A program made the translations under genes and the position numbers. The notes beneath the pieces are model-generated. The model made no database searches. It was given only the letters and a program-made list of their open reading frames with translations, and was not told the origin of the DNA. Below are positions 1 through 64,000 of a DNA stretch of 64,000 nucleotides, one piece after another; the first letter of the stretch is position 1, and each line of letters opens with the position of its first letter. Location of the stretch: IMG/VR virus record IMGVR_UViG_3300033553_000372, positions 13,041 through 77,040 of that record. One strand, written 5' to 3'. The DNA is from a virus.

Positions 1-2202
1 TCAGATGAAGACAAAAAGGTTTTCTTAACTATCCAGCAAGGTCCAACGTTATTTGCAATTGGTGATACGTTTAATTTTTCAGTTGCTCAAGGTACTGATG
101 TCACACAAGATAATATAGATTTATACGATGAGTTGCCACAAAAGAATTTTGGTCCTGGTCCTGTAGGCCAAAACAAAGGTGATCATAATTTAAGATTTAA
201 TGCTGTTCCAAGTTTTGCTTTTAAAAATATTGGTGATATAAAATATTCTGCGTTAGTGGCAGGACCTAATGGAAACGAAATCTCAATTGAATATATAGCT
301 GGCTCACTATTGGCAGCTGCAGCAAGAACTGTACAGGCATTAACGTATACAGCTAATGCGCCTGGAACTATTGGAAATAGTATCCAAATTCAATATGAAG
401 ATTATACCCCAGCAATTCAAGCTAGCAAAGCTATTCAGAATTTGCTTTATTCTGCAGATAATGGTGGCGTAGCTGGAAATAACATAAGCATTCAATATAC
501 TAATACAGCAACAGCTGGATCAGAAACAGTCAGTGTAGTTGGAAATGCTATCACTGTTGGAATCCAATCTGGAGTTTCTACAGCTGATCAAATTAGATTA
601 GCAATAGGATTACACATTACCGCTCCAACATTAATTGATGTTTTAGCAACAGGAACAGGATCAGAACCACAAATTACTCAAGCTCAAACGTTTTTAACTG
701 GTGGTGTTAATGCTATCGGTGATGCTGGAAATGAAGTAGTAACAGTAACAATAAATCTTATAAAAATAAAATTTCAATCTGGAGTTTCTACAGCTCAACA
801 AATTTATAATAAAATTATATTAAGTGGAGCAGCTTTAGGATTAATAACTCCAACAATTACTGGAGTTTCTTCATCTACACAAATAGCTCCAGTTGGTCCA
901 TTAAATTTAGAAAATGGAACTAACGATGTTGGTGATCCAGGAAATGAGATAGTAAATGTAGTTAATAAAGAAATAAAAATAACTTTTGTTAATGGTCTAT
1001 CTACAGCAAATCAAATTATTTCTAAAATTATAGCTAGTGTTCCGGCTTCAGCCTTAATAACTACTTTATTATTAGGAACAGGTTCAGAATTACAAAGCTC
1101 TCCCATTTCAAGATCTTTTTTAACTAGTGGACAAAATTCTGGAACATATGCTTTTAATACTACTGAATTAACTAGTCCAGGATCTTTCTTTGAAGGTAAT
1201 GCTCCAATTTTAATTAATGGACAAACCAATCAAGGAAATGAATTAACTTTAGGTGAAACATTAAAGAAAGGTAAAGTTACACTAGACGATTCTATTCTTG
1301 GAAATTTACCTGGTCCTTTAGTTAATCATGTTCAACAAACTATAAATAACCTTATTCAAAATGGCAAATGTTTCTTAGTATCTGATTTAGATGCAAAAAC
1401 AGAGTGGAGTAAGCCTGCTGGAACATTATCACTTAATGGTAATTTAGTTTTAGTTTTTTCTGAAACAAATACGAAAAATATTCTATTAAATACAGCTGGA
1501 CCATTTGCATTAGCTGATGGTGAACATATTTATTTTGTTGTTGATAGATTCAATAATATAAATGTAACACCAATTATATCAACTACTGTACCAAGCTCTC
1601 CAAATGGAGAAAATATTTTCAGACTAGTTTCGAGAGTAGGAACAACACTTTATTGGTGGGACAATACTGCTCAAAGAGAAGGAAAGAAAATTAGAATTGG
1701 AGAAGGTGGATCCTCTGGCGCTTGGCAAGAGAAAATTGGTGTAGGTAATGGTGCTAACTTAAATTTCCCTATTCTAAGCGGCCTTTTTCCAATAGCTCAA
1801 GAATCTATATTAGTTTTCTCTAACACAACTCATTTCGTTAATACCGAATGGGTATATAATGTTCTTCAAAATCAAATTGAATTTTTAGTTGCTCCAGCTA
1901 GTGGTGTCGAGATTTATATTTATTTCTTAACAGATGGTGACAGCATTGTTGTTCCATCTCCATCTGGTGTTCAACAATTCATTTATCATGTTCTGACTGC
2001 ATTAGAAATAACTAATAAATCATTAACTTTACCTGTTTCTCCAGCAGTGCCAGCAAAAACTTTTGTTGACTACGTAGGTGGAACAACTCAAGTAAGTGGA
2101 TTAGATTTCACTATAACTGGAAATATTATGAATTGGTCTGGTTTAGGATTAGATGGTCTAGCAGCTTCAGGAGATATTATTAGGATCGTGTATCAATCAT
2201 AA
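1..2202 (+). CDS. Virion structural protein (tail/baseplate associated) with nested repeated domains; 5'-truncated
   Basis: Frame 1 is open from position 1, so the track start at 133 is not the true start. Gly/Thr/Ile-rich; GxxGNxIxIxY and STAxQI repeats; lies in the tail module. Confidence 0.7.
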   Translation, partial: SDEDKKVFLTIQQGPTLFAIGDTFNFSVAQGTDVTQDNIDLYDELPQKNFGPGPVGQNKGDHNLRFNAVPSFAFKNIGDIKYSALVAGPNGNEISIEYIAGSLLAAAARTVQALTYTANAPGTIGNSIQIQYEDYTPAIQASKAIQNLLYSADNGGVAGNNISIQYTNTATAGSETVSVVGNAITVGIQSGVSTADQIRLAIGLHITAPTLIDVLATGTGSEPQITQAQTFLTGGVNAIGDAGNEVVTVTINLIKIKFQSGVSTAQQIYNKIILSGAALGLITPTITGVSSSTQIAPVGPLNLENGTNDVGDPGNEIVNVVNKEIKITFVNGLSTANQIISKIIASVPASALITTLLLGTGSELQSSPISRSFLTSGQNSGTYAFNTTELTSPGSFFEGNAPILINGQTNQGNELTLGETLKKGKVTLDDSILGNLPGPLVNHVQQTINNLIQNGKCFLVSDLDAKTEWSKPAGTLSLNGNLVLVFSETNTKNILLNTAGPFALADGEHIYFVVDRFNNINVTPIISTTVPSSPNGENIFRLVSRVGTTLYWWDNTAQREGKKIRIGEGGSSGAWQEKIGVGNGANLNFPILSGLFPIAQESILVFSNTTHFVNTEWVYNVLQNQIEFLVAPASGVEIYIYFLTDGDSIVVPSPSGVQQFIYHVLTALEITNKSLTLPVSPAVPAKTFVDYVGGTTQVSGLDFTITGNIMNWSGLGLDGLAASGDIIRIVYQS

Positions 2203-2235
2203 TTGTAAAAACTTAGTAAATTTAGGAGATCTCAC

Positions 2236-3270
2236 ATGTCATTATTAAAAGCAAAATTTATTCCAGCCGACCTTATTGATGGGTCAAAAATCAAATTAAA
2301 CAATGCCGAAACTTTAAGAGCAAGAAATTTTGCAAACTCTGCAGATATTGCACTTTTTAGCTTAACAGCTTCAGATAAGCTTGTTTTTAATATTCAACCA
2401 GAATATGCTGCTGATCCAACATTGGCTGATCATTTAACAAGATACTCTTGGGTTAACACTCAATTAGGAACTAAGCAATCAACATCTGAAAAAGGTGCTG
2501 CTAATGGATATGCAGGATTAGATGCAAACTCTTTTGTTCCTTTAGTAAATATTCCACCAACTGCTTTAGAGAGATTAGTTATTGTTGCTGATCAGACTGC
2601 AAGATTTGCTTTAACAACTGCCACTGTTCAAAATGGTGATACTGTAAAACAAGTTGATACTAATGTTTTATATTTTGTTAAGGATGATACTAATTTAGGA
2701 AATGTTGCTGGATATGAAGTTTATTCAGCTGGAACAGCATCTTCAGTTGCTTGGTCCGGAGTCACTGGGACACCAACAACAGTTGCTGGATATGGAATCA
2801 CTGACATTGCTTCAGACACTGCTTTTGGTGTTGGCTGGAATGGAGAGGTAGCAATACCACCTTCTAAGAATGCTGTTTATGATGAGATGATTTTAAAAGC
2901 AGCTTTAACAGATTTAGCATCAACTGCTAATGGAAAGGGCGCTAGCTTAATCGGAATTGAAGATGCTGCTGCAAAATTCACAGCAACAACTATTGAAGCC
3001 GCTTTATTAGAACTTTATAATAAAGCACCAAATATGGGCCGTGAAGTAATTACTTTAATTGCTGGCGATATTACTAATGGATATGTTGAGCTTGCCCAAC
3101 CAGCAGTTGCAAATTCTCTTCAAGTGACCCCAAAAGGTGGATTGCTTCAAGAACCTGGTGTAGATTTTACAGAATCAATAGTTGTTACGAATACAAGAAT
3201 CACTTTTGCTGGTGACTTGTTAACACTTTTGGCTACCGGTGATAAATTAATTTGTTATTATGTTTATTAA
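2236..3270 (+). CDS. Tail/fibre-associated structural protein
   Basis: AGGAG RBS; EKGAANGYAGLD motif common in fibre proteins; C-terminal domain paralogous to the C-terminus of the upstream ORF. Confidence 0.65.
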   Translation: MSLLKAKFIPADLIDGSKIKLNNAETLRARNFANSADIALFSLTASDKLVFNIQPEYAADPTLADHLTRYSWVNTQLGTKQSTSEKGAANGYAGLDANSFVPLVNIPPTALERLVIVADQTARFALTTATVQNGDTVKQVDTNVLYFVKDDTNLGNVAGYEVYSAGTASSVAWSGVTGTPTTVAGYGITDIASDTAFGVGWNGEVAIPPSKNAVYDEMILKAALTDLASTANGKGASLIGIEDAAAKFTATTIEAALLELYNKAPNMGREVITLIAGDITNGYVELAQPAVANSLQVTPKGGLLQEPGVDFTESIVVTNTRITFAGDLLTLLATGDKLICYYVY

Positions 3271-3280
3271 GGATTGTTAA

Positions 3281-3529
3281 ATGTCTTTGTTACAACAAAA
3301 ATGGTCTAATGCCGGAAGTGGGACTTTTCAAAAAGAAGTTCCAACCGGCACTATAAACGGAGTGAATGTAAACTTCGTTACTTCTCAGGTCCCCAAAGCG
3401 GGATCTCTTTTAGTTTTTGTAGATAAAATATTAGAAATCAATTACACTTATACAAATGGAACAAAAACTATAGCATTAGCAGTTGCACCAAAAGCTGGTC
3501 AAGATGTTTATGTTACTTATAGTTACTAA
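3281..3529 (+). CDS. Small beta-rich virion protein
   Basis: AGGA RBS; resembles the internal domain of ORF 1..2202 (G.NG.N.NF...S.LVF...VAP..G...Y..Y). Confidence 0.6.
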   Translation: MSLLQQKWSNAGSGTFQKEVPTGTINGVNVNFVTSQVPKAGSLLVFVDKILEINYTYTNGTKTIALAVAPKAGQDVYVTYSY

Positions 3530-3538
3530 GAGGAATAT

Positions 3539-6500
3539 ATGGCTGGAAAAATCCAAAATGCTGACTTAAAATCATTATCAGAACTAACAGGATTAGGAGC
3601 AACTAAGACAGAGCTTCTAAATACTGATAAAATGTATTCACCTAAAACAACAAATGTTTTAGAAACAGATTTAAGAAAAAATAATGATGCAGCAACTACT
3701 GATCCAGCTGTTGGAAACGATTCCTCTCAGAATTATGAACCAGGAAGTCGATGGATAAATGTAACTTCAGGAAAAGTTTTCGCATGTAAGTCTAATGGAG
3801 TTGGTGCTGCTGTTTGGATTGAAGAAGTAAATATTTCAGCTACCCAAACACTTGCTTCTAAAACTTTAACTTCTCCAGTTTTAAATAGTCCAAGTATAGT
3901 TACTCCAATTCGTTTGGACGTAAAACAAGATACTAAAGCTAACTTAATTACGTATGCTCTTACCGCAACAAACGGACAAATCGTTTTTGCTACAGATACA
4001 AAAGAATACTTTGCAATTAAAGACACGTTATTGTCAGATCTTGGCGGAGGCGGTGCTGGTGTTGGTGGGACAGATATCCTTTCAGCAGATCAAGCAGATA
4101 AATCAGCAGTTACAGATTACACACAAACTGGTCTAGAAATACTAGACACACCTATCGTTTTACACGGTACTAAATCATTCCGCTTACAACACGCTACCAG
4201 CATTAAATCATTCAAAAAAGTTATTCCTGTGGACAAAAAGTTCCGTGGTAAAAACAATACAGTTTGGCTTGATGTCGTTTCTACAGCTACTCAAGGTAAC
4301 TTAAACATCATTTTCAGAGATGAAACAAACTCTGTAGATTTAACTACGTCTCAACAAATTACCACAGGTTCTTTACCTGTAACTGGTACAACTGCAAATG
4401 CTAGTAATCAGCTTACATCTTTAGATAACGTAACAGTTAATAGTTTAAAAGTTGGTATGGTGATTACTGGTAGTGCTATTCCGGTTGGAACAACTATCAC
4501 AGCTATCAGCACAAGTTCTGCAACAATGTCTCAAAACGCTACAGGCGTTTCTACAGGTATTAGAGTTTCAGCTTTAGTATCTAAGCAAGTTTACTCTTTT
4601 AATATTCCTGCTAACTGTTCAAGTTTATCTTGGGCAATCAGTACGGTAGTTGAAGCAAATGTTGAATCTTATATTGACGATGTAGTTGTTCAGCTTTCAG
4701 AGTTTGCAAAAACTAGCACAAGTGTAACGGTGCCAAAGAATAACGATTTTTCGGGGAGAAATGACGGCGCAATTACAATTGGTGCGGTAACAACTGCTCC
4801 AACAAAAGGAACTGTAGTTACAGATAGAATTATTTCTACGAGAAGTGGAAATAGATTGATTGCTGATTATCAATATGAGCAATCAGCAGGGGGAACTGCT
4901 GGATCAGGAGACTATTTATACTCACTACCATCGGGATTAAGTTTTGACTCTTCTGTGATTCCGTATACGGGTGCAGGTTCTGCTTTAATAGGAGCCTCTA
5001 AAGCGTTTGTTGGGAGTGGTAGAATATCGGACGACGTGACAGTAATGCAGAACGCTCAATTAATTGCCTACAGTACGACAAGCTTTAGAGTAATATCAAA
5101 TTATACTTCTGGAAGCCAAAACTTCATAGGTAGCGGAGTAACCGCACTTACAGGAGCTAGATCCCTTGGCTTCCACTTAGACGCTCCCATCTCTGGCTGG
5201 TCATCAAACGAAACAGAAGCAAAAACCATCGAGCTGAGTACTTCGCAGTTGGTGCAGACTCCTGATAGTAATTTACAATTTGGCGGTTTTACTGGAGCAT
5301 TAGCTTCTACGGGCAATAAAATATTCACACTTACTACTCCAACATTTGTTAATAATTTTGGTAGTTCGATTCAATATGTTAAAGATTCTATTAATGGTGA
5401 TAGATTTATCGCTCTTGTTGATGGAAATTACTCTTTTAGTATTTCTGGTGTAGTTACCGCCAACACCTCATTCGGATTAACTAAAAACGCATCATCTTTA
5501 ACAACGGCTTTTAGTGGATTATCTGCATCAGAGAGATTGATCGATGGAACAACTCCGGGTGCGGGATTAATTTTAAGTTTTTCTTGGACAGGTAGATTAG
5601 TTGCTGGGGATATTTTAAGACTTCAGTCAGACAACTCAACAACAATTTCAGATGGTGGATATGCCCTTATTTCATTTGCTACATCAGGAAGCTTGAAACA
5701 ACTCAACGTCTCTTCAGACAGCAAAATAATCATCCCAACTCACCAGTTACGTTTTGAAGGTGCTTCTTCTAGAGGCTCTACAGATACAGCAATTGTTAAG
5801 TTCGACACTCAAGCAATTACTCAAGGTGATGCTTGGGACGTAGTTAATACTGCTGCTAATGGTACTGTAGTTACGATGAAGAAAGCTGGGAAGCTTTCAG
5901 TAAGTTCTGGGATTTTAGGTGCAGCTGGCTTGCAAATATTATTGACTAAAAATCAATCAATATTAACAGGGTCTCCAACTAATGCTTCTGAAATAATACA
6001 ATCTAGTTATGCAAACGTACTTAGTAGGTTAGTAGTGTCTGCTGAGTTCAACGTAGTTATTGGAGATAAAATCAGAATATCAGCGACTACGGCTATCTCA
6101 ACTGATATATCTACCGCTTTAAATCTTTCACTAACAGAAAACAGCATCCCTGCGAACTTTTCAAACGTGTTACCGCAATGGTCTGAGGGTGATAGTAGTG
6201 TTAGATTGAATACTGCAAATGGATTTGGTTCTACTGCTACAAAAATTAGAAGATTTACAAATAACCCTTTAAACGAAGGTACTGCTATCACCTACACGGA
6301 TAGTGCTACTAATGGTGCAAGTTTTACAATTAACGAAAATGGCGTTTATAACATAAGTTTTTCTGACGATCCTAACGTTGCTGGATCTTATGCAGGTATA
6401 TCTTTAAACTCAGGAAGCTTAACAGCAAACGTACAATCATTGGCAGTATCAGAAGTTATTGCTATTGAACGTCAATCTGGAACAAACGAAGGTGTTTCAT

Positions 6501-8068
6501 TTGCTACTTCTCCAAGACTATCTAAAGGTGATGTAATCAGGGTACACACGGACGGTAATGCAAGTGCTTCAAATAATCTATGTCATTTTAACATCTCAAA
6601 AGTCGGTAAACCAAACCTATCAAGCGTAGACGTTACGTCTTTCGTTAACATGAAAACTACAGATGTTGAAGCTATTGAAGCTTTAACAGCTACTACAACT
6701 TCTGGTTCTACGAATACAGGCGTTCCAGTATTAAACATTACAAGAAATACAAATCTTGGAGTGATTCGAATTGATAGCAGTGCTGCGAATGGAACTAGTT
6801 TTGTTGCTTTAAAAGATTGTACTGTAAATATAAATGCTAGTGCTGATGTTACAGCAAATACTTTTGTATACATTACAAGAAACGCAACAATATTAACAGC
6901 TACTGCTCCAGATGGCATTATCGAAAGAGTGGCTTCAAATGGGACAAATGGCTCTGCATTTATTGGAACCCAGATTAAGGTTAATGCTGGGGATGTTATA
7001 AGATTTCAAAAAGCAGCCGCAGCCGCAGCAAGTTGGAACTATTTAACTCTAACAGCAACAGCAGACAACAACGCCACAGCTTCACCTACTCAGCAAGTGT
7101 CCTCAGACACAATGAGCTTTAACTTTAAAGCTACTGCAATAACTGATACTGATGCTATAGGGACGTTTAATACTTACACTTATGCTGCTAGTACGAATAC
7201 TGCAACGATAGCTGGAACTGCTCCAACTCAGACTGTAGCCAGTATGAATGTGAATGGTATTCAAGTTTTTGCTAGGGCTGGTATTGCTACAAGTACTGCT
7301 GCTTCTCCTTCAAGAGTAGATATTTTTATTGGTAAAGGATTACAAAGCACGAACTTAAGCTTATTTAAAAGTACAGCTAAAAGTATTATTGGGACAATTG
7401 ACTATGCTCAAGCTGATGGGAAATTAGATGCTCATGGTTGCAGAATAAAAGAATACAATCCCACCACTGGGATATTGCAAATAGACGCAGGTGGAGTACT
7501 GTACCCTGCTTCAAACACGGTTCACACTTTTCAATTCTCGGATAATACTGAACAAAATAATGGTTACGTAACATTTAACGCTTCAAAGTCACCTTCACTG
7601 GTCACGATACCAAACTTAGCTCCGAGGATTGCTTATTTGAGTGATGTTAAGCCGAGTGGTACGGCTGGAGGTAGTTCAGTTGCAGGGACTCAAACTAGAA
7701 CACTGAATACGATTGTAGATAATACTGGAATAGTAACTAGTTTAGTAGCTAATCAGTTTGTATTACCCGCTGGGACGTATTCAATTGAAGCGAGTGCTCC
7801 AGCCACCTCATCTGAGCAACATAGAATAAGATTAAGAAATATAAGTGATTCTTTAACTGCAATTGTCGGTTCATCAGAATATATTCAGTCTACAGCAAAT
7901 GTTACTACTAGATCACTACTTAGTGGAGAAATTACAATTACTAGTTTAAAAACATTCGAGTTACAACACTATATAACAACTATTAGGACTACGAATGGAT
8001 TGGGAGTTGCTTTAGCTTCTGGTGAAAATGAAGTTTACTCAATGTTGAAAATCACAAAAATTAAATAA
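3539..8068 (+). CDS. Long tail fibre / receptor-binding protein (1509 aa) with about four tandem beta-sandwich repeats
   Basis: GAGG RBS; Ser/Thr/Gly/Ala-rich; repeated (S/A)xNGxxF...GDxIR units; tail module context. Confidence 0.75.
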   Translation: MAGKIQNADLKSLSELTGLGATKTELLNTDKMYSPKTTNVLETDLRKNNDAATTDPAVGNDSSQNYEPGSRWINVTSGKVFACKSNGVGAAVWIEEVNISATQTLASKTLTSPVLNSPSIVTPIRLDVKQDTKANLITYALTATNGQIVFATDTKEYFAIKDTLLSDLGGGGAGVGGTDILSADQADKSAVTDYTQTGLEILDTPIVLHGTKSFRLQHATSIKSFKKVIPVDKKFRGKNNTVWLDVVSTATQGNLNIIFRDETNSVDLTTSQQITTGSLPVTGTTANASNQLTSLDNVTVNSLKVGMVITGSAIPVGTTITAISTSSATMSQNATGVSTGIRVSALVSKQVYSFNIPANCSSLSWAISTVVEANVESYIDDVVVQLSEFAKTSTSVTVPKNNDFSGRNDGAITIGAVTTAPTKGTVVTDRIISTRSGNRLIADYQYEQSAGGTAGSGDYLYSLPSGLSFDSSVIPYTGAGSALIGASKAFVGSGRISDDVTVMQNAQLIAYSTTSFRVISNYTSGSQNFIGSGVTALTGARSLGFHLDAPISGWSSNETEAKTIELSTSQLVQTPDSNLQFGGFTGALASTGNKIFTLTTPTFVNNFGSSIQYVKDSINGDRFIALVDGNYSFSISGVVTANTSFGLTKNASSLTTAFSGLSASERLIDGTTPGAGLILSFSWTGRLVAGDILRLQSDNSTTISDGGYALISFATSGSLKQLNVSSDSKIIIPTHQLRFEGASSRGSTDTAIVKFDTQAITQGDAWDVVNTAANGTVVTMKKAGKLSVSSGILGAAGLQILLTKNQSILTGSPTNASEIIQSSYANVLSRLVVSAEFNVVIGDKIRISATTAISTDISTALNLSLTENSIPANFSNVLPQWSEGDSSVRLNTANGFGSTATKIRRFTNNPLNEGTAITYTDSATNGASFTINENGVYNISFSDDPNVAGSYAGISLNSGSLTANVQSLAVSEVIAIERQSGTNEGVSFATSPRLSKGDVIRVHTDGNASASNNLCHFNISKVGKPNLSSVDVTSFVNMKTTDVEAIEALTATTTSGSTNTGVPVLNITRNTNLGVIRIDSSAANGTSFVALKDCTVNINASADVTANTFVYITRNATILTATAPDGIIERVASNGTNGSAFIGTQIKVNAGDVIRFQKAAAAAASWNYLTLTATADNNATASPTQQVSSDTMSFNFKATAITDTDAIGTFNTYTYAASTNTATIAGTAPTQTVASMNVNGIQVFARAGIATSTAASPSRVDIFIGKGLQSTNLSLFKSTAKSIIGTIDYAQADGKLDAHGCRIKEYNPTTGILQIDAGGVLYPASNTVHTFQFSDNTEQNNGYVTFNASKSPSLVTIPNLAPRIAYLSDVKPSGTAGGSSVAGTQTRTLNTIVDNTGIVTSLVANQFVLPAGTYSIEASAPATSSEQHRIRLRNISDSLTAIVGSSEYIQSTANVTTRSLLSGEITITSLKTFELQHYITTIRTTNGLGVALASGENEVYSMLKITKIK

Positions 8069-8076
8069 GGAATTAT

Positions 8077-8919
8077 ATGAACTATAAAAAAGTATTAGAG
8101 TATTTAGGCTTCATTGATGGAAAGGATTTTGCTTTAAACGCAATATCTTTTGATATGCTTCAACAATCAAGAATGATTCCAGAGATTATCCATCATGATT
8201 TAGTCCCTGCGGTTTTAGATACTGATGGAGTTACTATCTTAACAGAAGAAATTCCAGCTTATGATGAAACAGTTATGATTCATCATCTAGAATCTCCAGA
8301 AGTGTTAGAAGTTTTAGATACTGATGGAGTCACTGTGCTAGTTCCATATTCCCCTTATGTTGCTGCTTACGATGAAGTCTCAATGATTCAAGAATTATTT
8401 ACTTTAACTTCTCCAACTCAATTACAATTAGATGAAACTTGGAAGCAAGTTCAATTATCTGATACAGACATTGCTCTATTAGTAAGTGAGTATTTGAAAA
8501 ATCCATTATTTATTAAAGATCAAGAAAATGATTCAATCAATATAGTTAATGGTAATATTCATTCATGGAATTTTAAAAATATACCTCAACCAACTATCGA
8601 TGAACTAGTGGCTTTAATTGCTCCAATGACATTAAAAAATACAAAAGCAAAAATGTTAAGTGATTTAAAAGAAGCCGGTAAAAAAGATAGAGAAATGTGC
8701 GAAAATGTTTTAAATCTTATTGATGGTTTTAACAGAACTAGAGTTCTAACAAGCCAACAAGTAACAGATATGCAAACAGCATTCTCAACAATCCTTTTAT
8801 TGCTTCAGGCAAATAGACCATCTTCTGCTAAAGTTTTAATTACAGCAATAGTTCCAGATGAAATCCTGGTAACAACTGAAATGAAAAATCTGATACTGGA
8901 AGAACTGATCAACGCTTAA
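8077..8919 (+). CDS. Putative tail fibre assembly/accessory protein
   Basis: Directly follows the fibre gene; acidic; internal VLDTDGVT duplication. Function inferred from position. Confidence 0.45.
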   Translation: MNYKKVLEYLGFIDGKDFALNAISFDMLQQSRMIPEIIHHDLVPAVLDTDGVTILTEEIPAYDETVMIHHLESPEVLEVLDTDGVTVLVPYSPYVAAYDEVSMIQELFTLTSPTQLQLDETWKQVQLSDTDIALLVSEYLKNPLFIKDQENDSINIVNGNIHSWNFKNIPQPTIDELVALIAPMTLKNTKAKMLSDLKEAGKKDREMCENVLNLIDGFNRTRVLTSQQVTDMQTAFSTILLLLQANRPSSAKVLITAIVPDEILVTTEMKNLILEELINA

Positions 8920-8955
8920 AAATTGTAAAGATATTTCATAAGCAAAGGGGATCAA

Positions 8956-9435
8956 TTGAATCCCCTTTTTAGTTTTAGGAAGACCATCATGGATAAAGCG
9001 CCACATTTAGATATAGAAGGTATGAAGGAAATCATATTTAAGATTATCGGATTCTCTAACCTAAAGTGGCTCATGTCGTTTATTTTTTTATTATTTAGTT
9101 GGATATTTAACGGGAGTGCCGAAATACTAGCAACAATTTACATTTTGATCTTATTGGATACTATTACAGGATTAAGGATTGCTTCTATAAAAAAAGAAGT
9201 TAGTTCTCATAAGTTTTTTAGAGTGGCAACGAAGTGTTTAGTTTATTTTATAATGTTGATCATAGGTCGCTTAGTTGATAAACATGTACCTATAAAATTC
9301 GCCGCACCAATTATGGACTCATTTTTAGTTATTACTGAATCCATATCTATATTAGAAAATTTTTCAAAACTAGGCTACCCTGTTCCAACTATGTTGGTTA
9401 ATAAACTGAAATCTTACTATGAGAAAAAAGAATGA
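8956..9435 (+). CDS. Holin (phage holin family 4-like)
   Basis: Several hydrophobic segments, LLDTITG and ESISILEN motifs, basic C-terminus. Alternative ATG start at 8989. Confidence 0.75.
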   Translation: MNPLFSFRKTIMDKAPHLDIEGMKEIIFKIIGFSNLKWLMSFIFLLFSWIFNGSAEILATIYILILLDTITGLRIASIKKEVSSHKFFRVATKCLVYFIMLIIGRLVDKHVPIKFAAPIMDSFLVITESISILENFSKLGYPVPTMLVNKLKSYYEKKE

Positions 9436-12400
9436 GTTGCGGTGGAAATTTAGGTAAATTTAGGTGGTTTTATTCTGGAAATCAAGTAGGTTGCTTCAAC
9501 CACATGGGCTGCTTTAACTTTGTGGCTGGTGGACCAATTGGGTCTGGAATTTCAGCTGGAACTTTATATAAGAAATTTTTTCCAGGAGAAATTTCAAGAG
9601 CATTATGGGAATACCCGACAGCTCAATTGAACCAAAAGTTATTAGATGCGTCGCATCCTTTCATCGATTTAGAGTGGATCGCTGATATAGAAATTTCACC
9701 AACAGTAATTTTTAGAGTAAGTGATAAAAATTTATATGTTCAAGATAAAGGTGGATTAGGTAGATTTTATGAAGCCAGAGTTCAAAAAGCTCCAAACATA
9801 AATATAACCTTAGGTGAATGGTTAGCTCCAAATTTTGAAATTGGCGATTTAAAAATAGAAATAAATAATAGAGATGGATTTTTTAATGATTATCTTCCAC
9901 ATGGTATCAATTATCTCCAATGGATTGGTGCAAAGATCTCAATTAAAGTTGGTTTTGGAGAATTACTTTCTAACTATCATGAAATTTTTAGAGGCTTCGT
10001 ATCTCAAAAACAAGGTATCACATCGACTAACGAAACGATTGTCTTAAAGTGTTATGATAGAGCTTCTCAAGATGAAATAAGTATTCCAGCAACTAGTTTC
10101 GATAGAACAAATTATCCAGAAACAGATAAAGAAAACATCGGTAAACCAGTTCCTATAGTTTATGGTGACTGGACAGAAGAGGTAGGCGAATATGGAGAAA
10201 TCCCAGCATTTTGCTCTAATGCTCAAGATGAATCAGCTGATAGTTATATTTGGAACATTTCTGAAAATGCTCTCGAGTCAATTGGTAATGTCTACTTACA
10301 CCGTGGAGATAACGTAGCAGACAAAGATGGACCTATTTTATTATTAGATAGCGCTATTTTCAAATATCCAGAAGATGGTAAAATAGAAGTGCCATCAACT
10401 ATTCCAACTTTATCAAAAGGTTATCTATTATTAGATCGCGTAAGAGCTGGATTGGGATCAGGCGCCAACACTTTAGTTTCAGACTCTAGTCAAACTGATT
10501 ATGTAAAAATTGGTGTTCAAATAAATGATATAATTATTCGCGACAATGATCCACTACAATATATTATCACATCCGTGTCATCTGGAATATTAACAACTTC
10601 AGCTGGAACATTTGCTCAAAATGACAACTATAGGATACTAACAGACAAATATAAATTTAAAGCTGGCGATAAAATTTCCATACTATGTAAAGGTAAAAAT
10701 GTATCACTTCTTTCCGTTAATAGGATTGCTGATTCAGGATTAATAGGTATTAATCCAAGATCATTATCTGTGGCGCTCGATAATACATATTGGACTATAG
10801 ACAATGACGCGCAAAAGATTTATAATATATCGTTTGAAAACATATTAATTAAAACGATTAATTTTTCCGATGTTGATCCGTCAATAACTTTCATATCTTC
10901 TCTAGTGTTTCAAAACGATAGAAGTCTTTGGTTATTAGAGAGAAATCAATCAAAAATTTATAGATATTTGCCTGATGAAAATATATTAGGATTAAACTTT
11001 ACCACGGTTCAAACCGAAATAGCCGCTTTGTTACCCAATGCAGCGGCAATAACAATTGATGAAGGAAATATATTAACTATTTATGATAATGATCTCGGTC
11101 AATTTTATCGTATAGCTCCATATTCGCCTACAAAAGCAATTGTAGCCCAGTTCCATCGAAGCGTTTTTGCAGTTACAGCCTTAGATATTTATGATTTAGC
11201 GTTTGATGTGAACTTAGTTCACTTATTAGTAATTGATAGAAGCACAAATAAATTTTTTAGAGTTGATCCGAGCAACGGTTCTCTAATAGCGTCAAGTGAT
11301 TTTAATTTAACTATAGTATCTAGTGCCATAACTTTTCCAGTTGGTGTAGGTTATTATATTGATGGGACTATATTTTTTCTAAATAAAGCAGACATATCAA
11401 TTTATAACTATAATGAATTTCCAGAATCATCAACTAATATTGGATTTATTTGTAGAGATATTCTTCAATCTTATGCTGGAAAAACTAGTTTTGATTTTGA
11501 TTTATTATGGAATGAAACAAGTAGAAATGATTTATCTGAATATAAAGCAAGAGTTTACATTAATGAAAAAGTTAATGCTATAAATCAAGTATTCAAATTA
11601 TTAAGCTCTTTTAATGCTAATGCATACATTAGATTTCAAAAATACGCTTTATTTCAAATTAATTTTCAAAACTTTCGAGTTGATGGTGACATAATAAGAG
11701 AAGGCGATATAAAATTAGGGACATTTAATCCTTCAAAAGAATATAATCAATATTTCAATACGTCTTTAGCTAAATATAAAGAGCTTCCATTTTCTGAAAC
11801 AAGTATAGTTAGCGACGTATATGCTTCACCATCAGGAATAAAGTTAGCTGGCAGAGAAATATCAAAAACTTTAGATATGTCTCCAGTTTATTTAAGATCA
11901 GATTTAGATAAATTGGTACCATTATTTCTAAGACTAGCAGCCGCGGAGCCGGAGTTTGTTAATCTAACTGTAGGATTTAGATTTTTATTTATTCAGCCTT
12001 CTACTTTTTTTAATATCAACTTTATTAATATTGAAGATAATAAGATTAGCGGAAGAAGATATGAAATGATTCCTTCATTTGTTAGGTCTATAAATGTAGA
12101 TCTAAACACAATGGAGATTAAATTAAAACTTTGGTCACTAGGAACTACTCAGTTTGGAAACTTTGTTCCGGCTGGAATAACAGGCGGTGGAGAAAATGAT
12201 CAAATTATTTTAACAAATCTTGGAACTGTAGGATATGTAGCTCCAATTGGAGCAATTACCACATCATCTTTGAATTCTGTTGATTTGGAATTAGTTGGTG
12301 GAATAAATGCTCAATTAAGAACTGATAGTATTGTTGGAAAAGCCTGGAAACAAGGCTTTAAGGTAGACCTTATTGATGGGCTTACACAAGAAGTTGTTGA

Positions 12401-12707
12401 ATCAAAAGAAATTTTATCTGTTATAGGCAACACTATTACATTTGTTAATAACTTAAATAACTTAATTCTACCAACGGTTAGAAATTCCGCAAATTATATT
12501 ATTGGTGGACATTATCTGAGGTTCTCAAGCTATAACTTATCAGACCAAACACAAACAGCGCAATTTGCATATTTCTCTAAACCTATAGACGGTTACCCAA
12601 CAACAACTTCGAAAGAGATTGAAGAGCTGAGAGCTGGAAAGCATAAATTTGATGATGGAAGACTATCATATGTTCTTCATCCGTTTGATTATATTCCACA
12701 AGTTTAG
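9432..12707 (+). CDS. Large baseplate/tail-tip protein with central beta-propeller-like repeats
   Basis: ATGA overlap with the holin; GKPVPIVYG motif typical of tail-tip/hub proteins; central repeats of the form S/A-L-x-x-D...W/L-x-x-D...KIY. Confidence 0.6.
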   Translation: MSCGGNLGKFRWFYSGNQVGCFNHMGCFNFVAGGPIGSGISAGTLYKKFFPGEISRALWEYPTAQLNQKLLDASHPFIDLEWIADIEISPTVIFRVSDKNLYVQDKGGLGRFYEARVQKAPNINITLGEWLAPNFEIGDLKIEINNRDGFFNDYLPHGINYLQWIGAKISIKVGFGELLSNYHEIFRGFVSQKQGITSTNETIVLKCYDRASQDEISIPATSFDRTNYPETDKENIGKPVPIVYGDWTEEVGEYGEIPAFCSNAQDESADSYIWNISENALESIGNVYLHRGDNVADKDGPILLLDSAIFKYPEDGKIEVPSTIPTLSKGYLLLDRVRAGLGSGANTLVSDSSQTDYVKIGVQINDIIIRDNDPLQYIITSVSSGILTTSAGTFAQNDNYRILTDKYKFKAGDKISILCKGKNVSLLSVNRIADSGLIGINPRSLSVALDNTYWTIDNDAQKIYNISFENILIKTINFSDVDPSITFISSLVFQNDRSLWLLERNQSKIYRYLPDENILGLNFTTVQTEIAALLPNAAAITIDEGNILTIYDNDLGQFYRIAPYSPTKAIVAQFHRSVFAVTALDIYDLAFDVNLVHLLVIDRSTNKFFRVDPSNGSLIASSDFNLTIVSSAITFPVGVGYYIDGTIFFLNKADISIYNYNEFPESSTNIGFICRDILQSYAGKTSFDFDLLWNETSRNDLSEYKARVYINEKVNAINQVFKLLSSFNANAYIRFQKYALFQINFQNFRVDGDIIREGDIKLGTFNPSKEYNQYFNTSLAKYKELPFSETSIVSDVYASPSGIKLAGREISKTLDMSPVYLRSDLDKLVPLFLRLAAAEPEFVNLTVGFRFLFIQPSTFFNINFINIEDNKISGRRYEMIPSFVRSINVDLNTMEIKLKLWSLGTTQFGNFVPAGITGGGENDQIILTNLGTVGYVAPIGAITTSSLNSVDLELVGGINAQLRTDSIVGKAWKQGFKVDLIDGLTQEVVESKEILSVIGNTITFVNNLNNLILPTVRNSANYIIGGHYLRFSSYNLSDQTQTAQFAYFSKPIDGYPTTTSKEIEELRAGKHKFDDGRLSYVLHPFDYIPQV

Positions 12708-12722
12708 AGGTAAAATAATTAT

Positions 12723-13253
12723 ATGACTATAAATATACCACAATTAAAACCTTCAAGAATTTATGCTAATGAGTCAAACTTTGGCTCATCCGCTGCCTCT
12801 TTTATTTGGAAGAAGATAGTTAATAATCAAAATTGGATAGAGAAGAATATTCCAATAGGCTACATTATTTATCTTTATTCATCTCAAACATTGGCTAATG
12901 GTTTTCCAATTGATTTGCCTAATCCAAATATTTGGGTAAAATGTAACGGAACATTAATATCAGATATCAATTCTCCTCTAAATGGACAAACTACACCAGA
13001 TTTAAGAAATAAATTTTTTAAAGGAAATTCTACTATAGGATTGCTTGGTGGACAATCGACAATTAATCTTCAACATAATCACGGTGGACAAACTGGCGTA
13101 ACAGATGATAGACAACCAGATGTTCAAGCAGACGCTGGTGGTGGATATAATACCGGAGCGCCTCATACGCACTCAATAAATAGTCAACTTTCTACTGTTG
13201 AGCCTATTATACCTCCTTATGTTGAGTTACAAATTTATATGAGGTACAAATAA
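12723..13253 (+). CDS. Tail collar domain protein (paralog 1)
   Basis: PIG...WVKCNG...TPDLRNKFFKG, HxH motifs, PPY..YMR end. Confidence 0.7.
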   Translation: MTINIPQLKPSRIYANESNFGSSAASFIWKKIVNNQNWIEKNIPIGYIIYLYSSQTLANGFPIDLPNPNIWVKCNGTLISDINSPLNGQTTPDLRNKFFKGNSTIGLLGGQSTINLQHNHGGQTGVTDDRQPDVQADAGGGYNTGAPHTHSINSQLSTVEPIIPPYVELQIYMRYK

Positions 13254-13780
13254 TGGCTACAAATTCAGATAAATTAGATAATGTAGGATATTCAGATTTT
13301 GGAGATGTTGTTTCAATTGAATTAGCTGAAGCAATGAGAAAAAATTTAGACTTTTTAAGAGCCGTTTGTGCAATTGGAGAAATAGCTCCTATCATGGTTA
13401 ATATTCCAGGAGTTCCTTTACCAAATCCAGACTATTTTCAAGAATGTGATGGATCAGAAATAGTAAATGAAAATTCTCCACTTAGATCTTTAGGTCTTAC
13501 TCAAAGATTTACTCCAAATATGATTGATAGATATATTATAATTACCCCAACCGGAGGCCAAACTGCTGGTCAAGCTGGCGGATATAATAATACATATGCA
13601 TTCAAACATAATCACTCTGGCTATACTGGATCTGTTGGATCAAACAGCGACAGTGATCACTCGCATTCAGCAAGAGAAGCTGCATTCTCACATAACCACA
13701 CTATAGCAGATGCTTTTCCAAGCCCAATAAATGTTGAGCCTCCATTTTATACAGTAAAATTTTATATGAGGATCCAATGA
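13253..13780 (+). CDS. Tail collar domain protein (paralog 2)
   Basis: AIGEI...CDG..I...NSPL...TP, HNH/HSH motifs, PPFY..YMR end. Confidence 0.7.
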   Translation: MATNSDKLDNVGYSDFGDVVSIELAEAMRKNLDFLRAVCAIGEIAPIMVNIPGVPLPNPDYFQECDGSEIVNENSPLRSLGLTQRFTPNMIDRYIIITPTGGQTAGQAGGYNNTYAFKHNHSGYTGSVGSNSDSDHSHSAREAAFSHNHTIADAFPSPINVEPPFYTVKFYMRIQ

Positions 13781-14301
13781 GTATATTAACGCCAGTAGTT
13801 ATTAGCCCTATTCATAATTCTGAAACAGACTATTTATCTTCAATTAATGAAGAAACTTTACATAAGCTGATTGCAAATAATAATTGGTTATTGGACTTAA
13901 GACCAATTGGGTCTATTGTTTTTATTAACACAAACCAAGCTGGAGCATCAACTCCAGATTCAAATGTTTATCAAATATGCGATGGGTCTGAAATTACACA
14001 CCCAAACTCTCCAATAAGATCAATAGGATTAAATCAAAGATTCACTCCAGACTTAAGAGACAAGTATCCTCGTGGAGCAAACAGTTATGTGGTAAATCCA
14101 ATTGGTGGAACTTGGGATCATAATGTTTCGCACGCACATTCTACTGGTGGACCATCAGCAATTGGTGGAACTATTGATACAAAAGGCGACAGAAGAAGAA
14201 GAGATTTTCACACACATTCTATATCAAGTGCATTAGCTTCAACTTTAGTTGTAGAAACTCCAGCTTATATAGTATATAATGCATACATGAAAATTTCATA
14301 A
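13777..14301 (+). CDS. Tail collar domain protein (paralog 3)
   Basis: PIGSI...CDG..I...NSPI...TPDLRDKYPRG, HAH/HTH motifs. Confidence 0.7.
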   Translation: MSILTPVVISPIHNSETDYLSSINEETLHKLIANNNWLLDLRPIGSIVFINTNQAGASTPDSNVYQICDGSEITHPNSPIRSIGLNQRFTPDLRDKYPRGANSYVVNPIGGTWDHNVSHAHSTGGPSAIGGTIDTKGDRRRRDFHTHSISSALASTLVVETPAYIVYNAYMKIS

Positions 14302-14311
14302 GGACAAAAAT

Positions 14312-14608
14312 ATGTTTAACTTCGTCATTCTTCTAAATCAAGCTCCATTTTATATTTTTTCTGAAACAGAAAAAGACGTTTTAAAAACTGTAGGAGTTTA
14401 TAGAGAAAAGGTAATTGGCGTAATTGAAGGCCAAAATCTTAATATGAAAGAATTAGAGGTAAGCGTTCAATTAAAAAACCAAAATGTAAAAGCTATAGAT
14501 TTTGTAGAAATAGTAAATGAAGATTATAAGAAAAATAAAGTAGAAGTTTTATTAGATCCAGAAGAGCATCAAGATATGATTGATGATTTAGAATTAGGTA
14601 TCGATTAA
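14312..14608 (+). CDS. Hypothetical protein
   Basis: AGGA RBS; 3' end overlaps the convergent helicase gene. Confidence 0.55.
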   Translation: MFNFVILLNQAPFYIFSETEKDVLKTVGVYREKVIGVIEGQNLNMKELEVSVQLKNQNVKAIDFVEIVNEDYKKNKVEVLLDPEEHQDMIDDLELGID

Positions 14609-15955
14609 TTGAACTTTTTGCCCATAAGTTTCTTCTATAATTTTTAATCTAGTTCTGGAGTGAGATATTAAGTGTTTTGCTCCATAATCCATAAAATTAA
14701 AATAATAACCTACTTTCTTATTTGGAGACTTACGTACGACGCGACCAACTTTTTGCATAATTTGCGATCTAGCTTTTCCACCAGACAAATCTATACAAGC
14801 GCCAGCGACTTTTGTATCAACACCTTCTCCTAATACAGAAGTACCAATTAAACAAGGTCTTTTAAATTCATTAAACTCTTTAATCATATCCATATTATAT
14901 TGAGCTGATTCATCTTGGCCATTTAAAAATAATGAGTCACCTATTAAGCGTTGAATTTCTCTTCCATGTTCAACATGATCAACTAAAATTAAAGTAGGGA
15001 TATTATTTCTCATCATCTTTTGAGCAGTTTCAATAGCTATAGCATTTCTATCTGCATTATTATCAATAAAATGTTTTACGTCAGATCTATAAACTCCATG
15101 AGAAGTCTTATCATAATTCTTTATATTAAAAAACATTGGAACTACCGGGGTGATATAGCCTTTATTGATAGCATCTTGAACTGGAACTACATAAATAGTA
15201 TCTGACAAAACACATTCCAAATAGATAGCTTCATTATCATCATTTTTAAAATTAGTAGCTGTTAGTCCATATCTATAATAGATATTTTTAAAATGAGTTT
15301 GAAAAAAGCTTCTACAAGTATTAGCTGCTGCATTATGAAACTCATCGAAAATAACTTGTTGAAATTGGTCAAAATACTCTGGAGGCATATTCTCAATTGC
15401 ATGATAGTTGGTAACAACAATTGGTTTTGTAGCTCTTTTATCCATGAGGGACACGCTAGAGTTGCCAAAACAGGCTGAAATATAGTTATAAGTCTGAGTC
15501 TTTAGGTTACTTGAGGGTGTAATGATTAACGTAGGTCGTTGCGTTTTTAATAAAGCTTCCTTTATTGTTCTTGTTTTACCAATACCAGTTGGCATTTCAA
15601 GAATACCGCTATCATTTTTAGCAATAGCTGAAGATCCGAGTTCTTGTTCTAGATAAGCCGTTGGCTCGTCCAATTTATTAACTAATCCAATATTTATTTT
15701 ATTAGGCTTTATTCTATTATCAGCAATCTGATATGGTAAATTTCTTTCCATTAAGAAAGTTTCAACTCTTTTTAATAATCCAGTTGGAAATCTACCAAGT
15801 TCATCTATTAATAATTTAGTAGCTGCTTGTCTATTTTTTCTTCTAATGAATATAGACATATCAAAAAAAGCTACAGCTTGTCTAAGACTATAGAAGTCTT
15901 TTTGAGTTAAATTTAAAATTCTAGAATTTGAATTTTCTAATATAATAATTACCAT
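14594..15955 (-). CDS. Superfamily 2 DNA helicase (UvsW/type III Res-like)
   Basis: Walker A MPTGIGKT, DEFH, TAT, EGVD, QKVGRVVR. Confidence 0.9.
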   Translation of the reverse strand: MVIIILENSNSRILNLTQKDFYSLRQAVAFFDMSIFIRRKNRQAATKLLIDELGRFPTGLLKRVETFLMERNLPYQIADNRIKPNKINIGLVNKLDEPTAYLEQELGSSAIAKNDSGILEMPTGIGKTRTIKEALLKTQRPTLIITPSSNLKTQTYNYISACFGNSSVSLMDKRATKPIVVTNYHAIENMPPEYFDQFQQVIFDEFHNAAANTCRSFFQTHFKNIYYRYGLTATNFKNDDNEAIYLECVLSDTIYVVPVQDAINKGYITPVVPMFFNIKNYDKTSHGVYRSDVKHFIDNNADRNAIAIETAQKMMRNNIPTLILVDHVEHGREIQRLIGDSLFLNGQDESAQYNMDMIKEFNEFKRPCLIGTSVLGEGVDTKVAGACIDLSGGKARSQIMQKVGRVVRKSPNKKVGYYFNFMDYGAKHLISHSRTRLKIIEETYGQKVQLIDT

Positions 15956-16397
15956 ATATATATTAATACTTAAAAACTATGGAAAACGCTAAATTTGTTG
16001 AGGCTATTGGCGTTAGAGAAACAGGCTACTAAAATAAACCTTGGAAATAGGCCGTAGGCAACATTCGATCACCCACCCAAATCATAAAATATTAAAAAAT
16101 TTTTTTCAAAAATAAAGAAAATATAAAAAATTCTTCCACATAAAAATAAAAAAATTATTTTATGTACTTGCGGGCCCGCCGGAATATAATAACATTGCCT
16201 GCTATGCTAGCATGATTGAAGCAGTGGCCTACTGGACAAAATGAATTTCTAATAGATTTGTTTTTGAGTCGAATATGTCCTAATCACTAAGGTTTTAATC
16301 TATTTAGATTTTTTAGAATTTAGATCTATATAGATTCTATCTTAAATAAATACTAAAATAAAATATTCTTATTCTTATGCTTGAACTATGTCCTGGG

Positions 16398-16425
16398 TTT
16401 ATATACCCAATGCACAGTGTGTCAA
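16398..16425 (-). promoter_or_regulatory. Leftward sigma70-like promoter TTGACA-N16-TATAAA
   Basis: Minus strand reads TTGACA (16425-16420), 16-nt spacer, TATAAA (16403-16398); points toward the SF2 helicase about 430 nt away. Confidence 0.5.
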
Positions 16426-16508
16426 TGCATTTTCAAATAAACGATGTAAAAAAATAAAACTTAAGTAAAAATAGTTTCGAAGTATAGTTACAAAAACTAG
16501 GATATATA

Positions 16509-17864
16509 ATGACATCACCCAAATTTACTTTTGATGAAAGATTCCAGATTACCATCTTCGAATTATTGACTACAGATAAATATTTTGCAGAAAAATGTTT
16601 TGAACATGTAAGTCCAGAAAGTTTTAAGAATGAATATTTTGCTACCATCTATAATATTCTTCTCGGTCTATATAGAAAATATGAGTCAGTTCCGACAATT
16701 AATCAATTAAAAAATGAAATGCTTCAGATAAGTAATCCAACTAAGTCTGAGATTTTATTAGGAATTTATAAAAGAATAATAGATCCAACAGATACTAGAG
16801 ATTATGAATACGTTAAAAAGAATTTAGAGAATTTTATAACACATAACCATATGCATCAGTTAGTTAATGGTATTATAAAGAACCAAAATGATCCACAAAA
16901 AGCAATTGAGGCTGCCACTAAAGAAATGGAAGCCATTTCAAATATCTCTTTCTCTACTACAAAAACCGAAAACTTGTCAAATATAGAATCAATTCTACAA
17001 AGGTCTGCTGAATCATCAACACAATTAATACCAACTTTTATGCCTACAATGGATAATGAAATGGGTGGCGGTGTTCCAAGAGGAACTTTAACCTGTGGAT
17101 TAGCTGGAACAAATGTTGGTAAATCTATTTGGATGATTAATTGGGCTTATCATTTAATAAACAATGGATATAAAGTTTTCTATGTAAATTTAGAAGGATA
17201 CGCTGATCAACCATTATTAAGAATGATAACGCGTTCTCTAAAAGCCAATTTCTTTCAAGTGAGATGGAACAAGATTTCTGAACATGAAAGGGAAATGGCA
17301 TTGAAATTTCAAAATGAAAAAGGAAAGAATTTTGAGTTTATGCATAACTCTTCATTTGATTTTACAGTTGAAGACTTATTGCCAATGGTTAGAAAAATGC
17401 ACGCTGATTTTCAATTTGATGTTTTAATGGTAGACTATGGGCAACTTTTAAAATCTAAAAGAAAATTTGAAGGCATTCGTCACGAACAATCTTATGTCCA
17501 TAGAGCATTAGCGACTATTGCGGGCGAATTAAATATTGCTGCAGTTACAGTTGCTCAAGGAACTCGAGATACAAATGTAAAAAATCATAATGGTTCTAGC
17601 TTAATAAGAATGACTGATATCTCAGAGTGTTTTGAGATTATGAGAGCATGTGCTACCGTATTCACACTAAATAGATCTGAAAGAGACGAAGAAATGGAAA
17701 AGGTAAGAATACTTTGTGATAAACAAAGAGATGGTAAAAAGAATATTATTGAAATTTGCAAGACAGATTTTGGTAAAATGTGCTTTTATGGCCCAGAATC
17801 AGAAGGCCTTGGTTTTATGAATGTTAAACAATATTTAGAAGAAAATCCAAAAGAAAAAATGTAA
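16509..17864 (+). CDS. dnaB: Replicative DNA helicase (DnaB/T4 gp41-like)
   Basis: Walker A AGTNVGKS (gp41-style), LEG, VDY, AQ..R, KQRDG. Confidence 0.9.
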   Translation: MTSPKFTFDERFQITIFELLTTDKYFAEKCFEHVSPESFKNEYFATIYNILLGLYRKYESVPTINQLKNEMLQISNPTKSEILLGIYKRIIDPTDTRDYEYVKKNLENFITHNHMHQLVNGIIKNQNDPQKAIEAATKEMEAISNISFSTTKTENLSNIESILQRSAESSTQLIPTFMPTMDNEMGGGVPRGTLTCGLAGTNVGKSIWMINWAYHLINNGYKVFYVNLEGYADQPLLRMITRSLKANFFQVRWNKISEHEREMALKFQNEKGKNFEFMHNSSFDFTVEDLLPMVRKMHADFQFDVLMVDYGQLLKSKRKFEGIRHEQSYVHRALATIAGELNIAAVTVAQGTRDTNVKNHNGSSLIRMTDISECFEIMRACATVFTLNRSERDEEMEKVRILCDKQRDGKKNIIEICKTDFGKMCFYGPESEGLGFMNVKQYLEENPKEKM

Positions 17865-18979
17865 TGTCACAATTCAACTATAAAGATTTAGAAAATTTAC
17901 TTCAAGAAGTTGATATAAACTATATTGAAAACAATTCTCACTTTATAATTAAAGAATGTCCAAACTGTAATGGTGAAGATAAACTATTTATCTCTAAATC
18001 TAATTTATTATGGCAATGCTTTAAATGCAAAGATGTTGGTAATCCAGAATTTGGTAAAGGTAACTTATATTTTTTATTAAAAAACGTTCTTTATTTAGAT
18101 AATATTCAAATAAAGTCTATTATTTTTGATAATAAGACTATTGAATATGCCCCAGAAGTTTTAACAATACCAGAAGAAAAAATTAAAGAAGAAAAAGTTT
18201 TACATAAAAATATAACTCAATATGAAGTTCCATCTTATTTTTATAAATTAGATTGTTCTGAAGAATCTATGAAAAAATATCCAGAAGCATATAGATATTT
18301 AATTCAAAGAAAAGTGACATCAAAAGATCAGATATTAAAGTTTGATTTAAGATATAATTCTGCTCAAAAAAGAATAATATTTCCTGCTTATATTGAAAAA
18401 GATTTTATAGTTGGAGTTCAAGCTAGAGATATAACTTTGCGATATAAAGAGCACCACCCAAAATGTCAAAATTTTAAGTGCAATTTATCTAGAAAATATT
18501 ATTTTAAAAATGAAACAGTAGCCCCAATACATTGTCCAGAGTGTAATGAAAAATTAGTAGACTCTTTTTATCCAAAGGCAACTAATTCAAAGGATTTTCC
18601 AAAAACAGAATTATTCTTTAATCAACAAAATGTAAACTGGAATTTACCAGTTGTTTTAGTTGAAGGGCCATTTGATACTATAATGACACCAAATTCATTA
18701 GGATTATTAGGAAGAACACTTTCTTCTAATCAATTCAATATCTTGGTTAATAATATAAAAAGAGATAATAAACTAATTTTATTTTTAGACGGCGACGAAG
18801 CTGGGACACTTTCGACCTTAGATGTGTATAGAAAACTATATCCATTTATTAATATAAAAATATGTCCTCTTTATAATGACGACGATCCTGGTTCACACTC
18901 TTTAGAGCAAAATGTTATAATGTTAAATACTATTTTATCCCCATTTGATTGGGCTATTTCAAAAAATATCTTATTGTAA
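17864..18979 (+). CDS. dnaG: DNA primase
   Basis: N-terminal CPNC...CFKC zinc finger, IIFP, TOPRIM VEGPFD and FLDGDEAG, DPG; adjacent to the helicase. Confidence 0.88.
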   Translation: MSQFNYKDLENLLQEVDINYIENNSHFIIKECPNCNGEDKLFISKSNLLWQCFKCKDVGNPEFGKGNLYFLLKNVLYLDNIQIKSIIFDNKTIEYAPEVLTIPEEKIKEEKVLHKNITQYEVPSYFYKLDCSEESMKKYPEAYRYLIQRKVTSKDQILKFDLRYNSAQKRIIFPAYIEKDFIVGVQARDITLRYKEHHPKCQNFKCNLSRKYYFKNETVAPIHCPECNEKLVDSFYPKATNSKDFPKTELFFNQQNVNWNLPVVLVEGPFDTIMTPNSLGLLGRTLSSNQFNILVNNIKRDNKLILFLDGDEAGTLSTLDVYRKLYPFINIKICPLYNDDDPGSHSLEQNVIMLNTILSPFDWAISKNILL

Positions 18980-19096
18980 ATAAAATTTATATAAATCAAT
19001 AGTGTAACAAAAAGTTATATTTTTATAGTATCAAAAGTTAAACAAATGGTTAATGATCCATCCACAACAATTTACGCTACTTTTTGGAGGATTTCA

Positions 19097-19726
19097 ATGA
19101 AAAATCAAGAGACATATGTCTATTCTGAAGAACTGTTTAATTCATTAAAAGGCATCACTATTAAGAACATTCGCAGAGAAATGGGTGGAGTTGATTTAGA
19201 TCAAGCGGGTTATGATTATGAGGATTTAGAACAAGAATGTAGGATTTGGCTATTGGAAGCATGTAAGCAATTTAATCCAGAATGTGGAATGAAATTTCAT
19301 AACTTTTATTGGATCAAGATTTCTTCTAAATTAGGAAACTATAGAAACAAATTCCAACGTCAGCAGAAAAAAGGAAGAGTCAGAAACTTTACCTCAATAG
19401 GCGAATCTTTTTGGGGACTAGTTGGATTAGAATCTTCCGGTGAAGAATCTTCTGGTCATTATAGTTCATATATGGAATCAAATCATAATGATAATAATGA
19501 TGTTATTGATAGTATAATTGAAGTAAAGAAAATTTTACCATTATTGAATCCAACAGAAAAGGTTATTTACAATGATTTTTTCATTTTAGGTAAATCTTTA
19601 CCAGAAATCGTAAGAACTAATGAATTTAAAAAGAATGATAAGCCTCTCAAATATTATCAAATTAGAAAAATTATTGACGATTTGAAAGGTATTCATTCAA
19701 CATTAGTATTAAGTGAGTATACTTAA
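19097..19726 (+). CDS. Sigma70-family-like RNA polymerase sigma factor (1)
   Basis: Region-2-like EDLEQE..IWLLEA..QFNP..G.KF; region-4-like C-terminus. GGAGG RBS supports a start at 19097. Confidence 0.7.
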   Translation: MKNQETYVYSEELFNSLKGITIKNIRREMGGVDLDQAGYDYEDLEQECRIWLLEACKQFNPECGMKFHNFYWIKISSKLGNYRNKFQRQQKKGRVRNFTSIGESFWGLVGLESSGEESSGHYSSYMESNHNDNNDVIDSIIEVKKILPLLNPTEKVIYNDFFILGKSLPEIVRTNEFKKNDKPLKYYQIRKIIDDLKGIHSTLVLSEYT

Positions 19727-19740
19727 TTTAGGAGATACTT

Positions 19741-20172
19741 ATGATTAATCCAGAAAACCAATGTGCTCACCTTACGGATAAAGAAACTAAAAGTCTTTCA
19801 TTAAAAGAAATGTTTGATATGCAATTATCACTTCAACTAAATATGTTTGAAAGAGGCAGAGGTGTTGATTATGTTAATGGAACATTTAAAGAAAAGGTAG
19901 ATAATTTAACAATTCAAAAAAGAAACTTAGATACTGAGTTTGTTGAGTTAATTGAAAGACTTCCTTGGAAAGAGTGGAAAACATACTCTGCAGAACAATT
20001 ATCTGGTTGGACTTCAAAAGAACAAGAGCTTGAAACTAAGTTTGAATATGTAGATATGTTACATTTCTTCATTAACTTAGGACTATTAATTGGAATTTCA
20101 GCTGAAGAAGTTGGTCAATTATATTATTTAAAAAATAAAGAGAATTTCGATAGACAAGAAAGAGGATATTAA
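19741..20172 (+). CDS. dCTPase/dUTPase, T4 gp56-like (all-alpha NTP pyrophosphatase)
   Basis: NQCAHL, MFDMQ, WKEWK, KFEYVDMLHFFIN and YYLKNKENFDRQERGY closely match T4 gp56 as recalled (NECAHL; KFELVDIFHFVLN; YYLKNKHNFERQDNGY). Confidence 0.88.
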   Translation: MINPENQCAHLTDKETKSLSLKEMFDMQLSLQLNMFERGRGVDYVNGTFKEKVDNLTIQKRNLDTEFVELIERLPWKEWKTYSAEQLSGWTSKEQELETKFEYVDMLHFFINLGLLIGISAEEVGQLYYLKNKENFDRQERGY

Positions 20173-20188
20173 ACAATAGGAGTTATAT

Positions 20189-20545
20189 ATGGAAAATGTT
20201 AAAAAAGAAAAAGTAGCTAAAAAATCAAGATCAACTTACATTATTCAATGGTGGAACGAAGGATTTAAAACTAAAGCAGAAATCGCCACAAAACTTCATG
20301 AAATTGAAAATAACGGAACACTTGTTCAAAAGAAAACTTCTATTATAAGAGATGAAAAGTTTTTTGTTGGTGTTGCAAATTGGTATATCACGCAATTAGC
20401 AAGAGCTGGAAAGATTGATTATGTTGTTGCTGTTAGAAAACCAAGAGTAAAGAAAGCTGAAGCGCCAGTTGTTGAGGAAACTATTAAATCTGAAGATGTT
20501 ACTGTTGTATCTACTTCAGAAGAAACTGAAATTCCTACCTTGTAA
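20189..20545 (+). CDS. Hypothetical protein (basic N-terminus, acidic tail), possibly DNA-binding
   Basis: AGGAG RBS; composition only. Confidence 0.55.
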   Translation: MENVKKEKVAKKSRSTYIIQWWNEGFKTKAEIATKLHEIENNGTLVQKKTSIIRDEKFFVGVANWYITQLARAGKIDYVVAVRKPRVKKAEAPVVEETIKSEDVTVVSTSEETEIPTL

Positions 20546-20556
20546 TTTTTGGAGCA

Positions 20557-21057
20557 ATGATGATAGTTATTTGGATCGAAGGTGTAGACAATAGCGGAAA
20601 ATCAACCTTAGCTAAAAAGTTAATAGAAGCCTTTAATTTAGAATACATTCATTGCTCTAAACCAAAAACCGATAATCCGTTTTTAGAATATAAAGAAATG
20701 ATTCAACAAATTAATAAGCCCACAGTATTTGATAGAGGATATTGTGGCGAATTTGTTTATTCACAATTATGGAGAGGTGGACTATCTATGAAAATGGACG
20801 AGTTCCATCAATTAGATGATTTATGTAAAGAAAGATTTGGATTTAAAACCATTATTATTCATGCACAAGCTCCACTACATATCATAAAAGATAGGTGTAT
20901 TAAAGAAAAAGAAGACTTGCTTCAGTTAGATCAGATTGAAAAATGTCAGCACTTGTTTACTGAAATCATGTTTCATACAAAAATGCCAGTATTAGATTAC
21001 TTTTCTCATACTCAAGAGCCAAAAGATATAATCGAAAAGCTATCTGCATTTCTTTAA
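20557..21057 (+). CDS. Deoxynucleoside monophosphate kinase (thymidylate kinase fold)
   Basis: IEGVDNSGKST P-loop and FDR motif; sits between the dCTPase and the TS-fold gene. Confidence 0.85.
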   Translation: MMIVIWIEGVDNSGKSTLAKKLIEAFNLEYIHCSKPKTDNPFLEYKEMIQQINKPTVFDRGYCGEFVYSQLWRGGLSMKMDEFHQLDDLCKERFGFKTIIIHAQAPLHIIKDRCIKEKEDLLQLDQIEKCQHLFTEIMFHTKMPVLDYFSHTQEPKDIIEKLSAFL

Positions 21058-21084
21058 GTAATATAAAAATATTAAGGATTATAT

Positions 21085-22032
21085 ATGACAAACTATTCCA
21101 CTGTGTTTAGAAATTGTGTTACTGAAATTATGAATCATGGCGATGAAGTCTCACCAAGAGGACAACTAACTAAAGAAAAATTATCTCACACAATTAAAGT
21201 TAATCCATTAAAGAGTATTTTTTCATCTCCTATTAGAGAAATAAATCATTCATTCTTATTTGCTGAAAATTTATGGTACCTTTCTGGAAGAAATTCAATG
21301 TTTCTTCTAACTCATTATAATAAAAATTACCATAATTTTGCAGATGATTCTATATTACAAGGCGCCTATGGCCCAATGATATTAGAGCAAATTAGGTATA
21401 TTGTTAATACGCTTAAAAAGGACAATGATTCGAGACAAGCTGTAATTTCTTTGTGGAGACCTAATCCATCTGAAGCAAAAGATAAACCATGTACGCTCAA
21501 TTTTCATTTTATGATTCGCAATGGTCAACTTAATCTTCATGTTACTATGAGATCAAATGATGCTGTTTGGGGACAAAATTATGATGTTCCATCTTTTAGC
21601 TTACTTTTATTAGTGATAGCTGGATCTCTTGCTGTCAAACCAGGACATTTATATTTAACGGCTAATAGTTTACATATATACGAAAAACACTTTGAATTAG
21701 CTAACGAAATAAAAAATTCTCAAGATTCTGATTATAAAGATGTAGAGTTTATTGAAGCACCAAATGAAACGCTTGAATGTCAACTATATTATGTTGAACA
21801 ATGCATCATGGCTCATTATCTTTTAGTTTCAAATAATTTTGATTTATTGAAATTTAATTCATTACCAAATTTTTACAAACAATATGTTGGAGCTATGGCT
21901 TATCATATTCAACATAAAGTTAAATCAGAAATATTAGTAGAAGATATTATCTATTATATTAGTGACGCAAATAGTTCTTTAGGTAATATGTTCAATGACA
22001 AATATAAATCGTACTTACTCAAATCTAAATAA
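21085..22032 (+). CDS. Thymidylate-synthase-fold enzyme, probable dCMP hydroxymethylase
   Basis: E..W, YG, SRQA, catalytic PC, MRSND..WG..YD (Asp where dUMP enzymes have Asn), SLHIY. Confidence 0.8.
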   Translation: MTNYSTVFRNCVTEIMNHGDEVSPRGQLTKEKLSHTIKVNPLKSIFSSPIREINHSFLFAENLWYLSGRNSMFLLTHYNKNYHNFADDSILQGAYGPMILEQIRYIVNTLKKDNDSRQAVISLWRPNPSEAKDKPCTLNFHFMIRNGQLNLHVTMRSNDAVWGQNYDVPSFSLLLLVIAGSLAVKPGHLYLTANSLHIYEKHFELANEIKNSQDSDYKDVEFIEAPNETLECQLYYVEQCIMAHYLLVSNNFDLLKFNSLPNFYKQYVGAMAYHIQHKVKSEILVEDIIYYISDANSSLGNMFNDKYKSYLLKSK

Positions 22033-25000
22033 TAAAAGCCATTTTTCTTGTGGAATTGGTATTGGTAAACCAATAGAGATTATCAATAAAGCAAAAGAAA
22101 AAGGTCTTAGTGGTATAGCTATAACAGACAGGTATACTATCGCCGGACTTCTTGATTTTTATTTTCTAGCAAAAAAAGAAAAATTTCCACTTGCTTTAGG
22201 TGTAGAACTTTTCTTTTTCGATTATTCTAATAAGATAAATAGAATTATTTTGATTGCTAAAAATCAAGAAGGATATTTTAATCTTTGTAAATTAGTTTCT
22301 TCTTCTCATAATAATATAGATATGCATAAAGTTCCTTGTGTTTCTTTTTACGATCTTAATGAATTTAAAGATTCACTTTATTGCTTAATAGACAATCATG
22401 ATTATCATAAAATATTAGAGCCTATCTTTAAAGAAAATTTAATATATGAAATTATTCTTGATAGTGATCATATTGACAAAAATAAATCTATTATAGAAAG
22501 CGGTAATAAATTCGTAATAACTTCAGACGCATTTATTCCTGATGAGACATTTAAAATACTTCAAGACATTATGATAGATAATGCATCATTTAATTCTACA
22601 AAAGAAGTTTTCACAGAGTCTAAACATATTTTATCCTTTAATGAATTAGTAGAAAAATGGAAGAATCATATAGATTACTTTCCAGCCCAAAAGTTTATAG
22701 AAGGAATCGACTTATCAAATTTAATATTAAATGAATGCTCAAAAATAGAATTAAAATTTAATGATCAAGTTGTAAATTTCCCACACCTCCTTCATCCATT
22801 TAATTTAGAAGGACATTCAAAAACAGAATTAGTTTGGAAAATTGCTAAAGAATATGGTAGACTTCAAGATAATTCTATCTATAGAGAAAGATTTGAATTT
22901 GAAATGGATGCTATTCAGAATAATGGTCGAGTAGATTTAATAGATTATTTTTTAGTTTTAGAGGATTTGTGTCGCTGGTGTAGAGAAAATGGAGTCATGG
23001 TTGGGCCTGGAAGAGGTTCTGGAGCTGGATCATTAGTTAACTATTGTCTTAAAATAACTCACCTAGATCCAATAAAATATAATTTGCTGTTTGAAAGATT
23101 TATCTCTAAAGGTCGTATTCAAATGGGTACGTTACCAGATATTGATTTAGATTTTTCTCACCCAGATAAAGCGAGAGAATATTTAATTGAAAAATATGGA
23201 TATGATAGAGTCATAAGAATAGGAACTGCTCAAACACTAAAAGCAGCTGGATCAGTTAAAGATGTAGCTAAGTTTTTAAATCCAGAATTAGATTTTATGA
23301 CAATTAATAATATCACAAGAACTTTTGGTGTTAAAGACCAAGATGAAACTGAGCTTCAATTCTTTGAAAGAAACTGTAATGAAAATGATGTTGCTAAATT
23401 ATTTTTTGACCAATATCCACAAATCAAAGAAAACGTTGGTAGATTATTAGGATACAATAGACAATATGGAACTCATCCCTGTTTTAGTGGCGATTCAACT
23501 ATACTTACAGATGAAGGTTTTAAATCTTTTAGTGAACTCAATGGTTCAATAAAGAAGGTTTTAACACCAGATGGTTGGAAAGAAGCTATTTTTTTTACAA
23601 ATGGATATAAAGATATTAACGTATTTAAATTTAAAAGTAAGCAATTATCTAACAAATCTTATTACACAAAAAATACTGAAGATCATTTATTTTTAAATAA
23701 CAAAAATGAATTTGAGAATTTATCCTCGAATTTTATTCCTTCTCAATTATTAGCTAACGATTTCGATAGATTATTTATTCTTTTAGGTTGGTTATGGAAT
23801 GATGGAACATATTTAAAAAATAAGAAGAGATTTTTTCTTTATCTTACAAAAGAAAAAGATGAGGCGATTTTATCATTATTAAATGAGAACGATTACGAGA
23901 TTACAAATAGATCTGATAGAGTGCTATTATCGCTAGAACTATCTAAACAAATTTTTAATTTAGGTTATTGCTGTGAATTAGTTAGAAATAAAACTTTTCC
24001 TATTAATTGGAATATTTGGACTTTAAAACAAAAGTTCTCTTGGTTAAGGGGTATGTTTAGTGCCAATGGCTGTGTGATCAGGTCTGCAATAACATTAAAG
24101 CTCACATCTATTCCTCTTATACAAGAAATTCATAATTTTTTAAAGGAAAATAAATACGTTAATGTTAAGCTTGGAATTGGAACTCAAGATTTAAAAGGTT
24201 GGAAATCTAGACCAACAGGAAGCTTTTATTTATCATTTTATGGTAATTGTCTTTTTTCTAAAACGATAGGGTTTTTACAAGAATATAAAAATTTAAAGAT
24301 TTATAATAAAATATCTTATATAAATAAAGAATTAATAATAGAAAATCAATTAGTATATGACTTTACTGTATTAGATGGATCTTGTCCTATTGGTTTAGTT
24401 AATGGATTATGGGCTCACAATTGTGGAATAGCTATAACACAAGATCCATTATTTAATTTTGCTCCACTAAGAAAAGTAAAAGGACAACATGTTTTAGAAT
24501 TTTCTGCAAAAAGTTGTGAATTATCTGGCATTATTAAATACGATATACTTGGACTAATGACATTATTATTTTTACAAAATTGTTGTGAATTAGTAGGCAT
24601 CGACGATATATATGATATACCACTAGACGATAAAGAAACATTTAAAGGCTTTATTGATGGACTAACAGCTGGAACATTTCAGTTTAATTCAGATGTAGCA
24701 ATAAATATTTTATCTCATCTCCCTTTAGAATTAATGAATCTTGATTTATTGTCAATGACAACTTCAGTTGGTAGACCTGGTCCAATGAAGAATCATCAAC
24801 ACGTTGAATTTTACAAGAGAGTTTTAGGAGATAAATTTTCTAGTCCGCCACATCCAGCTTTAGAAGAAGAATTGAGAGGAACTTATGGTATTATGATTTA
24901 TCAAGAATCTGTAATGAAGGCTTCACAAATTCTTGGAGGATTCACTTTAGCAGAAGCAGATGATATTAGAAAAGCAATGGGTAAAAAAGATCCAAAAGTT

Positions 25001-25990
25001 CTCATACCATATAAAGAAAGATTTATTAATCACTGTTTTCTAAAGTATCCAGAAACTAAATTTGATTTTTATGATAGTGATGGAAACAAAGTTTCTACTG
25101 TTGGAGAACATATATGGGAACTAATGGCTACTTTCTCAGCTTATGGATTCAATAAGTCTCATTCAATGTCATATGCATTAATAGGTTACTATTGTCAATA
25201 TTTAAAAACGCATTATCCAATTCAATGGTGGATCAGTTGTTTTAAATTTGTAGATTCAGAAAAATTAAGAGAATATTATTCTGTTGCAAAAGAATATTGT
25301 GTTGATCCAGATATTAATTTATCTGAGATGGATTACATTATAAATAAAAATAATAAAATTCAGTTTCCATTTTCTTCTATAAAAGGATTAGGTCCTAAAG
25401 CAACAGAAGAAATTTATAAATGTAGACCATTCGTTTCATTTGATGATTTTATAACTAGAGTAAATAAAACTAGAGTAAATAAAACTGTAGTTCAGCAGCT
25501 TATATTCTCAGGTTGCTTTGAATCTCTACATCCAAATCAAACTCAAATACTAATAGATCAATATTTTATAAGTAGAAAAGAAAAGACTCCACCTGAATTA
25601 ACAGCTTTAGATAAATTTCAATTAAAAGAAAAAAGGGTAAATGCGTTATCATTTCTACAAGATGATCTTTATGATACATATGTCGATAGATATAGCGATA
25701 CATTTACCACATATGATCAAGCATTGATTGAAAATAAAGCTCGAAAGTTTATTAATATATTAGGTACTATAAAGAAAATAACTTTAAAGAAGACTAAAAC
25801 TAATAAAGCATTTGGAACTGTTGAGGTTGAAAATGCAGGTGAAACTTTAAAACTTAGAATATGGGAAGATGAGATAGATTTCTACAAAGAAACTTTAAAA
25901 GATAAAGTAAGAGTTAAAATTAAATGTGGAGTTTCTGGATATAATGGAACAGTTCAATTAACATTAGTAAGTATGGAGATATTAAAATGA
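21995..25990 (+). CDS. dnaE: DNA polymerase III alpha subunit (family C) containing an intein
   Basis: PHP-like N-terminus, GPGRGSGAGS, PDIDLDF, KYDILGL, YQE, GFNKSH, C-terminal OB fold. Confidence 0.95.
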   Translation: MTNINRTYSNLNNKSHFSCGIGIGKPIEIINKAKEKGLSGIAITDRYTIAGLLDFYFLAKKEKFPLALGVELFFFDYSNKINRIILIAKNQEGYFNLCKLVSSSHNNIDMHKVPCVSFYDLNEFKDSLYCLIDNHDYHKILEPIFKENLIYEIILDSDHIDKNKSIIESGNKFVITSDAFIPDETFKILQDIMIDNASFNSTKEVFTESKHILSFNELVEKWKNHIDYFPAQKFIEGIDLSNLILNECSKIELKFNDQVVNFPHLLHPFNLEGHSKTELVWKIAKEYGRLQDNSIYRERFEFEMDAIQNNGRVDLIDYFLVLEDLCRWCRENGVMVGPGRGSGAGSLVNYCLKITHLDPIKYNLLFERFISKGRIQMGTLPDIDLDFSHPDKAREYLIEKYGYDRVIRIGTAQTLKAAGSVKDVAKFLNPELDFMTINNITRTFGVKDQDETELQFFERNCNENDVAKLFFDQYPQIKENVGRLLGYNRQYGTHPCFSGDSTILTDEGFKSFSELNGSIKKVLTPDGWKEAIFFTNGYKDINVFKFKSKQLSNKSYYTKNTEDHLFLNNKNEFENLSSNFIPSQLLANDFDRLFILLGWLWNDGTYLKNKKRFFLYLTKEKDEAILSLLNENDYEITNRSDRVLLSLELSKQIFNLGYCCELVRNKTFPINWNIWTLKQKFSWLRGMFSANGCVIRSAITLKLTSIPLIQEIHNFLKENKYVNVKLGIGTQDLKGWKSRPTGSFYLSFYGNCLFSKTIGFLQEYKNLKIYNKISYINKELIIENQLVYDFTVLDGSCPIGLVNGLWAHNCGIAITQDPLFNFAPLRKVKGQHVLEFSAKSCELSGIIKYDILGLMTLLFLQNCCELVGIDDIYDIPLDDKETFKGFIDGLTAGTFQFNSDVAINILSHLPLELMNLDLLSMTTSVGRPGPMKNHQHVEFYKRVLGDKFSSPPHPALEEELRGTYGIMIYQESVMKASQILGGFTLAEADDIRKAMGKKDPKVLIPYKERFINHCFLKYPETKFDFYDSDGNKVSTVGEHIWELMATFSAYGFNKSHSMSYALIGYYCQYLKTHYPIQWWISCFKFVDSEKLREYYSVAKEYCVDPDINLSEMDYIINKNNKIQFPFSSIKGLGPKATEEIYKCRPFVSFDDFITRVNKTRVNKTVVQQLIFSGCFESLHPNQTQILIDQYFISRKEKTPPELTALDKFQLKEKRVNALSFLQDDLYDTYVDRYSDTFTTYDQALIENKARKFINILGTIKKITLKKTKTNKAFGTVEVENAGETLKLRIWEDEIDFYKETLKDKVRVKIKCGVSGYNGTVQLTLVSMEILK
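23480..24421 (+). mobile_element. Intein (314 aa) with LAGLIDADG homing endonuclease domain in DnaE
   Basis: Begins CFSGDS after extein GTHP and ends NGLWAHN before a +1 Cys (CGIAI); VYDFTV block F; LAGLIDADG-like LGWLWNDG and LRGMFSANG. Confidence 0.93.
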
Positions 25991-26538
25991 GTGTAGAACA
26001 AGAATTAATAGATGAAATGAAAAAAATTAATCTTCATTTGAATATGAAGCCTTCAAAAATTGAAGGTAATTTTTTAATTGTTGAATGTGATATAGATACT
26101 AAAATAGAATTAGAATGGATTGAAAAGATTTCTCTTGAAAAAATTACAAAGAGAAATTCTAAATTCTATGTTTGGTTTAAAACAACAGATACTACTACAA
26201 CTATATATTTCGCAACTGAAGTTCCAAAAGATTTCTTTTTAACTCACTGTATCTCAGAAACAATTATAGCAACTACATTTCCAGACTTATGTTGGATTCA
26301 TTCAGATGGAACAACTCCAGAAAATGTTAATGAAATTGCTACAAAGATGAGAGAAGGAAAAGAGTATAAAACAGGTGATTTAACTTGGCATCTTCCTTCT
26401 AAATATTTAGATGATCTTATTGAGATGCTCCACACTATTAATCCAAGCTTTATGTCTGGATTAATGCAAGATGGATTACTTTATGGACCATATGTAAAAT
26501 CAGCAATTAACTTTAACCAAGCTCAAGTCGAGCTATAA
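25987..26538 (+). CDS. Hypothetical protein in replication cluster
   Basis: GGAG RBS; ATGA overlap with dnaE. Confidence 0.6.
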   Translation: MSVEQELIDEMKKINLHLNMKPSKIEGNFLIVECDIDTKIELEWIEKISLEKITKRNSKFYVWFKTTDTTTTIYFATEVPKDFFLTHCISETIIATTFPDLCWIHSDGTTPENVNEIATKMREGKEYKTGDLTWHLPSKYLDDLIEMLHTINPSFMSGLMQDGLLYGPYVKSAINFNQAQVEL

Positions 26539-26549
26539 TAGGAGAATTT

Positions 26550-27434
26550 ATGAGTACAGAATTTTACGGATTTTCAGATGACATGTTTACATCTTCACAG
26601 AAGATTCAATTTCACAGTTTTAAAAATGGACAACATAAGTTTAGATTGTTGCCACCATATGCTCCAGGAAAAATGTTTGAACAAGTTGGTCTTCACTGGG
26701 GATACACAGATGAAAACAATAGAGTAAAAGCTTTAAAGTGCACAAAGTTTTCTCATAAGTTTTGTCCAATTTGTGACGAAGTTGAAAAAATGAATGGTCA
26801 AATTGAAATGATCAAAACTGGAGCAACGGCTTATCCAAACATTAAAGAAGCTGAAGAAGCAATTGGTGTTATTTTAAAAAGAGCTTCAGATATTAAAAGA
26901 AAGCCTACATATCTTTGGAACATTCTTACAGAAAATGGAGAACAAAAAGTTCTTTCTTTATCTTGGAACGGTCATGATCCACTTTATAATAAAGTAAAAT
27001 TATTCTGGGAGCAGAAAAAAATTAACGTAACTAATCCAAATGAGAATTACTTACTGTTTTGTGAAAGATCTGGTCAAGCAGCAAAAACAAGATACACTTA
27101 TGAAGTTTTAGATAATACGACTAGAAAATTAGAAGGTGTCTCTTCTCTAACAGATTTATCAAAAGTTTATAGAGACTACACTCCTTCAGAGCTTCAATTA
27201 ATTGTAGACCAAGGTCATGCTTCAAATCCAACCGAAGATCCAAATGATAGAAATTTTGCTGCTAATATGCCAAGCGGAATGAATCAAACAACTACACAGT
27301 CAACTGTTGCTCAAACAACTGTTGTTGCTCAACAATTTGCTACCACTCCTCCTCCAGCAGCTCCAGTTCCAACTGAATCTGTAAATGATACTGTAGCTCA
27401 AGAATTAGCAAATATGAAAGCATTATTAGGATAA
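26550..27434 (+). CDS. Single-stranded DNA-binding protein, T4 gp32-like
   Basis: FRLLPP, H...C...CPIC zinc site, low-complexity C-terminal tail, position upstream of recombination genes. Confidence 0.75.
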   Translation: MSTEFYGFSDDMFTSSQKIQFHSFKNGQHKFRLLPPYAPGKMFEQVGLHWGYTDENNRVKALKCTKFSHKFCPICDEVEKMNGQIEMIKTGATAYPNIKEAEEAIGVILKRASDIKRKPTYLWNILTENGEQKVLSLSWNGHDPLYNKVKLFWEQKKINVTNPNENYLLFCERSGQAAKTRYTYEVLDNTTRKLEGVSSLTDLSKVYRDYTPSELQLIVDQGHASNPTEDPNDRNFAANMPSGMNQTTTQSTVAQTTVVAQQFATTPPPAAPVPTESVNDTVAQELANMKALLG

Positions 27435-27442
27435 GGTGAATT

Positions 27443-27880
27443 ATGTATTTTCGTAAATATAAAAACTATGAAGACTTTTATGCTCAAAATCAGACTAAGT
27501 TTGATTGTGTTCAAATGGCAGCTGCAAAAATGAAATCAGTCAATGAGTTATCTCAAACTGGATCTGCTTTAGCAGAGTCTGAGAAGTTAACTTTTGATTT
27601 TTTGAACTTATCTAGTTTGTGTAGTGATTTATTGTTTGGCTTATCTTCTTCAGTTTTGGACGCAAAGTCTGATTATAAAAAAATAGAAGGAGTTTTCCAT
27701 AGAGCATCAGAAGAAAAATCTGTAGCAGCAAAAGAAAAACTTTGTCAATGTGATCCAGATTTTGTTGAATCCCATAAAAGGTTTAATGAGCTGACAGACA
27801 TTTTTGAATACATCACAAATAAGAAAAGAGATTTTGATGCTGCATACTATTATTATCGCAATATGAATTCAGATAAATAA
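27443..27880 (+). CDS. Putative recombination mediator (UvsY-like)
   Basis: 145-aa all-helical protein between SSB and RecA; inferred from size and synteny. Confidence 0.45.
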   Translation: MYFRKYKNYEDFYAQNQTKFDCVQMAAAKMKSVNELSQTGSALAESEKLTFDFLNLSSLCSDLLFGLSSSVLDAKSDYKKIEGVFHRASEEKSVAAKEKLCQCDPDFVESHKRFNELTDIFEYITNKKRDFDAAYYYYRNMNSDK

Positions 27881-27890
27881 GGAAAATAAT

Positions 27891-28982
27891 ATGGAAGAAA
27901 AACCTAACCTATTCGGTACCCTCTTGAAAAAAGAGGGTTTTTATAAAGCATCAACAATAGTTCAAGACTTAGTTTTAAAAGTTCCACCAAGGGCTCCAGC
28001 TTTTTCTTCTTCTCCAAGTTTAGCTTGGATGAGTTCAGTTGGATTTGAAGCCGGAACTATGTCGCTTTGGTTTGGACCAAAGTCTTCTGGTAAGACAATG
28101 TTAGTTCTAGATCTCATGAAAGATTTTATGAGACAAGAGCTAGATGCTGTAGCTGTTTTTATTGACGCTGAAATGTCATTTGAATTTGAAGCAACATTAA
28201 GATGGATGGCTGCAAATGGAATTGATCTTGATAGAGTTTTAGTTATAAGAGAAGTCTGTATTATGGAAATTTTCGAAACTAAAGTTTTAAAAGAATTAAA
28301 TCTTGCTATAAAAAATGAAGGAGTTAAGATTTGCTTTATGGCTGCCGACTCAATCCAAGCAATGTCTGTAATGAAAATTCCAGACACAGAAGCTCAAATT
28401 AATAAAGCAGCAAAAGATGGAGCCTTAACAAAAGCCGATTATGGAAAGAGAGCAAACTACTTAGCAAAGATATTTCCATTCTTGAGAATGTTTTGTAGAG
28501 ATAATCGTATCCATTTAGCCTTTATTGGACAAGCAAGATCAGGTGGAGAAGATACGTTTGGAAATCAAATATGGGAAACAAATGGTGGAGAAGCCCTTTA
28601 TCATGAAGTTCAATATAGATTTTTAATTACTCCAGCTGGTGAGCCAATATTCCATTCTACAGATTTAGATGCAAACGGTAAGCCTGTAAAAATAGGTCAC
28701 CAAATAAAATGTATCTGCCAAAAGAATAAAATGGGTGAAGGTCAAGATAGAGTCGGTTGGATTAATATCGAATATATGAAAGGCGTAGTTAATAAAGAAA
28801 ATGAACTCGTTGACATTTGTTCTAAATTGTCTATCATTGAAGGTGGTGGAGCTTGGCTTAATTACAATGGATCTAAGTACAATGGATCTAAAAAGATGGC
28901 TGAAGCTTTAAGAGAAGATCCATTGCTTTATAGAGAACTATTTAACAAAATGATGATGAGAGCATCTACCGGAGCAACATGA
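27891..28982 (+). CDS. recA: RecA/UvsX recombinase
   Basis: GPKSSGKT, FIDAE, DS, GG.AL, KNK, GAW. Confidence 0.9.
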   Translation: MEEKPNLFGTLLKKEGFYKASTIVQDLVLKVPPRAPAFSSSPSLAWMSSVGFEAGTMSLWFGPKSSGKTMLVLDLMKDFMRQELDAVAVFIDAEMSFEFEATLRWMAANGIDLDRVLVIREVCIMEIFETKVLKELNLAIKNEGVKICFMAADSIQAMSVMKIPDTEAQINKAAKDGALTKADYGKRANYLAKIFPFLRMFCRDNRIHLAFIGQARSGGEDTFGNQIWETNGGEALYHEVQYRFLITPAGEPIFHSTDLDANGKPVKIGHQIKCICQKNKMGEGQDRVGWINIEYMKGVVNKENELVDICSKLSIIEGGGAWLNYNGSKYNGSKKMAEALREDPLLYRELFNKMMMRASTGAT

Positions 28983-31900
28983 ATACAAAGTTAATCGTAA
29001 TTTCAGACGTCCATTTATCATTAAAGAATTTAGACGTATCAATTGAAACATTAACTCAAGCATTAAAATTATCGAGGGACTTAAAGGTCCCTCTTTTTAT
29101 TGCTGGAGACCTTAATGATGGGAAGGCCTTAATTAGATCTGAGTGGGCAAATCCACTAATAGATTTATTCAATGAATATAATGATGTTTTAATTTATATT
29201 CTTATTGGAAACCATGATCTTCAAAATAAAAATGCTTCCTCTAATTCACTTTATTTTCTTAAAGCTTTATCAAATGTTTGCTTAATAGACAAACACATTA
29301 CAAAAAATATTAATGGAATAGATTTTGGAATTATTCCATATCAAGTTTCTACAGTTGAATTGCAAGATATTATCTTACAAATGAAAGATAGGGATGTTAA
29401 GAGCCTATTGATCCACCAAGGTATTTGGGGCGCATATATGGGCGATTATATAGTAGATGAATCATCTATATCTCCTGATGCCTTTAAAGATTTTGATTTT
29501 GTAGGCTCTGGACATTATCATAGATCACAAAGGCCAGCTGATAATATTCTTTATTGGGGTTCGCCATTCACAACAAATTTTTCAGAAGCTAATGAAGAGA
29601 AGTTTATATGGAAAGTTGAATTATTAAATGATAAAATTAATACAGTTCCAGTAATGACAAATGTTAGAAGACACAAGCAAATAGTATTTGAAGATTCAAT
29701 TACTCAAGTTGAAAAGCTTCCAGCAAATTCATTAGTCAAAGTTCTATTGAAAGGAACAAAAGAATTTACTCAATCAGTTACGGTAGAATATTTAAAAGAA
29801 TTATTAGGCGTAAACTCAGTTACCATCTCGACAGAGATAACAAAACAATCAGAACAAAGAGTCTCATCTGAGATATTAAATAACCCAATTAAAGTTATTG
29901 AGTTCTATTTGGCTAACTGTAAAACTACTTATGATAAATTAGAATTAGAGAAATATTTTAAATCTGCTGTAGGCGATCTCATTAATAATTTCTCTCAATC
30001 TTCTTCTAAACAATTTAGGCTTAAGAAAGCTAATTGGAATAATTTTCTTTCATTTAAAGAAGAATCGTTTGAATATTCACCAATGGGATTAACATTAATT
30101 GAAGGCTACGATGAAGACCTTGGCGTTAATACTGGATCTGGAAAGTCAAGCTTTTTAGATGTTCCATGTTATGGAATGTACGGTGAGACTTCAAAATCTC
30201 TTAAGGCTGATGAGGTTATCAATAGACAAGTTGGAAGAGATTTATTTGTTGAATTATTTTTAGAATCTAATGGCGAAGAATATATTATTCGTAGATATAG
30301 AAAACATAGATTATTTGAAAACGATTTACATATGGTTATGCCAAATGGACAAGAGTTAAGAGGAAAAGATAATAGAGAAACTCAAAAACTTATTGAACAA
30401 GAATTAGGAAAGTCTTTAGATATTTTTCTTAAATCAAGTTACTTCACTCAATTTGGACCAATGGATAGATTTTTATCTGCATCTGATACAGAAAAGAAAC
30501 AATTGATTGCAGAAATTACTGACCTATCTATATATGATACTATATTAGATCGTGTTAAAGATCTTCTTAAGGAAGATCAGAAGTCTCTTGATTCTGCTGA
30601 AACCCAACTAAAACAAGATTCTTATGTAGTATCTCATTTAAATGTTACGATTCAAGATAATACGAATAAATCTATTAATTGGAATATAGCCCATAATAAT
30701 AGAATAATTGAAACTGGAATTTTAGTTGATAAAGAAAATATTAGAATAGCTAACGATAAAATTGAATTTAATAATAAATCAAATGAGTGGTTAAATCAAA
30801 GTTCTCAATCAATTAAGAACCTTAAATCTCAAGAAAAAGGTTTTGAACAACTTAGATTAGAGATGATTGATAACTTCAATACAGATCTATTAATGTTTAA
30901 TGCTAACCAACAAGGTAAAATTGAATCTATTAATAATGAGATTGAAGAGTTAAGAAATAAGATAACTCCACTTCAAGATAAACATGATGAGTTATTAAAA
31001 ACTCTTCCTGATATGTTGACATTAGAAAATGAGAGAAAAGAATTATTAACTAAAAAAGAAACTATTGCTCAATTAAAAATAAAAGAGCAAAACATTTCAA
31101 ATGAACTTTTCTCTAATGATAAACAAATAGAAGCTCTTCATAATAAGATTGCCGCTGATATAAAAAAGATTAATGGAGGTGATTCATCTGAATGTCCACA
31201 TTGTTATCAAGAGCTAGATGCAAACTGTATTCATAAAAATATTGAGGTATTTCAACATGATATAGATAAGTTGGATAATCTTTCAAATGATTTAAGAAAA
31301 AAATCAGATGCTATTAAATTCTACATCGATCAGACTCCACAAGTATTAGAGAGACTTCAGCAAATAGAAAAAAGTGGATATGAAAAAAAGAATATTGAAT
31401 TAGAACTTGAAACTATATTGAGAACAATAAAGTCTATTGGTGAGACTATTAAATTCAAGAACGATATGTTAGATCAAATCAATAGTTCAGTGAGTCCTGC
31501 TTTAGCTCAGATAGAAAATAAAAAGAAAGAAGCTAATCCATACACACAGTTAATTATAAATGAAGAGAGCAAAACTAATCCATATCTTGAATATAGAGAT
31601 ATAGAGAATAAATATATTTTATCATTAGAAAATCTTAATAAAGAGATTAATCCATACCTCTCAATACTAGAACAAAATGGATTTGATATTCAACAAGCTC
31701 AATTTGCAGAACTTAAAGGCCTTGAGACTCTAGATTATTGGGTAACCAAAGTTGATTATGGAACTTGGTGGAAACAAGCCCTACATGTTTATATTAAATC
31801 TTATTTAATGGACTCTTGTTTTGAGCAAATTAATATTATAGCAAATGAGCACCTTAATACATTATTTGACGGCGTATTAAAAATTAATATTTCAGCCACA

Positions 31901-32257
31901 ACTGAAGCAAAGTCTGACATAAAAGAAAAGATTTCTGTTCAAATTATAAACAATGGAGATGAATGTTCTTATAATTCATTATCAGGCGGTGAGAGAGCTA
32001 GAATATGCTTAGCTTTAAATCTTTCATTAGCTAAAGTAATTGCTAAAAGTTCAGGAAATAAATTGAATTGGATAGCTTTAGATGAGATTCTTAATGGCTT
32101 AGATGAAGTTGGTAAAGCTCAAACTATGAAGTTCTTAAAGGAACTTGAATCAGAATATGAAACTATATTTGTGATTGATCATGATGAATCATTTAAGTCT
32201 ATGTTTACGAATTCTATATCGATAGTTAAGAAAAGCAAAGTGTCAACGATTGTATAG
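28979..32257 (+). CDS. Fused SbcD/Mre11 nuclease and SbcC/Rad50 ATPase
   Basis: SDVH, AGD, GNHD, GHYH phosphoesterase motifs; then NTGSGKS, coiled coil with CPHC hook, LSGGE, ALDE and H-loop in one ORF. Confidence 0.9.
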   Translation: MNTKLIVISDVHLSLKNLDVSIETLTQALKLSRDLKVPLFIAGDLNDGKALIRSEWANPLIDLFNEYNDVLIYILIGNHDLQNKNASSNSLYFLKALSNVCLIDKHITKNINGIDFGIIPYQVSTVELQDIILQMKDRDVKSLLIHQGIWGAYMGDYIVDESSISPDAFKDFDFVGSGHYHRSQRPADNILYWGSPFTTNFSEANEEKFIWKVELLNDKINTVPVMTNVRRHKQIVFEDSITQVEKLPANSLVKVLLKGTKEFTQSVTVEYLKELLGVNSVTISTEITKQSEQRVSSEILNNPIKVIEFYLANCKTTYDKLELEKYFKSAVGDLINNFSQSSSKQFRLKKANWNNFLSFKEESFEYSPMGLTLIEGYDEDLGVNTGSGKSSFLDVPCYGMYGETSKSLKADEVINRQVGRDLFVELFLESNGEEYIIRRYRKHRLFENDLHMVMPNGQELRGKDNRETQKLIEQELGKSLDIFLKSSYFTQFGPMDRFLSASDTEKKQLIAEITDLSIYDTILDRVKDLLKEDQKSLDSAETQLKQDSYVVSHLNVTIQDNTNKSINWNIAHNNRIIETGILVDKENIRIANDKIEFNNKSNEWLNQSSQSIKNLKSQEKGFEQLRLEMIDNFNTDLLMFNANQQGKIESINNEIEELRNKITPLQDKHDELLKTLPDMLTLENERKELLTKKETIAQLKIKEQNISNELFSNDKQIEALHNKIAADIKKINGGDSSECPHCYQELDANCIHKNIEVFQHDIDKLDNLSNDLRKKSDAIKFYIDQTPQVLERLQQIEKSGYEKKNIELELETILRTIKSIGETIKFKNDMLDQINSSVSPALAQIENKKKEANPYTQLIINEESKTNPYLEYRDIENKYILSLENLNKEINPYLSILEQNGFDIQQAQFAELKGLETLDYWVTKVDYGTWWKQALHVYIKSYLMDSCFEQINIIANEHLNTLFDGVLKINISATTEAKSDIKEKISVQIINNGDECSYNSLSGGERARICLALNLSLAKVIAKSSGNKLNWIALDEILNGLDEVGKAQTMKFLKELESEYETIFVIDHDESFKSMFTNSISIVKKSKVSTIV

Positions 32258-32302
32258 TATAATTCTATTATGGATACAATAATAATAAATTAAGGAGTTT
32301 TT

Positions 32303-32620
32303 ATGACAGAAGCAACAGCGACAGTTCCAGCACCATCAACAGTAGTATTTGTTGAGAAAACAATTAAAGTAACTAAAGAAGCAAATGATGTTGCTGTAGC
32401 TTTAGTAAAATTAACTGAATCAATTATGGAAGCCAATAAAGATGGATTTCAAGCAATGACAGATGTTCCAATGGTAATCATGGAAAACCTTAAAACCTTA
32501 GGCGCAGCTATTGATAATGCAGGACAAATGAAGGTTGAAGCAAAAGAAGCTATGCCAGAATTTATTAATGCCTTCACTTCAGCTGGAGCTGAAATCGCTG
32601 GAAAAGTTCTTAAGAAATAA
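32303..32620 (+). CDS. Hypothetical protein
   Basis: AAGGAG RBS; followed by a terminator. Confidence 0.65.
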   Translation: MTEATATVPAPSTVVFVEKTIKVTKEANDVAVALVKLTESIMEANKDGFQAMTDVPMVIMENLKTLGAAIDNAGQMKVEAKEAMPEFINAFTSAGAEIAGKVLKK

Positions 32621-32642
32621 TTGTTAGTAAAATTATTTAAAC

Positions 32643-32672
32643 AAATGCCACTCTTTTTGGGTGGCATTTTTA
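32643..32672 (+). terminator. Intrinsic terminator
   Basis: AAATGCCACTC / GGGTGGCATTT stem followed by a T run. Confidence 0.8.
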
Positions 32673-32685
32673 TTTGAGGTTAAAG

Positions 32686-33372
32686 ATGAAACTATTACTT
32701 TTGTTATTATTTACTGGATGCGTGTCTCAACAATCTAACTTTTCAGATGAAGCCTATAAGAATTCGTTTTATAAAAAGGATATGAAGCTATCTTCTAATG
32801 GATTTAAAGGTATTGGAACACTTGTTCTTCCAAAGGCTACAGATTATAAGATGGACTTTGAGTCTTATGGAACATTGGATTTGTTTACATTTTCAACTTG
32901 TCACAGAGAAATCTCAATTGAGGAAGCTGGAGAGCGTGGAATTTTTGGTAATAAGAAAAAAACTAAGCTCACTTATTCTCCAAATTCTATGGAACTAGTT
33001 GCATGTCCAATTGATATTGGTGGATATGATGCAGATAAAGGTAGACACTCTTGGGCCTTTATTGCTATCGAAACAGATAAACATACACTTCCAGCAAATG
33101 TGCAATGTAATGGAGACACCTATAACTCGAGAGGAACGACTATTTGTCAAGCAAGAGCTGGACTTGTTCAATCTATTTCATTTGAAAATGAAGTTGTTTT
33201 CGTACTAGACAAATCATGTTCAGATTTAAAATACACTTATGAAAATAAGACGCTTACTTTTACAATGAACAAAGGACCTTGCGTAAACTATTTTAAAGAA
33301 ATAAAGGCCCCAAATAGAATACATGAGCTAACTACATTTGGTTATGAAAAAATATTAATTAGAAAAATTTAG
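32686..33372 (+). CDS. Cys-rich lipoprotein
   Basis: GAGG RBS; MKLLLLLLFTGC lipobox. Confidence 0.7.
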   Translation: MKLLLLLLFTGCVSQQSNFSDEAYKNSFYKKDMKLSSNGFKGIGTLVLPKATDYKMDFESYGTLDLFTFSTCHREISIEEAGERGIFGNKKKTKLTYSPNSMELVACPIDIGGYDADKGRHSWAFIAIETDKHTLPANVQCNGDTYNSRGTTICQARAGLVQSISFENEVVFVLDKSCSDLKYTYENKTLTFTMNKGPCVNYFKEIKAPNRIHELTTFGYEKILIRKI

Positions 33373-33382
33373 GAGACTCATT

Positions 33383-33607
33383 ATGCCATGGAATTTATTA
33401 TTAACAATAGGCGTTAAACTTGTTGGTGCTTACTTTACAAAACATAAGGCAAAACAAGAAGAAAGACAAAAGTTTTTAGAGTTCGTAACTTACTTAGATT
33501 CTAAAGAATTAATTTCAGCTAAAATAAAAATGTCTTATAAAGACACAATGTCTGAATTAGATCAAAAAATTGCAGAGGCAAATAAGAATGAAAATACTGT
33601 CTCTTGA
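33383..33607 (+). CDS. Small protein with N-terminal hydrophobic segment
   Basis: AGGAG RBS. Confidence 0.6.
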   Translation: MPWNLLLTIGVKLVGAYFTKHKAKQEERQKFLEFVTYLDSKELISAKIKMSYKDTMSELDQKIAEANKNENTVS

Positions 33608-34313
33608 TCTCTCCACAAAATCTGGTTGGTCCATAATAGATAATGGTAAACTTATTTGTTATGGACTTGTTGTTTCAAAAATAGAAGGAGATTCTTTCTC
33701 TAATGATTATCCTCATAATTATATTAGAGCAGCTAAACAGATGGCAGTTGATTTAAAAGAAATAGCTATTAAGAATAAACCTGATTATATTGTTATTGAA
33801 GAAACAAATAAAGGCAAGAATAGATTTTCTCAAAAGTGTTTAGAATTTATTCATTATGCAATCAATGAATCATTTGGTTGCAAGGTTCATTACATAGATA
33901 CCTCTGAGTGGAGAAGCTTATTAGAAATTTCATTAGATAAAGAACAACGATCAGACAATAAAGAAATTAAACAAGCAAGAGATGAAATGTTTAATCAAAT
34001 TTATAATGATGAATGTTCTCATTATAAACCAATACTTGATTTTAAATTAGCTTCATTGATTAAAAAAAGAGAGATTACAAAAGCTCAAAAAACTTTTAAT
34101 ATAGAGATGATCCAAAGAACTAAAATCAGAATGAGATCGTTTAGATTTAAGGTAGAAGGAAAAGTTAAAGGCAAAATAGATGCTAAAACTTTATCGGTGA
34201 ATTACGTAAATGAGTATTTTAATCTTAACTTTAAGAAAAAAGATAATGATGTTGCTGATTCAATTTGTTTAGGATTAGCCTTTATTAAAAAACTAGAGAA
34301 AAAAAATGAATAG
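33588..34313 (+). CDS. ruvC: Holliday junction resolvase, RuvC-like
   Basis: MKILSLDLS..SGW, IVIEE, EWR, DVADSIC. Confidence 0.8.
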   Translation: MKILSLDLSTKSGWSIIDNGKLICYGLVVSKIEGDSFSNDYPHNYIRAAKQMAVDLKEIAIKNKPDYIVIEETNKGKNRFSQKCLEFIHYAINESFGCKVHYIDTSEWRSLLEISLDKEQRSDNKEIKQARDEMFNQIYNDECSHYKPILDFKLASLIKKREITKAQKTFNIEMIQRTKIRMRSFRFKVEGKVKGKIDAKTLSVNYVNEYFNLNFKKKDNDVADSICLGLAFIKKLEKKNE

Positions 34314-34500
34314 TCAACACATTATTAGAACAGGCGATAAGGTTCTTTCTTTAGATAATAAAAGATTAACAGTTGTTCATCTTGTAAACTCTAATGGGCA
34401 ACTTTGTTTATATGAATCAGTTTCTAATATAAAAGAGGTTTTTTTATTTAATGGTAATGAGAATATAAAATTAAAAATTAATGAGATAAAAATAGTATAG
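34306..34500 (+). CDS. Hypothetical protein
   Basis: Overlaps the ruvC stop; operon context. Confidence 0.5.
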   Translation: MNSQHIIRTGDKVLSLDNKRLTVVHLVNSNGQLCLYESVSNIKEVFLFNGNENIKLKINEIKIV

Positions 34501-34508
34501 GAGCAAGT

Positions 34509-34913
34509 ATGTTTAGCATTGAAGAATTAGGACAGATTAAGGTTAAGAAATTGGCTACTCTTTTAGAAAAGGGGTCGCGACAGATTAATTTAAGACTACA
34601 AGATTTTGTTGATAATACAAATAAAGATCTAGCTTTATATAAAACTAGAGTTGATAACATGTATAACCACTTAATGAGAACTTTTCTAGTTGGATTAGAA
34701 AAAAGATTATATGGTTGTGAAGTTGTTTCTAAAGCTTCACTTGAGGTTATTTATGTTAAGTTCTTTGAGTTAGAGAAATTAAAAGATCCATCATTTAATA
34801 TGGAATTTAATGAATATACAAGAAGAACTAATGAGCAAGTCCAAGCTCATATCAATAAAATAATGGAAGAAGAAGAAGCTAAAACAAAAAAAGAAAATAA
34901 AGATGAAGCTTAA
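34509..34913 (+). CDS. Hypothetical protein
   Basis: GGAG RBS. Confidence 0.6.
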   Translation: MFSIEELGQIKVKKLATLLEKGSRQINLRLQDFVDNTNKDLALYKTRVDNMYNHLMRTFLVGLEKRLYGCEVVSKASLEVIYVKFFELEKLKDPSFNMEFNEYTRRTNEQVQAHINKIMEEEEAKTKKENKDEA

Positions 34914-35103
34914 GAACCCATTTGCTAAAAAGAAATCAAAAGAAAAAGTTACAGATGAGCAGTTAGAATCTGCTCGTCAACTTATAGATAGTATCCTATA
35001 CCCAAAAATAACCAAAGATCTAAAGATTTTAAATGATTTCTTAAAAGATAAGAAGATTCAGATAGGTATGGATATCACTTGGATATTTCAAAAGATCGAA
35101 TAG
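34903..35103 (+). CDS. Hypothetical protein
   Basis: Overlapping operon context. Confidence 0.55.
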   Translation: MKLKNPFAKKKSKEKVTDEQLESARQLIDSILYPKITKDLKILNDFLKDKKIQIGMDITWIFQKIE

Positions 35104-35167
35104 AAAAATGAAAATAAATTAAAATAAAGTAATATTTTATATTATAGTTAACCAAGAGGAATATAAA

Positions 35168-35521
35168 ATGTTAGTTAAAACCTTTTCATTCAACAGAATC
35201 CAAAAAACAATCTCTGCAATTGAAGATCAGATCAATGAATTTTTAGTTGAAAATACACTTAAGTTCGCTACCCAAAATGAATCTGCAGTTAAAGGAAAAT
35301 TTGTAGTTTCTTTATTTCACGAGCAAAAGAAAGGAAATATTAGAGCTAAAGTTTTTAAGAGTCAATCAGCTACTCATATCGATGAAATGGTAAATGAATT
35401 TTTGAATGAACATGATATGAAACTAGTTACACAAACATTTGTTGGATCGAATATTTATACGATCATTTTCTATGTCGAGAAGAAATCAACGCAAGCCCCA
35501 ATATCAGAAGATAATATTTAA
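35168..35521 (+). CDS. Hypothetical protein with internal duplication
   Basis: GAGGA RBS; two copies of K.F....I...(I/V)NEFL.E...K..TQ. Confidence 0.6.
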   Translation: MLVKTFSFNRIQKTISAIEDQINEFLVENTLKFATQNESAVKGKFVVSLFHEQKKGNIRAKVFKSQSATHIDEMVNEFLNEHDMKLVTQTFVGSNIYTIIFYVEKKSTQAPISEDNI

Positions 35522-35536
35522 CATTAGGTAAAATAT

Positions 35537-36124
35537 ATGGCTAAGATGGCTAGAAATAAGACAAGGAATGCTTTACTAGCTTTATCAGAGGCAGAGTCTA
35601 ATAAAATTGGATTAGAAGTTGAAAGATTAATTCATAATGAAATGTCGTTTATTGTTAATAAATATATTTATAAGTATAAAAACGCAGCAGCCGATACTTT
35701 TGGTTGGGACTCAGACGATTTACTTCAACATATTCGTATACTTATGTGGAGAGGTGTAGCCACTTTCAATCCAGAAAGAAAATTGAAAATGACTACATAT
35801 TTATCATCGATTCTTTATTATCAAATGGGTAATCTCTCAAAAAAGATTTCATCAAAGAAAAACTCTCAATCAAAACTTTATTGCCCAGAAGTATTTTTTG
35901 ACTCAGATGAAATGATAGACTTTACAACAGCAGAAGATTGGTTATTATATGCTAGAAAATTTGAGCATCTAATTGGTAAACTAACTGATTTAGAAACTAA
36001 AGTATTAGTGCAACACTTAATATATGGACATACACTATCTGATATGGAAACAAAACTGTCAGTAAAAAAAATAGACCTAATTAAATCAATTAAAGTTATT
36101 AAAATAAAAATGGAGAGCATTTAA
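35537..36124 (+). CDS. Sigma70-family-like RNA polymerase sigma factor (2)
   Basis: DDLLQ..RI..W.G...FNP...K.TTYL region 2; LTDLE..VL...G.TLSDM region 4. Confidence 0.72.
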   Translation: MAKMARNKTRNALLALSEAESNKIGLEVERLIHNEMSFIVNKYIYKYKNAAADTFGWDSDDLLQHIRILMWRGVATFNPERKLKMTTYLSSILYYQMGNLSKKISSKKNSQSKLYCPEVFFDSDEMIDFTTAEDWLLYARKFEHLIGKLTDLETKVLVQHLIYGHTLSDMETKLSVKKIDLIKSIKVIKIKMESI

Positions 36125-36456
36125 TGAGAGAGCAAATCTATATTCATAATGATGAGCAAGCTTGCATCGTTCTTTCTAAAGATCATCATAACGCGATTGT
36201 AGTTCAGTTAGCAGTTTATGTTTTTACTTTAGTTCCAAATATAGATAATCAACTTATTTATAGCAGAAACACTAAAGTTATCTATGAAGCAATTATAGCC
36301 ACTACTACACATAACTTTAAAAACGCGGTAGCTGATAGTATAAAATTAGCTCAACATAAATTATCTGAAGTTCAACAACAACATAAAGTTTTAGACGGTG
36401 TGTTGAATGATTATTACAGCGCATATCGAGATTTAAATGAACCAAGAGAACAATAG
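36124..36456 (+). CDS. Hypothetical protein
   Basis: GGAG RBS; TAATG coupling. Confidence 0.55.
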   Translation: MREQIYIHNDEQACIVLSKDHHNAIVVQLAVYVFTLVPNIDNQLIYSRNTKVIYEAIIATTTHNFKNAVADSIKLAQHKLSEVQQQHKVLDGVLNDYYSAYRDLNEPREQ

Positions 36457-37099
36457 TATTCCAGAGTTAGAAAAAGAAAAGGTTGAAGAAATTCAAGCCG
36501 AAGTAAAAGACTCTATTCCAAATAACGGAAAGAATTTCTATACTGAACTGGTTAAGTCGATGTTGGTAGATTATGTTGTTAATGACTTATCTGTTCAACA
36601 ACTATCTGACAAATACCATATCACGATTGAGATTGCAAGAAAAATTTATAAAGGTTATTCATTTCAAAAGAGAAAAGAAGACTATCAAAATAAATTATAT
36701 GATGCTGTATTAAAGAAGGTAGCCAAATCTCAAACTGGACTAATAGCTAAAATAACTGAAGCAATAACTATTCAAGTAAATAGGATATTACTACTTCAAG
36801 CAAAAGATCCAACATATATGATTTCAAATAATAATATGAAGGACTTACTTTCTTCTCTAACGATTTTTACTAGAGAATTTAAAGACTCAACAAATCCAGC
36901 TAATGATAAGCGCGTTGTTAATATAAATGTTGAAATGCCTAATTATATTCCAATAGTTACAGATAACAATAAAACAATAGTTGATATTAATAATGAAGAG
37001 CCAATTAATGTTGAGCCCGAAATAAAAGAACAATCAAAAGAAGAAATAAAAGTAGAGATACCAGAATCAGAAGATTTATTTGGTGGATTCGTTGAATGA
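36437..37099 (+). CDS. Putative terminase small subunit
   Basis: HTH-like LSVQQLSDKY and helical core; ATGA-coupled to TerL. Confidence 0.6.
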   Translation: MNQENNSIPELEKEKVEEIQAEVKDSIPNNGKNFYTELVKSMLVDYVVNDLSVQQLSDKYHITIEIARKIYKGYSFQKRKEDYQNKLYDAVLKKVAKSQTGLIAKITEAITIQVNRILLLQAKDPTYMISNNNMKDLLSSLTIFTREFKDSTNPANDKRVVNINVEMPNYIPIVTDNNKTIVDINNEEPINVEPEIKEQSKEEIKVEIPESEDLFGGFVE

Positions 37100-38481
37100 A
37101 AACGGCTACAATAAAAATAAACTATGAGCCACATGAAGGACAAAAAGAAGTTCTGCAACAAATCATGGAGTCCGGCGCAGATGTAATTGTTATTGTTTGT
37201 TCACGTGGTTGGGGTAAAACACTTTTTGTTTCCTGTTCTATAGTTCTTCCTCCAATATTAAAACACGCTAATCTTCAAGTTTGTTGGATCGCACCAAATT
37301 ATAAGATTGCAAAGGCTCCAATTGAAGATGTTTTCTTTGGTGTTAATGAAAATACTGGTGAAAGATTTATAAATGATAAATGTCCTGAAACTGGATTTGT
37401 TTTCTTTGAACATAAAAAAGGAGACAATGAGCTTCATTTTTGGAATGATTCAAAATTATTTTTAAGATCTGCTGATGCACCAGAATCTATCGTATCAAAA
37501 GGATATAACTTAGTTATTATAGATGAAGCAGCTTTAATTTCAAAAACAGTATTTCAACAAAATATATTACCAATTGCTAGAAAAAAGAATTGTAAGATTG
37601 TATTGATCACAACTCCGCGTGGAAAAAATTGGGTGTATCATTTATTTTTAGATGGTAAAGATCCAGCAAAGAAAAGATATTTTGCTGCCCAACAACCGTG
37701 GAACAAGAGACCAGATTATCCACCTTTATTAATTGATTTAATGAAAGACTTACCAGATCATGTAAGGCGTCAAGAGTTCGGAGCAGAATTTATTGATGGT
37801 GGTGGCGGTATCTTTAAAAATATGGATGGAATTTTTAGAGGTAAATTGATAGAGTTTGCTTCAGATCAGCAAGAATGGTATGATCCAAAATGGAAAAATA
37901 TATCTTCAGAAGAAGCTACAATTATGGCTATCGACTGGGCTAAATCTGTAGACTTTACTGTTATATCGATATTTTCTCTAACGACTAAGAAAATGATTTA
38001 TTATGCTAGATTAAATAAAACTGATTATAAAACTGTTTTAGAAAAATGTTCTTTACTTGGTACAAGATTTAATTGCACTGATATGATTTATGATGCGACT
38101 GGAGTCGGTAGTGGTTTAACAGATTTTATTCCAGCAGAATTTAATGCAGTACCATATGTCTTTACTAATCAATCTAAAAACGATTTAATTAATAAACTAA
38201 TTATGTCATTTGAATATGGAATTTTAGATATACCAAATATTGCGACGATTAGAAATGAGTTTGAAATTTTAGAAGTTTCATTTACAAAAACTGGAAAGTT
38301 TAGCTATGAAGCTCCAGATAGTAAACATGACGACTGTGTTATGTCAATTGCATTAGCTAACTTCTACATCGAGGATAATACTGGCGTTGGTGAAGTAGGT
38401 GAAATTGATAGCATTATTGATACCTATACACAAGCTCGTAGGTCAATTCTAGATGATGAAGATGATGACGAATATAATTAA
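37096..38481 (+). CDS. terL: Terminase large subunit
   Basis: PH.GQ, SRGWGKT, IIDEAA, TTPRG, RQEFGAEF, AIDWA, DATGVG, HDDCVMS. Confidence 0.93.
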   Translation: MKTATIKINYEPHEGQKEVLQQIMESGADVIVIVCSRGWGKTLFVSCSIVLPPILKHANLQVCWIAPNYKIAKAPIEDVFFGVNENTGERFINDKCPETGFVFFEHKKGDNELHFWNDSKLFLRSADAPESIVSKGYNLVIIDEAALISKTVFQQNILPIARKKNCKIVLITTPRGKNWVYHLFLDGKDPAKKRYFAAQQPWNKRPDYPPLLIDLMKDLPDHVRRQEFGAEFIDGGGGIFKNMDGIFRGKLIEFASDQQEWYDPKWKNISSEEATIMAIDWAKSVDFTVISIFSLTTKKMIYYARLNKTDYKTVLEKCSLLGTRFNCTDMIYDATGVGSGLTDFIPAEFNAVPYVFTNQSKNDLINKLIMSFEYGILDIPNIATIRNEFEILEVSFTKTGKFSYEAPDSKHDDCVMSIALANFYIEDNTGVGEVGEIDSIIDTYTQARRSILDDEDDDEYN

Positions 38482-38514
38482 TAACTTATAAGTATTTAAT
38501 ATCATTCATAATAA

Positions 38515-38622
38515 AATCAACAACTTACACTTAAAATAAATTCAACAAACATTAAATTAATGTTTACATTATCTGTAAACTATAGTATAATGAATTAACA
38601 GCAACAAAACAAAAGGTTGATT
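38515..38622 (+). promoter_or_regulatory. Early promoter copy 1: IHF-like box, TTTACA-N17-TATAAT, conserved leader
   Basis: AATCAAcaacTTA 38515-38527; -35 at 38563-38568; -10 at 38586-38591; leader GAATTAACAGCAACAAAACAAAAGG shared with 50.2 kb and (near-identical) 51.5 kb. Confidence 0.85.
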
Positions 38623-38880
38623 ATGAACGAATTAAACAAAATGACTCTTGAAGAATTAACTCTACTTAATAGAAAAGTTGTAGAACAAATTAAATTTTTA
38701 CAAACTCAAAAGCAAGCAATTGCAGCAACAGCATTTAGAATTGGTGATAAAGCTTTTTTCGTATCAAAATTTGGAGAAAAAGTTGAAGGTGAGATTTTAA
38801 AAGTTAATATTAAATCAATTAAAGTTAAAACTGAAAAAGGAATGTGGAACGTTTCACCATCACTTTTAACAAAAATATAA
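38623..38880 (+). CDS. Early hypothetical protein (SH3-like C-terminus)
   Basis: First gene after the promoter; AAGG RBS; FRIGDK...G.I.K.N.K...W.VSP. Confidence 0.6.
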   Translation: MNELNKMTLEELTLLNRKVVEQIKFLQTQKQAIAATAFRIGDKAFFVSKFGEKVEGEILKVNIKSIKVKTEKGMWNVSPSLLTKI

Positions 38881-38889
38881 GAGGTTTAT

Positions 38890-39057
38890 ATGTTAACAAA
38901 TAAAGAAGTAAACAAAGTTGTTAAAGAATTAGAAGAATTAATTGTTAAGTGTGATGATGAAGACCAAAGAGCAAGAATGTTTATCTTAATTAAAAAATAT
39001 AAGAAACTGCAAAGAGAAACTAGACAACTAAATAAAATCCTAAAAAAAGGAGAATAG
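38890..39057 (+). CDS. Small hypothetical protein (55 aa, not in ORF track)
   Basis: GAGG RBS; MLTNKEVNKVVKELEELIVK...; fills the gap in the operon. Confidence 0.6.
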   Translation: MLTNKEVNKVVKELEELIVKCDDEDQRARMFILIKKYKKLQRETRQLNKILKKGE

Positions 39058-39058
39058 T

Positions 39059-39340
39059 TTGAAAACAATAAGTGAAGTATTTAAAGAACAAAACAGAACA
39101 AGATTTAGTGCATTAAAACAAAAACACTTTGATTTTATAATTGCTTATTTAGAGTATAATCAAAATAAAGAGTTTCATGCATTTCATCATGACTTAAATA
39201 GAGTTTTTTTAGACAATAAGCCTGAAATACTAAATGAAGTTGTGTATGAGTATGAAGCAGTTTGTCCAAATAAGAAAAACATTGGAGTAGTTCAAGAATT
39301 TATCTCTAATGTTTTCAATGAATTTAAAAAGCAAGGATAA
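39059..39340 (+). CDS. Hypothetical protein
   Basis: AAGGAG RBS, TTG start. Confidence 0.55.
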   Translation: MKTISEVFKEQNRTRFSALKQKHFDFIIAYLEYNQNKEFHAFHHDLNRVFLDNKPEILNEVVYEYEAVCPNKKNIGVVQEFISNVFNEFKKQG

Positions 39341-39345
39341 TTTAT

Positions 39346-39594
39346 ATGATAATGAAACAACCATTCGGACCATTCTTAAAAGAGATTAGAGAAAAACATA
39401 GTCTTTCACAAGCTCAAATGGCCGATATATTAGGTTTTAATAACTCTCAATCTATAGCAATTCTTGAAGGTGGTAGAAAAATGTTACCACTTCAAAAGTA
39501 TGAATCTTTTTGTAAATTTTTTCACATAAATCTAAAAGAGTTTACTTTTGAAATGTATCAACAAACTTTAGTTTTTAAAGCCAAAGAAGATTAA
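39346..39594 (+). CDS. XRE-family HTH regulator
   Basis: FG..LK.IR....LSQAQMA..LG.....I..LE.G. Confidence 0.8.
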   Translation: MIMKQPFGPFLKEIREKHSLSQAQMADILGFNNSQSIAILEGGRKMLPLQKYESFCKFFHINLKEFTFEMYQQTLVFKAKED

Positions 39595-39633
39595 TTAGTA
39601 GTATAACCCCAATACAAAATATTGGAGAGTTAT

Positions 39634-40233
39634 ATGGATTATATCGAGTTTTTTAAAGGTAAAAAAATTGTAGCAGTTGATGCTGAATGTTTAAGAGATG
39701 TAAAGCCTCCTTTTTCTTTTCAAGCTTCAGAGTATTTAGGTAACGCAGTTACGTGTTCATTAACTAATGATGGTGAATATCGTGATTGGGTAGAATCTAG
39801 AACAATGACTAACTTCTTTTCATACTTAAATTCATTTGATTATGTTGTAGGATATAACACTCTTAATTTTGATTATCCATTATGGGGTGGTGAAGTTAAA
39901 ACTCCAGAACATCTTGCAGCTAGAAAATTATTTCAAACAGCTTTAAAAGGAAAGACAATTGATCTTTGTTTAGACTTTCATAAAGCAGTTGGCCAAAGAG
40001 TAGGTCTTAATTCTGTATCTGTTCCAACGCTTGGTGATATGAAAGAAATGGAAGGTGGATTTGCGCCTCAATTGTGGCGTGAAGGAAAATGTATGGAAGT
40101 AATCCAATATTGTAGGGGTGATGTGAGAAGAACAATGGACCTTTTTATGTTAGTAGTTAATGGTCAAAAATTAAAACATAAGAAAAAAGATGGAAACGTT
40201 ATAGAGTTTTCTTCTAATATTGAGATTAGATAA
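39634..40233 (+). CDS. RNase H-fold 3'-5' exonuclease (DEDDy)
   Basis: VAVDAE, GYN..NFD, YCRGDV; GGAG RBS supports a start at 39634. Confidence 0.8.
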   Translation: MDYIEFFKGKKIVAVDAECLRDVKPPFSFQASEYLGNAVTCSLTNDGEYRDWVESRTMTNFFSYLNSFDYVVGYNTLNFDYPLWGGEVKTPEHLAARKLFQTALKGKTIDLCLDFHKAVGQRVGLNSVSVPTLGDMKEMEGGFAPQLWREGKCMEVIQYCRGDVRRTMDLFMLVVNGQKLKHKKKDGNVIEFSSNIEIR

Positions 40234-40299
40234 TAGCTCTTCCATGAGCCTTAATATCTTCCGTGACATAATATAAGTACATTAAATGAGGAGCTTCAC

Positions 40300-40560
40300 A
40301 TTATTTTTTCAACTTCTGAAATTATATTAATATTTGGTTTTGTTGCCTCATCTATTTATGGATTTAGATTATATATAAGAAACAATGCGTTAACTAATTT
40401 ATATGCCTCATCAAGAGAATATAATTATCATATTATTGAAATGTATAATGTGAACGTTAATACCTTATCAAGATTAATAGATAGTTTAGATGAAACATCA
40501 AAAGCATTATTAAATTGCCAAATAGAACTAATGAAAGAAAAATCTAACAATAAAGTGTAA
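40300..40560 (+). CDS. Putative membrane-anchored protein with non-canonical ATT start (86 aa)
   Basis: GAGGAG at 40288-40293, then ATT; open frame with N-terminal TM (IILIFGFVASSIYGF) and coiled coil. Confidence 0.5.
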   Translation: MIFSTSEIILIFGFVASSIYGFRLYIRNNALTNLYASSREYNYHIIEMYNVNVNTLSRLIDSLDETSKALLNCQIELMKEKSNNKV

Positions 40561-40586
40561 AAATCTCTGCAAAGGAGATAAATACC

Positions 40587-40841
40587 ATGGATGGTATCGA
40601 AAAAAGTTCTCTTATCGCTCTTAATAATAAAAAAATTAGAGAGCTTGAAAGAAAAAATCAAATTTATCGTTTAGCTTTAGAGAATTATGCTAACCCGCTA
40701 TATCCATATGATAATGGAGAATTAGCCAGACAGTCCTTATTAAAATCAAGTAACAAAAAATATAAACCAAAACGATTAGATGATTGTACTTTTGATGTAA
40801 GCTATTTACAATTTAATCTATTTGGAGAGACAGATGAATAA
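40587..40841 (+). CDS. Hypothetical protein
   Basis: AAGGAG RBS. Confidence 0.55.
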   Translation: MDGIEKSSLIALNNKKIRELERKNQIYRLALENYANPLYPYDNGELARQSLLKSSNKKYKPKRLDDCTFDVSYLQFNLFGETDE

Positions 40842-41460
40842 ACTAAAAGCTGATAAAAATGATTTGATTAACTTTTCTATATCCAAACTAAAGGATTACG
40901 AAGGTTGTCCAGACGCCTCAAAGCTCTTGTTTAAGCATTTTGGAGACCAAGTTGATAGTCTATTCAACCACGAACAATACGTCCTCAAGCTTATATTAGA
41001 ACATAATAAGCCTCATTGGGCTATTAATTTTATTCTTAATTTGATTCATGAAGAGTATAGATTAAAGTTCTTTAATTTAGTTTTCAAAGACTGTTTAGAT
41101 GAAATAAAAGATAAGAACTTATTGAAAGAATTAAAGAAAGGATTAAAGGCCCTAAAGAATAATGAAGACTACGAATTAAAAGATATGATGGCTAAAAAGA
41201 AATTTGAAGCCGAAACCTTAGAGCAAGATATTCTTTTAAACGAAGAGAAGTATAATTTCATTATGTTTCAAATAAAAACGATTGAGTCATTAATGAATTT
41301 ATTATGTGATAAAGAAAAGAGATACACTCGCTCTCTAACTCTTGCTCTATCTAAAATTGCAGATGCAAAAAGCTATTTAGATATTTCTACTGCTAATGAA
41401 AACCTTAACAATAAACAAATAGCTCTTAAATTATTAGATTATTCAGGAATATTTAAATGA
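40834..41460 (+). CDS. Hypothetical protein
   Basis: GGAG RBS, helical. Confidence 0.6.
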   Translation: MNKLKADKNDLINFSISKLKDYEGCPDASKLLFKHFGDQVDSLFNHEQYVLKLILEHNKPHWAINFILNLIHEEYRLKFFNLVFKDCLDEIKDKNLLKELKKGLKALKNNEDYELKDMMAKKKFEAETLEQDILLNEEKYNFIMFQIKTIESLMNLLCDKEKRYTRSLTLALSKIADAKSYLDISTANENLNNKQIALKLLDYSGIFK

Positions 41461-41702
41461 AAGTAAAAGATAGACTAAGGAATGGTCTTCATTTAAGAGA
41501 TGCTTTACAAAGTAAATCAAATGCTAAGATGATTATTAATGGCCACGAAATATTAGTTAAAGACTATATGTTAGATCCACAAAAATATAATTCTCTTCCA
41601 ATGGCTAAAGAATATGTGGAAGAAATAATCCAAACATGTGAACAAAACAAACTAGACAAAGCTAAAATTATTGAATTAAATCATTATGAAAGTCTAGAAT
41701 AA
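41457..41702 (+). CDS. Hypothetical protein
   Basis: ATGA coupling. Confidence 0.55.
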   Translation: MKVKDRLRNGLHLRDALQSKSNAKMIINGHEILVKDYMLDPQKYNSLPMAKEYVEEIIQTCEQNKLDKAKIIELNHYESLE

Positions 41703-41753
41703 AGTTATTTTAAAAATAGAGTACTATTGCTTTTATAATAAAGGAGCAATAGT

Positions 41754-42044
41754 ATGGACATCGATAAATTTAATGAAGAAATTGGTAAAGTTATGGTCTC
41801 TCTTGGAGAAGACTTAATTGTTATTGATGATTCAAAACAATATGAAGAAGTAATTCCTAAGATGGATTTAGTTATTGAAAATGCTAAGGCTGCTGTAGAT
41901 TCTATCTATAACCTATGTAAAACAAAACAAATTACTGCAACAGGTCCTCAAGTATTTTCTGAGTTTGTTTTGCAAGCCTCACTATTATTAGTAAAATATA
42001 ACAACATGTCTGAAATAATAACAAATGGAGAAGAAAATGCTTAA
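41754..42044 (+). CDS. Hypothetical protein
   Basis: AAGGAG RBS. Confidence 0.6.
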   Translation: MDIDKFNEEIGKVMVSLGEDLIVIDDSKQYEEVIPKMDLVIENAKAAVDSIYNLCKTKQITATGPQVFSEFVLQASLLLVKYNNMSEIITNGEENA

Positions 42045-42477
42045 TGAAACAGAAGTAGAATCAAATAATAATCAACCAATTCCAGATGCTCCGGTAACAA
42101 ATGTTCGACCACCTAAAATTGAAGAGTCTGAAGTAAAAGAAGCTTTAATTTTTGAATTAACAGATTCAGAGATTCTAAAAATAGCTAAATCAACTTCTCT
42201 TTTGGCCGTTCTTCAAAGAGAAAAAGAATCTTCTTTAAAGAATATTGTGGAAGATAAGAAAGAAGAAATTAAAGGAATTATTTCAGATATTAAAATCAAT
42301 CACAAATTAATTGAAACTGGAAAACAAGGTCGATTAGTTGATTGCATTAAAAGAATCGACTTTGATCGTAAGATTGTTCAATGGTTATTTGCTGGTGTGG
42401 TAATGAAAGAGAGAAGCTTAGAGTCTTATGAAACGCCTCGTCCACAAGACAATACTACCTCTTCTGTTAATCAATAA
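42037..42477 (+). CDS. Hypothetical coiled-coil protein
   Basis: GGAG RBS before ATG 42037. Confidence 0.6.
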   Translation: MLNETEVESNNNQPIPDAPVTNVRPPKIEESEVKEALIFELTDSEILKIAKSTSLLAVLQREKESSLKNIVEDKKEEIKGIISDIKINHKLIETGKQGRLVDCIKRIDFDRKIVQWLFAGVVMKERSLESYETPRPQDNTTSSVNQ

Positions 42478-42486
42478 GGATATAAT

Positions 42487-42702
42487 ATGAAATATGTTGT
42501 TAATGGTTATATTCCATTTGAAGTTGAAATAGAGGCCTTATCTCCAGAAGAAGCTAAAACTCAAGCAATGGATCTATTTGATGCGGCTGAGTATGTTTCT
42601 TATAATGAGGTTAATCCAATTTTTAAAAGCGTAGCGCTATCTGACTCTGAAGAAGTAGAAGAAATAATTGAAGAAGATGAAGACTCAGAATATGATGATT
42701 AA
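42487..42702 (+). CDS. Small acidic protein
   Basis: AAGGA RBS; very acidic C-terminus. Confidence 0.6.
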   Translation: MKYVVNGYIPFEVEIEALSPEEAKTQAMDLFDAAEYVSYNEVNPIFKSVALSDSEEVEEIIEEDEDSEYDD

Positions 42703-42883
42703 AAATGCAGCAGCAATATTTCTATTTTCTCTAATTAGTATGTACTATTGTATGGTAGTTCCTTCTTTGTTGGATTCAAATAGTTATATTTTATTCTTTA
42801 TTGGAATGATCAGCATTTCTCTCGTTATCTTTTTAATTTTAAAAAGTGTTTATTTATATTTAAGAAAGTATTTTTATATTTAA
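42692..42883 (+). CDS. Small two-TM membrane protein
   Basis: Two hydrophobic helices, basic C-terminus; start uncertain. Confidence 0.55.
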   Translation: MMIKNAAAIFLFSLISMYYCMVVPSLLDSNSYILFFIGMISISLVIFLILKSVYLYLRKYFYI

Positions 42884-42912
42884 TGAGCCTTTCACACACG
42901 ACTAAATATGGC

Positions 42913-42947
42913 AAATAGCCTTAATCTAAAAAATTAAGGCTATTTTT
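42913..42947 (+). terminator. Intrinsic terminator-like hairpin
   Basis: AAATAGCCTTAAT-N7-ATTAAGGCTATTT, 13-bp stem ending in Ts. Confidence 0.7.
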
Positions 42948-42962
42948 ACAAAGGAGTCCATA

Positions 42963-43322
42963 ATGATGGCATTAGTTTTTTCTCTCTGTTTTAATGTTAA
43001 TCCAACTTTAATGAAATCTGTAATGAGAGTTGAATCTAACTTTCAAGAATCTGCAATATCTTCTGGTGGAGACTATGGCCTTATGCAAATAAGATTAAAT
43101 ACAGCAAAGCATTTCTGTAATATTAAAAATATTCCAACACTTATGAATCCATATAACAATGTAGAATGTGGATGTAAGATACTACACTCTCTTTCTAAGA
43201 GATATAAAGGAAAAGTTCCATTAATAATTTCAGCTTATAATGCTGGAACAGCTACCTCAACTAATAAAGAATATGTTAAACTAGTTTTAAAATATAAGGA
43301 CCTATATGCAAGAACAAATTAA
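42963..43322 (+). CDS. Lytic transglycosylase (SLT domain)
   Basis: VESNF, GLMQI, AYNAG, YV motifs. Confidence 0.88.
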   Translation: MMALVFSLCFNVNPTLMKSVMRVESNFQESAISSGGDYGLMQIRLNTAKHFCNIKNIPTLMNPYNNVECGCKILHSLSKRYKGKVPLIISAYNAGTATSTNKEYVKLVLKYKDLYARTN

Positions 43323-43563
43323 TTTACTAAAAGCTAAAAATCTAGACCTCAAAAGAGAAAACTCTACCAAAACAGAAATTATTAAATCAATTTCACCTAA
43401 GCTTCAAGGTTATAAAAATAGAGACTGGCATCTTTTTAAATCTCTTAATGAGATAATGAATAACCCAGATATAGATAAAGCAAAATCAGATATGAAAGTA
43501 TTAATCGCCAATATGAAAGCAGGTATAACTAGTAACCTTTTGGTAGATAATGGATTCGAATAA
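43306..43563 (+). CDS. Hypothetical protein
   Basis: AAGGA RBS, overlapping operon. Confidence 0.5.
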   Translation: MQEQINLLKAKNLDLKRENSTKTEIIKSISPKLQGYKNRDWHLFKSLNEIMNNPDIDKAKSDMKVLIANMKAGITSNLLVDNGFE

Positions 43564-43732
43564 TGTTATATTCATATTAGAAGCTAAGCTTATTACTAAT
43601 TGTGAGAAATGTTCTGCCCCAATGAAAGGAAACTACGACCCATCAAAATCTTTCTTAGTTTCATTTAAGTGTGTCGGTTGCTCTAATGAAAAAGAATTAG
43701 AGTTTGAGGTAAATAATGAGAAAACAATTTAA
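43550..43732 (+). CDS. Small zinc-ribbon protein
   Basis: CEKC...CVGC. Confidence 0.55.
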   Translation: MDSNNVIFILEAKLITNCEKCSAPMKGNYDPSKSFLVSFKCVGCSNEKELEFEVNNEKTI

Positions 43733-43934
43733 TCTAAAAGTTCCTAGATTCGATCCTTTTAAAAATGTTTTTATTGGTATAGATTCTATAACGAAAATCT
43801 GCACTAAATGTGGTAAAGATAAACCTCTATCTTATGAGACTTACTGTAAAGATAGCCAAAGAGAATATGGATTCAAATCTCAATGCAGACAGTGTGGTAA
43901 AGATTATTATAAAAACTATAAAGAGATCAAATGA
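43716..43934 (+). CDS. Small zinc-finger protein
   Basis: K.CTKCG..KP...CRQC; GAGG RBS. Confidence 0.6.
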   Translation: MRKQFNLKVPRFDPFKNVFIGIDSITKICTKCGKDKPLSYETYCKDSQREYGFKSQCRQCGKDYYKNYKEIK

Positions 43935-43953
43935 ATTAAAAAGGAAGTGAGTG

Positions 43954-44304
43954 ATGGATGTTTACTATAAAGAATCCACAATTAGTGGTGTTGAATACGT
44001 AACTAAACAAGACATGGAAAATGAATGTATTCATAGAGAAAAAGAAATCCAAAAACTAAAAGAAGAAGTTAATTTTGATGGATTTAAAAACTTGAAATCC
44101 GCAAATGAAAATATCAAAAAAGAGAACGATTCTTTATTTTCTAAAAATGTCATACTCAAAGAGCAGTTAAAAAGAGAAAGGGAATGCGTGGATGAGGCAA
44201 TTTTCAATATAGAAAGAATGCTTGAAAGCGATGAAGTGATAATTCATAGCAATGCCCAAGATTTTTTACTTAGGGTCAAGTTAACCCAACAGCAAAGGAA
44301 GTGA
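43954..44304 (+). CDS. Hypothetical coiled-coil protein flanked by direct repeats
   Basis: AAGGA RBS; flanked by AAAGGAAGTGAG(T/A)GATG. Confidence 0.55.
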   Translation: MDVYYKESTISGVEYVTKQDMENECIHREKEIQKLKEEVNFDGFKNLKSANENIKKENDSLFSKNVILKEQLKRERECVDEAIFNIERMLESDEVIIHSNAQDFLLRVKLTQQQRK

Positions 44305-44307
44305 GAG

Positions 44308-44439
44308 ATGCAAGCCAGTAAAGCAAGTGGTTTAAAATTTAAACTATTCAAATATAAAATTAGAATCTGGAAATATGGATGGGAATATTCTGACGGAATG
44401 GTCGGGAGAGTTTTCTTTTTCCCGTGGAGGATTAAATGA
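44308..44439 (+). CDS. Small hypothetical protein (43 aa)
   Basis: AAGGA RBS; ATGA-coupled to the next gene. Confidence 0.45.
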   Translation: MQASKASGLKFKLFKYKIRIWKYGWEYSDGMVGRVFFFPWRIK

Positions 44440-44816
44440 AAACAAAAATCAAATGTGGTGATAATATTTTATTTAGAGAACTAGAAGGAGAAGTAGTTCA
44501 ATTCATAAGCCATTATCCAAAATGTAATCTAAGAAAATGTAAAACCTTTAGAATAAACTTTTACATAGATGATATTGATCTAGAATTTAAAGTAACAAAG
44601 AATGGATATAAAATCATTACCTCTAATTCTCCTAAATGGTTAATCAATTCAACTTATAAACCAAAAGAGTTCCATATTCTTTTTAGACCCGGCAACGGTA
44701 TGAAAGATTATCTCAACTATAAAGAAATCAAAGACTATTTAAGCTCAATACAAGACTGGAAAAATCCAGGACTAATAAGAGCTAAAGCTACTATATTATT
44801 AAGAAAATACAAATGA
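44436..44816 (+). CDS. Hypothetical protein
   Basis: GGAGG RBS. Confidence 0.6.
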   Translation: MKTKIKCGDNILFRELEGEVVQFISHYPKCNLRKCKTFRINFYIDDIDLEFKVTKNGYKIITSNSPKWLINSTYKPKEFHILFRPGNGMKDYLNYKEIKDYLSSIQDWKNPGLIRAKATILLRKYK

Positions 44817-45178
44817 GTATCAAACTATCCATAAGCAAATATTTCAGACACAAATTAGAATATAATCATTCAAAAAGCTTCAAGTATATCCAAATAGGTT
44901 GGCTTTATTTATATATAACAATAGAGTGGTAAATCCAATATAATAAATATTCCCATAATGGAAGCTTTTCTCTAATATCCCACAATATTATTTCATTTAA
45001 ATGTTCCTCATCTATTGAATAAAATAAATCATAATGAACAACTAAATTAACGACTGCACAAATTCATCAAAAATATCACATGTATTATTAATAACTTATA
45101 AATTTAAATGAACTAATAGACTAGAATACAAATAGATCGCTTAAATCCAATAGACTCATTAAGACCAAATATAATCCA

Positions 45179-45228
45179 AATAGGCCCAAAAATTAAAACC
45201 TTTAATCTAATAGGCCCAAAAATTAAAA
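45179..45228. repeat. 20-bp direct repeat AATAGGCCCAAAAATTAAAA x2 (30-bp period)
   Basis: Copies at 45179-45198 and 45209-45228 in a non-coding stretch. Confidence 0.85.
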
Positions 45229-45296
45229 AGTCCTATATCAGGACATATGAGCCCTCGAATTAAAAGCATTTTCTCTAAATCAAGTAATAAACAAAT

Positions 45297-45737
45297 ATGC
45301 CAAATCAATATACGAATAAACCTGGATTAACGGTCAAACAAATTAATGAAGCATATTATTATTATTCATTTGGTAGAATGAGCTGTAAAGATGTGGCCAT
45401 AAAATTTGGGGTATCGAGAGGATCAATATTTAATTATTTCAAACGCTTAGGTCTCAAAACTAGACCTCTCAAATATAAACTAAAAGATAATCCATTCATT
45501 GAGTATAAAGGAATGAAATACTATAAAGATAATTATGGATCATATCGTGCTTCAACTAAAGCAAGAATACCTTTACATAAGGCTATCTGGATTGATAATC
45601 ACGGTCCCTTACAAGGACGAGAAATTGTTTCCTTTATAGACGGTGATAAGAACAATATAGTATTAGAGAACTTATTTATAACGACACGTATGGCCTTGAT
45701 GGATAAGGCACATAAAACCAAAGGTAAAAAAGAATGA
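45297..45737 (+). CDS. HTH plus degenerate HNH endonuclease-like protein
   Basis: VAIKFGVSRGSI HTH; LHKAIW...VSFIDGDKNN..LENL, with the catalytic His absent. Confidence 0.65.
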   Translation: MPNQYTNKPGLTVKQINEAYYYYSFGRMSCKDVAIKFGVSRGSIFNYFKRLGLKTRPLKYKLKDNPFIEYKGMKYYKDNYGSYRASTKARIPLHKAIWIDNHGPLQGREIVSFIDGDKNNIVLENLFITTRMALMDKAHKTKGKKE

Positions 45738-46027
45738 AAATGCTTTATTTAATTAGCCAAAATGATAATAATCATTATGATACGTATGATTCTGCTATTG
45801 TTTGTGCTGAATCTGAAGAGCAAGCAAGAACAATATCACCATCTTCTTTTTATGTTTGGGATGAAAGTATTAAAAGTTGGTGCTTTCATTTTAATAATGG
45901 ACTAATGAAACTTGAAATAATGAACTCATGGGTTGATGATTTAAGCTTAATTACAGTTAAGTGCATCGGAAAAGCAGATAAGTCGGTAGATATTGGTGTG
46001 GTCTGTGCTTCATATAACGCAGGATAA
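45734..46027 (+). CDS. Phage hypothetical protein
   Basis: YDTYDSAIVCAESEEQAR...GVVCASYNAG pattern; ATGA coupling. Confidence 0.6.
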   Translation: MKMLYLISQNDNNHYDTYDSAIVCAESEEQARTISPSSFYVWDESIKSWCFHFNNGLMKLEIMNSWVDDLSLITVKCIGKADKSVDIGVVCASYNAG

Positions 46028-46089
46028 CAATAACTTATAAACTAAAGTGTCACCGCTGGCTAGGTAGAAATAGAATTTAAGGATAAAAT

Positions 46090-46461
46090 GTGACCAGAAT
46101 TAATCTAATTGACCCATCTGAATTGAATACTAAACATCTTGTAGCAGAATATAGAGAGATTACTAGATTGCCGGGTAATTTAAAACAATCGCTCAATAGA
46201 ATATCAAAACCTTTTTCTCTAATTGAGATACCTCAACAATATGTATTAGGACCCGGCCATGTTAAGTTCTTCTACAATAAGATGAGATTCTTAGAGAAAA
46301 GATTTATTGCTTTAGTTAATGAGATGCTTAATCGCGGATATAAGCCAACTCATACTGATCCATCTATCTTTCAAGTTGATGATATGTTCTATAAAGACTA
46401 CGAACCAGATGAAGTATCTATTGCTTTAAATAAACAAAGAATCAAAGAGAGAACTAAATGA
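46090..46461 (+). CDS. denV: Pyrimidine dimer DNA glycosylase / endonuclease V
   Basis: MTRINL (catalytic Thr2), HL.AEYRE (Glu23), LG.GHV.FFY.K..FL.KR, as in T4 DenV. Confidence 0.92.
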   Translation: MTRINLIDPSELNTKHLVAEYREITRLPGNLKQSLNRISKPFSLIEIPQQYVLGPGHVKFFYNKMRFLEKRFIALVNEMLNRGYKPTHTDPSIFQVDDMFYKDYEPDEVSIALNKQRIKERTK

Positions 46462-46667
46462 CATTAGATGAAATTGTTAAACATTATCTTTTTGAATATA
46501 AAGGCAAAAGATACTGTGTTCAACGAACCGTTAAGATCAAGAGTCCAGTTCCAAGTCGTTGGTTTGATGGTATCTTATATAGACCAGAATATGATGGTGA
46601 AGTTGATTCAACTCAATTTTATGTGAGACCATATCAAGACTTTATTGAAAAGTTTAAACCAGTATGA
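46458..46667 (+). CDS. Small SH3-like protein (DUF1653-like)
   Basis: YKG..Y...LY...YVRP..DF..KF. Confidence 0.5.
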   Translation: MTLDEIVKHYLFEYKGKRYCVQRTVKIKSPVPSRWFDGILYRPEYDGEVDSTQFYVRPYQDFIEKFKPV

Positions 46668-46762
46668 AAATCGCAATCATCATTTTATCATTTATAGCCT
46701 TACATCTCATTATGAGTATCTATAAAGATAAGATTATAGCAGAAATAAAGAGACACAAATGA
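46664..46762 (+). CDS. Small TM peptide (32 aa)
   Basis: ATGA-coupled on both sides; MKIAIIILSFIALHLIMSIY. Confidence 0.45.
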   Translation: MKIAIIILSFIALHLIMSIYKDKIIAEIKRHK

Positions 46763-46902
46763 GAGCACAAATAACTGGATTCAATAATCTTAAATTAAAA
46801 CATATTGCAAGATTAACAATTCTTCTAAGACTTAAAGGCTATAAGTATAATGTTACAAAGCAACCAATTAATGGTTATCAAATAACATGGAGTAAAAAGT
46901 AA
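46759..46902 (+). CDS. Small basic protein (47 aa)
   Basis: ATGA and TAATG coupling with its neighbours. Confidence 0.45.
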   Translation: MRAQITGFNNLKLKHIARLTILLRLKGYKYNVTKQPINGYQITWSKK

Positions 46903-47102
46903 TGGGACACATGATCTATCCAAAAGAGAAGTTGACAGCAGTAAAATTTGATGAATTCAAAGGCTCACGTATCTTTGGCATCTGGGAAGTAGATGAGGAT
47001 AATAATAATCTTGGTGATAGACCTTTAGTTTCGTTTGGTAAAGGCAAAGCAAAAGCTATAGTAAAACACATAGAAGAATTGCAAGAGTTTATCGACGAAT
47101 AG
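46902..47102 (+). CDS. Hypothetical protein
   Basis: GGAG RBS; EFKG...SFGKGKAKAI pattern. Confidence 0.6.
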   Translation: MGHMIYPKEKLTAVKFDEFKGSRIFGIWEVDEDNNNLGDRPLVSFGKGKAKAIVKHIEELQEFIDE

Positions 47103-47110
47103 GAGTTATT

Positions 47111-47830
47111 ATGATAGTTGATTTTTTTAAGGCAGCAGTACAAGATAGAAAGCCCACAGTTAAAACTAATCAGTTAAAATGTGGACCATTTCTACAAGAT
47201 GAGTTAGTTTTATTAGTTACTAGAATTAAAAATGATTACCACATTATAGACTTTCATGCATCACGGCCAGACAAAAGTGGCCAATGTAAAACTTTATATG
47301 GTGAGTTTGAATGGAAGAAAGGTTTTCCTTATATCGATGTTGGACACAAACAGCCTCTTGAAGTAGTAGAAATCGTTAAGTATAGCAACCAACAACAAAG
47401 AAATGAATTCATCAAACAGATTCAACAAAAGTATGGTGATAAAATGTTTGGTTATATTGAGCCAAATGCTGAAGTGAAAGAATTAACTGCTCCTTCGCCT
47501 ATCAAATTAGACTTTTGTGAGAAGAATGCTGAACCAGCTTTTAGACCAGAGTATTCAAATGATCATCATATCCATATTATCTTAGGTGGATACTTAGATC
47601 GTAATCATCGACTATTGGATACAAAAGAACTTCATAAGAGAATTAGAGCAAAAGATGAAGAAATAGCTGCGCTAAAAAATATTATTTTAAATCAAAATGA
47701 TGAAGGAGCCAAACAATCAGCAAGAGATGTTTGGTACACTAAGTTCCATGATATAGTTAAAGAAGAACATCTGTCTCCTTTACAATATAAGAAAATAAAT
47801 GAATTCATGTTTAGTGAGTATGATAGATAA
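47111..47830 (+). CDS. Hypothetical protein
   Basis: AGGAG RBS, 239 aa. Confidence 0.65.
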   Translation: MIVDFFKAAVQDRKPTVKTNQLKCGPFLQDELVLLVTRIKNDYHIIDFHASRPDKSGQCKTLYGEFEWKKGFPYIDVGHKQPLEVVEIVKYSNQQQRNEFIKQIQQKYGDKMFGYIEPNAEVKELTAPSPIKLDFCEKNAEPAFRPEYSNDHHIHIILGGYLDRNHRLLDTKELHKRIRAKDEEIAALKNIILNQNDEGAKQSARDVWYTKFHDIVKEEHLSPLQYKKINEFMFSEYDR

Positions 47831-47872
47831 AATTGTAAAGATGAAACATTAACCCTAAATAGGAGATTCAAC

Positions 47873-48160
47873 ATGGGAAAAGTATACGTAACTGTAGATG
47901 GAAAGAAAAAAGCTTTTGATACAATGGAAGAAGCTAAAGCATTTCAAGATGGTTTACCAGTAGAGTTTAAGAAACAATCGGTAGTAACAGAATCAAAAGA
48001 AGAAACACTTTCTTCTAATGCTGAAACTAAAGTCTTTCCAATTGATTTATCAGATGTGAAGATCGATAAAGAAGGCAAAGAGCAAGAAGTTCTACCAACT
48101 GAAGAAGCAACTCAAGAAGAAGTTGAAGCTATGGCTGAAACTGACGCTGAACTAAATTAA
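47873..48160 (+). CDS. Acidic hypothetical protein
   Basis: AGGAG RBS; strongly acidic; own TTGTAAA upstream element. Confidence 0.65.
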   Translation: MGKVYVTVDGKKKAFDTMEEAKAFQDGLPVEFKKQSVVTESKEETLSSNAETKVFPIDLSDVKIDKEGKEQEVLPTEEATQEEVEAMAETDAELN

Positions 48161-48240
48161 TTTTATTGCGGTGTGGGTAGACCTCTATGGCTCTGGAAAC
48201 CCTTAATGTTAACTGTGCTCATAACAGCCGCTTATTTTAT

Positions 48241-48564
48241 ATGGAAAAGAAATTCTGTTGCTCTAAATTCAATGATGTTAAAGACGCTTTTACTTGGAAG
48301 ATCATTCCAAATCATGAACAATATGTAATCAATCAATATGGCGACATCTTTAATAGATTATCTGGTCTCAATATTAGAATGGCTGTTAATGTAAAAAGTT
48401 CTAACTTTGTTCCATTAATAAACAACATCGGTAAATTATCCAACATTTCTGTAAAAAAACAAGTTCGTGATCTATTCGATATAGGCTATCTTAAGCAAGA
48501 TGAAATACGAAATGAAAAGTTATCTACATTTTACTTAGCTCAATATTTAAAATCTAATGTATAG
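48241..48564 (+). CDS. NUMOD4-like domain protein
   Basis: WK.IP....Y.I.QYG.I motif; start uncertain (48187 or 48241). Confidence 0.5.
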   Translation: MEKKFCCSKFNDVKDAFTWKIIPNHEQYVINQYGDIFNRLSGLNIRMAVNVKSSNFVPLINNIGKLSNISVKKQVRDLFDIGYLKQDEIRNEKLSTFYLAQYLKSNV

Positions 48565-48590
48565 AATTCGCAAACAAATGGAGATTAACT

Positions 48591-49790
48591 ATGAACCTAT
48601 TTAAAATGTTTCTTTCATTATTTAAAAAGAAAAGCGCTACACCAATAACTCATGTTTCACCAACAGTATCAACACCTAAACAACAAGCAGTTGAGGAAGA
48701 AATAGACTCTGTTGTTTCAAACTTCATTTCAAATTGTCCAAACTTATTGGCTCATAATTCAAATGTATTTTTTTGGCAATGTCAAATTAAAGCAATTGTT
48801 TCTCCTGAGTCTGGATTTAATCCATATTCAAGATATGTTGAAACAGGATTATCAAAGGACGCTGTAACTGGAAAACAAAATGCTTCAGAAGGCTTAATGC
48901 AATTATCTTATCAAGATGCAAAATATCATGGTGCCAACTTTGATTGGAATAAAGATAAGTCATTATCAGACACAGATATTGGAAAGTCAATCTTCAATAT
49001 AAAGAATAATATTGAAGCCGGAATGATGATCTTAGATAAGCAATTAAAGTTGAAAGGAACCATCATTACAAAAGGTTCACCTTATTATTGGGCTGTACTT
49101 GATACGTCGAGACCAGGTCATCCTAAATACTTAGCTGAGTTAAATAAATATTTAGCATTAAAACCTACACCTATAGAAATAAAACCTATTGAGACAAAAC
49201 CAGTAATCACTGAAACAGTAAAGCCTTTGCCGACTGTATTAACTAAAAAAATGAAGATAGCTATTATTGAAGGTCATGGAGATAAAAGCTCAAAAGGAAT
49301 TGATACCGGATCTGTTCAATGGAACGGCATGACTGAATTAGCATATACACGCGAATGTACGGTTTTAATTAATCTTAGAAAAGATGAGTTCAAACATGAA
49401 GTGAAAACGTTCACACAGTTTCCTACAGTTGGAGACGCTGCCCATCAAGTTTTAGCATGGAAACCAGACATGAGTATGGAGCTACATACGAATGCATATA
49501 ATGGAAAAGCAAAAGGTTGTCAGTGTAACGTTCTCTCTAATGATCCGGCTTCATTAAAAGTAGGTCGTAAGTTTTCAGAAATGTTCTGTAAGAAATTCAA
49601 TAGAGTTTTAAGAGATGGCGATGGTGTTCTTGAAGCTGGAAGAAATGAAAGAGGTGTTTATAACTTAGCTGTAGTTGAAGCATTACCAGTTTCAATTTTA
49701 TGTGAGCCATTCTTTGGTGATAATAAAGCTGAGTGGATTAGTCCAGACGTTTATGTTTCATTCTTAATTGAATTTGTTAATTCATTATAG
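48591..49790 (+). CDS. Two-domain peptidoglycan hydrolase: SLT-like transglycosylase plus amidase_3 (endolysin)
   Basis: ESGFNP and GLMQLSY (SLT); Pro/Thr/Lys linker; EGHG, E, ELHTNA, CEPFF (zinc amidase). Confidence 0.85.
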   Translation: MNLFKMFLSLFKKKSATPITHVSPTVSTPKQQAVEEEIDSVVSNFISNCPNLLAHNSNVFFWQCQIKAIVSPESGFNPYSRYVETGLSKDAVTGKQNASEGLMQLSYQDAKYHGANFDWNKDKSLSDTDIGKSIFNIKNNIEAGMMILDKQLKLKGTIITKGSPYYWAVLDTSRPGHPKYLAELNKYLALKPTPIEIKPIETKPVITETVKPLPTVLTKKMKIAIIEGHGDKSSKGIDTGSVQWNGMTELAYTRECTVLINLRKDEFKHEVKTFTQFPTVGDAAHQVLAWKPDMSMELHTNAYNGKAKGCQCNVLSNDPASLKVGRKFSEMFCKKFNRVLRDGDGVLEAGRNERGVYNLAVVEALPVSILCEPFFGDNKAEWISPDVYVSFLIEFVNSL

Positions 49791-49795
49791 TCTCA

Positions 49796-50026
49796 TTACT
49801 GAATATATGGTAGAATAGGACAACCAACATCTATCATATATTCAGTATTTTTTATAAGCTCAGTTTTTGTAAAAACAAAGCTTCTCGTTTTAAAGGTCGT
49901 TTCAATCTCATATTGAGCAATATTTCTAGCTTCTTCTTTTGATCTAGCACTAACAATTAATTCACGTTCAACTTTAACATTAAATTTATATTTGACTTTA
50001 TAATGTGAGACTTTTATTAAGTTCAT
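49796..50026 (-). CDS. Hypothetical protein
   Basis: Isolated minus-strand ORF; VSARSKEEA motif. Confidence 0.5.
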   Translation of the reverse strand: MNLIKVSHYKVKYKFNVKVERELIVSARSKEEARNIAQYEIETTFKTRSFVFTKTELIKNTEYMIDVGCPILPYIQ

Positions 50027-50105
50027 AATGGGTACAGTAACATAAGTTTAATAAAAATGAACTCATATTGGTATTAAATATATATAAATTATATTTACTT
50101 ACAGA

Positions 50106-50218
50106 TATCAATCACTTAGTGACTCTATATTAATTAATGAGTATACTGTAAATTAATGTTTACATGTATGATTACATGTGTTATAATGAATTAACAGCAA
50201 CAAAACAAAAGGTTGATT
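50106..50218 (+). promoter_or_regulatory. Early promoter copy 2
   Basis: TATCAAtcacTTA 50106-50118; TTTACA 50159-50164; N17; TGn-TATAAT 50182-50187; conserved leader. Confidence 0.85.
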
Positions 50219-50368
50219 ATGAGAGCATTTCTTTATATGAATCAAGTTAATAAAAAAGAACTAATAGAACTACACAGACAAGCTAAATTAAATGGTAGAA
50301 CTTTAAATTGGATGATTGCAAATGTTCCAATGTCAGTAAGAAACTTTATTAAAACAATAAGAGGTTAA
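50219..50368 (+). CDS. Small early protein (49 aa, not in ORF track)
   Basis: First ATG after the conserved leader/RBS; MRAFLYMNQVNKKELIELHRQAK... Confidence 0.6.
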   Translation: MRAFLYMNQVNKKELIELHRQAKLNGRTLNWMIANVPMSVRNFIKTIRG

Positions 50369-50369
50369 T

Positions 50370-50615
50370 ATGATCACATTAAAAAAAGGATACTATGGCT
50401 CAAATGTTCAACACTATGGAGCTTATGTAGAAAAAATAGAAGTGATCGTTTCATCAAGCAATGGCGATACACCAAAAGAAGGCTATGAATATACTGTTGG
50501 ATTTTATACAGAAGAAGGACAAGTTTGCATAGACCAATTTACAGTAGAAAATTTCTCAGTTGAATCGGCTCAAATTAAAGCTCAAGAACTTTATAACTTT
50601 TTACTTAACGCTTAA
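50370..50615 (+). CDS. Hypothetical protein
   Basis: GAGG RBS. Confidence 0.6.
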   Translation: MITLKKGYYGSNVQHYGAYVEKIEVIVSSSNGDTPKEGYEYTVGFYTEEGQVCIDQFTVENFSVESAQIKAQELYNFLLNA

Positions 50616-50628
50616 TAAAGGAGAATTT

Positions 50629-51156
50629 ATGAAAAACGTAATTATACTTTTATCATTAGTCTTATTAGCATCATGTAAAGGAAGTGGAGGCTCAACTGCA
50701 GCGAGCTCAATTGCTTCTAACACTCCAAATAACTTTACGACAATATCGAGAACAGACAATGTAGTACAAAATGTTGTTTATGATATAACAAATGGTGGTT
50801 CATCGTATTACTCATCAACAAATAATTTAGCAGATAATGATGTGTTTACAATTCCATCAGTTGTTACTTTAACTTCTGATTCAATTGGAGCAATTCAATC
50901 AGACGATTATGTTGAGCTACAAATAGTGAATAGAATTAGATGTAACTACGCAAAGAGTGGTAACCAATTCAACTTCGTAAGCTGTACATCTTTTGCTTCA
51001 TCTGTTTATTGGACAATTCAATCTGGCGATGTTTATACGGTAACAGATTTGAATGCAGACTCTCCAACATTAGATAAAAATAAAGTCATTATGGTTTTAA
51101 AGTCAAATACCTCTACAGTAATGAATGGCCACATAACTTTTAATTACGACCTATAA
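50629..51156 (+). CDS. Early lipoprotein
   Basis: AAGGAG RBS; MKNVIILLSLVLLASC lipobox; Gly/Ser linker. Confidence 0.8.
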   Translation: MKNVIILLSLVLLASCKGSGGSTAASSIASNTPNNFTTISRTDNVVQNVVYDITNGGSSYYSSTNNLADNDVFTIPSVVTLTSDSIGAIQSDDYVELQIVNRIRCNYAKSGNQFNFVSCTSFASSVYWTIQSGDVYTVTDLNADSPTLDKNKVIMVLKSNTSTVMNGHITFNYDL

Positions 51157-51166
51157 GGAGAACAAA

Positions 51167-51403
51167 ATGAGCCCATCACAGAAATTTAAAATGCCTATAA
51201 TTGGAAAGATTGAAACTAAAGAAATGGATATTGAATGGACAAATCAAAATGGTGAAAAGAGAACTCAACATTATGAAAGTGAATCATATGAAGTTATAGC
51301 TGAAAATGATTTTAGTTACATATGCAATAAGTGGTACAAAGAACATAACGATATTCCTCAATTAGTCCCAAAGAGTCAAGTGAGACTTTTCATTAAATTA
51401 TAG
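51167..51403 (+). CDS. Hypothetical protein
   Basis: AAGGAG RBS. Confidence 0.6.
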   Translation: MSPSQKFKMPIIGKIETKEMDIEWTNQNGEKRTQHYESESYEVIAENDFSYICNKWYKEHNDIPQLVPKSQVRLFIKL

Positions 51404-51476
51404 GCCAATAGTAATAGTCACATAAATAATCCAAATCAATCTGAGGTCAAATAAGGGCCTCATATACTACATATAG

Positions 51477-51587
51477 TATCAATCACTTAGGGCTCTTATA
51501 TTAATTATGAATAGTCTGTAAATAATTGTTTACAATTCAATAAGAATATGTTATAATGAATTAACAGCAACAAACAAAAGAGGCTTT
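51477..51587 (+). promoter_or_regulatory. Early promoter copy 3
   Basis: TATCAAtcacTTA 51477-51489; TTTACA 51529-51534; N17; TGn-TATAAT 51552-51557; conserved leader. Confidence 0.85.
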
Positions 51588-51881
51588 ATGGATTACACAA
51601 AACCAATGACACACAAACAAATGTTGAAAGCAATTACTTCATTTGCAAATACTTATAATGGTTATGTTCATGAAATTAAAAGCGACTTTAAGATTTCAAC
51701 TCAGTACCATATTAAATTTAAAGATGGATCTAAAATCGAAATATATGACTATAAAGCAACTAACCTTTACTCAGACAATTTACCAACTGTTGAAAAATTT
51801 CGTAAAACTAAATATGAGTGGCATGTACAGTTTTCTAACTTACTATTGAAAGAAGCATTTTTAAAAATCGTTAATGCATAA
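51588..51881 (+). CDS. Early hypothetical protein
   Basis: GAGG RBS; IYDYK...EWHV motif. Confidence 0.65.
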   Translation: MDYTKPMTHKQMLKAITSFANTYNGYVHEIKSDFKISTQYHIKFKDGSKIEIYDYKATNLYSDNLPTVEKFRKTKYEWHVQFSNLLLKEAFLKIVNA

Positions 51882-51890
51882 GGAGTTTAT

Positions 51891-52025
51891 ATGGTAGATG
51901 AATGGGATGAAATGCTTTTAGAAATTGAAACTAAATATGGTAAAGCCTTAATGGAAAAGTTAGACAGTATGATCGATGAAAATAGAGTTGAAGAAGTAAT
52001 AGTAATAATTGATAGCTTGAAATAA
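51891..52025 (+). CDS. Small acidic protein (44 aa, not in ORF track)
   Basis: AAGGAG RBS; MVDEWDEMLLEIE... Confidence 0.55.
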   Translation: MVDEWDEMLLEIETKYGKALMEKLDSMIDENRVEEVIVIIDSLK

Positions 52026-52035
52026 GGAGATACTT

Positions 52036-52425
52036 ATGAAGAAGAAAAATAAATGGGAACAAATTGAAAACTCTATTAAAAATCCAACCGGTATTCAAAT
52101 GTTCATATTAGAAAAACCTCAAGCAGAGCCTAAAAAAGTGAGGCCTCAATTTGAAGAAAAGGATTTAAAAAAATGCGCTCCAATTGAAGGTGGTTACATG
52201 AGCGATCCAACTTTGATAAAGTGTACGATGACGATGCAAACTACAAAAGAAGATGGAACTCATGGCGACATCATTTCATTAAAGCATCCAACTAAAGGTG
52301 AGATTCAGTTTAGAATCTATGATGATGGAACAGTAGAATGTTTAGCAGATTCAAAGTTTGGTTGTGATAGTGCAAATGGAATTGGTAGATTTATTAAAGT
52401 AGAATATTTTTGTGACCCATATTAA
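52036..52425 (+). CDS. Hypothetical protein
   Basis: AAGGAG RBS. Confidence 0.6.
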   Translation: MKKKNKWEQIENSIKNPTGIQMFILEKPQAEPKKVRPQFEEKDLKKCAPIEGGYMSDPTLIKCTMTMQTTKEDGTHGDIISLKHPTKGEIQFRIYDDGTVECLADSKFGCDSANGIGRFIKVEYFCDPY

Positions 52426-52439
52426 AAAAGGAGATACTT

Positions 52440-52661
52440 ATGAAAATGAATTATGATGGAACATTTTCTCTAACGATTGAACAAGTAACAGAAGAGAATA
52501 ATGAAGTTCTTTATATAGATATGGAAAGTGGACTGTCTTATAATATTGAAAAGATAATGAATGAAGATGGACAATATACCATATTAAGAATTGAAGGCAA
52601 AGATCAAATAGACGATCTAATAAAAGCGTTAATTAATTTTAAGAATATGAGAGACTTGTAG
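52440..52661 (+). CDS. Hypothetical acidic protein
   Basis: AAGGAG RBS; the same AAGGAGATACTTATGAA junction as the previous gene. Confidence 0.6.
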   Translation: MKMNYDGTFSLTIEQVTEENNEVLYIDMESGLSYNIEKIMNEDGQYTILRIEGKDQIDDLIKALINFKNMRDL

Positions 52662-52702
52662 TAAATTATTTTAACCAACTTAAAAATAAATAAAGGAAAA
52701 CA

Positions 52703-52915
52703 ATGCAATCTAGCAAGCCTATTCTAAAAGTTTCAACTAACGAACTATATAACGATTTCTTAAAAAATGCTAAATTAATTGATGAGGACTTGAATGATGA
52801 CTGTTCTTATGCTAAACAATTAAAGAACGATTATGATTACTGGCAAAGAAACGTAATGAATAAAGAAGCTCAAATGCAATTAAGAGATTCATTAAATAAA
52901 TGGAAAACAAAATGA
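52703..52915 (+). CDS. Hypothetical protein
   Basis: AAGGA RBS; overlaps the galE start. Confidence 0.55.
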   Translation: MQSSKPILKVSTNELYNDFLKNAKLIDEDLNDDCSYAKQLKNDYDYWQRNVMNKEAQMQLRDSLNKWKTK

Positions 52916-53892
52916 AGTTCATAGTTACCGGCGGATCTGGCTACATTGGCTCTCATATGTGTAAACTCTTAAGATCAATGGATCATGAAGTATGTATCAT
53001 TGACGAAATTAAACCTAAACATAAATATTATTCAGATTATTTTCAATTTAATATTGGTCATAGTTCCATAATTGGAGGATTCTTAAGTTTTATAAAGCCG
53101 GATGGAGTGTTTCATTTTGCAGCTCATTCAATAGTTCCAGAATCAGAACAAAATCCAATGAAGTATTACCTTAATAACGTGAATGAATCTATTTCTTTTA
53201 TAAATGAAGTAGTAAAAGCTAATGTTCAACATTTTATATTCTCATCTACTGCGGCTGTATATGGAACTCAGACCTCAGAAAATATGTTTCAAACTCATTT
53301 TAGAGAAGACGATAGAAAGAATCCAATTAATAGTTACGGTAAAACTAAATCTATTATTGAAGATGTTTTATTAGACCTTTCTTCTAAAGGTAAATTAAAA
53401 ACTACGATACTTAGATACTTTAATGTTGCCGGTTGTTGTCCTGAATCGACAATAGGTGAAGACCATGATCCAGAAACTCACATCATTCCAAAAATTATTA
53501 AAGAAATATTGAATGGAAAAGATGAAGTATTTATCTATGGTAATAAATACGAAACAATAGATGGAACTAATGTGAGAGATTATGTTCATGTTGAGGATTT
53601 AGTTGAAGCACATTGGAAAGCTTTCATGTTAATGACCAATACATCATCGGCTTCAAATTTAATAATGAACATCGGAAGTCAAAAAGGCTTTACAAATCTT
53701 GAAGTAATTAGTACTATATTGAAAGTAATGAAATCAAATTGCAAAATAACTATTGCTCCACCAAGACACGGTGATCCTGATAGTTTAGTTGCTATAACTT
53801 CATTGGCTAAAAATCTTATAAACTATGAGCCTGAATTTGATCTTGAAGATATGATAAGGCATACATATAATTATTTAAAGGAAAGAAAATGA
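52900..53892 (+). CDS. galE: UDP-glucose/GlcNAc 4-epimerase
   Basis: VTGGSGYIGSH, HFAA...V.ES, SSTAAVYG, YGKTK, LRYFN, RDYVHV.DL, R.GDP. Confidence 0.93.
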   Translation: MENKMKFIVTGGSGYIGSHMCKLLRSMDHEVCIIDEIKPKHKYYSDYFQFNIGHSSIIGGFLSFIKPDGVFHFAAHSIVPESEQNPMKYYLNNVNESISFINEVVKANVQHFIFSSTAAVYGTQTSENMFQTHFREDDRKNPINSYGKTKSIIEDVLLDLSSKGKLKTTILRYFNVAGCCPESTIGEDHDPETHIIPKIIKEILNGKDEVFIYGNKYETIDGTNVRDYVHVEDLVEAHWKAFMLMTNTSSASNLIMNIGSQKGFTNLEVISTILKVMKSNCKITIAPPRHGDPDSLVAITSLAKNLINYEPEFDLEDMIRHTYNYLKERK

Positions 53893-55052
53893 AAATTCTT
53901 ATAATGAAACTCTGTACTCCAATTACTTTTACTAATAAAAAGAATATTACAGGATCATTTAAAGAAATAGAAAACTTCTGTAAATGTCTTAAATCAAGTG
54001 GATACGAATACACAGTCCTTACCTCAAGCAAATACTTATCTGAGTTTGATAAAGCTATTGATATAGTAGATTATGATCTAAAAGAGATCGATACTTTTGA
54101 TGCAATCTTTTGTTTCAATAATACCTTATCTGCTTATGGCGGAAAGATCAACAACAATACTCTTTCAACTTATTTCTTAATGAACTACACTTCAAAAGTA
54201 AAAAATATTCCTACATTTTATTTAGGCGCAGACACTCAAATCAAAATCTCTTCTCTAACGGATTGGCTAAATCATAAAAATTCAAAATTGGAGAGTCCAA
54301 TTCTTCCTTATGAATATTGTTCTGATTCAAAAAATAGTTCTCAATTCTTAAAGTCTTTAGTTGTTGATCAATTAGACATAGATGGAAAAGACCTTAATCT
54401 TTTGAGTCCAGTTTATCAGACAGAAAATAAATTAGATTGGTCTGGTAAAGAAAATGAGTTTAAAAATGTTTATTCATTTCCTTTTTATATCACTCATTTA
54501 TTTGATATGAATAATATTGATAAAACAATATTGTCAGTAACTAGCTTAGATAGAGACATTCTCTATTATGGTAATAGTAGAAATGGAAAACGTACTAAAA
54601 AGATGGTTAAGTTCTACGATCATAATTCTAGTCTTAATATTAATTTTATTGGAAAGTTAGAAGGCATTAGAGAAAAGTTTAAGAATTTAAAAGATGGGCA
54701 ATTCTTAGGTCCAATGCCAATGAAAGAATTGTACAGTGAGATTAAAAAGTCTTTAGCTCATTGTTATATCTCTGATCCACAAAATGAGAATAGAATGTGG
54801 ACACCAAGATTATTTGAAGCCATCATGAATCGAACTGTAGTCTTTATAGATATAGATAATGATCCAAATAGAAGTTTATTTCCTAGTTTCTTTTATGTTA
54901 GCTCATTTCAAGAACTAGAGCAAAAAGTAAATTTAATTAAAACTGAACAAGGATTGAGAGAACAAATGTTGGAGCTTCAATATAAAACTATCCTTGATAT
55001 TTTTAACAATAGTGGTAATCTATTTGAAAAGATATTTTCAGATCTTAAGTAA
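53889..55052 (+). CDS. bgt: DNA beta-glycosyltransferase, T4 BGT homolog
   Basis: Colinear with T4 BGT as recalled: YGGKIN (FGGKPN), YLGAD (YLFTD100), YYGNSRNGKR..KMV.F (YGGSFR191SGQR195ESKMVEF), TPRLFE (TLR269VWE272), IDIDND, FYV, LREQMLELQ. Confidence 0.85.
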   Translation: MKILIMKLCTPITFTNKKNITGSFKEIENFCKCLKSSGYEYTVLTSSKYLSEFDKAIDIVDYDLKEIDTFDAIFCFNNTLSAYGGKINNNTLSTYFLMNYTSKVKNIPTFYLGADTQIKISSLTDWLNHKNSKLESPILPYEYCSDSKNSSQFLKSLVVDQLDIDGKDLNLLSPVYQTENKLDWSGKENEFKNVYSFPFYITHLFDMNNIDKTILSVTSLDRDILYYGNSRNGKRTKKMVKFYDHNSSLNINFIGKLEGIREKFKNLKDGQFLGPMPMKELYSEIKKSLAHCYISDPQNENRMWTPRLFEAIMNRTVVFIDIDNDPNRSLFPSFFYVSSFQELEQKVNLIKTEQGLREQMLELQYKTILDIFNNSGNLFEKIFSDLK

Positions 55053-55060
55053 TAATAAAT

Positions 55061-55257
55061 AAAGTTCGAGCTGAACGATCTAAAACTTAGCGGTAATCCT
55101 ACCTTACAGACGCAGCAGTAGCGTAACATGTCGTCGCACAGTTTGTCTTCCATATCTTTGCAAAGTAGACGCTAAAAGGTGAAAGACCGTTAGTTCTGTG
55201 TTGAATGAGAACGAGAAAAGCGAACACTGGATGCTGGCATAACATTATAAGTATGCT
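55061..55257 (+). ncRNA. Putative structured non-coding RNA
   Basis: GC-elevated intergenic segment with nested helices whose G-U pairs favour the + strand (see findings). Confidence 0.5.
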
Positions 55258-55259
55258 AT

Positions 55260-55529
55260 TTATCTCATCATTCTTGAATATTTATTGAGACTTCTCTTTA
55301 CTTTAGCTTTACGCTCTCTTTTTTTAGTATTCATTTTTTCTTGAATGTGTTTGAATACCAACATATCGAGAATTAAACTCAGTTTAATTGATAGTTCTAT
55401 TTTTGATTGTCCTTCATTATCTTTAATCCAAAATTCTAAGTATCCTTGTCTTATTTCAATCTCACTTATGCCAATTAGTTTCTTAGTAACTTTAGTTTCG
55501 CCTTCAAGGATAGTGAGTTTCACTTTCAT
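55260..55529 (-). CDS. Hypothetical basic protein
   Basis: ATGA-coupled in a minus-strand operon. Confidence 0.55.
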   Translation of the reverse strand: MKVKLTILEGETKVTKKLIGISEIEIRQGYLEFWIKDNEGQSKIELSIKLSLILDMLVFKHIQEKMNTKKRERKAKVKRSLNKYSRMMR

Positions 55530-55912
55530 TTAATACTCTCCATTTCAATTTCTTCAGAAACATATCCTTTCTTAGATAATTTCTTCATAAAAATAGTTAA
55601 CAACTTTGCCTCTAATATTTTATGCTCTGGAGTATGATCCCAATAATACATGTGAGCCAACTCATGACTAAGAGTACAAAGGATATCCATAGTTGAATAA
55701 TACTTTTTCTTTGAATCAGAATAGTAGTTGACTTGAATAGACATGCGATAGTGGCCGTTTTTGTATTTCCAGAGTTGACCATAAATTCTATGTGTTGTAT
55801 CCGGTCTACCGTGGATTGATGTGATCCTTTTTAACTTTGATAAACTATCTATTAGTTTACTAGAAGCTATAAGGTACTCCTCAATCCATTGTAAATCTTT
55901 ACTTATAATCAT
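55526..55912 (-). CDS. Zincin-like metallopeptidase (HExxH)
   Basis: TLSHELAH...H..EH. Confidence 0.65.
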   Translation of the reverse strand: MIISKDLQWIEEYLIASSKLIDSLSKLKRITSIHGRPDTTHRIYGQLWKYKNGHYRMSIQVNYYSDSKKKYYSTMDILCTLSHELAHMYYWDHTPEHKILEAKLLTIFMKKLSKKGYVSEEIEMESIK

Positions 55913-57030
55913 ATACTCTTTTTGTAAAAGACACCATTAACTAATGCCCATTCAGGATGAACAGTTATTGGATTAATAATTGTTTGTTTTAAATTCTCAT
56001 TAATATAAGCAAAAAGAAAACCTAAATTCCAACGATTAGCACCACCAATATATTCAGCATCAGTCATATGCATACCAGGAGTTTGGCACCAAAAGACTGG
56101 TCCACGTAAAATGTCATAATTCGATTGAAGATTAACTGTGTGATGATGGCCATTAGTTCCAGATAAACCTTTTAGTCCAGAATCAGGCTCATGACTACAA
56201 ACAAAAGCATCAAAATAAATCTTATAATTTTTCTTTAACTCTTTATTTATATCACCTTTAGAGTAAGCTTTAAAATCTAGTTTTGAGATCCAATTAATCT
56301 TAAATTTATCTAATCCAAAGATTTCAGCAAATCCAATATCCAATACATCACTCATAAGAACTCTCAAATGAGGCGATCTATCAGCTATATGTCTCAATAG
56401 TCTGAATTCATGATTACCCATAATGAAATCTATTTGAGCATTAGGACACGCTTCTCTGATTTGAGCAAAAATAAAGTTATGGACAAAATCAAATCTCTCT
56501 TTTAAATGAATATGTCTAGGATCCATTGAAAAATTAGAGAACTCATAAAGATCAAAGATATCACCGTTGAAAACAATTACATCCGGTTGAACTCTTCTTG
56601 CTTGATCCACGAAGACCGACCAGCAAAACTGGTCGATCTCTAAATCGTGAAGATCCGAGCATACCATTATCGTCTTGATATGGCCCGGTTTAAACTTCTT
56701 TTCGTACTTATTATGGTACGGATAAACTTCCGTTTGGAAGAACTTTATATAATGATCAAATGAAGCGTGTTTAGCAATGTCCTTTTCTAGTTTTTGTTGA
56801 GGTCTTGAAAGTTCCAACTTAGCTTGTTTTCTAAACTCACTAAATGTACCGAAATGTCTGTCATACGATCCATCAGAATATGATCCCATCTGTCTGTAGA
56901 AGTTTCTACTAATAAATTTGTCTGGAAATTCTTCCTGCAATGCTCTCAAATCAGCAATACATTCTTCTGCTGTTGCATTAACTTTTAATTTTTCACGTCT
57001 TTCTGATAAAAGCTTATCGTCTTTTGCCAC
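55909..57030 (-). CDS. Calcineurin-like metallophosphoesterase with N-terminal helical domain
   Basis: SDLH, NGD..D, GNHE, GHHH, W..GF. Confidence 0.8.
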   Translation of the reverse strand: MAKDDKLLSERREKLKVNATAEECIADLRALQEEFPDKFISRNFYRQMGSYSDGSYDRHFGTFSEFRKQAKLELSRPQQKLEKDIAKHASFDHYIKFFQTEVYPYHNKYEKKFKPGHIKTIMVCSDLHDLEIDQFCWSVFVDQARRVQPDVIVFNGDIFDLYEFSNFSMDPRHIHLKERFDFVHNFIFAQIREACPNAQIDFIMGNHEFRLLRHIADRSPHLRVLMSDVLDIGFAEIFGLDKFKINWISKLDFKAYSKGDINKELKKNYKIYFDAFVCSHEPDSGLKGLSGTNGHHHTVNLQSNYDILRGPVFWCQTPGMHMTDAEYIGGANRWNLGFLFAYINENLKQTIINPITVHPEWALVNGVFYKKSI

Positions 57031-57109
57031 TCAAACTTCCTTGTCTTAGTAGTAATATAAAGTTTGTACATTTTAAGTAATATCTTATATCGCAACAATT
57101 GGAGCAATA

Positions 57110-57598
57110 ATGACAGAATTTAGATTAGAAGATTGGATGGATAAAAAATTTTATAACAGAATAGAATGGCTAATGGGCTTTGCAGAACAAGCTTCTAAAA
57201 AATCTCATGATGAGCAAACAAAAGTTGGAGCGTGCTTAGTTCATTTAGATGGATCAACACCAATTGCTATAGGCTATAATGGATTTGTGAGAGGAGCAAA
57301 AGATAAAGATTTGCCTAAAATAAGACCAGACAAGTATAAATTTATTGTTCACGCTGAAGCAAACTTAATTGCAAATTGTGCAAGATTAGGTATTAGTATG
57401 AAAGGATGTGAGTTATATTGTACTTTAAGTCCATGCATTAGCTGTATGAGATTATTGTTTCAATGCGGCATAACCAAAGTATATGTGAAAGAACTTTATA
57501 AAGATTTTGAAGAAATTAGAAAAATGCAAGATATTCAAATAGAAATGAAACAACTAGAAAATGATTATTATTTACTAGAATACAAGGAAGCAAAATGA
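57110..57598 (+). CDS. dCMP deaminase
   Basis: KVGA, GYNG, HAEAN, SPCISC. Confidence 0.9.
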   Translation: MTEFRLEDWMDKKFYNRIEWLMGFAEQASKKSHDEQTKVGACLVHLDGSTPIAIGYNGFVRGAKDKDLPKIRPDKYKFIVHAEANLIANCARLGISMKGCELYCTLSPCISCMRLLFQCGITKVYVKELYKDFEEIRKMQDIQIEMKQLENDYYLLEYKEAK

Positions 57599-57933
57599 AA
57601 GGACAATGGAGCAAAGAAGATTTATTTCTTCACATGGAAGAAGTCACAGATAAAATGAAAGACATCTGTCGTAAAAAAAATAATGACTACACCGGAGTAG
57701 GTGTTTCTCCTTTTAGTAACTTCGAAAGAGTAGAACAAATGGGAATATGTACTACTGAACAAGGATTCTTGACTAGGATGACGGATAAAATGAGCCGTAT
57801 TGCTTCATTTGCTTCTAAAGTTGAACTACAAGTAAAAGATGAAGGAGTTGAAGATACTTTGATTGATCTTGCAAATTATAGTTTATTAATGTTAGGCTAC
57901 ATACGTCAACAAAAAGAAAAAGAAAATGTCTAA
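57595..57933 (+). CDS. All-alpha nucleotide-modification-associated protein (DUF1599/MazG-like)
   Basis: KKNNDY, PFSNF, R..DK..R, DTL.DLANY. Confidence 0.7.
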   Translation: MKGQWSKEDLFLHMEEVTDKMKDICRKKNNDYTGVGVSPFSNFERVEQMGICTTEQGFLTRMTDKMSRIASFASKVELQVKDEGVEDTLIDLANYSLLMLGYIRQQKEKENV

Positions 57934-58159
57934 ACTATTTTTAACTGAACCACATACTATAAAAAACCTAGAAGATAAGGATATAACCTTAAGCCTTTCA
58001 GAGTATAATTTATCAAATGATAAATTGGCAATCAAGAATGAGTTTTTTAAGTGTCACAAGTGTAAGAACTATTTCGATAAAATACGCTCATTATCTATTT
58101 ATCACCACAATTATGACGAAAAGGAATATTGTGAAGACTGCATTCAAAAATTATTGTAA
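57926..58159 (+). CDS. Small zinc-finger protein
   Basis: CHKC...YCEDC. Confidence 0.55.
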   Translation: MSKLFLTEPHTIKNLEDKDITLSLSEYNLSNDKLAIKNEFFKCHKCKNYFDKIRSLSIYHHNYDEKEYCEDCIQKLL

Positions 58160-58209
58160 AAACCAGATACCTAGAAGCCTCCTAGTTTATAGGTTAAATT
58201 GTTGTAAAA

Positions 58210-58237
58210 CCCACTAGTTTATTCTGGTGGGCTTTTT
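58210..58237 (+). terminator. Intrinsic terminator
   Basis: CCCACTAG-N6-CTGGTGGG then CTTTTT. Confidence 0.75.
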
Positions 58238-58296
58238 AGTTTTCTCCTTATTGTAAATAATCACAGAATACTAGTCTATAATAAGGATTTCAATAT

Positions 58297-60828
58297 ATGT
58301 CAAAATTATGGCCATTCGCCTCAAAAGAAAAAGCATTGTTAAATGATTTAGAAATTCAAATTAAACAATTAGAAGAAAAGTTAGAAGACAATGGCGATAT
58401 TAATGATGAATTGAATATGTATACAAAATCATATAGCTCATCTGAATCGTCAAACGTTCTTGGATCTTTTGGTGTTGTAGATGAATTTATTGATAAAGCA
58501 ATGCTACAAAGACTATATTGCACGGAGACTTGGTTTTTTATCGCTGTTCACACCATAGCAAAAACAATTGCCGCATTACCAATTAAACTAGAAAAGAAAA
58601 AGACCATTCGTCAAAATATTTCTCAACAAGATGGAACTACAGACGCTATCTCTAGGATTACTTGGATTGAAGCTAATGGTGAACCAGAATATAAAATATT
58701 AAGCCATCCAAATACAATTTCTACTCCAGTTGAATTCTGGATGTTAATTGTTATTGACCTTTTGGCTACTGGTGATGCATATATCTATGTAGATAAAGGT
58801 GAAATTGAAGAAGATGAATTAATCGATAACTCATCTACAGCCAATAGATTAAGACAAGCATTAAATAAAAATAAGAAAACTAATGTGAGAGGAATCTATA
58901 GAATATCGAGTGCATTGGTTCAACCAATTGCTTCTGAAGATATGAGAGGAGTTTTAGCTGGTTATAGTATTAATACGCAAGAAGGAACATTCTCTTTTGA
59001 AAAAGAAGAAATGATTCATATTAGATTACCAAATCCAGTTGATCCATTTTATGGACTTGCTCCAATAATGTCTGTAATGAAAAATCTTTTATTAGATAGA
59101 TATACGGCCGAACATATGTTAAGATTCTATAAGCAAGGCGCAAGATTAGGCGGAGTAATCAAGACCCAAAAGAAATTAACAAAAGATCAATTGATTCGAT
59201 TAGAAAGAATATTTGAAAGCAATTTTACAGGAAAAAGAAATCACCATAAGACTTTAGTTCTTCCAGAAGGAATGGAGTATTCAACAATTGAACAAAATCC
59301 AGGCGAAACTAGTTTAATTGAATTTATGAGAGGAAATAAAGAGCCAATTCTTGCTGCTTATAACATGCCACCAATTAAGGTTGGTCTTTTAGATGGAGCC
59401 ACTTTCTCTAATGCCAACATTCAAGATAAAACATACTATAATGATACGATTAAACCAATATTAGTATTTATTGAACAAGCTATTAACACTCACGGATCTA
59501 TTTTAAGTGTTAATAGAGAGTTGAAGATGACGTTTGATTTATCAGATGTTGAAGCATTAAAAGAAAATATAACTGAACAGACTACTGCAGCAACCGGGAT
59601 GTTGAATTCTGGACTTTCAGTTAATGAAGTTAGAGAAAAGATGTGGAAGCTTCCTCCAGTTGAAGGTGGTGATATCGTTCCAGCTATTACAAAGAATCAA
59701 GCTCCAGCATCACCGGCTCCATTTGGAATGTTATCCGCTGAGCCTGGACAAACTAAAACTGAAGTATTAAATATTCAAAATGATACTGAAAATTTAGCTG
59801 ATGTTAAGCCAACTGGTGGAACATTTGCAGATAGAGTAGCAGCTTTAGTTTCAACAGCGATCGCTGCTGGAATTGACCCATCTCTTGCAGTTACAGAAGC
59901 AATTGAAAAAGCAAAGCTGGAAGGATTTAATCCAATTGAAGAGGTGACCGAACAAGAAAAAAAGTCCGAGACGGAACTAAGAGTTGGAGCAATTACTAAA
60001 GAGCAAAAAATTGAGCAACTTGAAAAGACTACAGGTTCAGGTATAGCTCCACTTATTGAAGAAAATAAAACTAAGTTTGATGCAATGTTTTCAAGAATGG
60101 AAAAGTTGTTTCTTAAAAAATTAAAAAGTAAATATAAATCATATCAAACAAAAGCCGATTCTGGCTTAATATCTATTGGTGACATTGAAGGATTTTCTGG
60201 CGATGAAGTTGAATGGTATATTGAATCGATGATGAAAGCTATGAGAAATGGCTATAAGGCCTCAATATCTAGTAGACCAATGACATTTCCAAACGATAAA
60301 GCCGCAAAAGTATTAGAGCAAATTGGATCTGATCGTATTACTGGAATCACAGAAACAACTAGGAATCAAATTAATTCTTTAATTGCAGATTCATTTAAAG
60401 AACAAGCTTCAGTAGGTGAAATCGCTTCAAGAATAAGAGACGTTTTCTCTAATATTTCTAAAGGTAGAGCAAATACAATAGCTAGAACAGAGACTTTAAC
60501 TGCAGTTTCAGTTGGACAAAGACAAAAAGTTGAAGAATTTAGAACTCAATTTCCAGTTGAAGCAGCTAAGATGAAAAAAGTTTGGTTGACTGCTGAAGAT
60601 GACAGAGTAAGAGATACACATCGAGCTTTAGATGGTGTCGCTTTAGAATTAGATGAGAAGTTTGATAATGGATTAATGTTTCCACGCGATCCATCTGGAG
60701 ATGCTGGTGAAGTTATAAATTGCCGTTGTTCAATTATTGAATATTTACCAGAAGATGAGAGCTCTATAATGGGAACACTATCGAATACTTCTCCAATTGC
60801 TCAAGCAGTTGATCAAGTAGATGAATAA
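58297..60828 (+). CDS. Portal protein (HK97-type) fused to a C-terminal MuF/SPP1 gp7-like head morphogenesis domain
   Basis: IA.LP, PN, IHIR, YGLAP, FY.QGA..GG, LPEG, N.PP..VG, NEVR; then RA.TIARTE, K.W....D.RVR.TH, NCRC. Confidence 0.88.
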   Translation: MSKLWPFASKEKALLNDLEIQIKQLEEKLEDNGDINDELNMYTKSYSSSESSNVLGSFGVVDEFIDKAMLQRLYCTETWFFIAVHTIAKTIAALPIKLEKKKTIRQNISQQDGTTDAISRITWIEANGEPEYKILSHPNTISTPVEFWMLIVIDLLATGDAYIYVDKGEIEEDELIDNSSTANRLRQALNKNKKTNVRGIYRISSALVQPIASEDMRGVLAGYSINTQEGTFSFEKEEMIHIRLPNPVDPFYGLAPIMSVMKNLLLDRYTAEHMLRFYKQGARLGGVIKTQKKLTKDQLIRLERIFESNFTGKRNHHKTLVLPEGMEYSTIEQNPGETSLIEFMRGNKEPILAAYNMPPIKVGLLDGATFSNANIQDKTYYNDTIKPILVFIEQAINTHGSILSVNRELKMTFDLSDVEALKENITEQTTAATGMLNSGLSVNEVREKMWKLPPVEGGDIVPAITKNQAPASPAPFGMLSAEPGQTKTEVLNIQNDTENLADVKPTGGTFADRVAALVSTAIAAGIDPSLAVTEAIEKAKLEGFNPIEEVTEQEKKSETELRVGAITKEQKIEQLEKTTGSGIAPLIEENKTKFDAMFSRMEKLFLKKLKSKYKSYQTKADSGLISIGDIEGFSGDEVEWYIESMMKAMRNGYKASISSRPMTFPNDKAAKVLEQIGSDRITGITETTRNQINSLIADSFKEQASVGEIASRIRDVFSNISKGRANTIARTETLTAVSVGQRQKVEEFRTQFPVEAAKMKKVWLTAEDDRVRDTHRALDGVALELDEKFDNGLMFPRDPSGDAGEVINCRCSIIEYLPEDESSIMGTLSNTSPIAQAVDQVDE

Positions 60829-60870
60829 AAATAAAATTGATGTAAATAATAGGATATTGGAGATTCAACA

Positions 60871-61527
60871 ATGAAATTAAAAAACAAAAAGCCTCAAAGA
60901 ATTTTAAATTGTCTTGTAGATTGGGATGTTAAACACGTTACCAAATCAGCAGATGGTAAAATGGTAATTAAAGGTTTTGCTAATACAGCAGACAAAGATA
61001 GAATTGGAGACGTTGTTCTTCCATCTGCATTTGTTAAGTCACTTCCAGAATATATGGACAATCCAGTAATTCTTTTCCAACATAATTGGGACAAAGTTAT
61101 TGGTAAATGTATTAAGGCTGACGTCATTACTGAAGGCGAACAAAAAGGTCTTTATATTGAGTGTGAAATTTCTGGAGCAGGTGATGTTGCAGATGTTAAA
61201 ACTAAAATCTTAGAAGGAAGCTTAAAAACTTTTTCAATTGGATATAATGAATTAGTCGCAGACTTTGATGAATCAGCTGGAGCCAATATCGTAAAAGAAT
61301 TAGAGTTACTAGAAATTTCAGTAGTAACTATCCCATGCAATCCAAAAGCAAAGTTTACAGTTGAGCAAGTTGCAGATAAAGAAGATAAATCAATGGAATC
61401 AGACTTAAAAGGTTTATTTGATTTTTTAGCTAAAAGTCTTAATGAATTAAAGTCAGATGAGAGCGTCGATGGTGAATTTCTAGAAGAAGTAGCGAACATA
61501 TTTTTCCAAACACAAAATACTAAATAA
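60871..61527 (+). CDS. HK97-family prohead protease
   Basis: IKGFAN..DR.GDVV...AF, LFQHNW, FSIGY, L.EISVV..P.N. Confidence 0.9.
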   Translation: MKLKNKKPQRILNCLVDWDVKHVTKSADGKMVIKGFANTADKDRIGDVVLPSAFVKSLPEYMDNPVILFQHNWDKVIGKCIKADVITEGEQKGLYIECEISGAGDVADVKTKILEGSLKTFSIGYNELVADFDESAGANIVKELELLEISVVTIPCNPKAKFTVEQVADKEDKSMESDLKGLFDFLAKSLNELKSDESVDGEFLEEVANIFFQTQNTK

Positions 61528-61544
61528 TTTCATAAGGAGACAAA

Positions 61545-62003
61545 ATGAAAAAGACAAAAAGACATTTGATTCTATTACTTAAAAAGAAATCTGGAGTTGA
61601 ACTTTCACACGATGAAGTTAAAGAACTTATGGGATTAGAGCCAAAGAAAGAAGAAGACAAAAAAGCTGAAGATGAGAAGCCAGTTGTTCCTGAAGCTAAG
61701 GCAGACGACGTTGTTCCACCAAAAGAAGATGAAGAAAAACCAGAAGAAAAAGCTGAAGTTACAGATGGTGCAGTAACTATTGAATCACTTTCTTCTAAAG
61801 TTGATGCTATGTTGCAAAATATGCAAATGATGATGGAAGCTCTAGCTAATATGATGGATGCTCCAGTTTCTGAAGAGAAACCAGCTGAAGAAGAAAAAGC
61901 TGAAGTTGAAATTGAGTGTGATGATGAAGAAGATATGACAGACGAAGAAATGGAAAAGGCTTTAGCTGACGTTGTTTCAGAAATGGAAAAACTAGAAGGC
62001 TAA
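61545..62003 (+). CDS. Acidic scaffold-like head protein
   Basis: Glu/Lys-rich, helical; lies between protease and capsid genes. Confidence 0.55.
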   Translation: MKKTKRHLILLLKKKSGVELSHDEVKELMGLEPKKEEDKKAEDEKPVVPEAKADDVVPPKEDEEKPEEKAEVTDGAVTIESLSSKVDAMLQNMQMMMEALANMMDAPVSEEKPAEEEKAEVEIECDDEEDMTDEEMEKALADVVSEMEKLEG

Positions 62004-62077
62004 TAATTGGATGTATAAAGATTGATGTGAGACAAATTTTACCAAAATAATAACAGAAACAAATAGGGAGAACTAAA

Positions 62078-63439
62078 ATGGAATTGAAAACAGCTTTAGC
62101 AAACGCTAAAAAAGCTCTAGAAATCAAAAAAGCAGAAAGACTTGCTGCTGGCACAAAAGGTGCAGTTAATAAGACAACTAATAAAGGTGTTCCTGAACTT
62201 ATGAAAAAAGCTTTCATGAGCTTTGGTGTTAAGTCTATGGATGAACTTTTAGTAGTTAACACTGCTGATAGAAAATATTCATACCTTCCAAAAATGGACC
62301 TTGATAAAGTTAAGGCTCTTAAGGCTGATGTTGATACAGCTGTTCTTATTTCAAAAATCTTCAAACTTCCAGTTGAAGAAACTAAATTCTTTAAAGAAGA
62401 ACTTTCTTTTTCTCTAAAAGCATTTGGTATCGGATCTGGAGATAATGGTTTTGAATGGATCCCAACTGTAGTTGCTGATTCTTATATCGATGAATTTAAT
62501 CTTGAAAGAAAAGTTTCTGGATTGTTCATGGAAGTAAAAATGCCATCAAACCCATACAAATGGCCAGTATTAACTGATGGAGCTATTGCTCGTAGAACTG
62601 GAGTTGCAACTGCAATCAACAAGCAAATCTTTAAAACAGATAAGACTATCCAATTCGACGCAGAAAAGCTAGCTTCTCGTTATGAGCTACCAGAAGAACT
62701 TTCTGAAGACTCAGCACCAGACGTTATTAAAGTTATTCGTCAAGAATTAATGGAAGGTCAAGAAAAAGCTCTTGAAATCGCAATTCTTGAAGGTGACACT
62801 GCTGGAACTCTTCATAATTTCTCTCAACTTCCAGACGTAACTGCTGGTACAACTATTGCTTCAATTGCTGCTGAAACTCCAGAAACAGTATTTGACGGAA
62901 TCAGAACAAGAGTAATTGCTGCTGGTGCTGCTGCAACAGTTGATGCTGGTGCAACAACAATCAGTGAGCCAGAAATTTCTGCTGCTCGTGGAAAAATGGG
63001 TAAATTTGGAGTTGATCCTTCTCAACTTGCTCTTATTGCTGGACCAAAAGTTTATAACCAACTAATCCAATTGGATGATGTTCGTACAATTGAACAATAC
63101 GGTGGACAAGCAACTGTTCTTTCAGGAGAGCTTGCTAAATACGAAGGTATGCCAGTTATCGTATCTGAATATTTAAGAGAAGATTTAGGAGCTGCTGGAT
63201 TTAACACTGCAACTCCAGCTAACAACATCAAAGGATCTCTACTTCTTGTAAACAGAAAGAGATGGTTCCTTGGATTACGTAGAGCTGTAGTAGTAAAAGT
63301 TGAAGCTAACAAAACTGAATTAGACGTACTAGATCTAGTAGCATTTTCAAGAAGAGCTTTCCAAGCTGTTCTTAAGGCTGATGGATCAAACTATGCTGCT
63401 GAATCTTCAGCTGCAATGGTTTTCAACATTGCTCTATAA
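62078..63439 (+). CDS. Major capsid protein (HK97 fold)
   Basis: G...IPTVVA, ELSEDS, E.AIL.GD, G.PVIVSE; strongly biased codon usage; followed by a terminator. Confidence 0.9.
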   Translation: MELKTALANAKKALEIKKAERLAAGTKGAVNKTTNKGVPELMKKAFMSFGVKSMDELLVVNTADRKYSYLPKMDLDKVKALKADVDTAVLISKIFKLPVEETKFFKEELSFSLKAFGIGSGDNGFEWIPTVVADSYIDEFNLERKVSGLFMEVKMPSNPYKWPVLTDGAIARRTGVATAINKQIFKTDKTIQFDAEKLASRYELPEELSEDSAPDVIKVIRQELMEGQEKALEIAILEGDTAGTLHNFSQLPDVTAGTTIASIAAETPETVFDGIRTRVIAAGAAATVDAGATTISEPEISAARGKMGKFGVDPSQLALIAGPKVYNQLIQLDDVRTIEQYGGQATVLSGELAKYEGMPVIVSEYLREDLGAAGFNTATPANNIKGSLLLVNRKRWFLGLRRAVVVKVEANKTELDVLDLVAFSRRAFQAVLKADGSNYAAESSAAMVFNIAL

Positions 63440-63466
63440 TCTAACTAAAAAAATAGATGATGAATT

Positions 63467-63492
63467 AAGGGAGACGAAAGTCTCCCTTTTTT
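63467..63492 (+). terminator. Intrinsic terminator
   Basis: AAGGGAGAC-GAAA-GTCTCCCTT plus a T run. Confidence 0.9.
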
Positions 63493-63531
63493 ATTGTAAG
63501 TAATCCATATACAAATAACAATTAGGAAACT

Positions 63532-64000
63532 ATGGTAGATAATACCAATAAAAAAGTATATAAGCTTTATGACCAGGGTGTGATAATTCCATTCACACTA
63601 GGCGTTGTAGGCGTTACTGAAAGAGAATTTAATATATATACTGGCTCAAGACTTTTATTTGATTTGTATGTAAAGTCTATTGATCCAGGAGCTACGATAA
63701 CAGTAGACTTCTTGAATAACTTCACAACAGAAGATGGCGTTGTTGATTTTGAAAATATTTTATCTATAAGCACTAATACTCTCGAACATCATAAGAAAAT
63801 CTTAACAGATTTCAATCAATTTTTTAAAGCAAGAGTTACCATAGTTGGTGGAAATGTTGAATATGCTTTAGCAATAAACGTATTTGATAATGCTATGACT
63901 ACAGTTATTGAGAATGCAGAGATTGATGCTCACATTACCTCAAAAGATGTGGGAACAAGATTACATGATTCAGTTAGAATTGGCGATCAAGATAATGAGT
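63532..64000 (+). CDS. Virion protein, 3'-truncated
   Basis: AGGA RBS; open to the window end (MVDNTNKKVYKLYDQG...); downstream of the capsid gene. Confidence 0.6.
   Translation, partial: MVDNTNKKVYKLYDQGVIIPFTLGVVGVTEREFNIYTGSRLLFDLYVKSIDPGATITVDFLNNFTTEDGVVDFENILSISTNTLEHHKKILTDFNQFFKARVTIVGGNVEYALAINVFDNAMTTVIENAEIDAHITSKDVGTRLHDSVRIGDQDNE

Follow-up and report, generated by a model that had tools for sequence, protein, structure and literature searches.

A predicted hydroxymethylcytosine cassette of T-even type in a cold-spring phage with a family C replicase

Whether the T-even strategy of glycosylated hydroxymethylcytosine (hmC) also operates in a phage that is in other respects unrelated to T4 is the question raised by a gene cassette of an uncultured cold-spring phage of ~77 kb. 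The cassette occupies positions 19741-22032 of the window (the whole stretch of 64,000 nucleotides that was analysed), where the ORF list gives four tightly spaced genes on the + strand for a dCTPase, a 118-aa protein, a kinase and an enzyme of the thymidylate synthase (TS) fold (Table 1). The reading favoured here, with a probability of roughly 0.78, is that the cassette would direct the synthesis of hm-dCTP and that the resulting DNA would then be glycosylated.

Cassette layout and genome setting

Table 1. Genes of the cassette and of the loci associated with it
Feature	Coordinates	Strand	Basis
dCTP/dUTP pyrophosphatase, gp56 homologue, 143 aa	19741..20172	+	Pfam dUTPase_2, phrog_173, T4 gp56 alignment
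118-aa protein, small family within uncultured sequences	20189..20545	+	ORF; counterpart in L023
YorR/thymidylate-kinase-like P-loop kinase, 166 aa, putative hm-dCMP kinase	20557..21057	+	phrog_761, P-loop, fold model
TS-fold dCMP hydroxymethylase (predicted), 315 aa	21085..22032	+	PF00303, site signature, model, tree
DnaE, family C replicative polymerase, 1331 aa, with intein	21995..25990	+	ORF; L023 comparison
GalE, UDP-glucose 4-epimerase	52900..53892	+	TIGR01179, PF01370, phrog_540
T4 DNA beta-glucosyltransferase homologue, 387 aa, putative hmC-DNA glycosyltransferase	53889..55052	+	phrog_7922, T4 b-gt
dCMP deaminase, 162 aa, counterpart of T4 Cd	57110..57598	+	phrog_174

The four cassette ORFs were verified at the coordinates given in the original prediction, on the + strand, and the E-values of their assignments lie well past chance level. 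The overlap between the TS-fold gene and dnaE that had been described was also found, the stop codon (22030-22032) falling 38 nt into the dnaE frame, which opens with an ATG at 21995. Within the encoded DnaE, aa 496-809 (nt 23480-24421) form an intein; the DnaE of the relative L023, which is 43% identical, is intein-less and uninterrupted at the insertion site (HPCGLAITQDP). The earlier description of a chassis unlike that of T4, with the pathway spread over three loci, holds as well: the replicase is DnaE, the head is HK97-type, the terminase has its closest counterparts in Thermus phages and reaches only 25% identity to any from a cultured phage, and the dCMP deaminase gene at 57110 constitutes the third locus. 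The genome has a G+C content of ~30%. Searches of the phage for ThyX, a C5 DNA methyltransferase or a second PF00303 gene found none, and a promoter scan of 15900-28000 gave no signal (65 sites against 72.6 expected). The DNA of this phage is present in two cold-spring sequencing runs of a single study, one of which may be its source, and no RNA run is listed; contigs cannot reveal base modification.

Active site and relatives of the TS-fold enzyme

The product of the last cassette gene belongs to the TS family (PF00303, E 1.2e-27, 97.2 bits against a cut-off of 24.3 bits; phrog_5131, E 2e-50). Because the NCBIfam ThyA equivalog models all score far under their cut-offs on this protein (for example, 76 against 327 bits), it is no orthodox ThyA. 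The equivalents of the catalytic residues (C136 for E. coli C146, E61 for Glu58 and Y95 for Tyr94) and of the phosphate-binding arginines (R156 for Arg166 and R117 for Arg126') are aligned and invariant among its relatives. The motif MRSNDAVWGQNYD was found, and its final Asp (D167) aligns with N177 of E. coli ThyA and with D179 of T4 gp42.

The meaning of the sites at E. coli positions 177, 147, 143 and 169 has been worked out previously, Asp at 177 conferring cytosine specificity (PMC8670742, PMC13326640). An acidic residue at 143 leads to a hydroxymethyl rather than a methyl product, and Asn at 169 marks all tested 5-hydroxy-dCMP synthases (PMC13326640). At positions 143/146/147/166/169/177 the query reads D-C-T-R-D-D (with D133, C136, T137, D159 and D167), which is identical to T4 gp42, and the diagnostic sites are invariant in 20 relatives with 39-78% identity to it. 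ThyA reads L-C-H-R-D-N at the same positions. Under these rules, for which the number of characterised enzymes is small, all separating tests at the sequence level favour a dCMP hydroxymethylase and support this identity for the gene product. The protein agrees with gp42 at five of five diagnostic sites and differs from each characterised alternative class, in line with the dCMP specificity proposed originally.

An enzyme acting on dUMP, fed by the deaminase and serving either to make 5hmU or, as a plain thymidylate synthase, to boost dTMP, is very improbable. The nearest named phage homologues, from Stenotrophomonas phage AXL3 and Pseudoxanthomonas phage PW916, are labelled 'thymidylate synthase' or 'deoxyuridylate hydroxymethyltransferase' and adjoin a dCMP deaminase, and the low G+C content together with the presence of a dCMP deaminase would fit such a role. 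However, these labels are annotation only, and both proteins read D-C-T-D-D, which suggests that the labels are probably wrong. The hm-dUMP makers SPO1 gp29, M6, ViI and phiW-14 read D-C-N-R-D-N at the six positions, and the four experimentally established dUMP hydroxymethylases, with Asn177 and Asn147, form a clade of their own in the tree, whereas the query has Asp167 and Thr137. A dCMP deaminase is present in T4 as well, and no homologue of an hmU-DNA kinase was found near the gene, where the genes flanking the M6 and ViI enzymes had no match.

In fold, the structural model of the enzyme (pLDDT 90) comes closest to MilA, with a full-length TM of 0.77, and MilA is also the best match in sequence (E 2e-21). 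This CMP 5-hydroxymethylase of mildiomycin synthesis (PDB 5jnh, 5b6d) shares with the query Asp177, Asp143 and a C-terminal helical domain, located in the query at about aa 215-315, which replaces the TS-type closing C-terminus. The two differ in context, antibiotic synthesis as against phage DNA replication, and in the pair of residues linked to the sugar: MilA, which prefers CMP, has Ala176/Lys133, whereas the query has the deoxyribose-type pair S157 (E. coli S167) and R117 (E. coli R126), a state common to T4 CH and TS and found in dCMP- and dUMP-specific enzymes. That the closest match in both structure and sequence is a CMP-preferring enzyme was counted against the main reading.

A dCMP methylase like that of Xanthomonas phage Xp12, which would yield DNA with 5-methylcytosine, has very little chance of being the correct identity. 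Asp177 by itself turns a TS into a dCMP methylase (PMC8670742), and the Xp12 enzyme (N-C-P-R-D-D) also combines Asp177 with Asp169. Contrary to this, the query has Asp at 143 rather than Leu or Asn, Thr at 147 rather than Pro or His and Tyr at 80, where ThyA and Xp12 have Trp; the MilA-like helical domain stands in place of the closing C-terminus of TS, and the glycosyltransferase homologue encoded elsewhere in the genome requires a hydroxyl acceptor.

In the phylogenetic tree, the query falls within a clade of 26 uncultured members (SH-aLRT 100). T4 gp42 forms a very long branch (3.75) outside this clade and is not its sister, the order between clades not being given. Because of this placement, the assignment as a dCMP hydroxymethylase rests on active-site states and genomic context, not on orthology to gp42. 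The closest relatives comprise P0002-P0026, one of them on a 77.7-kb contig; relatives at 57-78% identity were not returned by the metagenome scan for related loci, and the single-protein query yielded three loci.

Partner enzymes and a proposed route to glycosylated DNA

The first gene of the cassette, preceded by a good ribosome-binding site (AGGAG, 8 nt upstream), had been described as gp56-like, and full-length alignment identifies its product as a true homologue of T4 gp56 (36% identity over 168 columns, pairwise E 4e-24), and the similarity extends to the C-terminal LYYLKNK.NF.RQ..GY end. The protein also matches Pfam dUTPase_2 (E 2.6e-7, over the cut-off) and the NTP pyrophosphohydrolases of phrog_173 (E 8e-21). 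Hydrolysis of dCTP and dCDP is the activity to be expected from this homology.

The third gene, originally read as one for a P-loop NMP kinase, encodes a P-loop nucleotide kinase of a YorR/Tmk-like type that is a counterpart of T4 gp1 by analogy only: BLASTP against gp1 gives E 0.47, confined to the P-loop, and gp1 has no match at E <= 1 in the whole genome. The protein matches phrog_761, 'thymidylate kinase' (E 1e-17), and Pfam Thymidylate_kin under the cut-off. It contains a Tmk-type P-loop (EG.DG.GK[ST]T) and a DR motif, and E8, G9, D11, G14, K15, D59 and R60 do not vary among 16 homologues. Its model (pLDDT 94) has YorR (3kb2, TM 0.82) as the best Foldseek match, followed by Tmk/dNK. The possibility that it is a DNA kinase for 5-hydroxymethyl-pyrimidines, as in M6 and ViI, was considered and rejected, since genes flanking the M6 and ViI enzymes gave no match to it and the fold is that of YorR/Tmk. 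We infer that the kinase acts on hm-dCMP. For the members of this family that cluster with modified-dCMP synthases no published substrate was found; in RB69, the kinase tested was the gp1-type one and not RB69p045 (PMC13326640).

The glycosyltransferase predicted ~31 kb from the cassette turned out to be a genuine homologue of the T4 beta-glucosyltransferase (BGT). It matches phrog_7922, 'beta-glucosyltransferase', over its full length (E 1.5e-26) and T4 b-gt with 26% identity over 345 aa (E 6e-22), and its only PDB matches are T4 BGT (1bgt, 1nzd; E 4.7e-17). The start of its gene is overlapped by the 3' end of the GalE gene (TIGR01179, 304 bits against a cut-off of 262.3; PF01370, E 4e-45; phrog_540, E 1e-64). 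The dCMP deaminase matches phrog_174 with E 2.7e-37.

This transferase bears on a different product of the TS-fold enzyme. In RB69, DLP3 and RL38J1, clusters for the glycosylation of 5-hydroxycytosine bring a TS homologue and a YorR/Tmk-like kinase together with genes for glycosyltransferases and sugar nucleotides (NAR 2026, PMC13326640), and an enzyme of the RB69 gp48/DLP3 gp80 type would be a flavin/O2-dependent 5-hydroxy-dCMP synthase, in which case the transferase would link sugar directly to 5-hydroxycytosine by an ether bond. Such synthases likewise combine Asp177 and Thr147 with an acidic residue at 143 (E-C-T-R-N-D in RB69 gp48), they are clustered with kinases of this kind (RB69p045, DLP3 gp78) and with glycosyltransferases, and an iterative search places RB69p045 in the same family as the kinase of the cassette. 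This identity is nevertheless highly unlikely. The tested synthases, whose product is 5hodCMP, all have Asn169, whereas the query (D159) and all 20 relatives keep Asp; T4 BGT, the homologue of the transferase found here, acts on hmC, and the arabinosyltransferases of RB69 and DLP3 have been described with structural relatives other than BGT. The sugars of the three clusters are arabinose or galactofuranose, in contrast to the GalE present here.

Conservation of gene order in other phages also argues for hm-dCTP synthesis feeding a glycosyltransferase. L023 encodes, in a single run, the dCTPase, a 120-aa ORF, the kinase, a glycosyltransferase, the TS homologue and DnaE, the transferase orthologue (32% identity) lying between the kinase and the TS-fold gene; GalE and the dCMP deaminase were not found in the L023 record, which is ~25% complete. 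Among the fetched loci, the kinase family is encoded directly upstream of 32 of the 53 TS homologues reading D-C-T-D-D as against none of the nine others, BGT-like transferases occur solely beside D-C-T-D-D homologues (seven distinct loci, L023 and six more), and dCMP deaminases are encoded near most of the D-C-T-D-D homologues. Taken with the site signature and the homologies to gp56 and BGT, this synteny supports the link from hm-dCTP to glycosylation that had been proposed, as far as comparison of sequences can.

It is quite unlikely that hmC replaces cytosine only partially, or is converted into something other than a glycoside while the BGT homologue works on another substrate. Compatible with this would be the position of the transferase, 31 kb away in a separate gene block with GalE, and the carbamoylation of 5hmC in other phages (PMC8670742). 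Analogues of Alc, EndoII and EndoIV, for exclusion or degradation of cytosine DNA, were not identified in the phage, so replacement of cytosine may be incomplete. Yet a dedicated dCTPase points to depletion of dCTP, the scanned ORFs include no carbamoyltransferase or other modifying enzyme, and BGT-like genes sit within the cassette in L023 and abut D-C-T-D-D genes at the six further loci.

The pathway leading to glycosylated hmC, with dCTP exchanged for hm-dCTP at a pre-replicative stage, would then run as follows. The gp56 homologue would cut dCTP, and also dUTP, to the monophosphate, thereby removing the normal substrate and feeding the next enzyme. Cys136 with methylene-tetrahydrofolate would place a hydroxymethyl group on C5 of dCMP, Asp167 selecting cytosine and Ser157 with Arg117 selecting deoxyribose, and Asp133 together with the missing closing C-terminus would make attack by water preferred to hydride transfer. 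The YorR/Tmk-like kinase would phosphorylate hm-dCMP to the diphosphate, hm-dCDP, from which the NDP kinase of the host would form hm-dCTP for incorporation by the phage DnaE. The dCMP deaminase may turn some of the dCMP into dUMP, a precursor for thymidylate synthesis by the host; the phage itself encodes neither a ThyA- nor a ThyX-type dTMP synthase. After replication, the BGT-like transferase would glycosylate hmC, and the GalE presumed to be co-transcribed with it would provide the UDP-sugar epimer.

Known systems and the 118-aa protein

The pathway logic resembles that of T4, of which gp56, BGT and Cd have homologues here and gp42 has the same diagnostic residues. The differences concern the kinase (gp1 in T4, the YorR/Tmk-like family here), the hydroxymethylase (here with a MilA-like C-terminal domain and not a close relative of gp42 in the tree), the replicase (family B in T4, DnaE of family C here), and the head and terminase described above. 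In addition, GalE is coupled to the transferase here, and no alpha-glucosyltransferase, Alc or nucleases for cytosine DNA were recognised.

The novelty implied by the original prediction was overstated. Published work already describes cytosine-type TS homologues from non-T4 phages (MetaGPA 2021, PMC8670742; Lee et al. 2026, PMC13326640), and the pair of kinase and TS homologue is found again on dozens of contigs from uncultured phages. MetaGPA (eLife 2021) described TS homologues with Asp177 and a changed residue at 147 in environmental non-T4 phages, on contigs where NTP pyrophosphohydrolase and dCMP deaminase domains co-occur and where 5hmC is the acceptor for a second enzyme (PMC8670742). 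The second enzyme validated in those phages is a carbamoyltransferase, in contrast to the BGT homologue and GalE found here. In AXL3 and PW916, a gene block annotated as hydrolase, 'thymidylate kinase', 'thymidylate synthase' and dCMP deaminase shows the same order of NTP-PPase, kinase of the same family and D-C-T-D-D TS homologue (42% identical). The kinases of these two phages are longer owing to an additional C-terminal domain, a methyltransferase is encoded upstream, and the stretches fetched contain no BGT homologue. The pathway is known to be common in environmental phages, and the present phage is one more example: a well-supported, though incremental, addition to the cases in which the T-even strategy appears in a phage not otherwise related to T4. 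In environmental phages, it is the YorR/Tmk-like kinase and not gp1 that usually accompanies cytosine-type TS homologues. The predicted dCTPase, kinase and hydroxymethylase, of 143, 166 and 315 aa, may offer a compact set for heterologous production of hm-dCTP.

The 118-aa protein encoded between the dCTPase and the kinase, a candidate pathway component in the original prediction, has no family in Pfam, PHROG or NCBIfam, nor a PHROG match on repeat search; its profile gave chance-level matches only in the PDB, and a word-index search found only itself. Its family comprises 25 small proteins at E <= 1e-3 (P0122-P0146), confined to uncultured sequences. On a model with a pLDDT of 0.49, the ESM Atlas returned matches with scores of 0.80-0.82 and TM < 0.5, which offer winged-helix-like hints at low confidence and serve as leads only. 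It is unlikely that the protein is a new component dedicated to the replication of modified cytosine. In that role, it might bind DNA as a small factor that separates hmC-DNA from C-DNA in the manner of Alc, or it might tether the nucleotide enzymes to the DnaE-type replisome; if so, this lineage would show how a family C polymerase is adapted to the exclusive use of hm-dCTP. A link to the cassette was seen in one relative, L023, which was again the only locus returned by a search with a narrower alignment. There, the 120-aa ORF in the same slot matches the 118-aa protein with a pairwise E of 1e-5 and a common WY(I/L)TQ.A motif, and the slot between dCTPase and kinase is conserved in these two divergent phages.

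Active-site signature, fold and phylogeny of the TS-fold enzyme

The four ORFs of the cassette (19741-22032) lie on the + strand at the positions originally predicted, tightly packed inside a long rightward replication block ordered DnaB, primase, sigma-like factor, cassette, DnaE, SSB and UvsX, and the final 38 nt of the TS-fold ORF overlap the dnaE frame. The first product aligns with T4 gp56 over its whole length (36% identity, E 4e-24) and has in common with it the C-terminal motif LYYLKNK.NF.RQ..GY, which bears out its reading as gp56-like and as a predicted dCTPase. The window also encodes two weak sigma-factor-like proteins; the one directly upstream of the cassette is kept in L023, a syntenic relative, with 30% identity.

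Features of the window
Feature	Position	Strand	Evidence
Sigma-like protein	19046-19726		phrog_351, E 4e-6; Pfam Sigma70_r2 below cut-off
gp56-like ORF	19741-20172	+	Pfam dUTPase_2 above cut-off; phrog_173, E 8e-21
Kinase ORF	20557-21057	+	phrog_761 'thymidylate kinase', E 1e-17
TS-fold ORF	21085-22032	+	clear PF00303 member, 97 bits
DnaE intein	23480-24421		314 aa; DnaE aa 496-809
SbcD/SbcC-like ORF	28979-32257		1092 aa; phrog_100 (aa 1-326), phrog_77 (aa 205-1091)
Sigma-like protein	35537-36124		phrog_351, E 2.5e-5; Pfam Sigma70_r2 below cut-off
Endonuclease V (DenV) homologue	46090-46461		phrog_1183, E 2.7e-40
GalE	52900-53892		NCBIfam equivalog cut-off passed
Beta-glucosyltransferase homologue	53889-55052		phrog_7922 'beta-glucosyltransferase', full length
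Metallophosphoesterase	55909-57030	-	phrog_20266, E 3e-65
dCMP deaminase	57110-57598		phrog_174, E 3e-37

The TS-fold product contains MRSNDAVWGQNYD, as had been noticed. Positions 177 and 147 (E. coli ThyA numbering) are the two best separators of TS homologues from cytosine-modified and unmodified phage contigs (MetaGPA, PMC8670742). Further, enzymes with non-methyl products tend to have an acidic residue at 143, and the 5-hydroxy-dCMP synthases are recognised by Asn at 169 (Lee et al. 2026, PMC13326640). The query was aligned with 120 database homologues and the characterised enzymes, and compared at six sites. The rule sorts all characterised enzymes correctly and groups the query with gp42. 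The six residues of the query (D133, C136, T137, R156, D159 and D167) are invariant among 20 relatives of 39-78% identity.

Residues at positions 143/146/147/166/169/177
Enzyme	Signature	Product
Query	D-C-T-R-D-D	predicted 5hm-dCMP
T4 gp42	D-C-T-R-D-D	5hm-dCMP
SPO1 gp29, M6, ViI, phiW-14	D-C-N-R-D-N	5hm-dUMP
RB69 gp48	E-C-T-R-N-D	5-hydroxy-dCMP
Xp12	N-C-P-R-D-D	5-methyl-dCMP
E. coli ThyA	L-C-H-R-D-N	dTMP

The gp42-type signature also occurs in PW916 (L005:3280-4098), AXL3 (L020:3986-4795), Pelagibacter phage HTVC119P (L021:3941-4789) and locus L006 (6001-6789), where the deposited labels are 'deoxyuridylate hydroxymethyltransferase' or 'thymidylate synthase'. Judging from these residues, the four enzymes are probably dCMP, not dUMP, hydroxymethylases.

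The AlphaFold model of the query, built on the 20 relatives (pLDDT 90, pTM 0.90), has as its top structural match the CMP hydroxymethylase MilA, over the full length (TM 0.77), so that the C-terminal extension of about 100 residues corresponds to the extra helical domain of MilA. MilA owes its CMP preference to Ala176 and Lys133, at sites where TS and T4 CH have Ser and Arg; its double mutant A176S/K133R prefers dCMP instead. The query carries Ser157 and Arg117 at these positions, so that its predicted substrate is dCMP. A maximum-likelihood tree of 71 sequences put the query in a clade of 26 uncultured proteins with strong support, and the dUMP hydroxymethylases formed a separate clade; T4 gp42, RB69 gp48 and Xp12 were long branches of unreliable placement. 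The proposed assignment as a dCMP hydroxymethylase draws on the residues of the active site and on gene context rather than on a close relationship to gp42. That the enzyme is instead a 5-hydroxy-dCMP synthase, a dCMP methylase or a dUMP hydroxymethylase/ThyA is unlikely even for the three together, since each has at least one diagnostic site wrong and is at odds with the T4 BGT homologue or the tree.

Kinase, small ORF and dCMP deaminase

The predicted NMP kinase is indeed a P-loop nucleotide kinase, without detectable similarity to T4 gp1, and no gp1 homologue was found in the genome. The best structural match to its model (pLDDT 94) is YorR of B. subtilis SPbeta (TM 0.82), followed by thymidylate and deoxynucleoside kinases, and its Tmk-type P-loop and DR motif are invariant across 16 homologues. 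An iterative search of the fetched loci gave a family of 46 members including RB69p045; this protein and DLP3 gp78, with the same YorR match, are listed as 'nucleotide kinase' in cytosine-modification clusters (Lee et al., PMC13326640). Among TS homologues whose available upstream sequence reached 900 nt or more, the kinase lies directly upstream in 32 of the 53 with D-C-T-D-D (positions 143/146/147/169/177) versus none of the nine with other signatures, which makes the pair a recurrent unit. The cassette kinase would phosphorylate hm-dCMP.

Most kinase homologues in other uncultured phages have 270-380 aa (L029:7009-7980, L050:5156-6226, L047:2561-3652, L035:6895-7914 and L040:4480-5481, among others) and end in an additional domain of some 130-160 aa, absent from the window's kinase. 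The conserved motifs of this domain, YVG..P, AF.P..GTSG and PHPQ(Y/F)(I/V)RRF, may resemble those of the uracil-DNA-glycosylase superfamily, which we regard as a lead.

Searches of Pfam, PHROGs and NCBIfam placed the 118-aa ORF in no family. The same slot in L023 holds a 120-aa ORF whose similarity is weak yet genuine (E 1e-5; common motif WY(I/L)TQ.A...ID). A profile of the two retrieved 25 small proteins from a library of 1.8 billion, no relatives were found in PDB or PHROGs, and winged-helix hints were of low confidence. The ORF is a conserved neighbour with a possible role in the pathway.

The predicted split of the pathway over three loci holds, the third being the dCMP deaminase, which matches the role of T4 Cd; such deaminases are common near D-C-T-D-D TS homologues in the fetched loci. 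The genome has no ThyX, second PF00303 gene or C5 DNA methyltransferase; without ThyX or a second PF00303 gene, dTMP must come via a host enzyme.

Glucosyltransferase homologue and syntenic relative

The distant glycosyltransferase is a homologue of T4 b-gt (26% identity, E 6e-22), with T4 BGT as its only PDB match, and GalE lies just upstream, overlapping its start. The closest relative among the fetched loci, L023/L070, is a 26.5-kb fragment syntenic with the window from helicase through UvsX, with a TS homologue 48% identical to the query. Its BGT-like gene (32% identity) sits between kinase and TS homologue, and in six further loci a BGT-like gene adjoins a D-C-T-D-D TS homologue. The 31-kb gap is thus a lineage-specific rearrangement of genes that form a single cluster elsewhere, and the clustering is the strongest contextual evidence for the proposed link, in which the cassette supplies the acceptor for the transferase. 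It is less likely that hmC replaces C only partly or has a non-glycoside fate.

A 73-aa ORF (L023:6644-6865) separates kinase and BGT-like gene in L023. Few genes in the window run leftward. One of them, located between the GalE-transferase pair and the deaminase, encodes a metallophosphoesterase that bears an HNH-associated repeat at its N-terminus.

Lineage and known systems

The source record (77,040 bp, G+C about 30%), of which the window covers bases 13,041-77,040, is rated complete in IMG/VR, with direct terminal repeats (exact repeat 141 bp), and cassette DNA is present in two cold-spring metagenome runs, both from a single study. The best cultured matches to the large terminase, from Thermus phages, are only about 25% identical, placing the virus in a deep uncultured lineage, no relative of T4. 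The idea that a pathway like that of the T-even phages sits in a chassis unlike T4 was correct and is not new in kind: on cytosine-modified environmental phage contigs, TS homologues with Asp177 are known to be partnered by NTP-PPase and dCMP deaminase (MetaGPA, PMC8670742), such TS homologues span several phage families (Lee et al. 2026, PMC13326640), and the cultured siphoviruses AXL3 and PW916 have the same order of NTP-PPase, kinase and TS. What sets this phage apart is the combination of a DnaE replicase gene that overlaps the one for the predicted hydroxymethylase, a BGT homologue coupled to GalE, and a conserved small ORF.

The DnaE intein starts at the Cys of HP|CFSGDS and ends at LWAHN|CGIAITQDP; the site is uninterrupted in L023 (HPCGLAITQDP). 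A single ORF appears to be a fusion of two subunits, an SbcD-like nuclease (counterpart of T4 gp47) and an SbcC-like ATPase (counterpart of T4 gp46). The DenV pyrimidine-dimer glycosylase homologue adds to the T4-like accessory genes of this phage, which in other respects does not resemble T4.

Follow-up and report, generated by a model that had tools for sequence, protein, structure and literature searches.

A galE gene coupled to a T4 beta-glucosyltransferase homolog in an uncultured phage: a candidate cassette for a galactose-type sugar on hydroxymethylcytosine DNA

The sugars carried on phage DNA set its sensitivity to nucleases, including restriction, CRISPR and type IV modification-dependent enzymes. 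The beta-glucosyltransferase (BGT) of phage T4 (b-gt; PDB 1bgt/1j39; GT63), whose gene adjoins gene 42, is a workhorse reagent in the labelling of 5-hydroxymethylcytosine (5hmC). We know of no sequence rule for the hexose donor of BGT-family enzymes. In the Subclass II clusters of phage MT/TET (5mYOX) systems, glycosyltransferase activity on 5hmC has been found by experiment to depend on an epimerase, the products carrying Hex, HexNAc or HexA. Dependence of 5hmC glycosylation on an epimerase is thus already demonstrated for GT-A enzymes, although not for the BGT family, and the subclass III GT-B enzymes are not epimerase-paired (bioRxiv 10.1101/2023.12.21.572611). Galactose is known from other phage DNA. 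For example, that of Rhizobium phage RL38JI and the Pootjesviridae contains galactosyl-(glucosyl)n-5-hydroxycytosine with the galactose proximal to the base (PMC13326640).

A BGT homolog joined to an epimerase gene is found in the window examined here, a stretch of 64,000 nucleotides (positions 13,041 to 77,040 of IMG/VR record IMGVR_UViG_3300033553_000372). The phage is uncultured and probably from a cold spring. Its genome is complete at 77 kb, is not T4-like and encodes DnaE. The features discussed are collected in Table 1.

Table 1. Features of the galE-bgt locus and of predicted pyrimidine-modification genes (window positions)
Feature	Position	Strand	Remarks
Dimeric dUTPase/dCTPase-family protein (PF08761, dUTPase_2)	19741..20172	+	Candidate dCTP-clearing enzyme, T4 gp56 analogue
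P-loop (d)NMP kinase-like protein	20557..21057	+	Matches thymidylate kinase weakly; T4 gp1 analogue, candidate hm-dCMP kinase
Thymidylate-synthase-fold enzyme	21085..22032	+	Predicted 5-hydroxymethyl-dCMP synthase by T4 gp42/MilA signature
Second sigma-70-like promoter site	50159-50187		Equal grade; consensus match alone
Strong sigma-70-like promoter match	51529..51557	+	TTTACA-17-TATAAT with TG, 11/12; consensus alone
ORF, 70 aa	52703..52915	+	Directly 5' of GalE; no assigned function
GalE	52912..53892	+	326 aa; upstream ATG 52900 as alternative, 330 aa
T4 beta-glucosyltransferase-family DNA glycosyltransferase (GT-B, CAZy GT63-like)	53889..55052	+	387 aa
dCMP deaminase	57110-57598	+	Accessory pyrimidine-pool gene
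DUF1599 'nucleotide modification associated domain 1' protein	57595-57933	+	Accessory pyrimidine-pool gene

The 70-aa ORF, galE and the transferase gene form a chain of three ORFs linked by ATGA overlaps. The GalE ATG overlaps the TGA of the 70-aa ORF, and the GalE TGA overlaps the ATG of the transferase at 53889-53892. The first-pass annotation had described this second overlap, between a complete GalE ORF (52900-53892) and a 387-aa T4-BGT-like protein, and both ORFs are present on the + strand. Its GalE start is corrected to the second ATG (MKFIVTGG) by the database gene call and homolog alignments. A Shine-Dalgarno sequence of the AAGGA type lies inside GalE, 7-9 nt 5' of the transferase ATG. 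The promoter match at 51529..51557 is likely the start of an operon with galE-bgt at its end. An Rfam search of the window gave no match. A structured RNA in the GC-rich spacer at 55056-55259 was considered and rejected, as its folding does not surpass that of shuffled sequence (z of +1.2 and 0.0 for the two strands).

The 387-aa protein is a genuine BGT-family enzyme by sequence, profile and fold, as had been proposed. With phmmer it matches T4 BGT (1bgt) at an E value of 4.7e-17 over residues 61-366, and phrog_7922, 'beta-glucosyltransferase', matches residues 1-372 at 1.5e-26. The structure model (pLDDT 90.3, pTM 0.89) has T4 BGT entries as its top six Foldseek matches (E 1e-22 to 5e-17, TM 0.68-0.81), the best with E 1e-22 and TM 0.72/0.78, and the next family follows at 6e-9. 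The score against PF09198, the N-terminal domain, is 13.1 bits and under the gathering cut-off of 27; that model was made from close T4 relatives, and the transferase is a divergent member of the family. The catalytic and UDP-binding residues are retained, in agreement with the earlier alignment, and so is Glu22: E22, D100, R191, R195, R269 and E272 of T4 correspond to E26, D115 (within FYLGAD), R231, R235, R307 and E310. Among 110 family members there is no variation at R235 or R307, and D115 and E310 are each kept in at least 90%. The model has a single stretch of low confidence, a 21-aa insertion (approximate length) at residues ~131-160. The segment before the Arg269 equivalent reads SDPQNENRMWTPR in the window transferase and GDKNYNDNFITLR in T4, both found as quoted in the first-pass annotation, where the difference was taken to fit a changed donor. 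It lends no such support, since the segment is variable throughout the family, including relatives without a known epimerase.

GalE scores 304 bits against TIGR01179, whose curated equivalog cut-off is 262.3, and matches PF01370 (4e-45) and phrog_540; other SDR sugar-enzyme models stay far under their cut-offs. Every one of its closest solved structures is a UDP-glucose 4-epimerase. The NAD-binding GGSGYIGSH (of the GxxGxxG type), SST, YGKTK and RYFNVAG align with E. coli and other solved GalEs and are invariant among the nearest homologs, and the catalytic set of Ser and Tyr-x3-Lys is present. The positions of E. coli Lys84 and Asn199 are Ser and His. At the Tyr299/Cys307 gatekeeper position (Tyr299 in E. 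coli), where the sequence is GDPDSL as quoted earlier, the residue is Leu, which had been read as a hint of a bifunctional enzyme. This Leu is common, being carried by all four of the best-matching solved bacterial GalEs. It is also the bulky gatekeeper of the Group 1 (Glc/Gal-only) trypanosome enzymes (PMC10482301), and small residues are those assigned to bifunctional epimerases in the literature, PMC10482301 included. Judged by these comparisons, the Leu does not point to GalNAc and is uninformative on substrate group. No feature considered in either protein is diagnostic of the sugar. The nearest GalE homolog (P0153) is 53% identical and all others 44% or less, and the composition, 29% GC, is the phage's own and fully ameliorated; a recent capture from a host is rejected on this distance and composition.

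For the base that would receive the sugar, we turn to the thymidylate-synthase (TS) homolog. Residues that distinguish the products of such enzymes (L143D/E; D169 vs D169N; N177D vs Asn177) have been described (PMC13326640), the L143D rule for hm-dCMP synthases being correlative. The window enzyme, whose catalytic Cys136 corresponds to ThyA Cys146, has Asp133 at L143, Asp159 at D169 and Asp167 at N177. T4 gp42 has the identical Asp/Asp/Asp pattern, and the controls are as published: RB69 gp48, a 5-hydroxycytosine (5hoC) synthase, has D169N and the SPO1-type dUMP hydroxymethylase has Asn177. The nearest cultured homologs, from PW916 and AXL3, are 42% identical. Pfam scores give the kinase and dCTPase assignments weak support, the kinase match lying under the cut-off; position and synteny back the kinase. 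Because the TS homolog carries the gp42 signature, alongside a dCTPase-like protein and a dNMP kinase, we infer, soundly in our view, that the phage has 5-hmC DNA. An hmC acceptor for the transferase is backed by the presence of this gp42-type cassette in the same genome and by the BGT gene of a syntenic relative, L006, which adjoins that synthase. Two other acceptors were considered. A base-J-like hmU acceptor, an idea that came from the dCMP deaminase and DUF1599 genes, is rejected by the Asp, not Asn, at N177 of the TS homolog, and 5-hydroxycytosine is rejected on the retained Asp169.

The complete phage genome contains no GalU-type nucleotidyltransferase, no GT1- or GT2-family transferase, no second BGT-family gene and no PF00145 C5-methyltransferase (the control for the last was valid). 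The BGT-like enzyme is therefore the sole phage consumer of UDP-sugar, and in the absence of GalU the epimerase can alter but not enlarge the UDP-hexose pool. With GalE tightly coupled to the only glycosyltransferase, a dedicated-donor role for it is the most economical reading. On the strength of that coupling, the donor of the transferase may differ from UDP-glucose.

The pairing is lineage-specific as far as sequenced relatives show. No epimerase adjoins the BGT homologs of T4-like phages, Planchet or L006 (the last a contig 25% complete, on which no GalE is seen at all), and a BGT neighbour was found at none of the best 80 viral GalE loci among 473 relatives. Adjacency of galE and bgt, which had been put forward as a test of the idea, thus does not recur. 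Since a neighbouring epimerase is usually absent beside the homologs, the comparative support is gone, yet this does not contradict a donor switch confined to one lineage. L006 was the only viral contig with a BGT found by single-protein and subfamily-alignment scans; a metagenome scan gave no match, and a TS-anchored scan found no further members of the lineage. The BGT homolog of L006 is flanked by the kinase and TS genes. The window BGT is 32% identical to it, compared with 43-56% for the flanking replication proteins, and in a tree the window enzyme forms the sister branch, about three times longer, of the group made up of its four closest relatives. In a second relative, L091, unrelated genes occupy the galE-bgt slot, the left edge of which is marked by the 70-aa ORF (45% identity). 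The sequence of a third, L090, with a portal 73% identical, ends just before the slot. The dCMP deaminase and DUF1599 genes are conserved in both L090 and L091. A donor switch in the window lineage is suggested by the long branch, the low identity to the L006 enzyme and the other genes in the L091 slot. The position of galE-bgt in a cargo slot also means that their co-location may be partly accidental.

A pathway can be proposed from these data. Residue signatures and gene order suggest that dC would be converted to 5-hydroxymethyl-dC before replication by the dCTPase-like enzyme, the gp42-type hm-dCMP synthase and the dNMP kinase, and the phage's own DnaE-type polymerase would incorporate the hm-dC. 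By homology to T4 BGT, the inverting GT-B enzyme would flip hmC from the duplex and glycosylate the hydroxymethyl oxygen from a UDP-sugar donor, with Asp115 as the putative base and Arg231, Arg235, Arg307 and Glu310 holding the UDP. The translationally coupled GalE would convert host UDP-Glc to UDP-Gal, and possibly UDP-GlcNAc to UDP-GalNAc as well, and would thereby provide a donor for which the transferase may be unable to rely on the host. The expected product would be beta-galactosyl-hmC, or, less likely, beta-GalNAc-hmC. The cassette would occupy a variable cargo slot that closes an early operon, where it apparently replaced an ancestral BGT gene such as the one next to the hm-dCMP synthase gene in L006. 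The likely benefit would be a shield against CRISPR and restriction nucleases, enzymes specific to glucosyl-hmC among them. That galE-bgt is a two-gene DNA-hypermodification cassette for a galactose-type sugar on hmC is, we think, somewhat probable; of the first-pass reading the BGT family, the hmC acceptor and the GalE coupling have held, and the gatekeeper and pre-Arg269 details have dropped out. A more specific version is tentative: a donor-switched BGT, using UDP-Gal or UDP-GalNAc and acquired or relocated with its own epimerase, might have replaced the ancestral glucosyltransferase and given the first natural beta-galactosyl-hmC genome, evading defences that recognise glucosyl-hmC.

The enzyme could instead produce plain T4-style beta-glucosyl-hmC from UDP-glucose, with GalE only pulling UDP-Gal into UDP-Glc during a burst of glucosylation. 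At equilibrium the reversible GalE reaction lies on the side of UDP-Glc, the transferase keeps all the residues that serve UDP binding and catalysis in T4 BGT, which uses glucose, and homologous transferases occur in relatives for which no epimerase is known. Little would be gained, however, as cells normally contain far less UDP-Gal than UDP-Glc, and a phage in need of extra UDP-Glc would be expected to carry the GalU that is absent here. T4 and all BGT-bearing phages examined do without an epimerase, and the accelerated divergence of the transferase is left unexplained, so that this explanation is rather unlikely. Less probable again is a different C4-epimer donor (UDP-GalNAc only, UDP-GalA or UDP-L-Ara) made by the SDR enzyme, leading to HexNAc-, HexA- or pentose-hmC. 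The published epimerase-dependent phage transferases do add HexNAc and HexA besides Hex, a non-aromatic gatekeeper is compatible with N-acetylated substrates, and Ser and His stand where E. coli has Lys84 and Asn199; against this, TIGR01179 is passed with a margin, the other SDR sugar-enzyme models fall far short of their cut-offs, and the nearest structures are those of UDP-glucose 4-epimerases without exception.

Other explanations would separate the two proteins or take the transferase away from DNA. GalE might be an auxiliary metabolic or host-takeover gene acting on host envelope polysaccharide, for example in superinfection exclusion or receptor masking, and share only slot and transcript with its neighbour. 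GalE-like genes are indeed frequent on viral contigs with no BGT or TS nearby, occur as stand-alone genes in cyanophages and other phages, and the slot is variable. Yet the ATGA coupling is to the sole glycosyltransferase of the genome, the galE composition is fully ameliorated, and the predicted early-type promoter would drive galE together with a DNA-modification enzyme; we regard an envelope role as improbable. That the BGT-like protein acts on protein, teichoic acid or a small molecule is very improbable. GT-B enzymes are versatile, the PF09198 score is under its gathering value, and in a published survey most glycosyltransferase-containing viral contigs had no obvious base-modification partner, but T4 BGT leads other GT-B folds by 14 orders of magnitude, the L006 homolog is embedded between kinase and hm-dCMP synthase genes, and a complete predicted hmC precursor pathway is present in the genome.

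Should the galactose-type cassette prove real, the 5hmC-labelling toolkit would gain a natural BGT-family enzyme that takes a galactose- or GalNAc-type donor, and a minimal two-gene cassette would have been shown to re-code the sugar on an hmC genome. The epimerase-dependent principle, which is itself not new, would then hold beyond GT-A/TET systems, in the classical GT-B/ThyA-homolog pathway as well.

Compared with known systems, the window enzyme has T4 BGT as its best structural and sequence match and shares with it the GT-B fold and the residues Glu22, Asp100, Arg191/Arg195/Arg269/Glu272; a gp42-type hm-dCMP synthase is encoded by T4 and predicted for the window phage. The two enzymes are 20-25% identical, and the window protein differs in the insertion after the catalytic-Asp region and in its sub-threshold PF09198 score; T4-like phages examined have no GalE beside b-gt, whereas the window transferase is translationally coupled to one. 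In the arabinosyl-5hoC phages RB69, DLP3 and HY126, enzymes for NDP-sugar supply are also encoded beside DNA glycosyltransferases and a TS homolog (PMC13326640). The sugar there is arabinofuranose, the base 5hoC and the supply an isomerase, a kinase/uridylyltransferase and a phosphatase, with other transferases; the window differs in all of these. RL38JI and the Pootjesviridae resemble the window in precursor synthesis by a TS homolog and in phage-encoded sugar-nucleotide enzymes. A GalE-like epimerase from related Pootjesviridae is 33-35% identical to the window GalE and has no glycosyltransferase beside it. In the RL38JI-type systems the sugar is attached through an ether link to 5-hydroxycytosine, made by a D169N synthase, and not to 5-hmC, and the glycosyltransferases are different. 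The Subclass II clusters form 5hmC after replication with a C5-methyltransferase, which the window genome lacks, and TET, and their transferases have a GT-A (JGT/TarP-like) fold; in the window a GT-B enzyme of the BGT family is combined with predicted pre-replication synthesis by a TS homolog. In both, a sugar epimerase adjoins the DNA glycosyltransferase.

The source record, from a cold-spring metagenome, is complete (77,040 bp, 141-bp terminal repeats, 31% GC). It has no close cultured relative; its large terminase shares no more than 25% identity with that of any isolate. The GalE gene and the gene for a 387-aa homolog of T4 beta-glucosyltransferase (BGT) are present where the first-pass annotation placed them, joined by its ATGA overlap with a Shine-Dalgarno sequence immediately 5'. 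All GalE homologs align from the second ATG (52912), and the database gene call begins there, so that this is the more likely start. The same ATG overlaps the stop codon of a 70-aa ORF, and three genes are therefore chained.

Features of the galE-bgt locus and of other regions discussed in the text
Feature	Position	Strand	Remark
Sigma-70 region-2-like protein	19046-19726		weak Pfam match
Thymidylate synthase (TS) homolog	21085-22032	+	thymidylate-synthase fold
DnaE-type polymerase	21995-25990		full-length, family C
Sigma-70 region-2-like protein	35537-36124		weak Pfam match
Promoter-like site	51529-51557		strong
70-aa ORF	52703-52915		
ORF 1 (GalE)	52900-53892	+	ORF reading
ORF 2 (BGT homolog)	53889-55052	+	ORF reading
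Non-coding spacer	55053-55259		~200 nt, ~36% GC
Convergent three-gene unit	55260-57030	-	conserved in relative L091

The spacer after the transferase gene is richer in GC than its surroundings. A structured RNA at this position was rejected: neither strand folds better than dinucleotide-shuffled sequence (z +1.2 / 0.0), and the spacer has no Rfam match and no counterpart in L091, a viral contig from a relative. In the convergent unit, an 89-aa ORF is accompanied by a 128-aa protein, which bears an HExxH-like motif and matches WLM/BSP peptidases weakly, and by a 373-aa metallophosphoesterase whose N-terminus has an HNH-associated repeat (phrog_20266). Homologs of the last, with 45-48% identity, occur in three high-GC viral contigs (L092-L094). 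Elsewhere, the two sigma-70 region-2-like proteins suggest phage sigma factors for a middle or late programme.

The 387-aa protein is unmistakably a divergent, distant member of the T4 BGT family. This homology, first proposed from sequence, is upheld by sequence, profile and structure searches: phmmer against 1bgt gives E 4.7e-17, phrog_7922 matches at 1.5e-26, and the six best structural matches of the predicted model (pLDDT 90) are T4 BGT entries (E 1e-22 to 5e-17), with the next GT-B family at 6e-9. The distance is evident from Pfam's T4 BGT model, on which the protein scores under the cut-off. T4 Glu22, Asp100, Arg191, Arg195, Arg269 and Glu272 correspond to Glu26, Asp115, Arg231, Arg235, Arg307 and Glu310, alignment confirming the five retentions already noted (all but Glu22); four of the six positions are conserved across 90% or more of 110 family members. 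Sequence does not reveal which sugar is transferred. The segment before Arg269, once offered as a donor clue, varies across all family members.

GalE scores 304 bits (cut-off 262) on TIGR01179, the NCBI curated GalE equivalog model, and carries the NAD-binding motif and the Ser/Tyr/Lys catalytic motifs. GalE is a long-standing resident of the phage: its gene has the composition of the phage itself, and the closest homolog stands at 53% identity. The gatekeeper Leu had been taken as a sign of bifunctionality. That argument fails, as Leu at the Tyr299 position is common to the four best solved bacterial GalEs. The literature ties bifunctionality to small gatekeeper residues, e.g., Cys, Ser and Val, and counts Leu, in trypanosome enzymes, among the bulky residues of Group 1 (PMC10482301).

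Four genes lie 5' of the polymerase gene: one from the dimeric dUTPase/dCTPase family, a short ORF with no assigned function, one for a P-loop kinase and that of the TS homolog. Residue diagnostics for such homologs come from a 2026 paper (PMC13326640); with positions numbered as in E. coli ThyA, a hydroxymethyl product is indicated by L143D/E, the flavin-dependent 5-hydroxy-dCMP synthases by D169N and a dCMP substrate by N177D. Alignment controls match the published pattern (T4 gp42 D/D/D, RB69 gp48 E/N/D, SPO1-type dUMP hydroxymethylase D/D/N), and the homologs of the window and of L006, a 26-kb contig from a second relative, are both D/D/D. With this signature the phage is predicted to make hm-dCMP rather than hm-dUMP or 5-hydroxy-dCMP, and the 5-hydroxymethylcytosine (hmC) acceptor previously assumed gains residue-based backing. 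A dCMP deaminase and a DUF1599 gene near the portal are accessory pool genes. The gene for the phage's own polymerase starts within the TS-homolog gene (38-nt overlap); against the T4 family-B paradigm, it is unusual for an hmC-substituting phage to replicate with a Pol III alpha homolog. The TS homologs of Pseudoxanthomonas phage PW916 (L004) and Manatee Spring contig MW202621 (L005) are annotated 'deoxyuridylate hydroxymethyltransferase' or 'pyrimidine hmase'. Asp occupies the N177 position in both, which predicts action on dCMP and makes the dUMP labels look mistaken.

The BGT subfamily is very small: when 1.8 billion representatives were searched exhaustively with HMMER, only three proteins fell below 1e-30, namely the window's own and two that are 34% identical to it. 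In a maximum-likelihood tree the five subfamily proteins form a clade (support 100/100), in which the window protein, on a branch about 3x longer, is the sister of the remaining four. One relative, in L006, can be read in gene context. Synteny with the window covers DnaB, primase, sigma-like, dUTPase_2, kinase, TS homolog, DnaE and RecA (30-56% identity), and the BGT homolog of L006 is flanked by the kinase and TS genes, much as T4 b-gt abuts gene 42. This firmly ties the BGT family to the hmC pathway. The kinase-TS gap of the window is only 27 nt, and its BGT gene lies 32 kb away, coupled to GalE. L091 (phosphoesterase 72%, portal 58% identical) retains the genes flanking this position, the 70-aa ORF among them; between them are unrelated 61-aa and 133-aa ORFs of unassigned function (L091:10734-11317, minus strand). 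The galE-bgt pair is thus a cassette particular to its lineage, in a slot of variable content, a cargo hotspot. A survey for recurrence of the pairing, as suggested earlier, was negative: no epimerase lies beside BGT homologs in T4-like phages or Enterococcus phage Planchet, and the 6 kb around each of the 80 best viral GalE loci contain no BGT-family gene. In only two of these 80 (L028, IMG/VR 3300025887_000010; L031, IMG/VR 3300006803_000027) is GalE about 4 kb away from a TS-family gene, and neither has a BGT-family gene nearby; they might use a different transferase to put sugar on DNA.

Searches of the complete genome, with valid positive controls, found neither a GalU-type nucleotidyltransferase nor a transferase of family GT1 or GT2, and just the one BGT. 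GalE can therefore change only the configuration of the UDP-hexose pool and cannot enlarge it, and the only phage-encoded consumer of UDP-sugars is the transferase translationally coupled to it. Dedicated donor supply for that transferase is the most economical reading, and a modestly probable one. Plain glucosylation, with GalE balancing the pool, is rather unlikely. A GalE unrelated to the transferase and directed at the envelope is doubtful in view of the coupling, and a donor that is another C4-epimer is just as improbable. That the acceptor is not DNA is very hard to credit beside the predicted hm-dCMP synthesis. Of the original interpretation, the BGT family, hmC acceptor and GalE coupling are supported, and the two residue-level sugar clues are not.

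Dedicated donor supply has a precedent. Experiments from 2023 (bioRxiv 10.1101/2023.12.21.572611) demonstrated epimerase-dependent 5hmC glycosylation in phage DNA; in that work 'subclass II' clusters combine a sugar epimerase with a glycosyltransferase (GT). Most such GTs were inactive without the epimerase, and their products are Hex, HexNAc or HexA with stereochemistry not assigned. These GTs are GT-A (JGT-like) and act downstream of a C5-methyltransferase and TET, whereas the window transferase belongs to the GT-B BGT family. None of the GT-B, BGT-like enzymes tested in that work was epimerase-paired, and the survey merely lists 'epimerase' among neighbours on ThyS-associated GT-B contigs. 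RL38JI phage DNA carries galactose on cytosine, there 5-hydroxycytosine (PMC13326640); that family encodes a GalE-like protein without an adjacent GT, in contrast to the coupled gene described here. Although epimerase-dependent 5hmC glycosylation is already known, the window locus is distinguished by joining a probably dedicated epimerase to a BGT-family enzyme of the classical hmC pathway, which acts before replication, and is arguably a variant.
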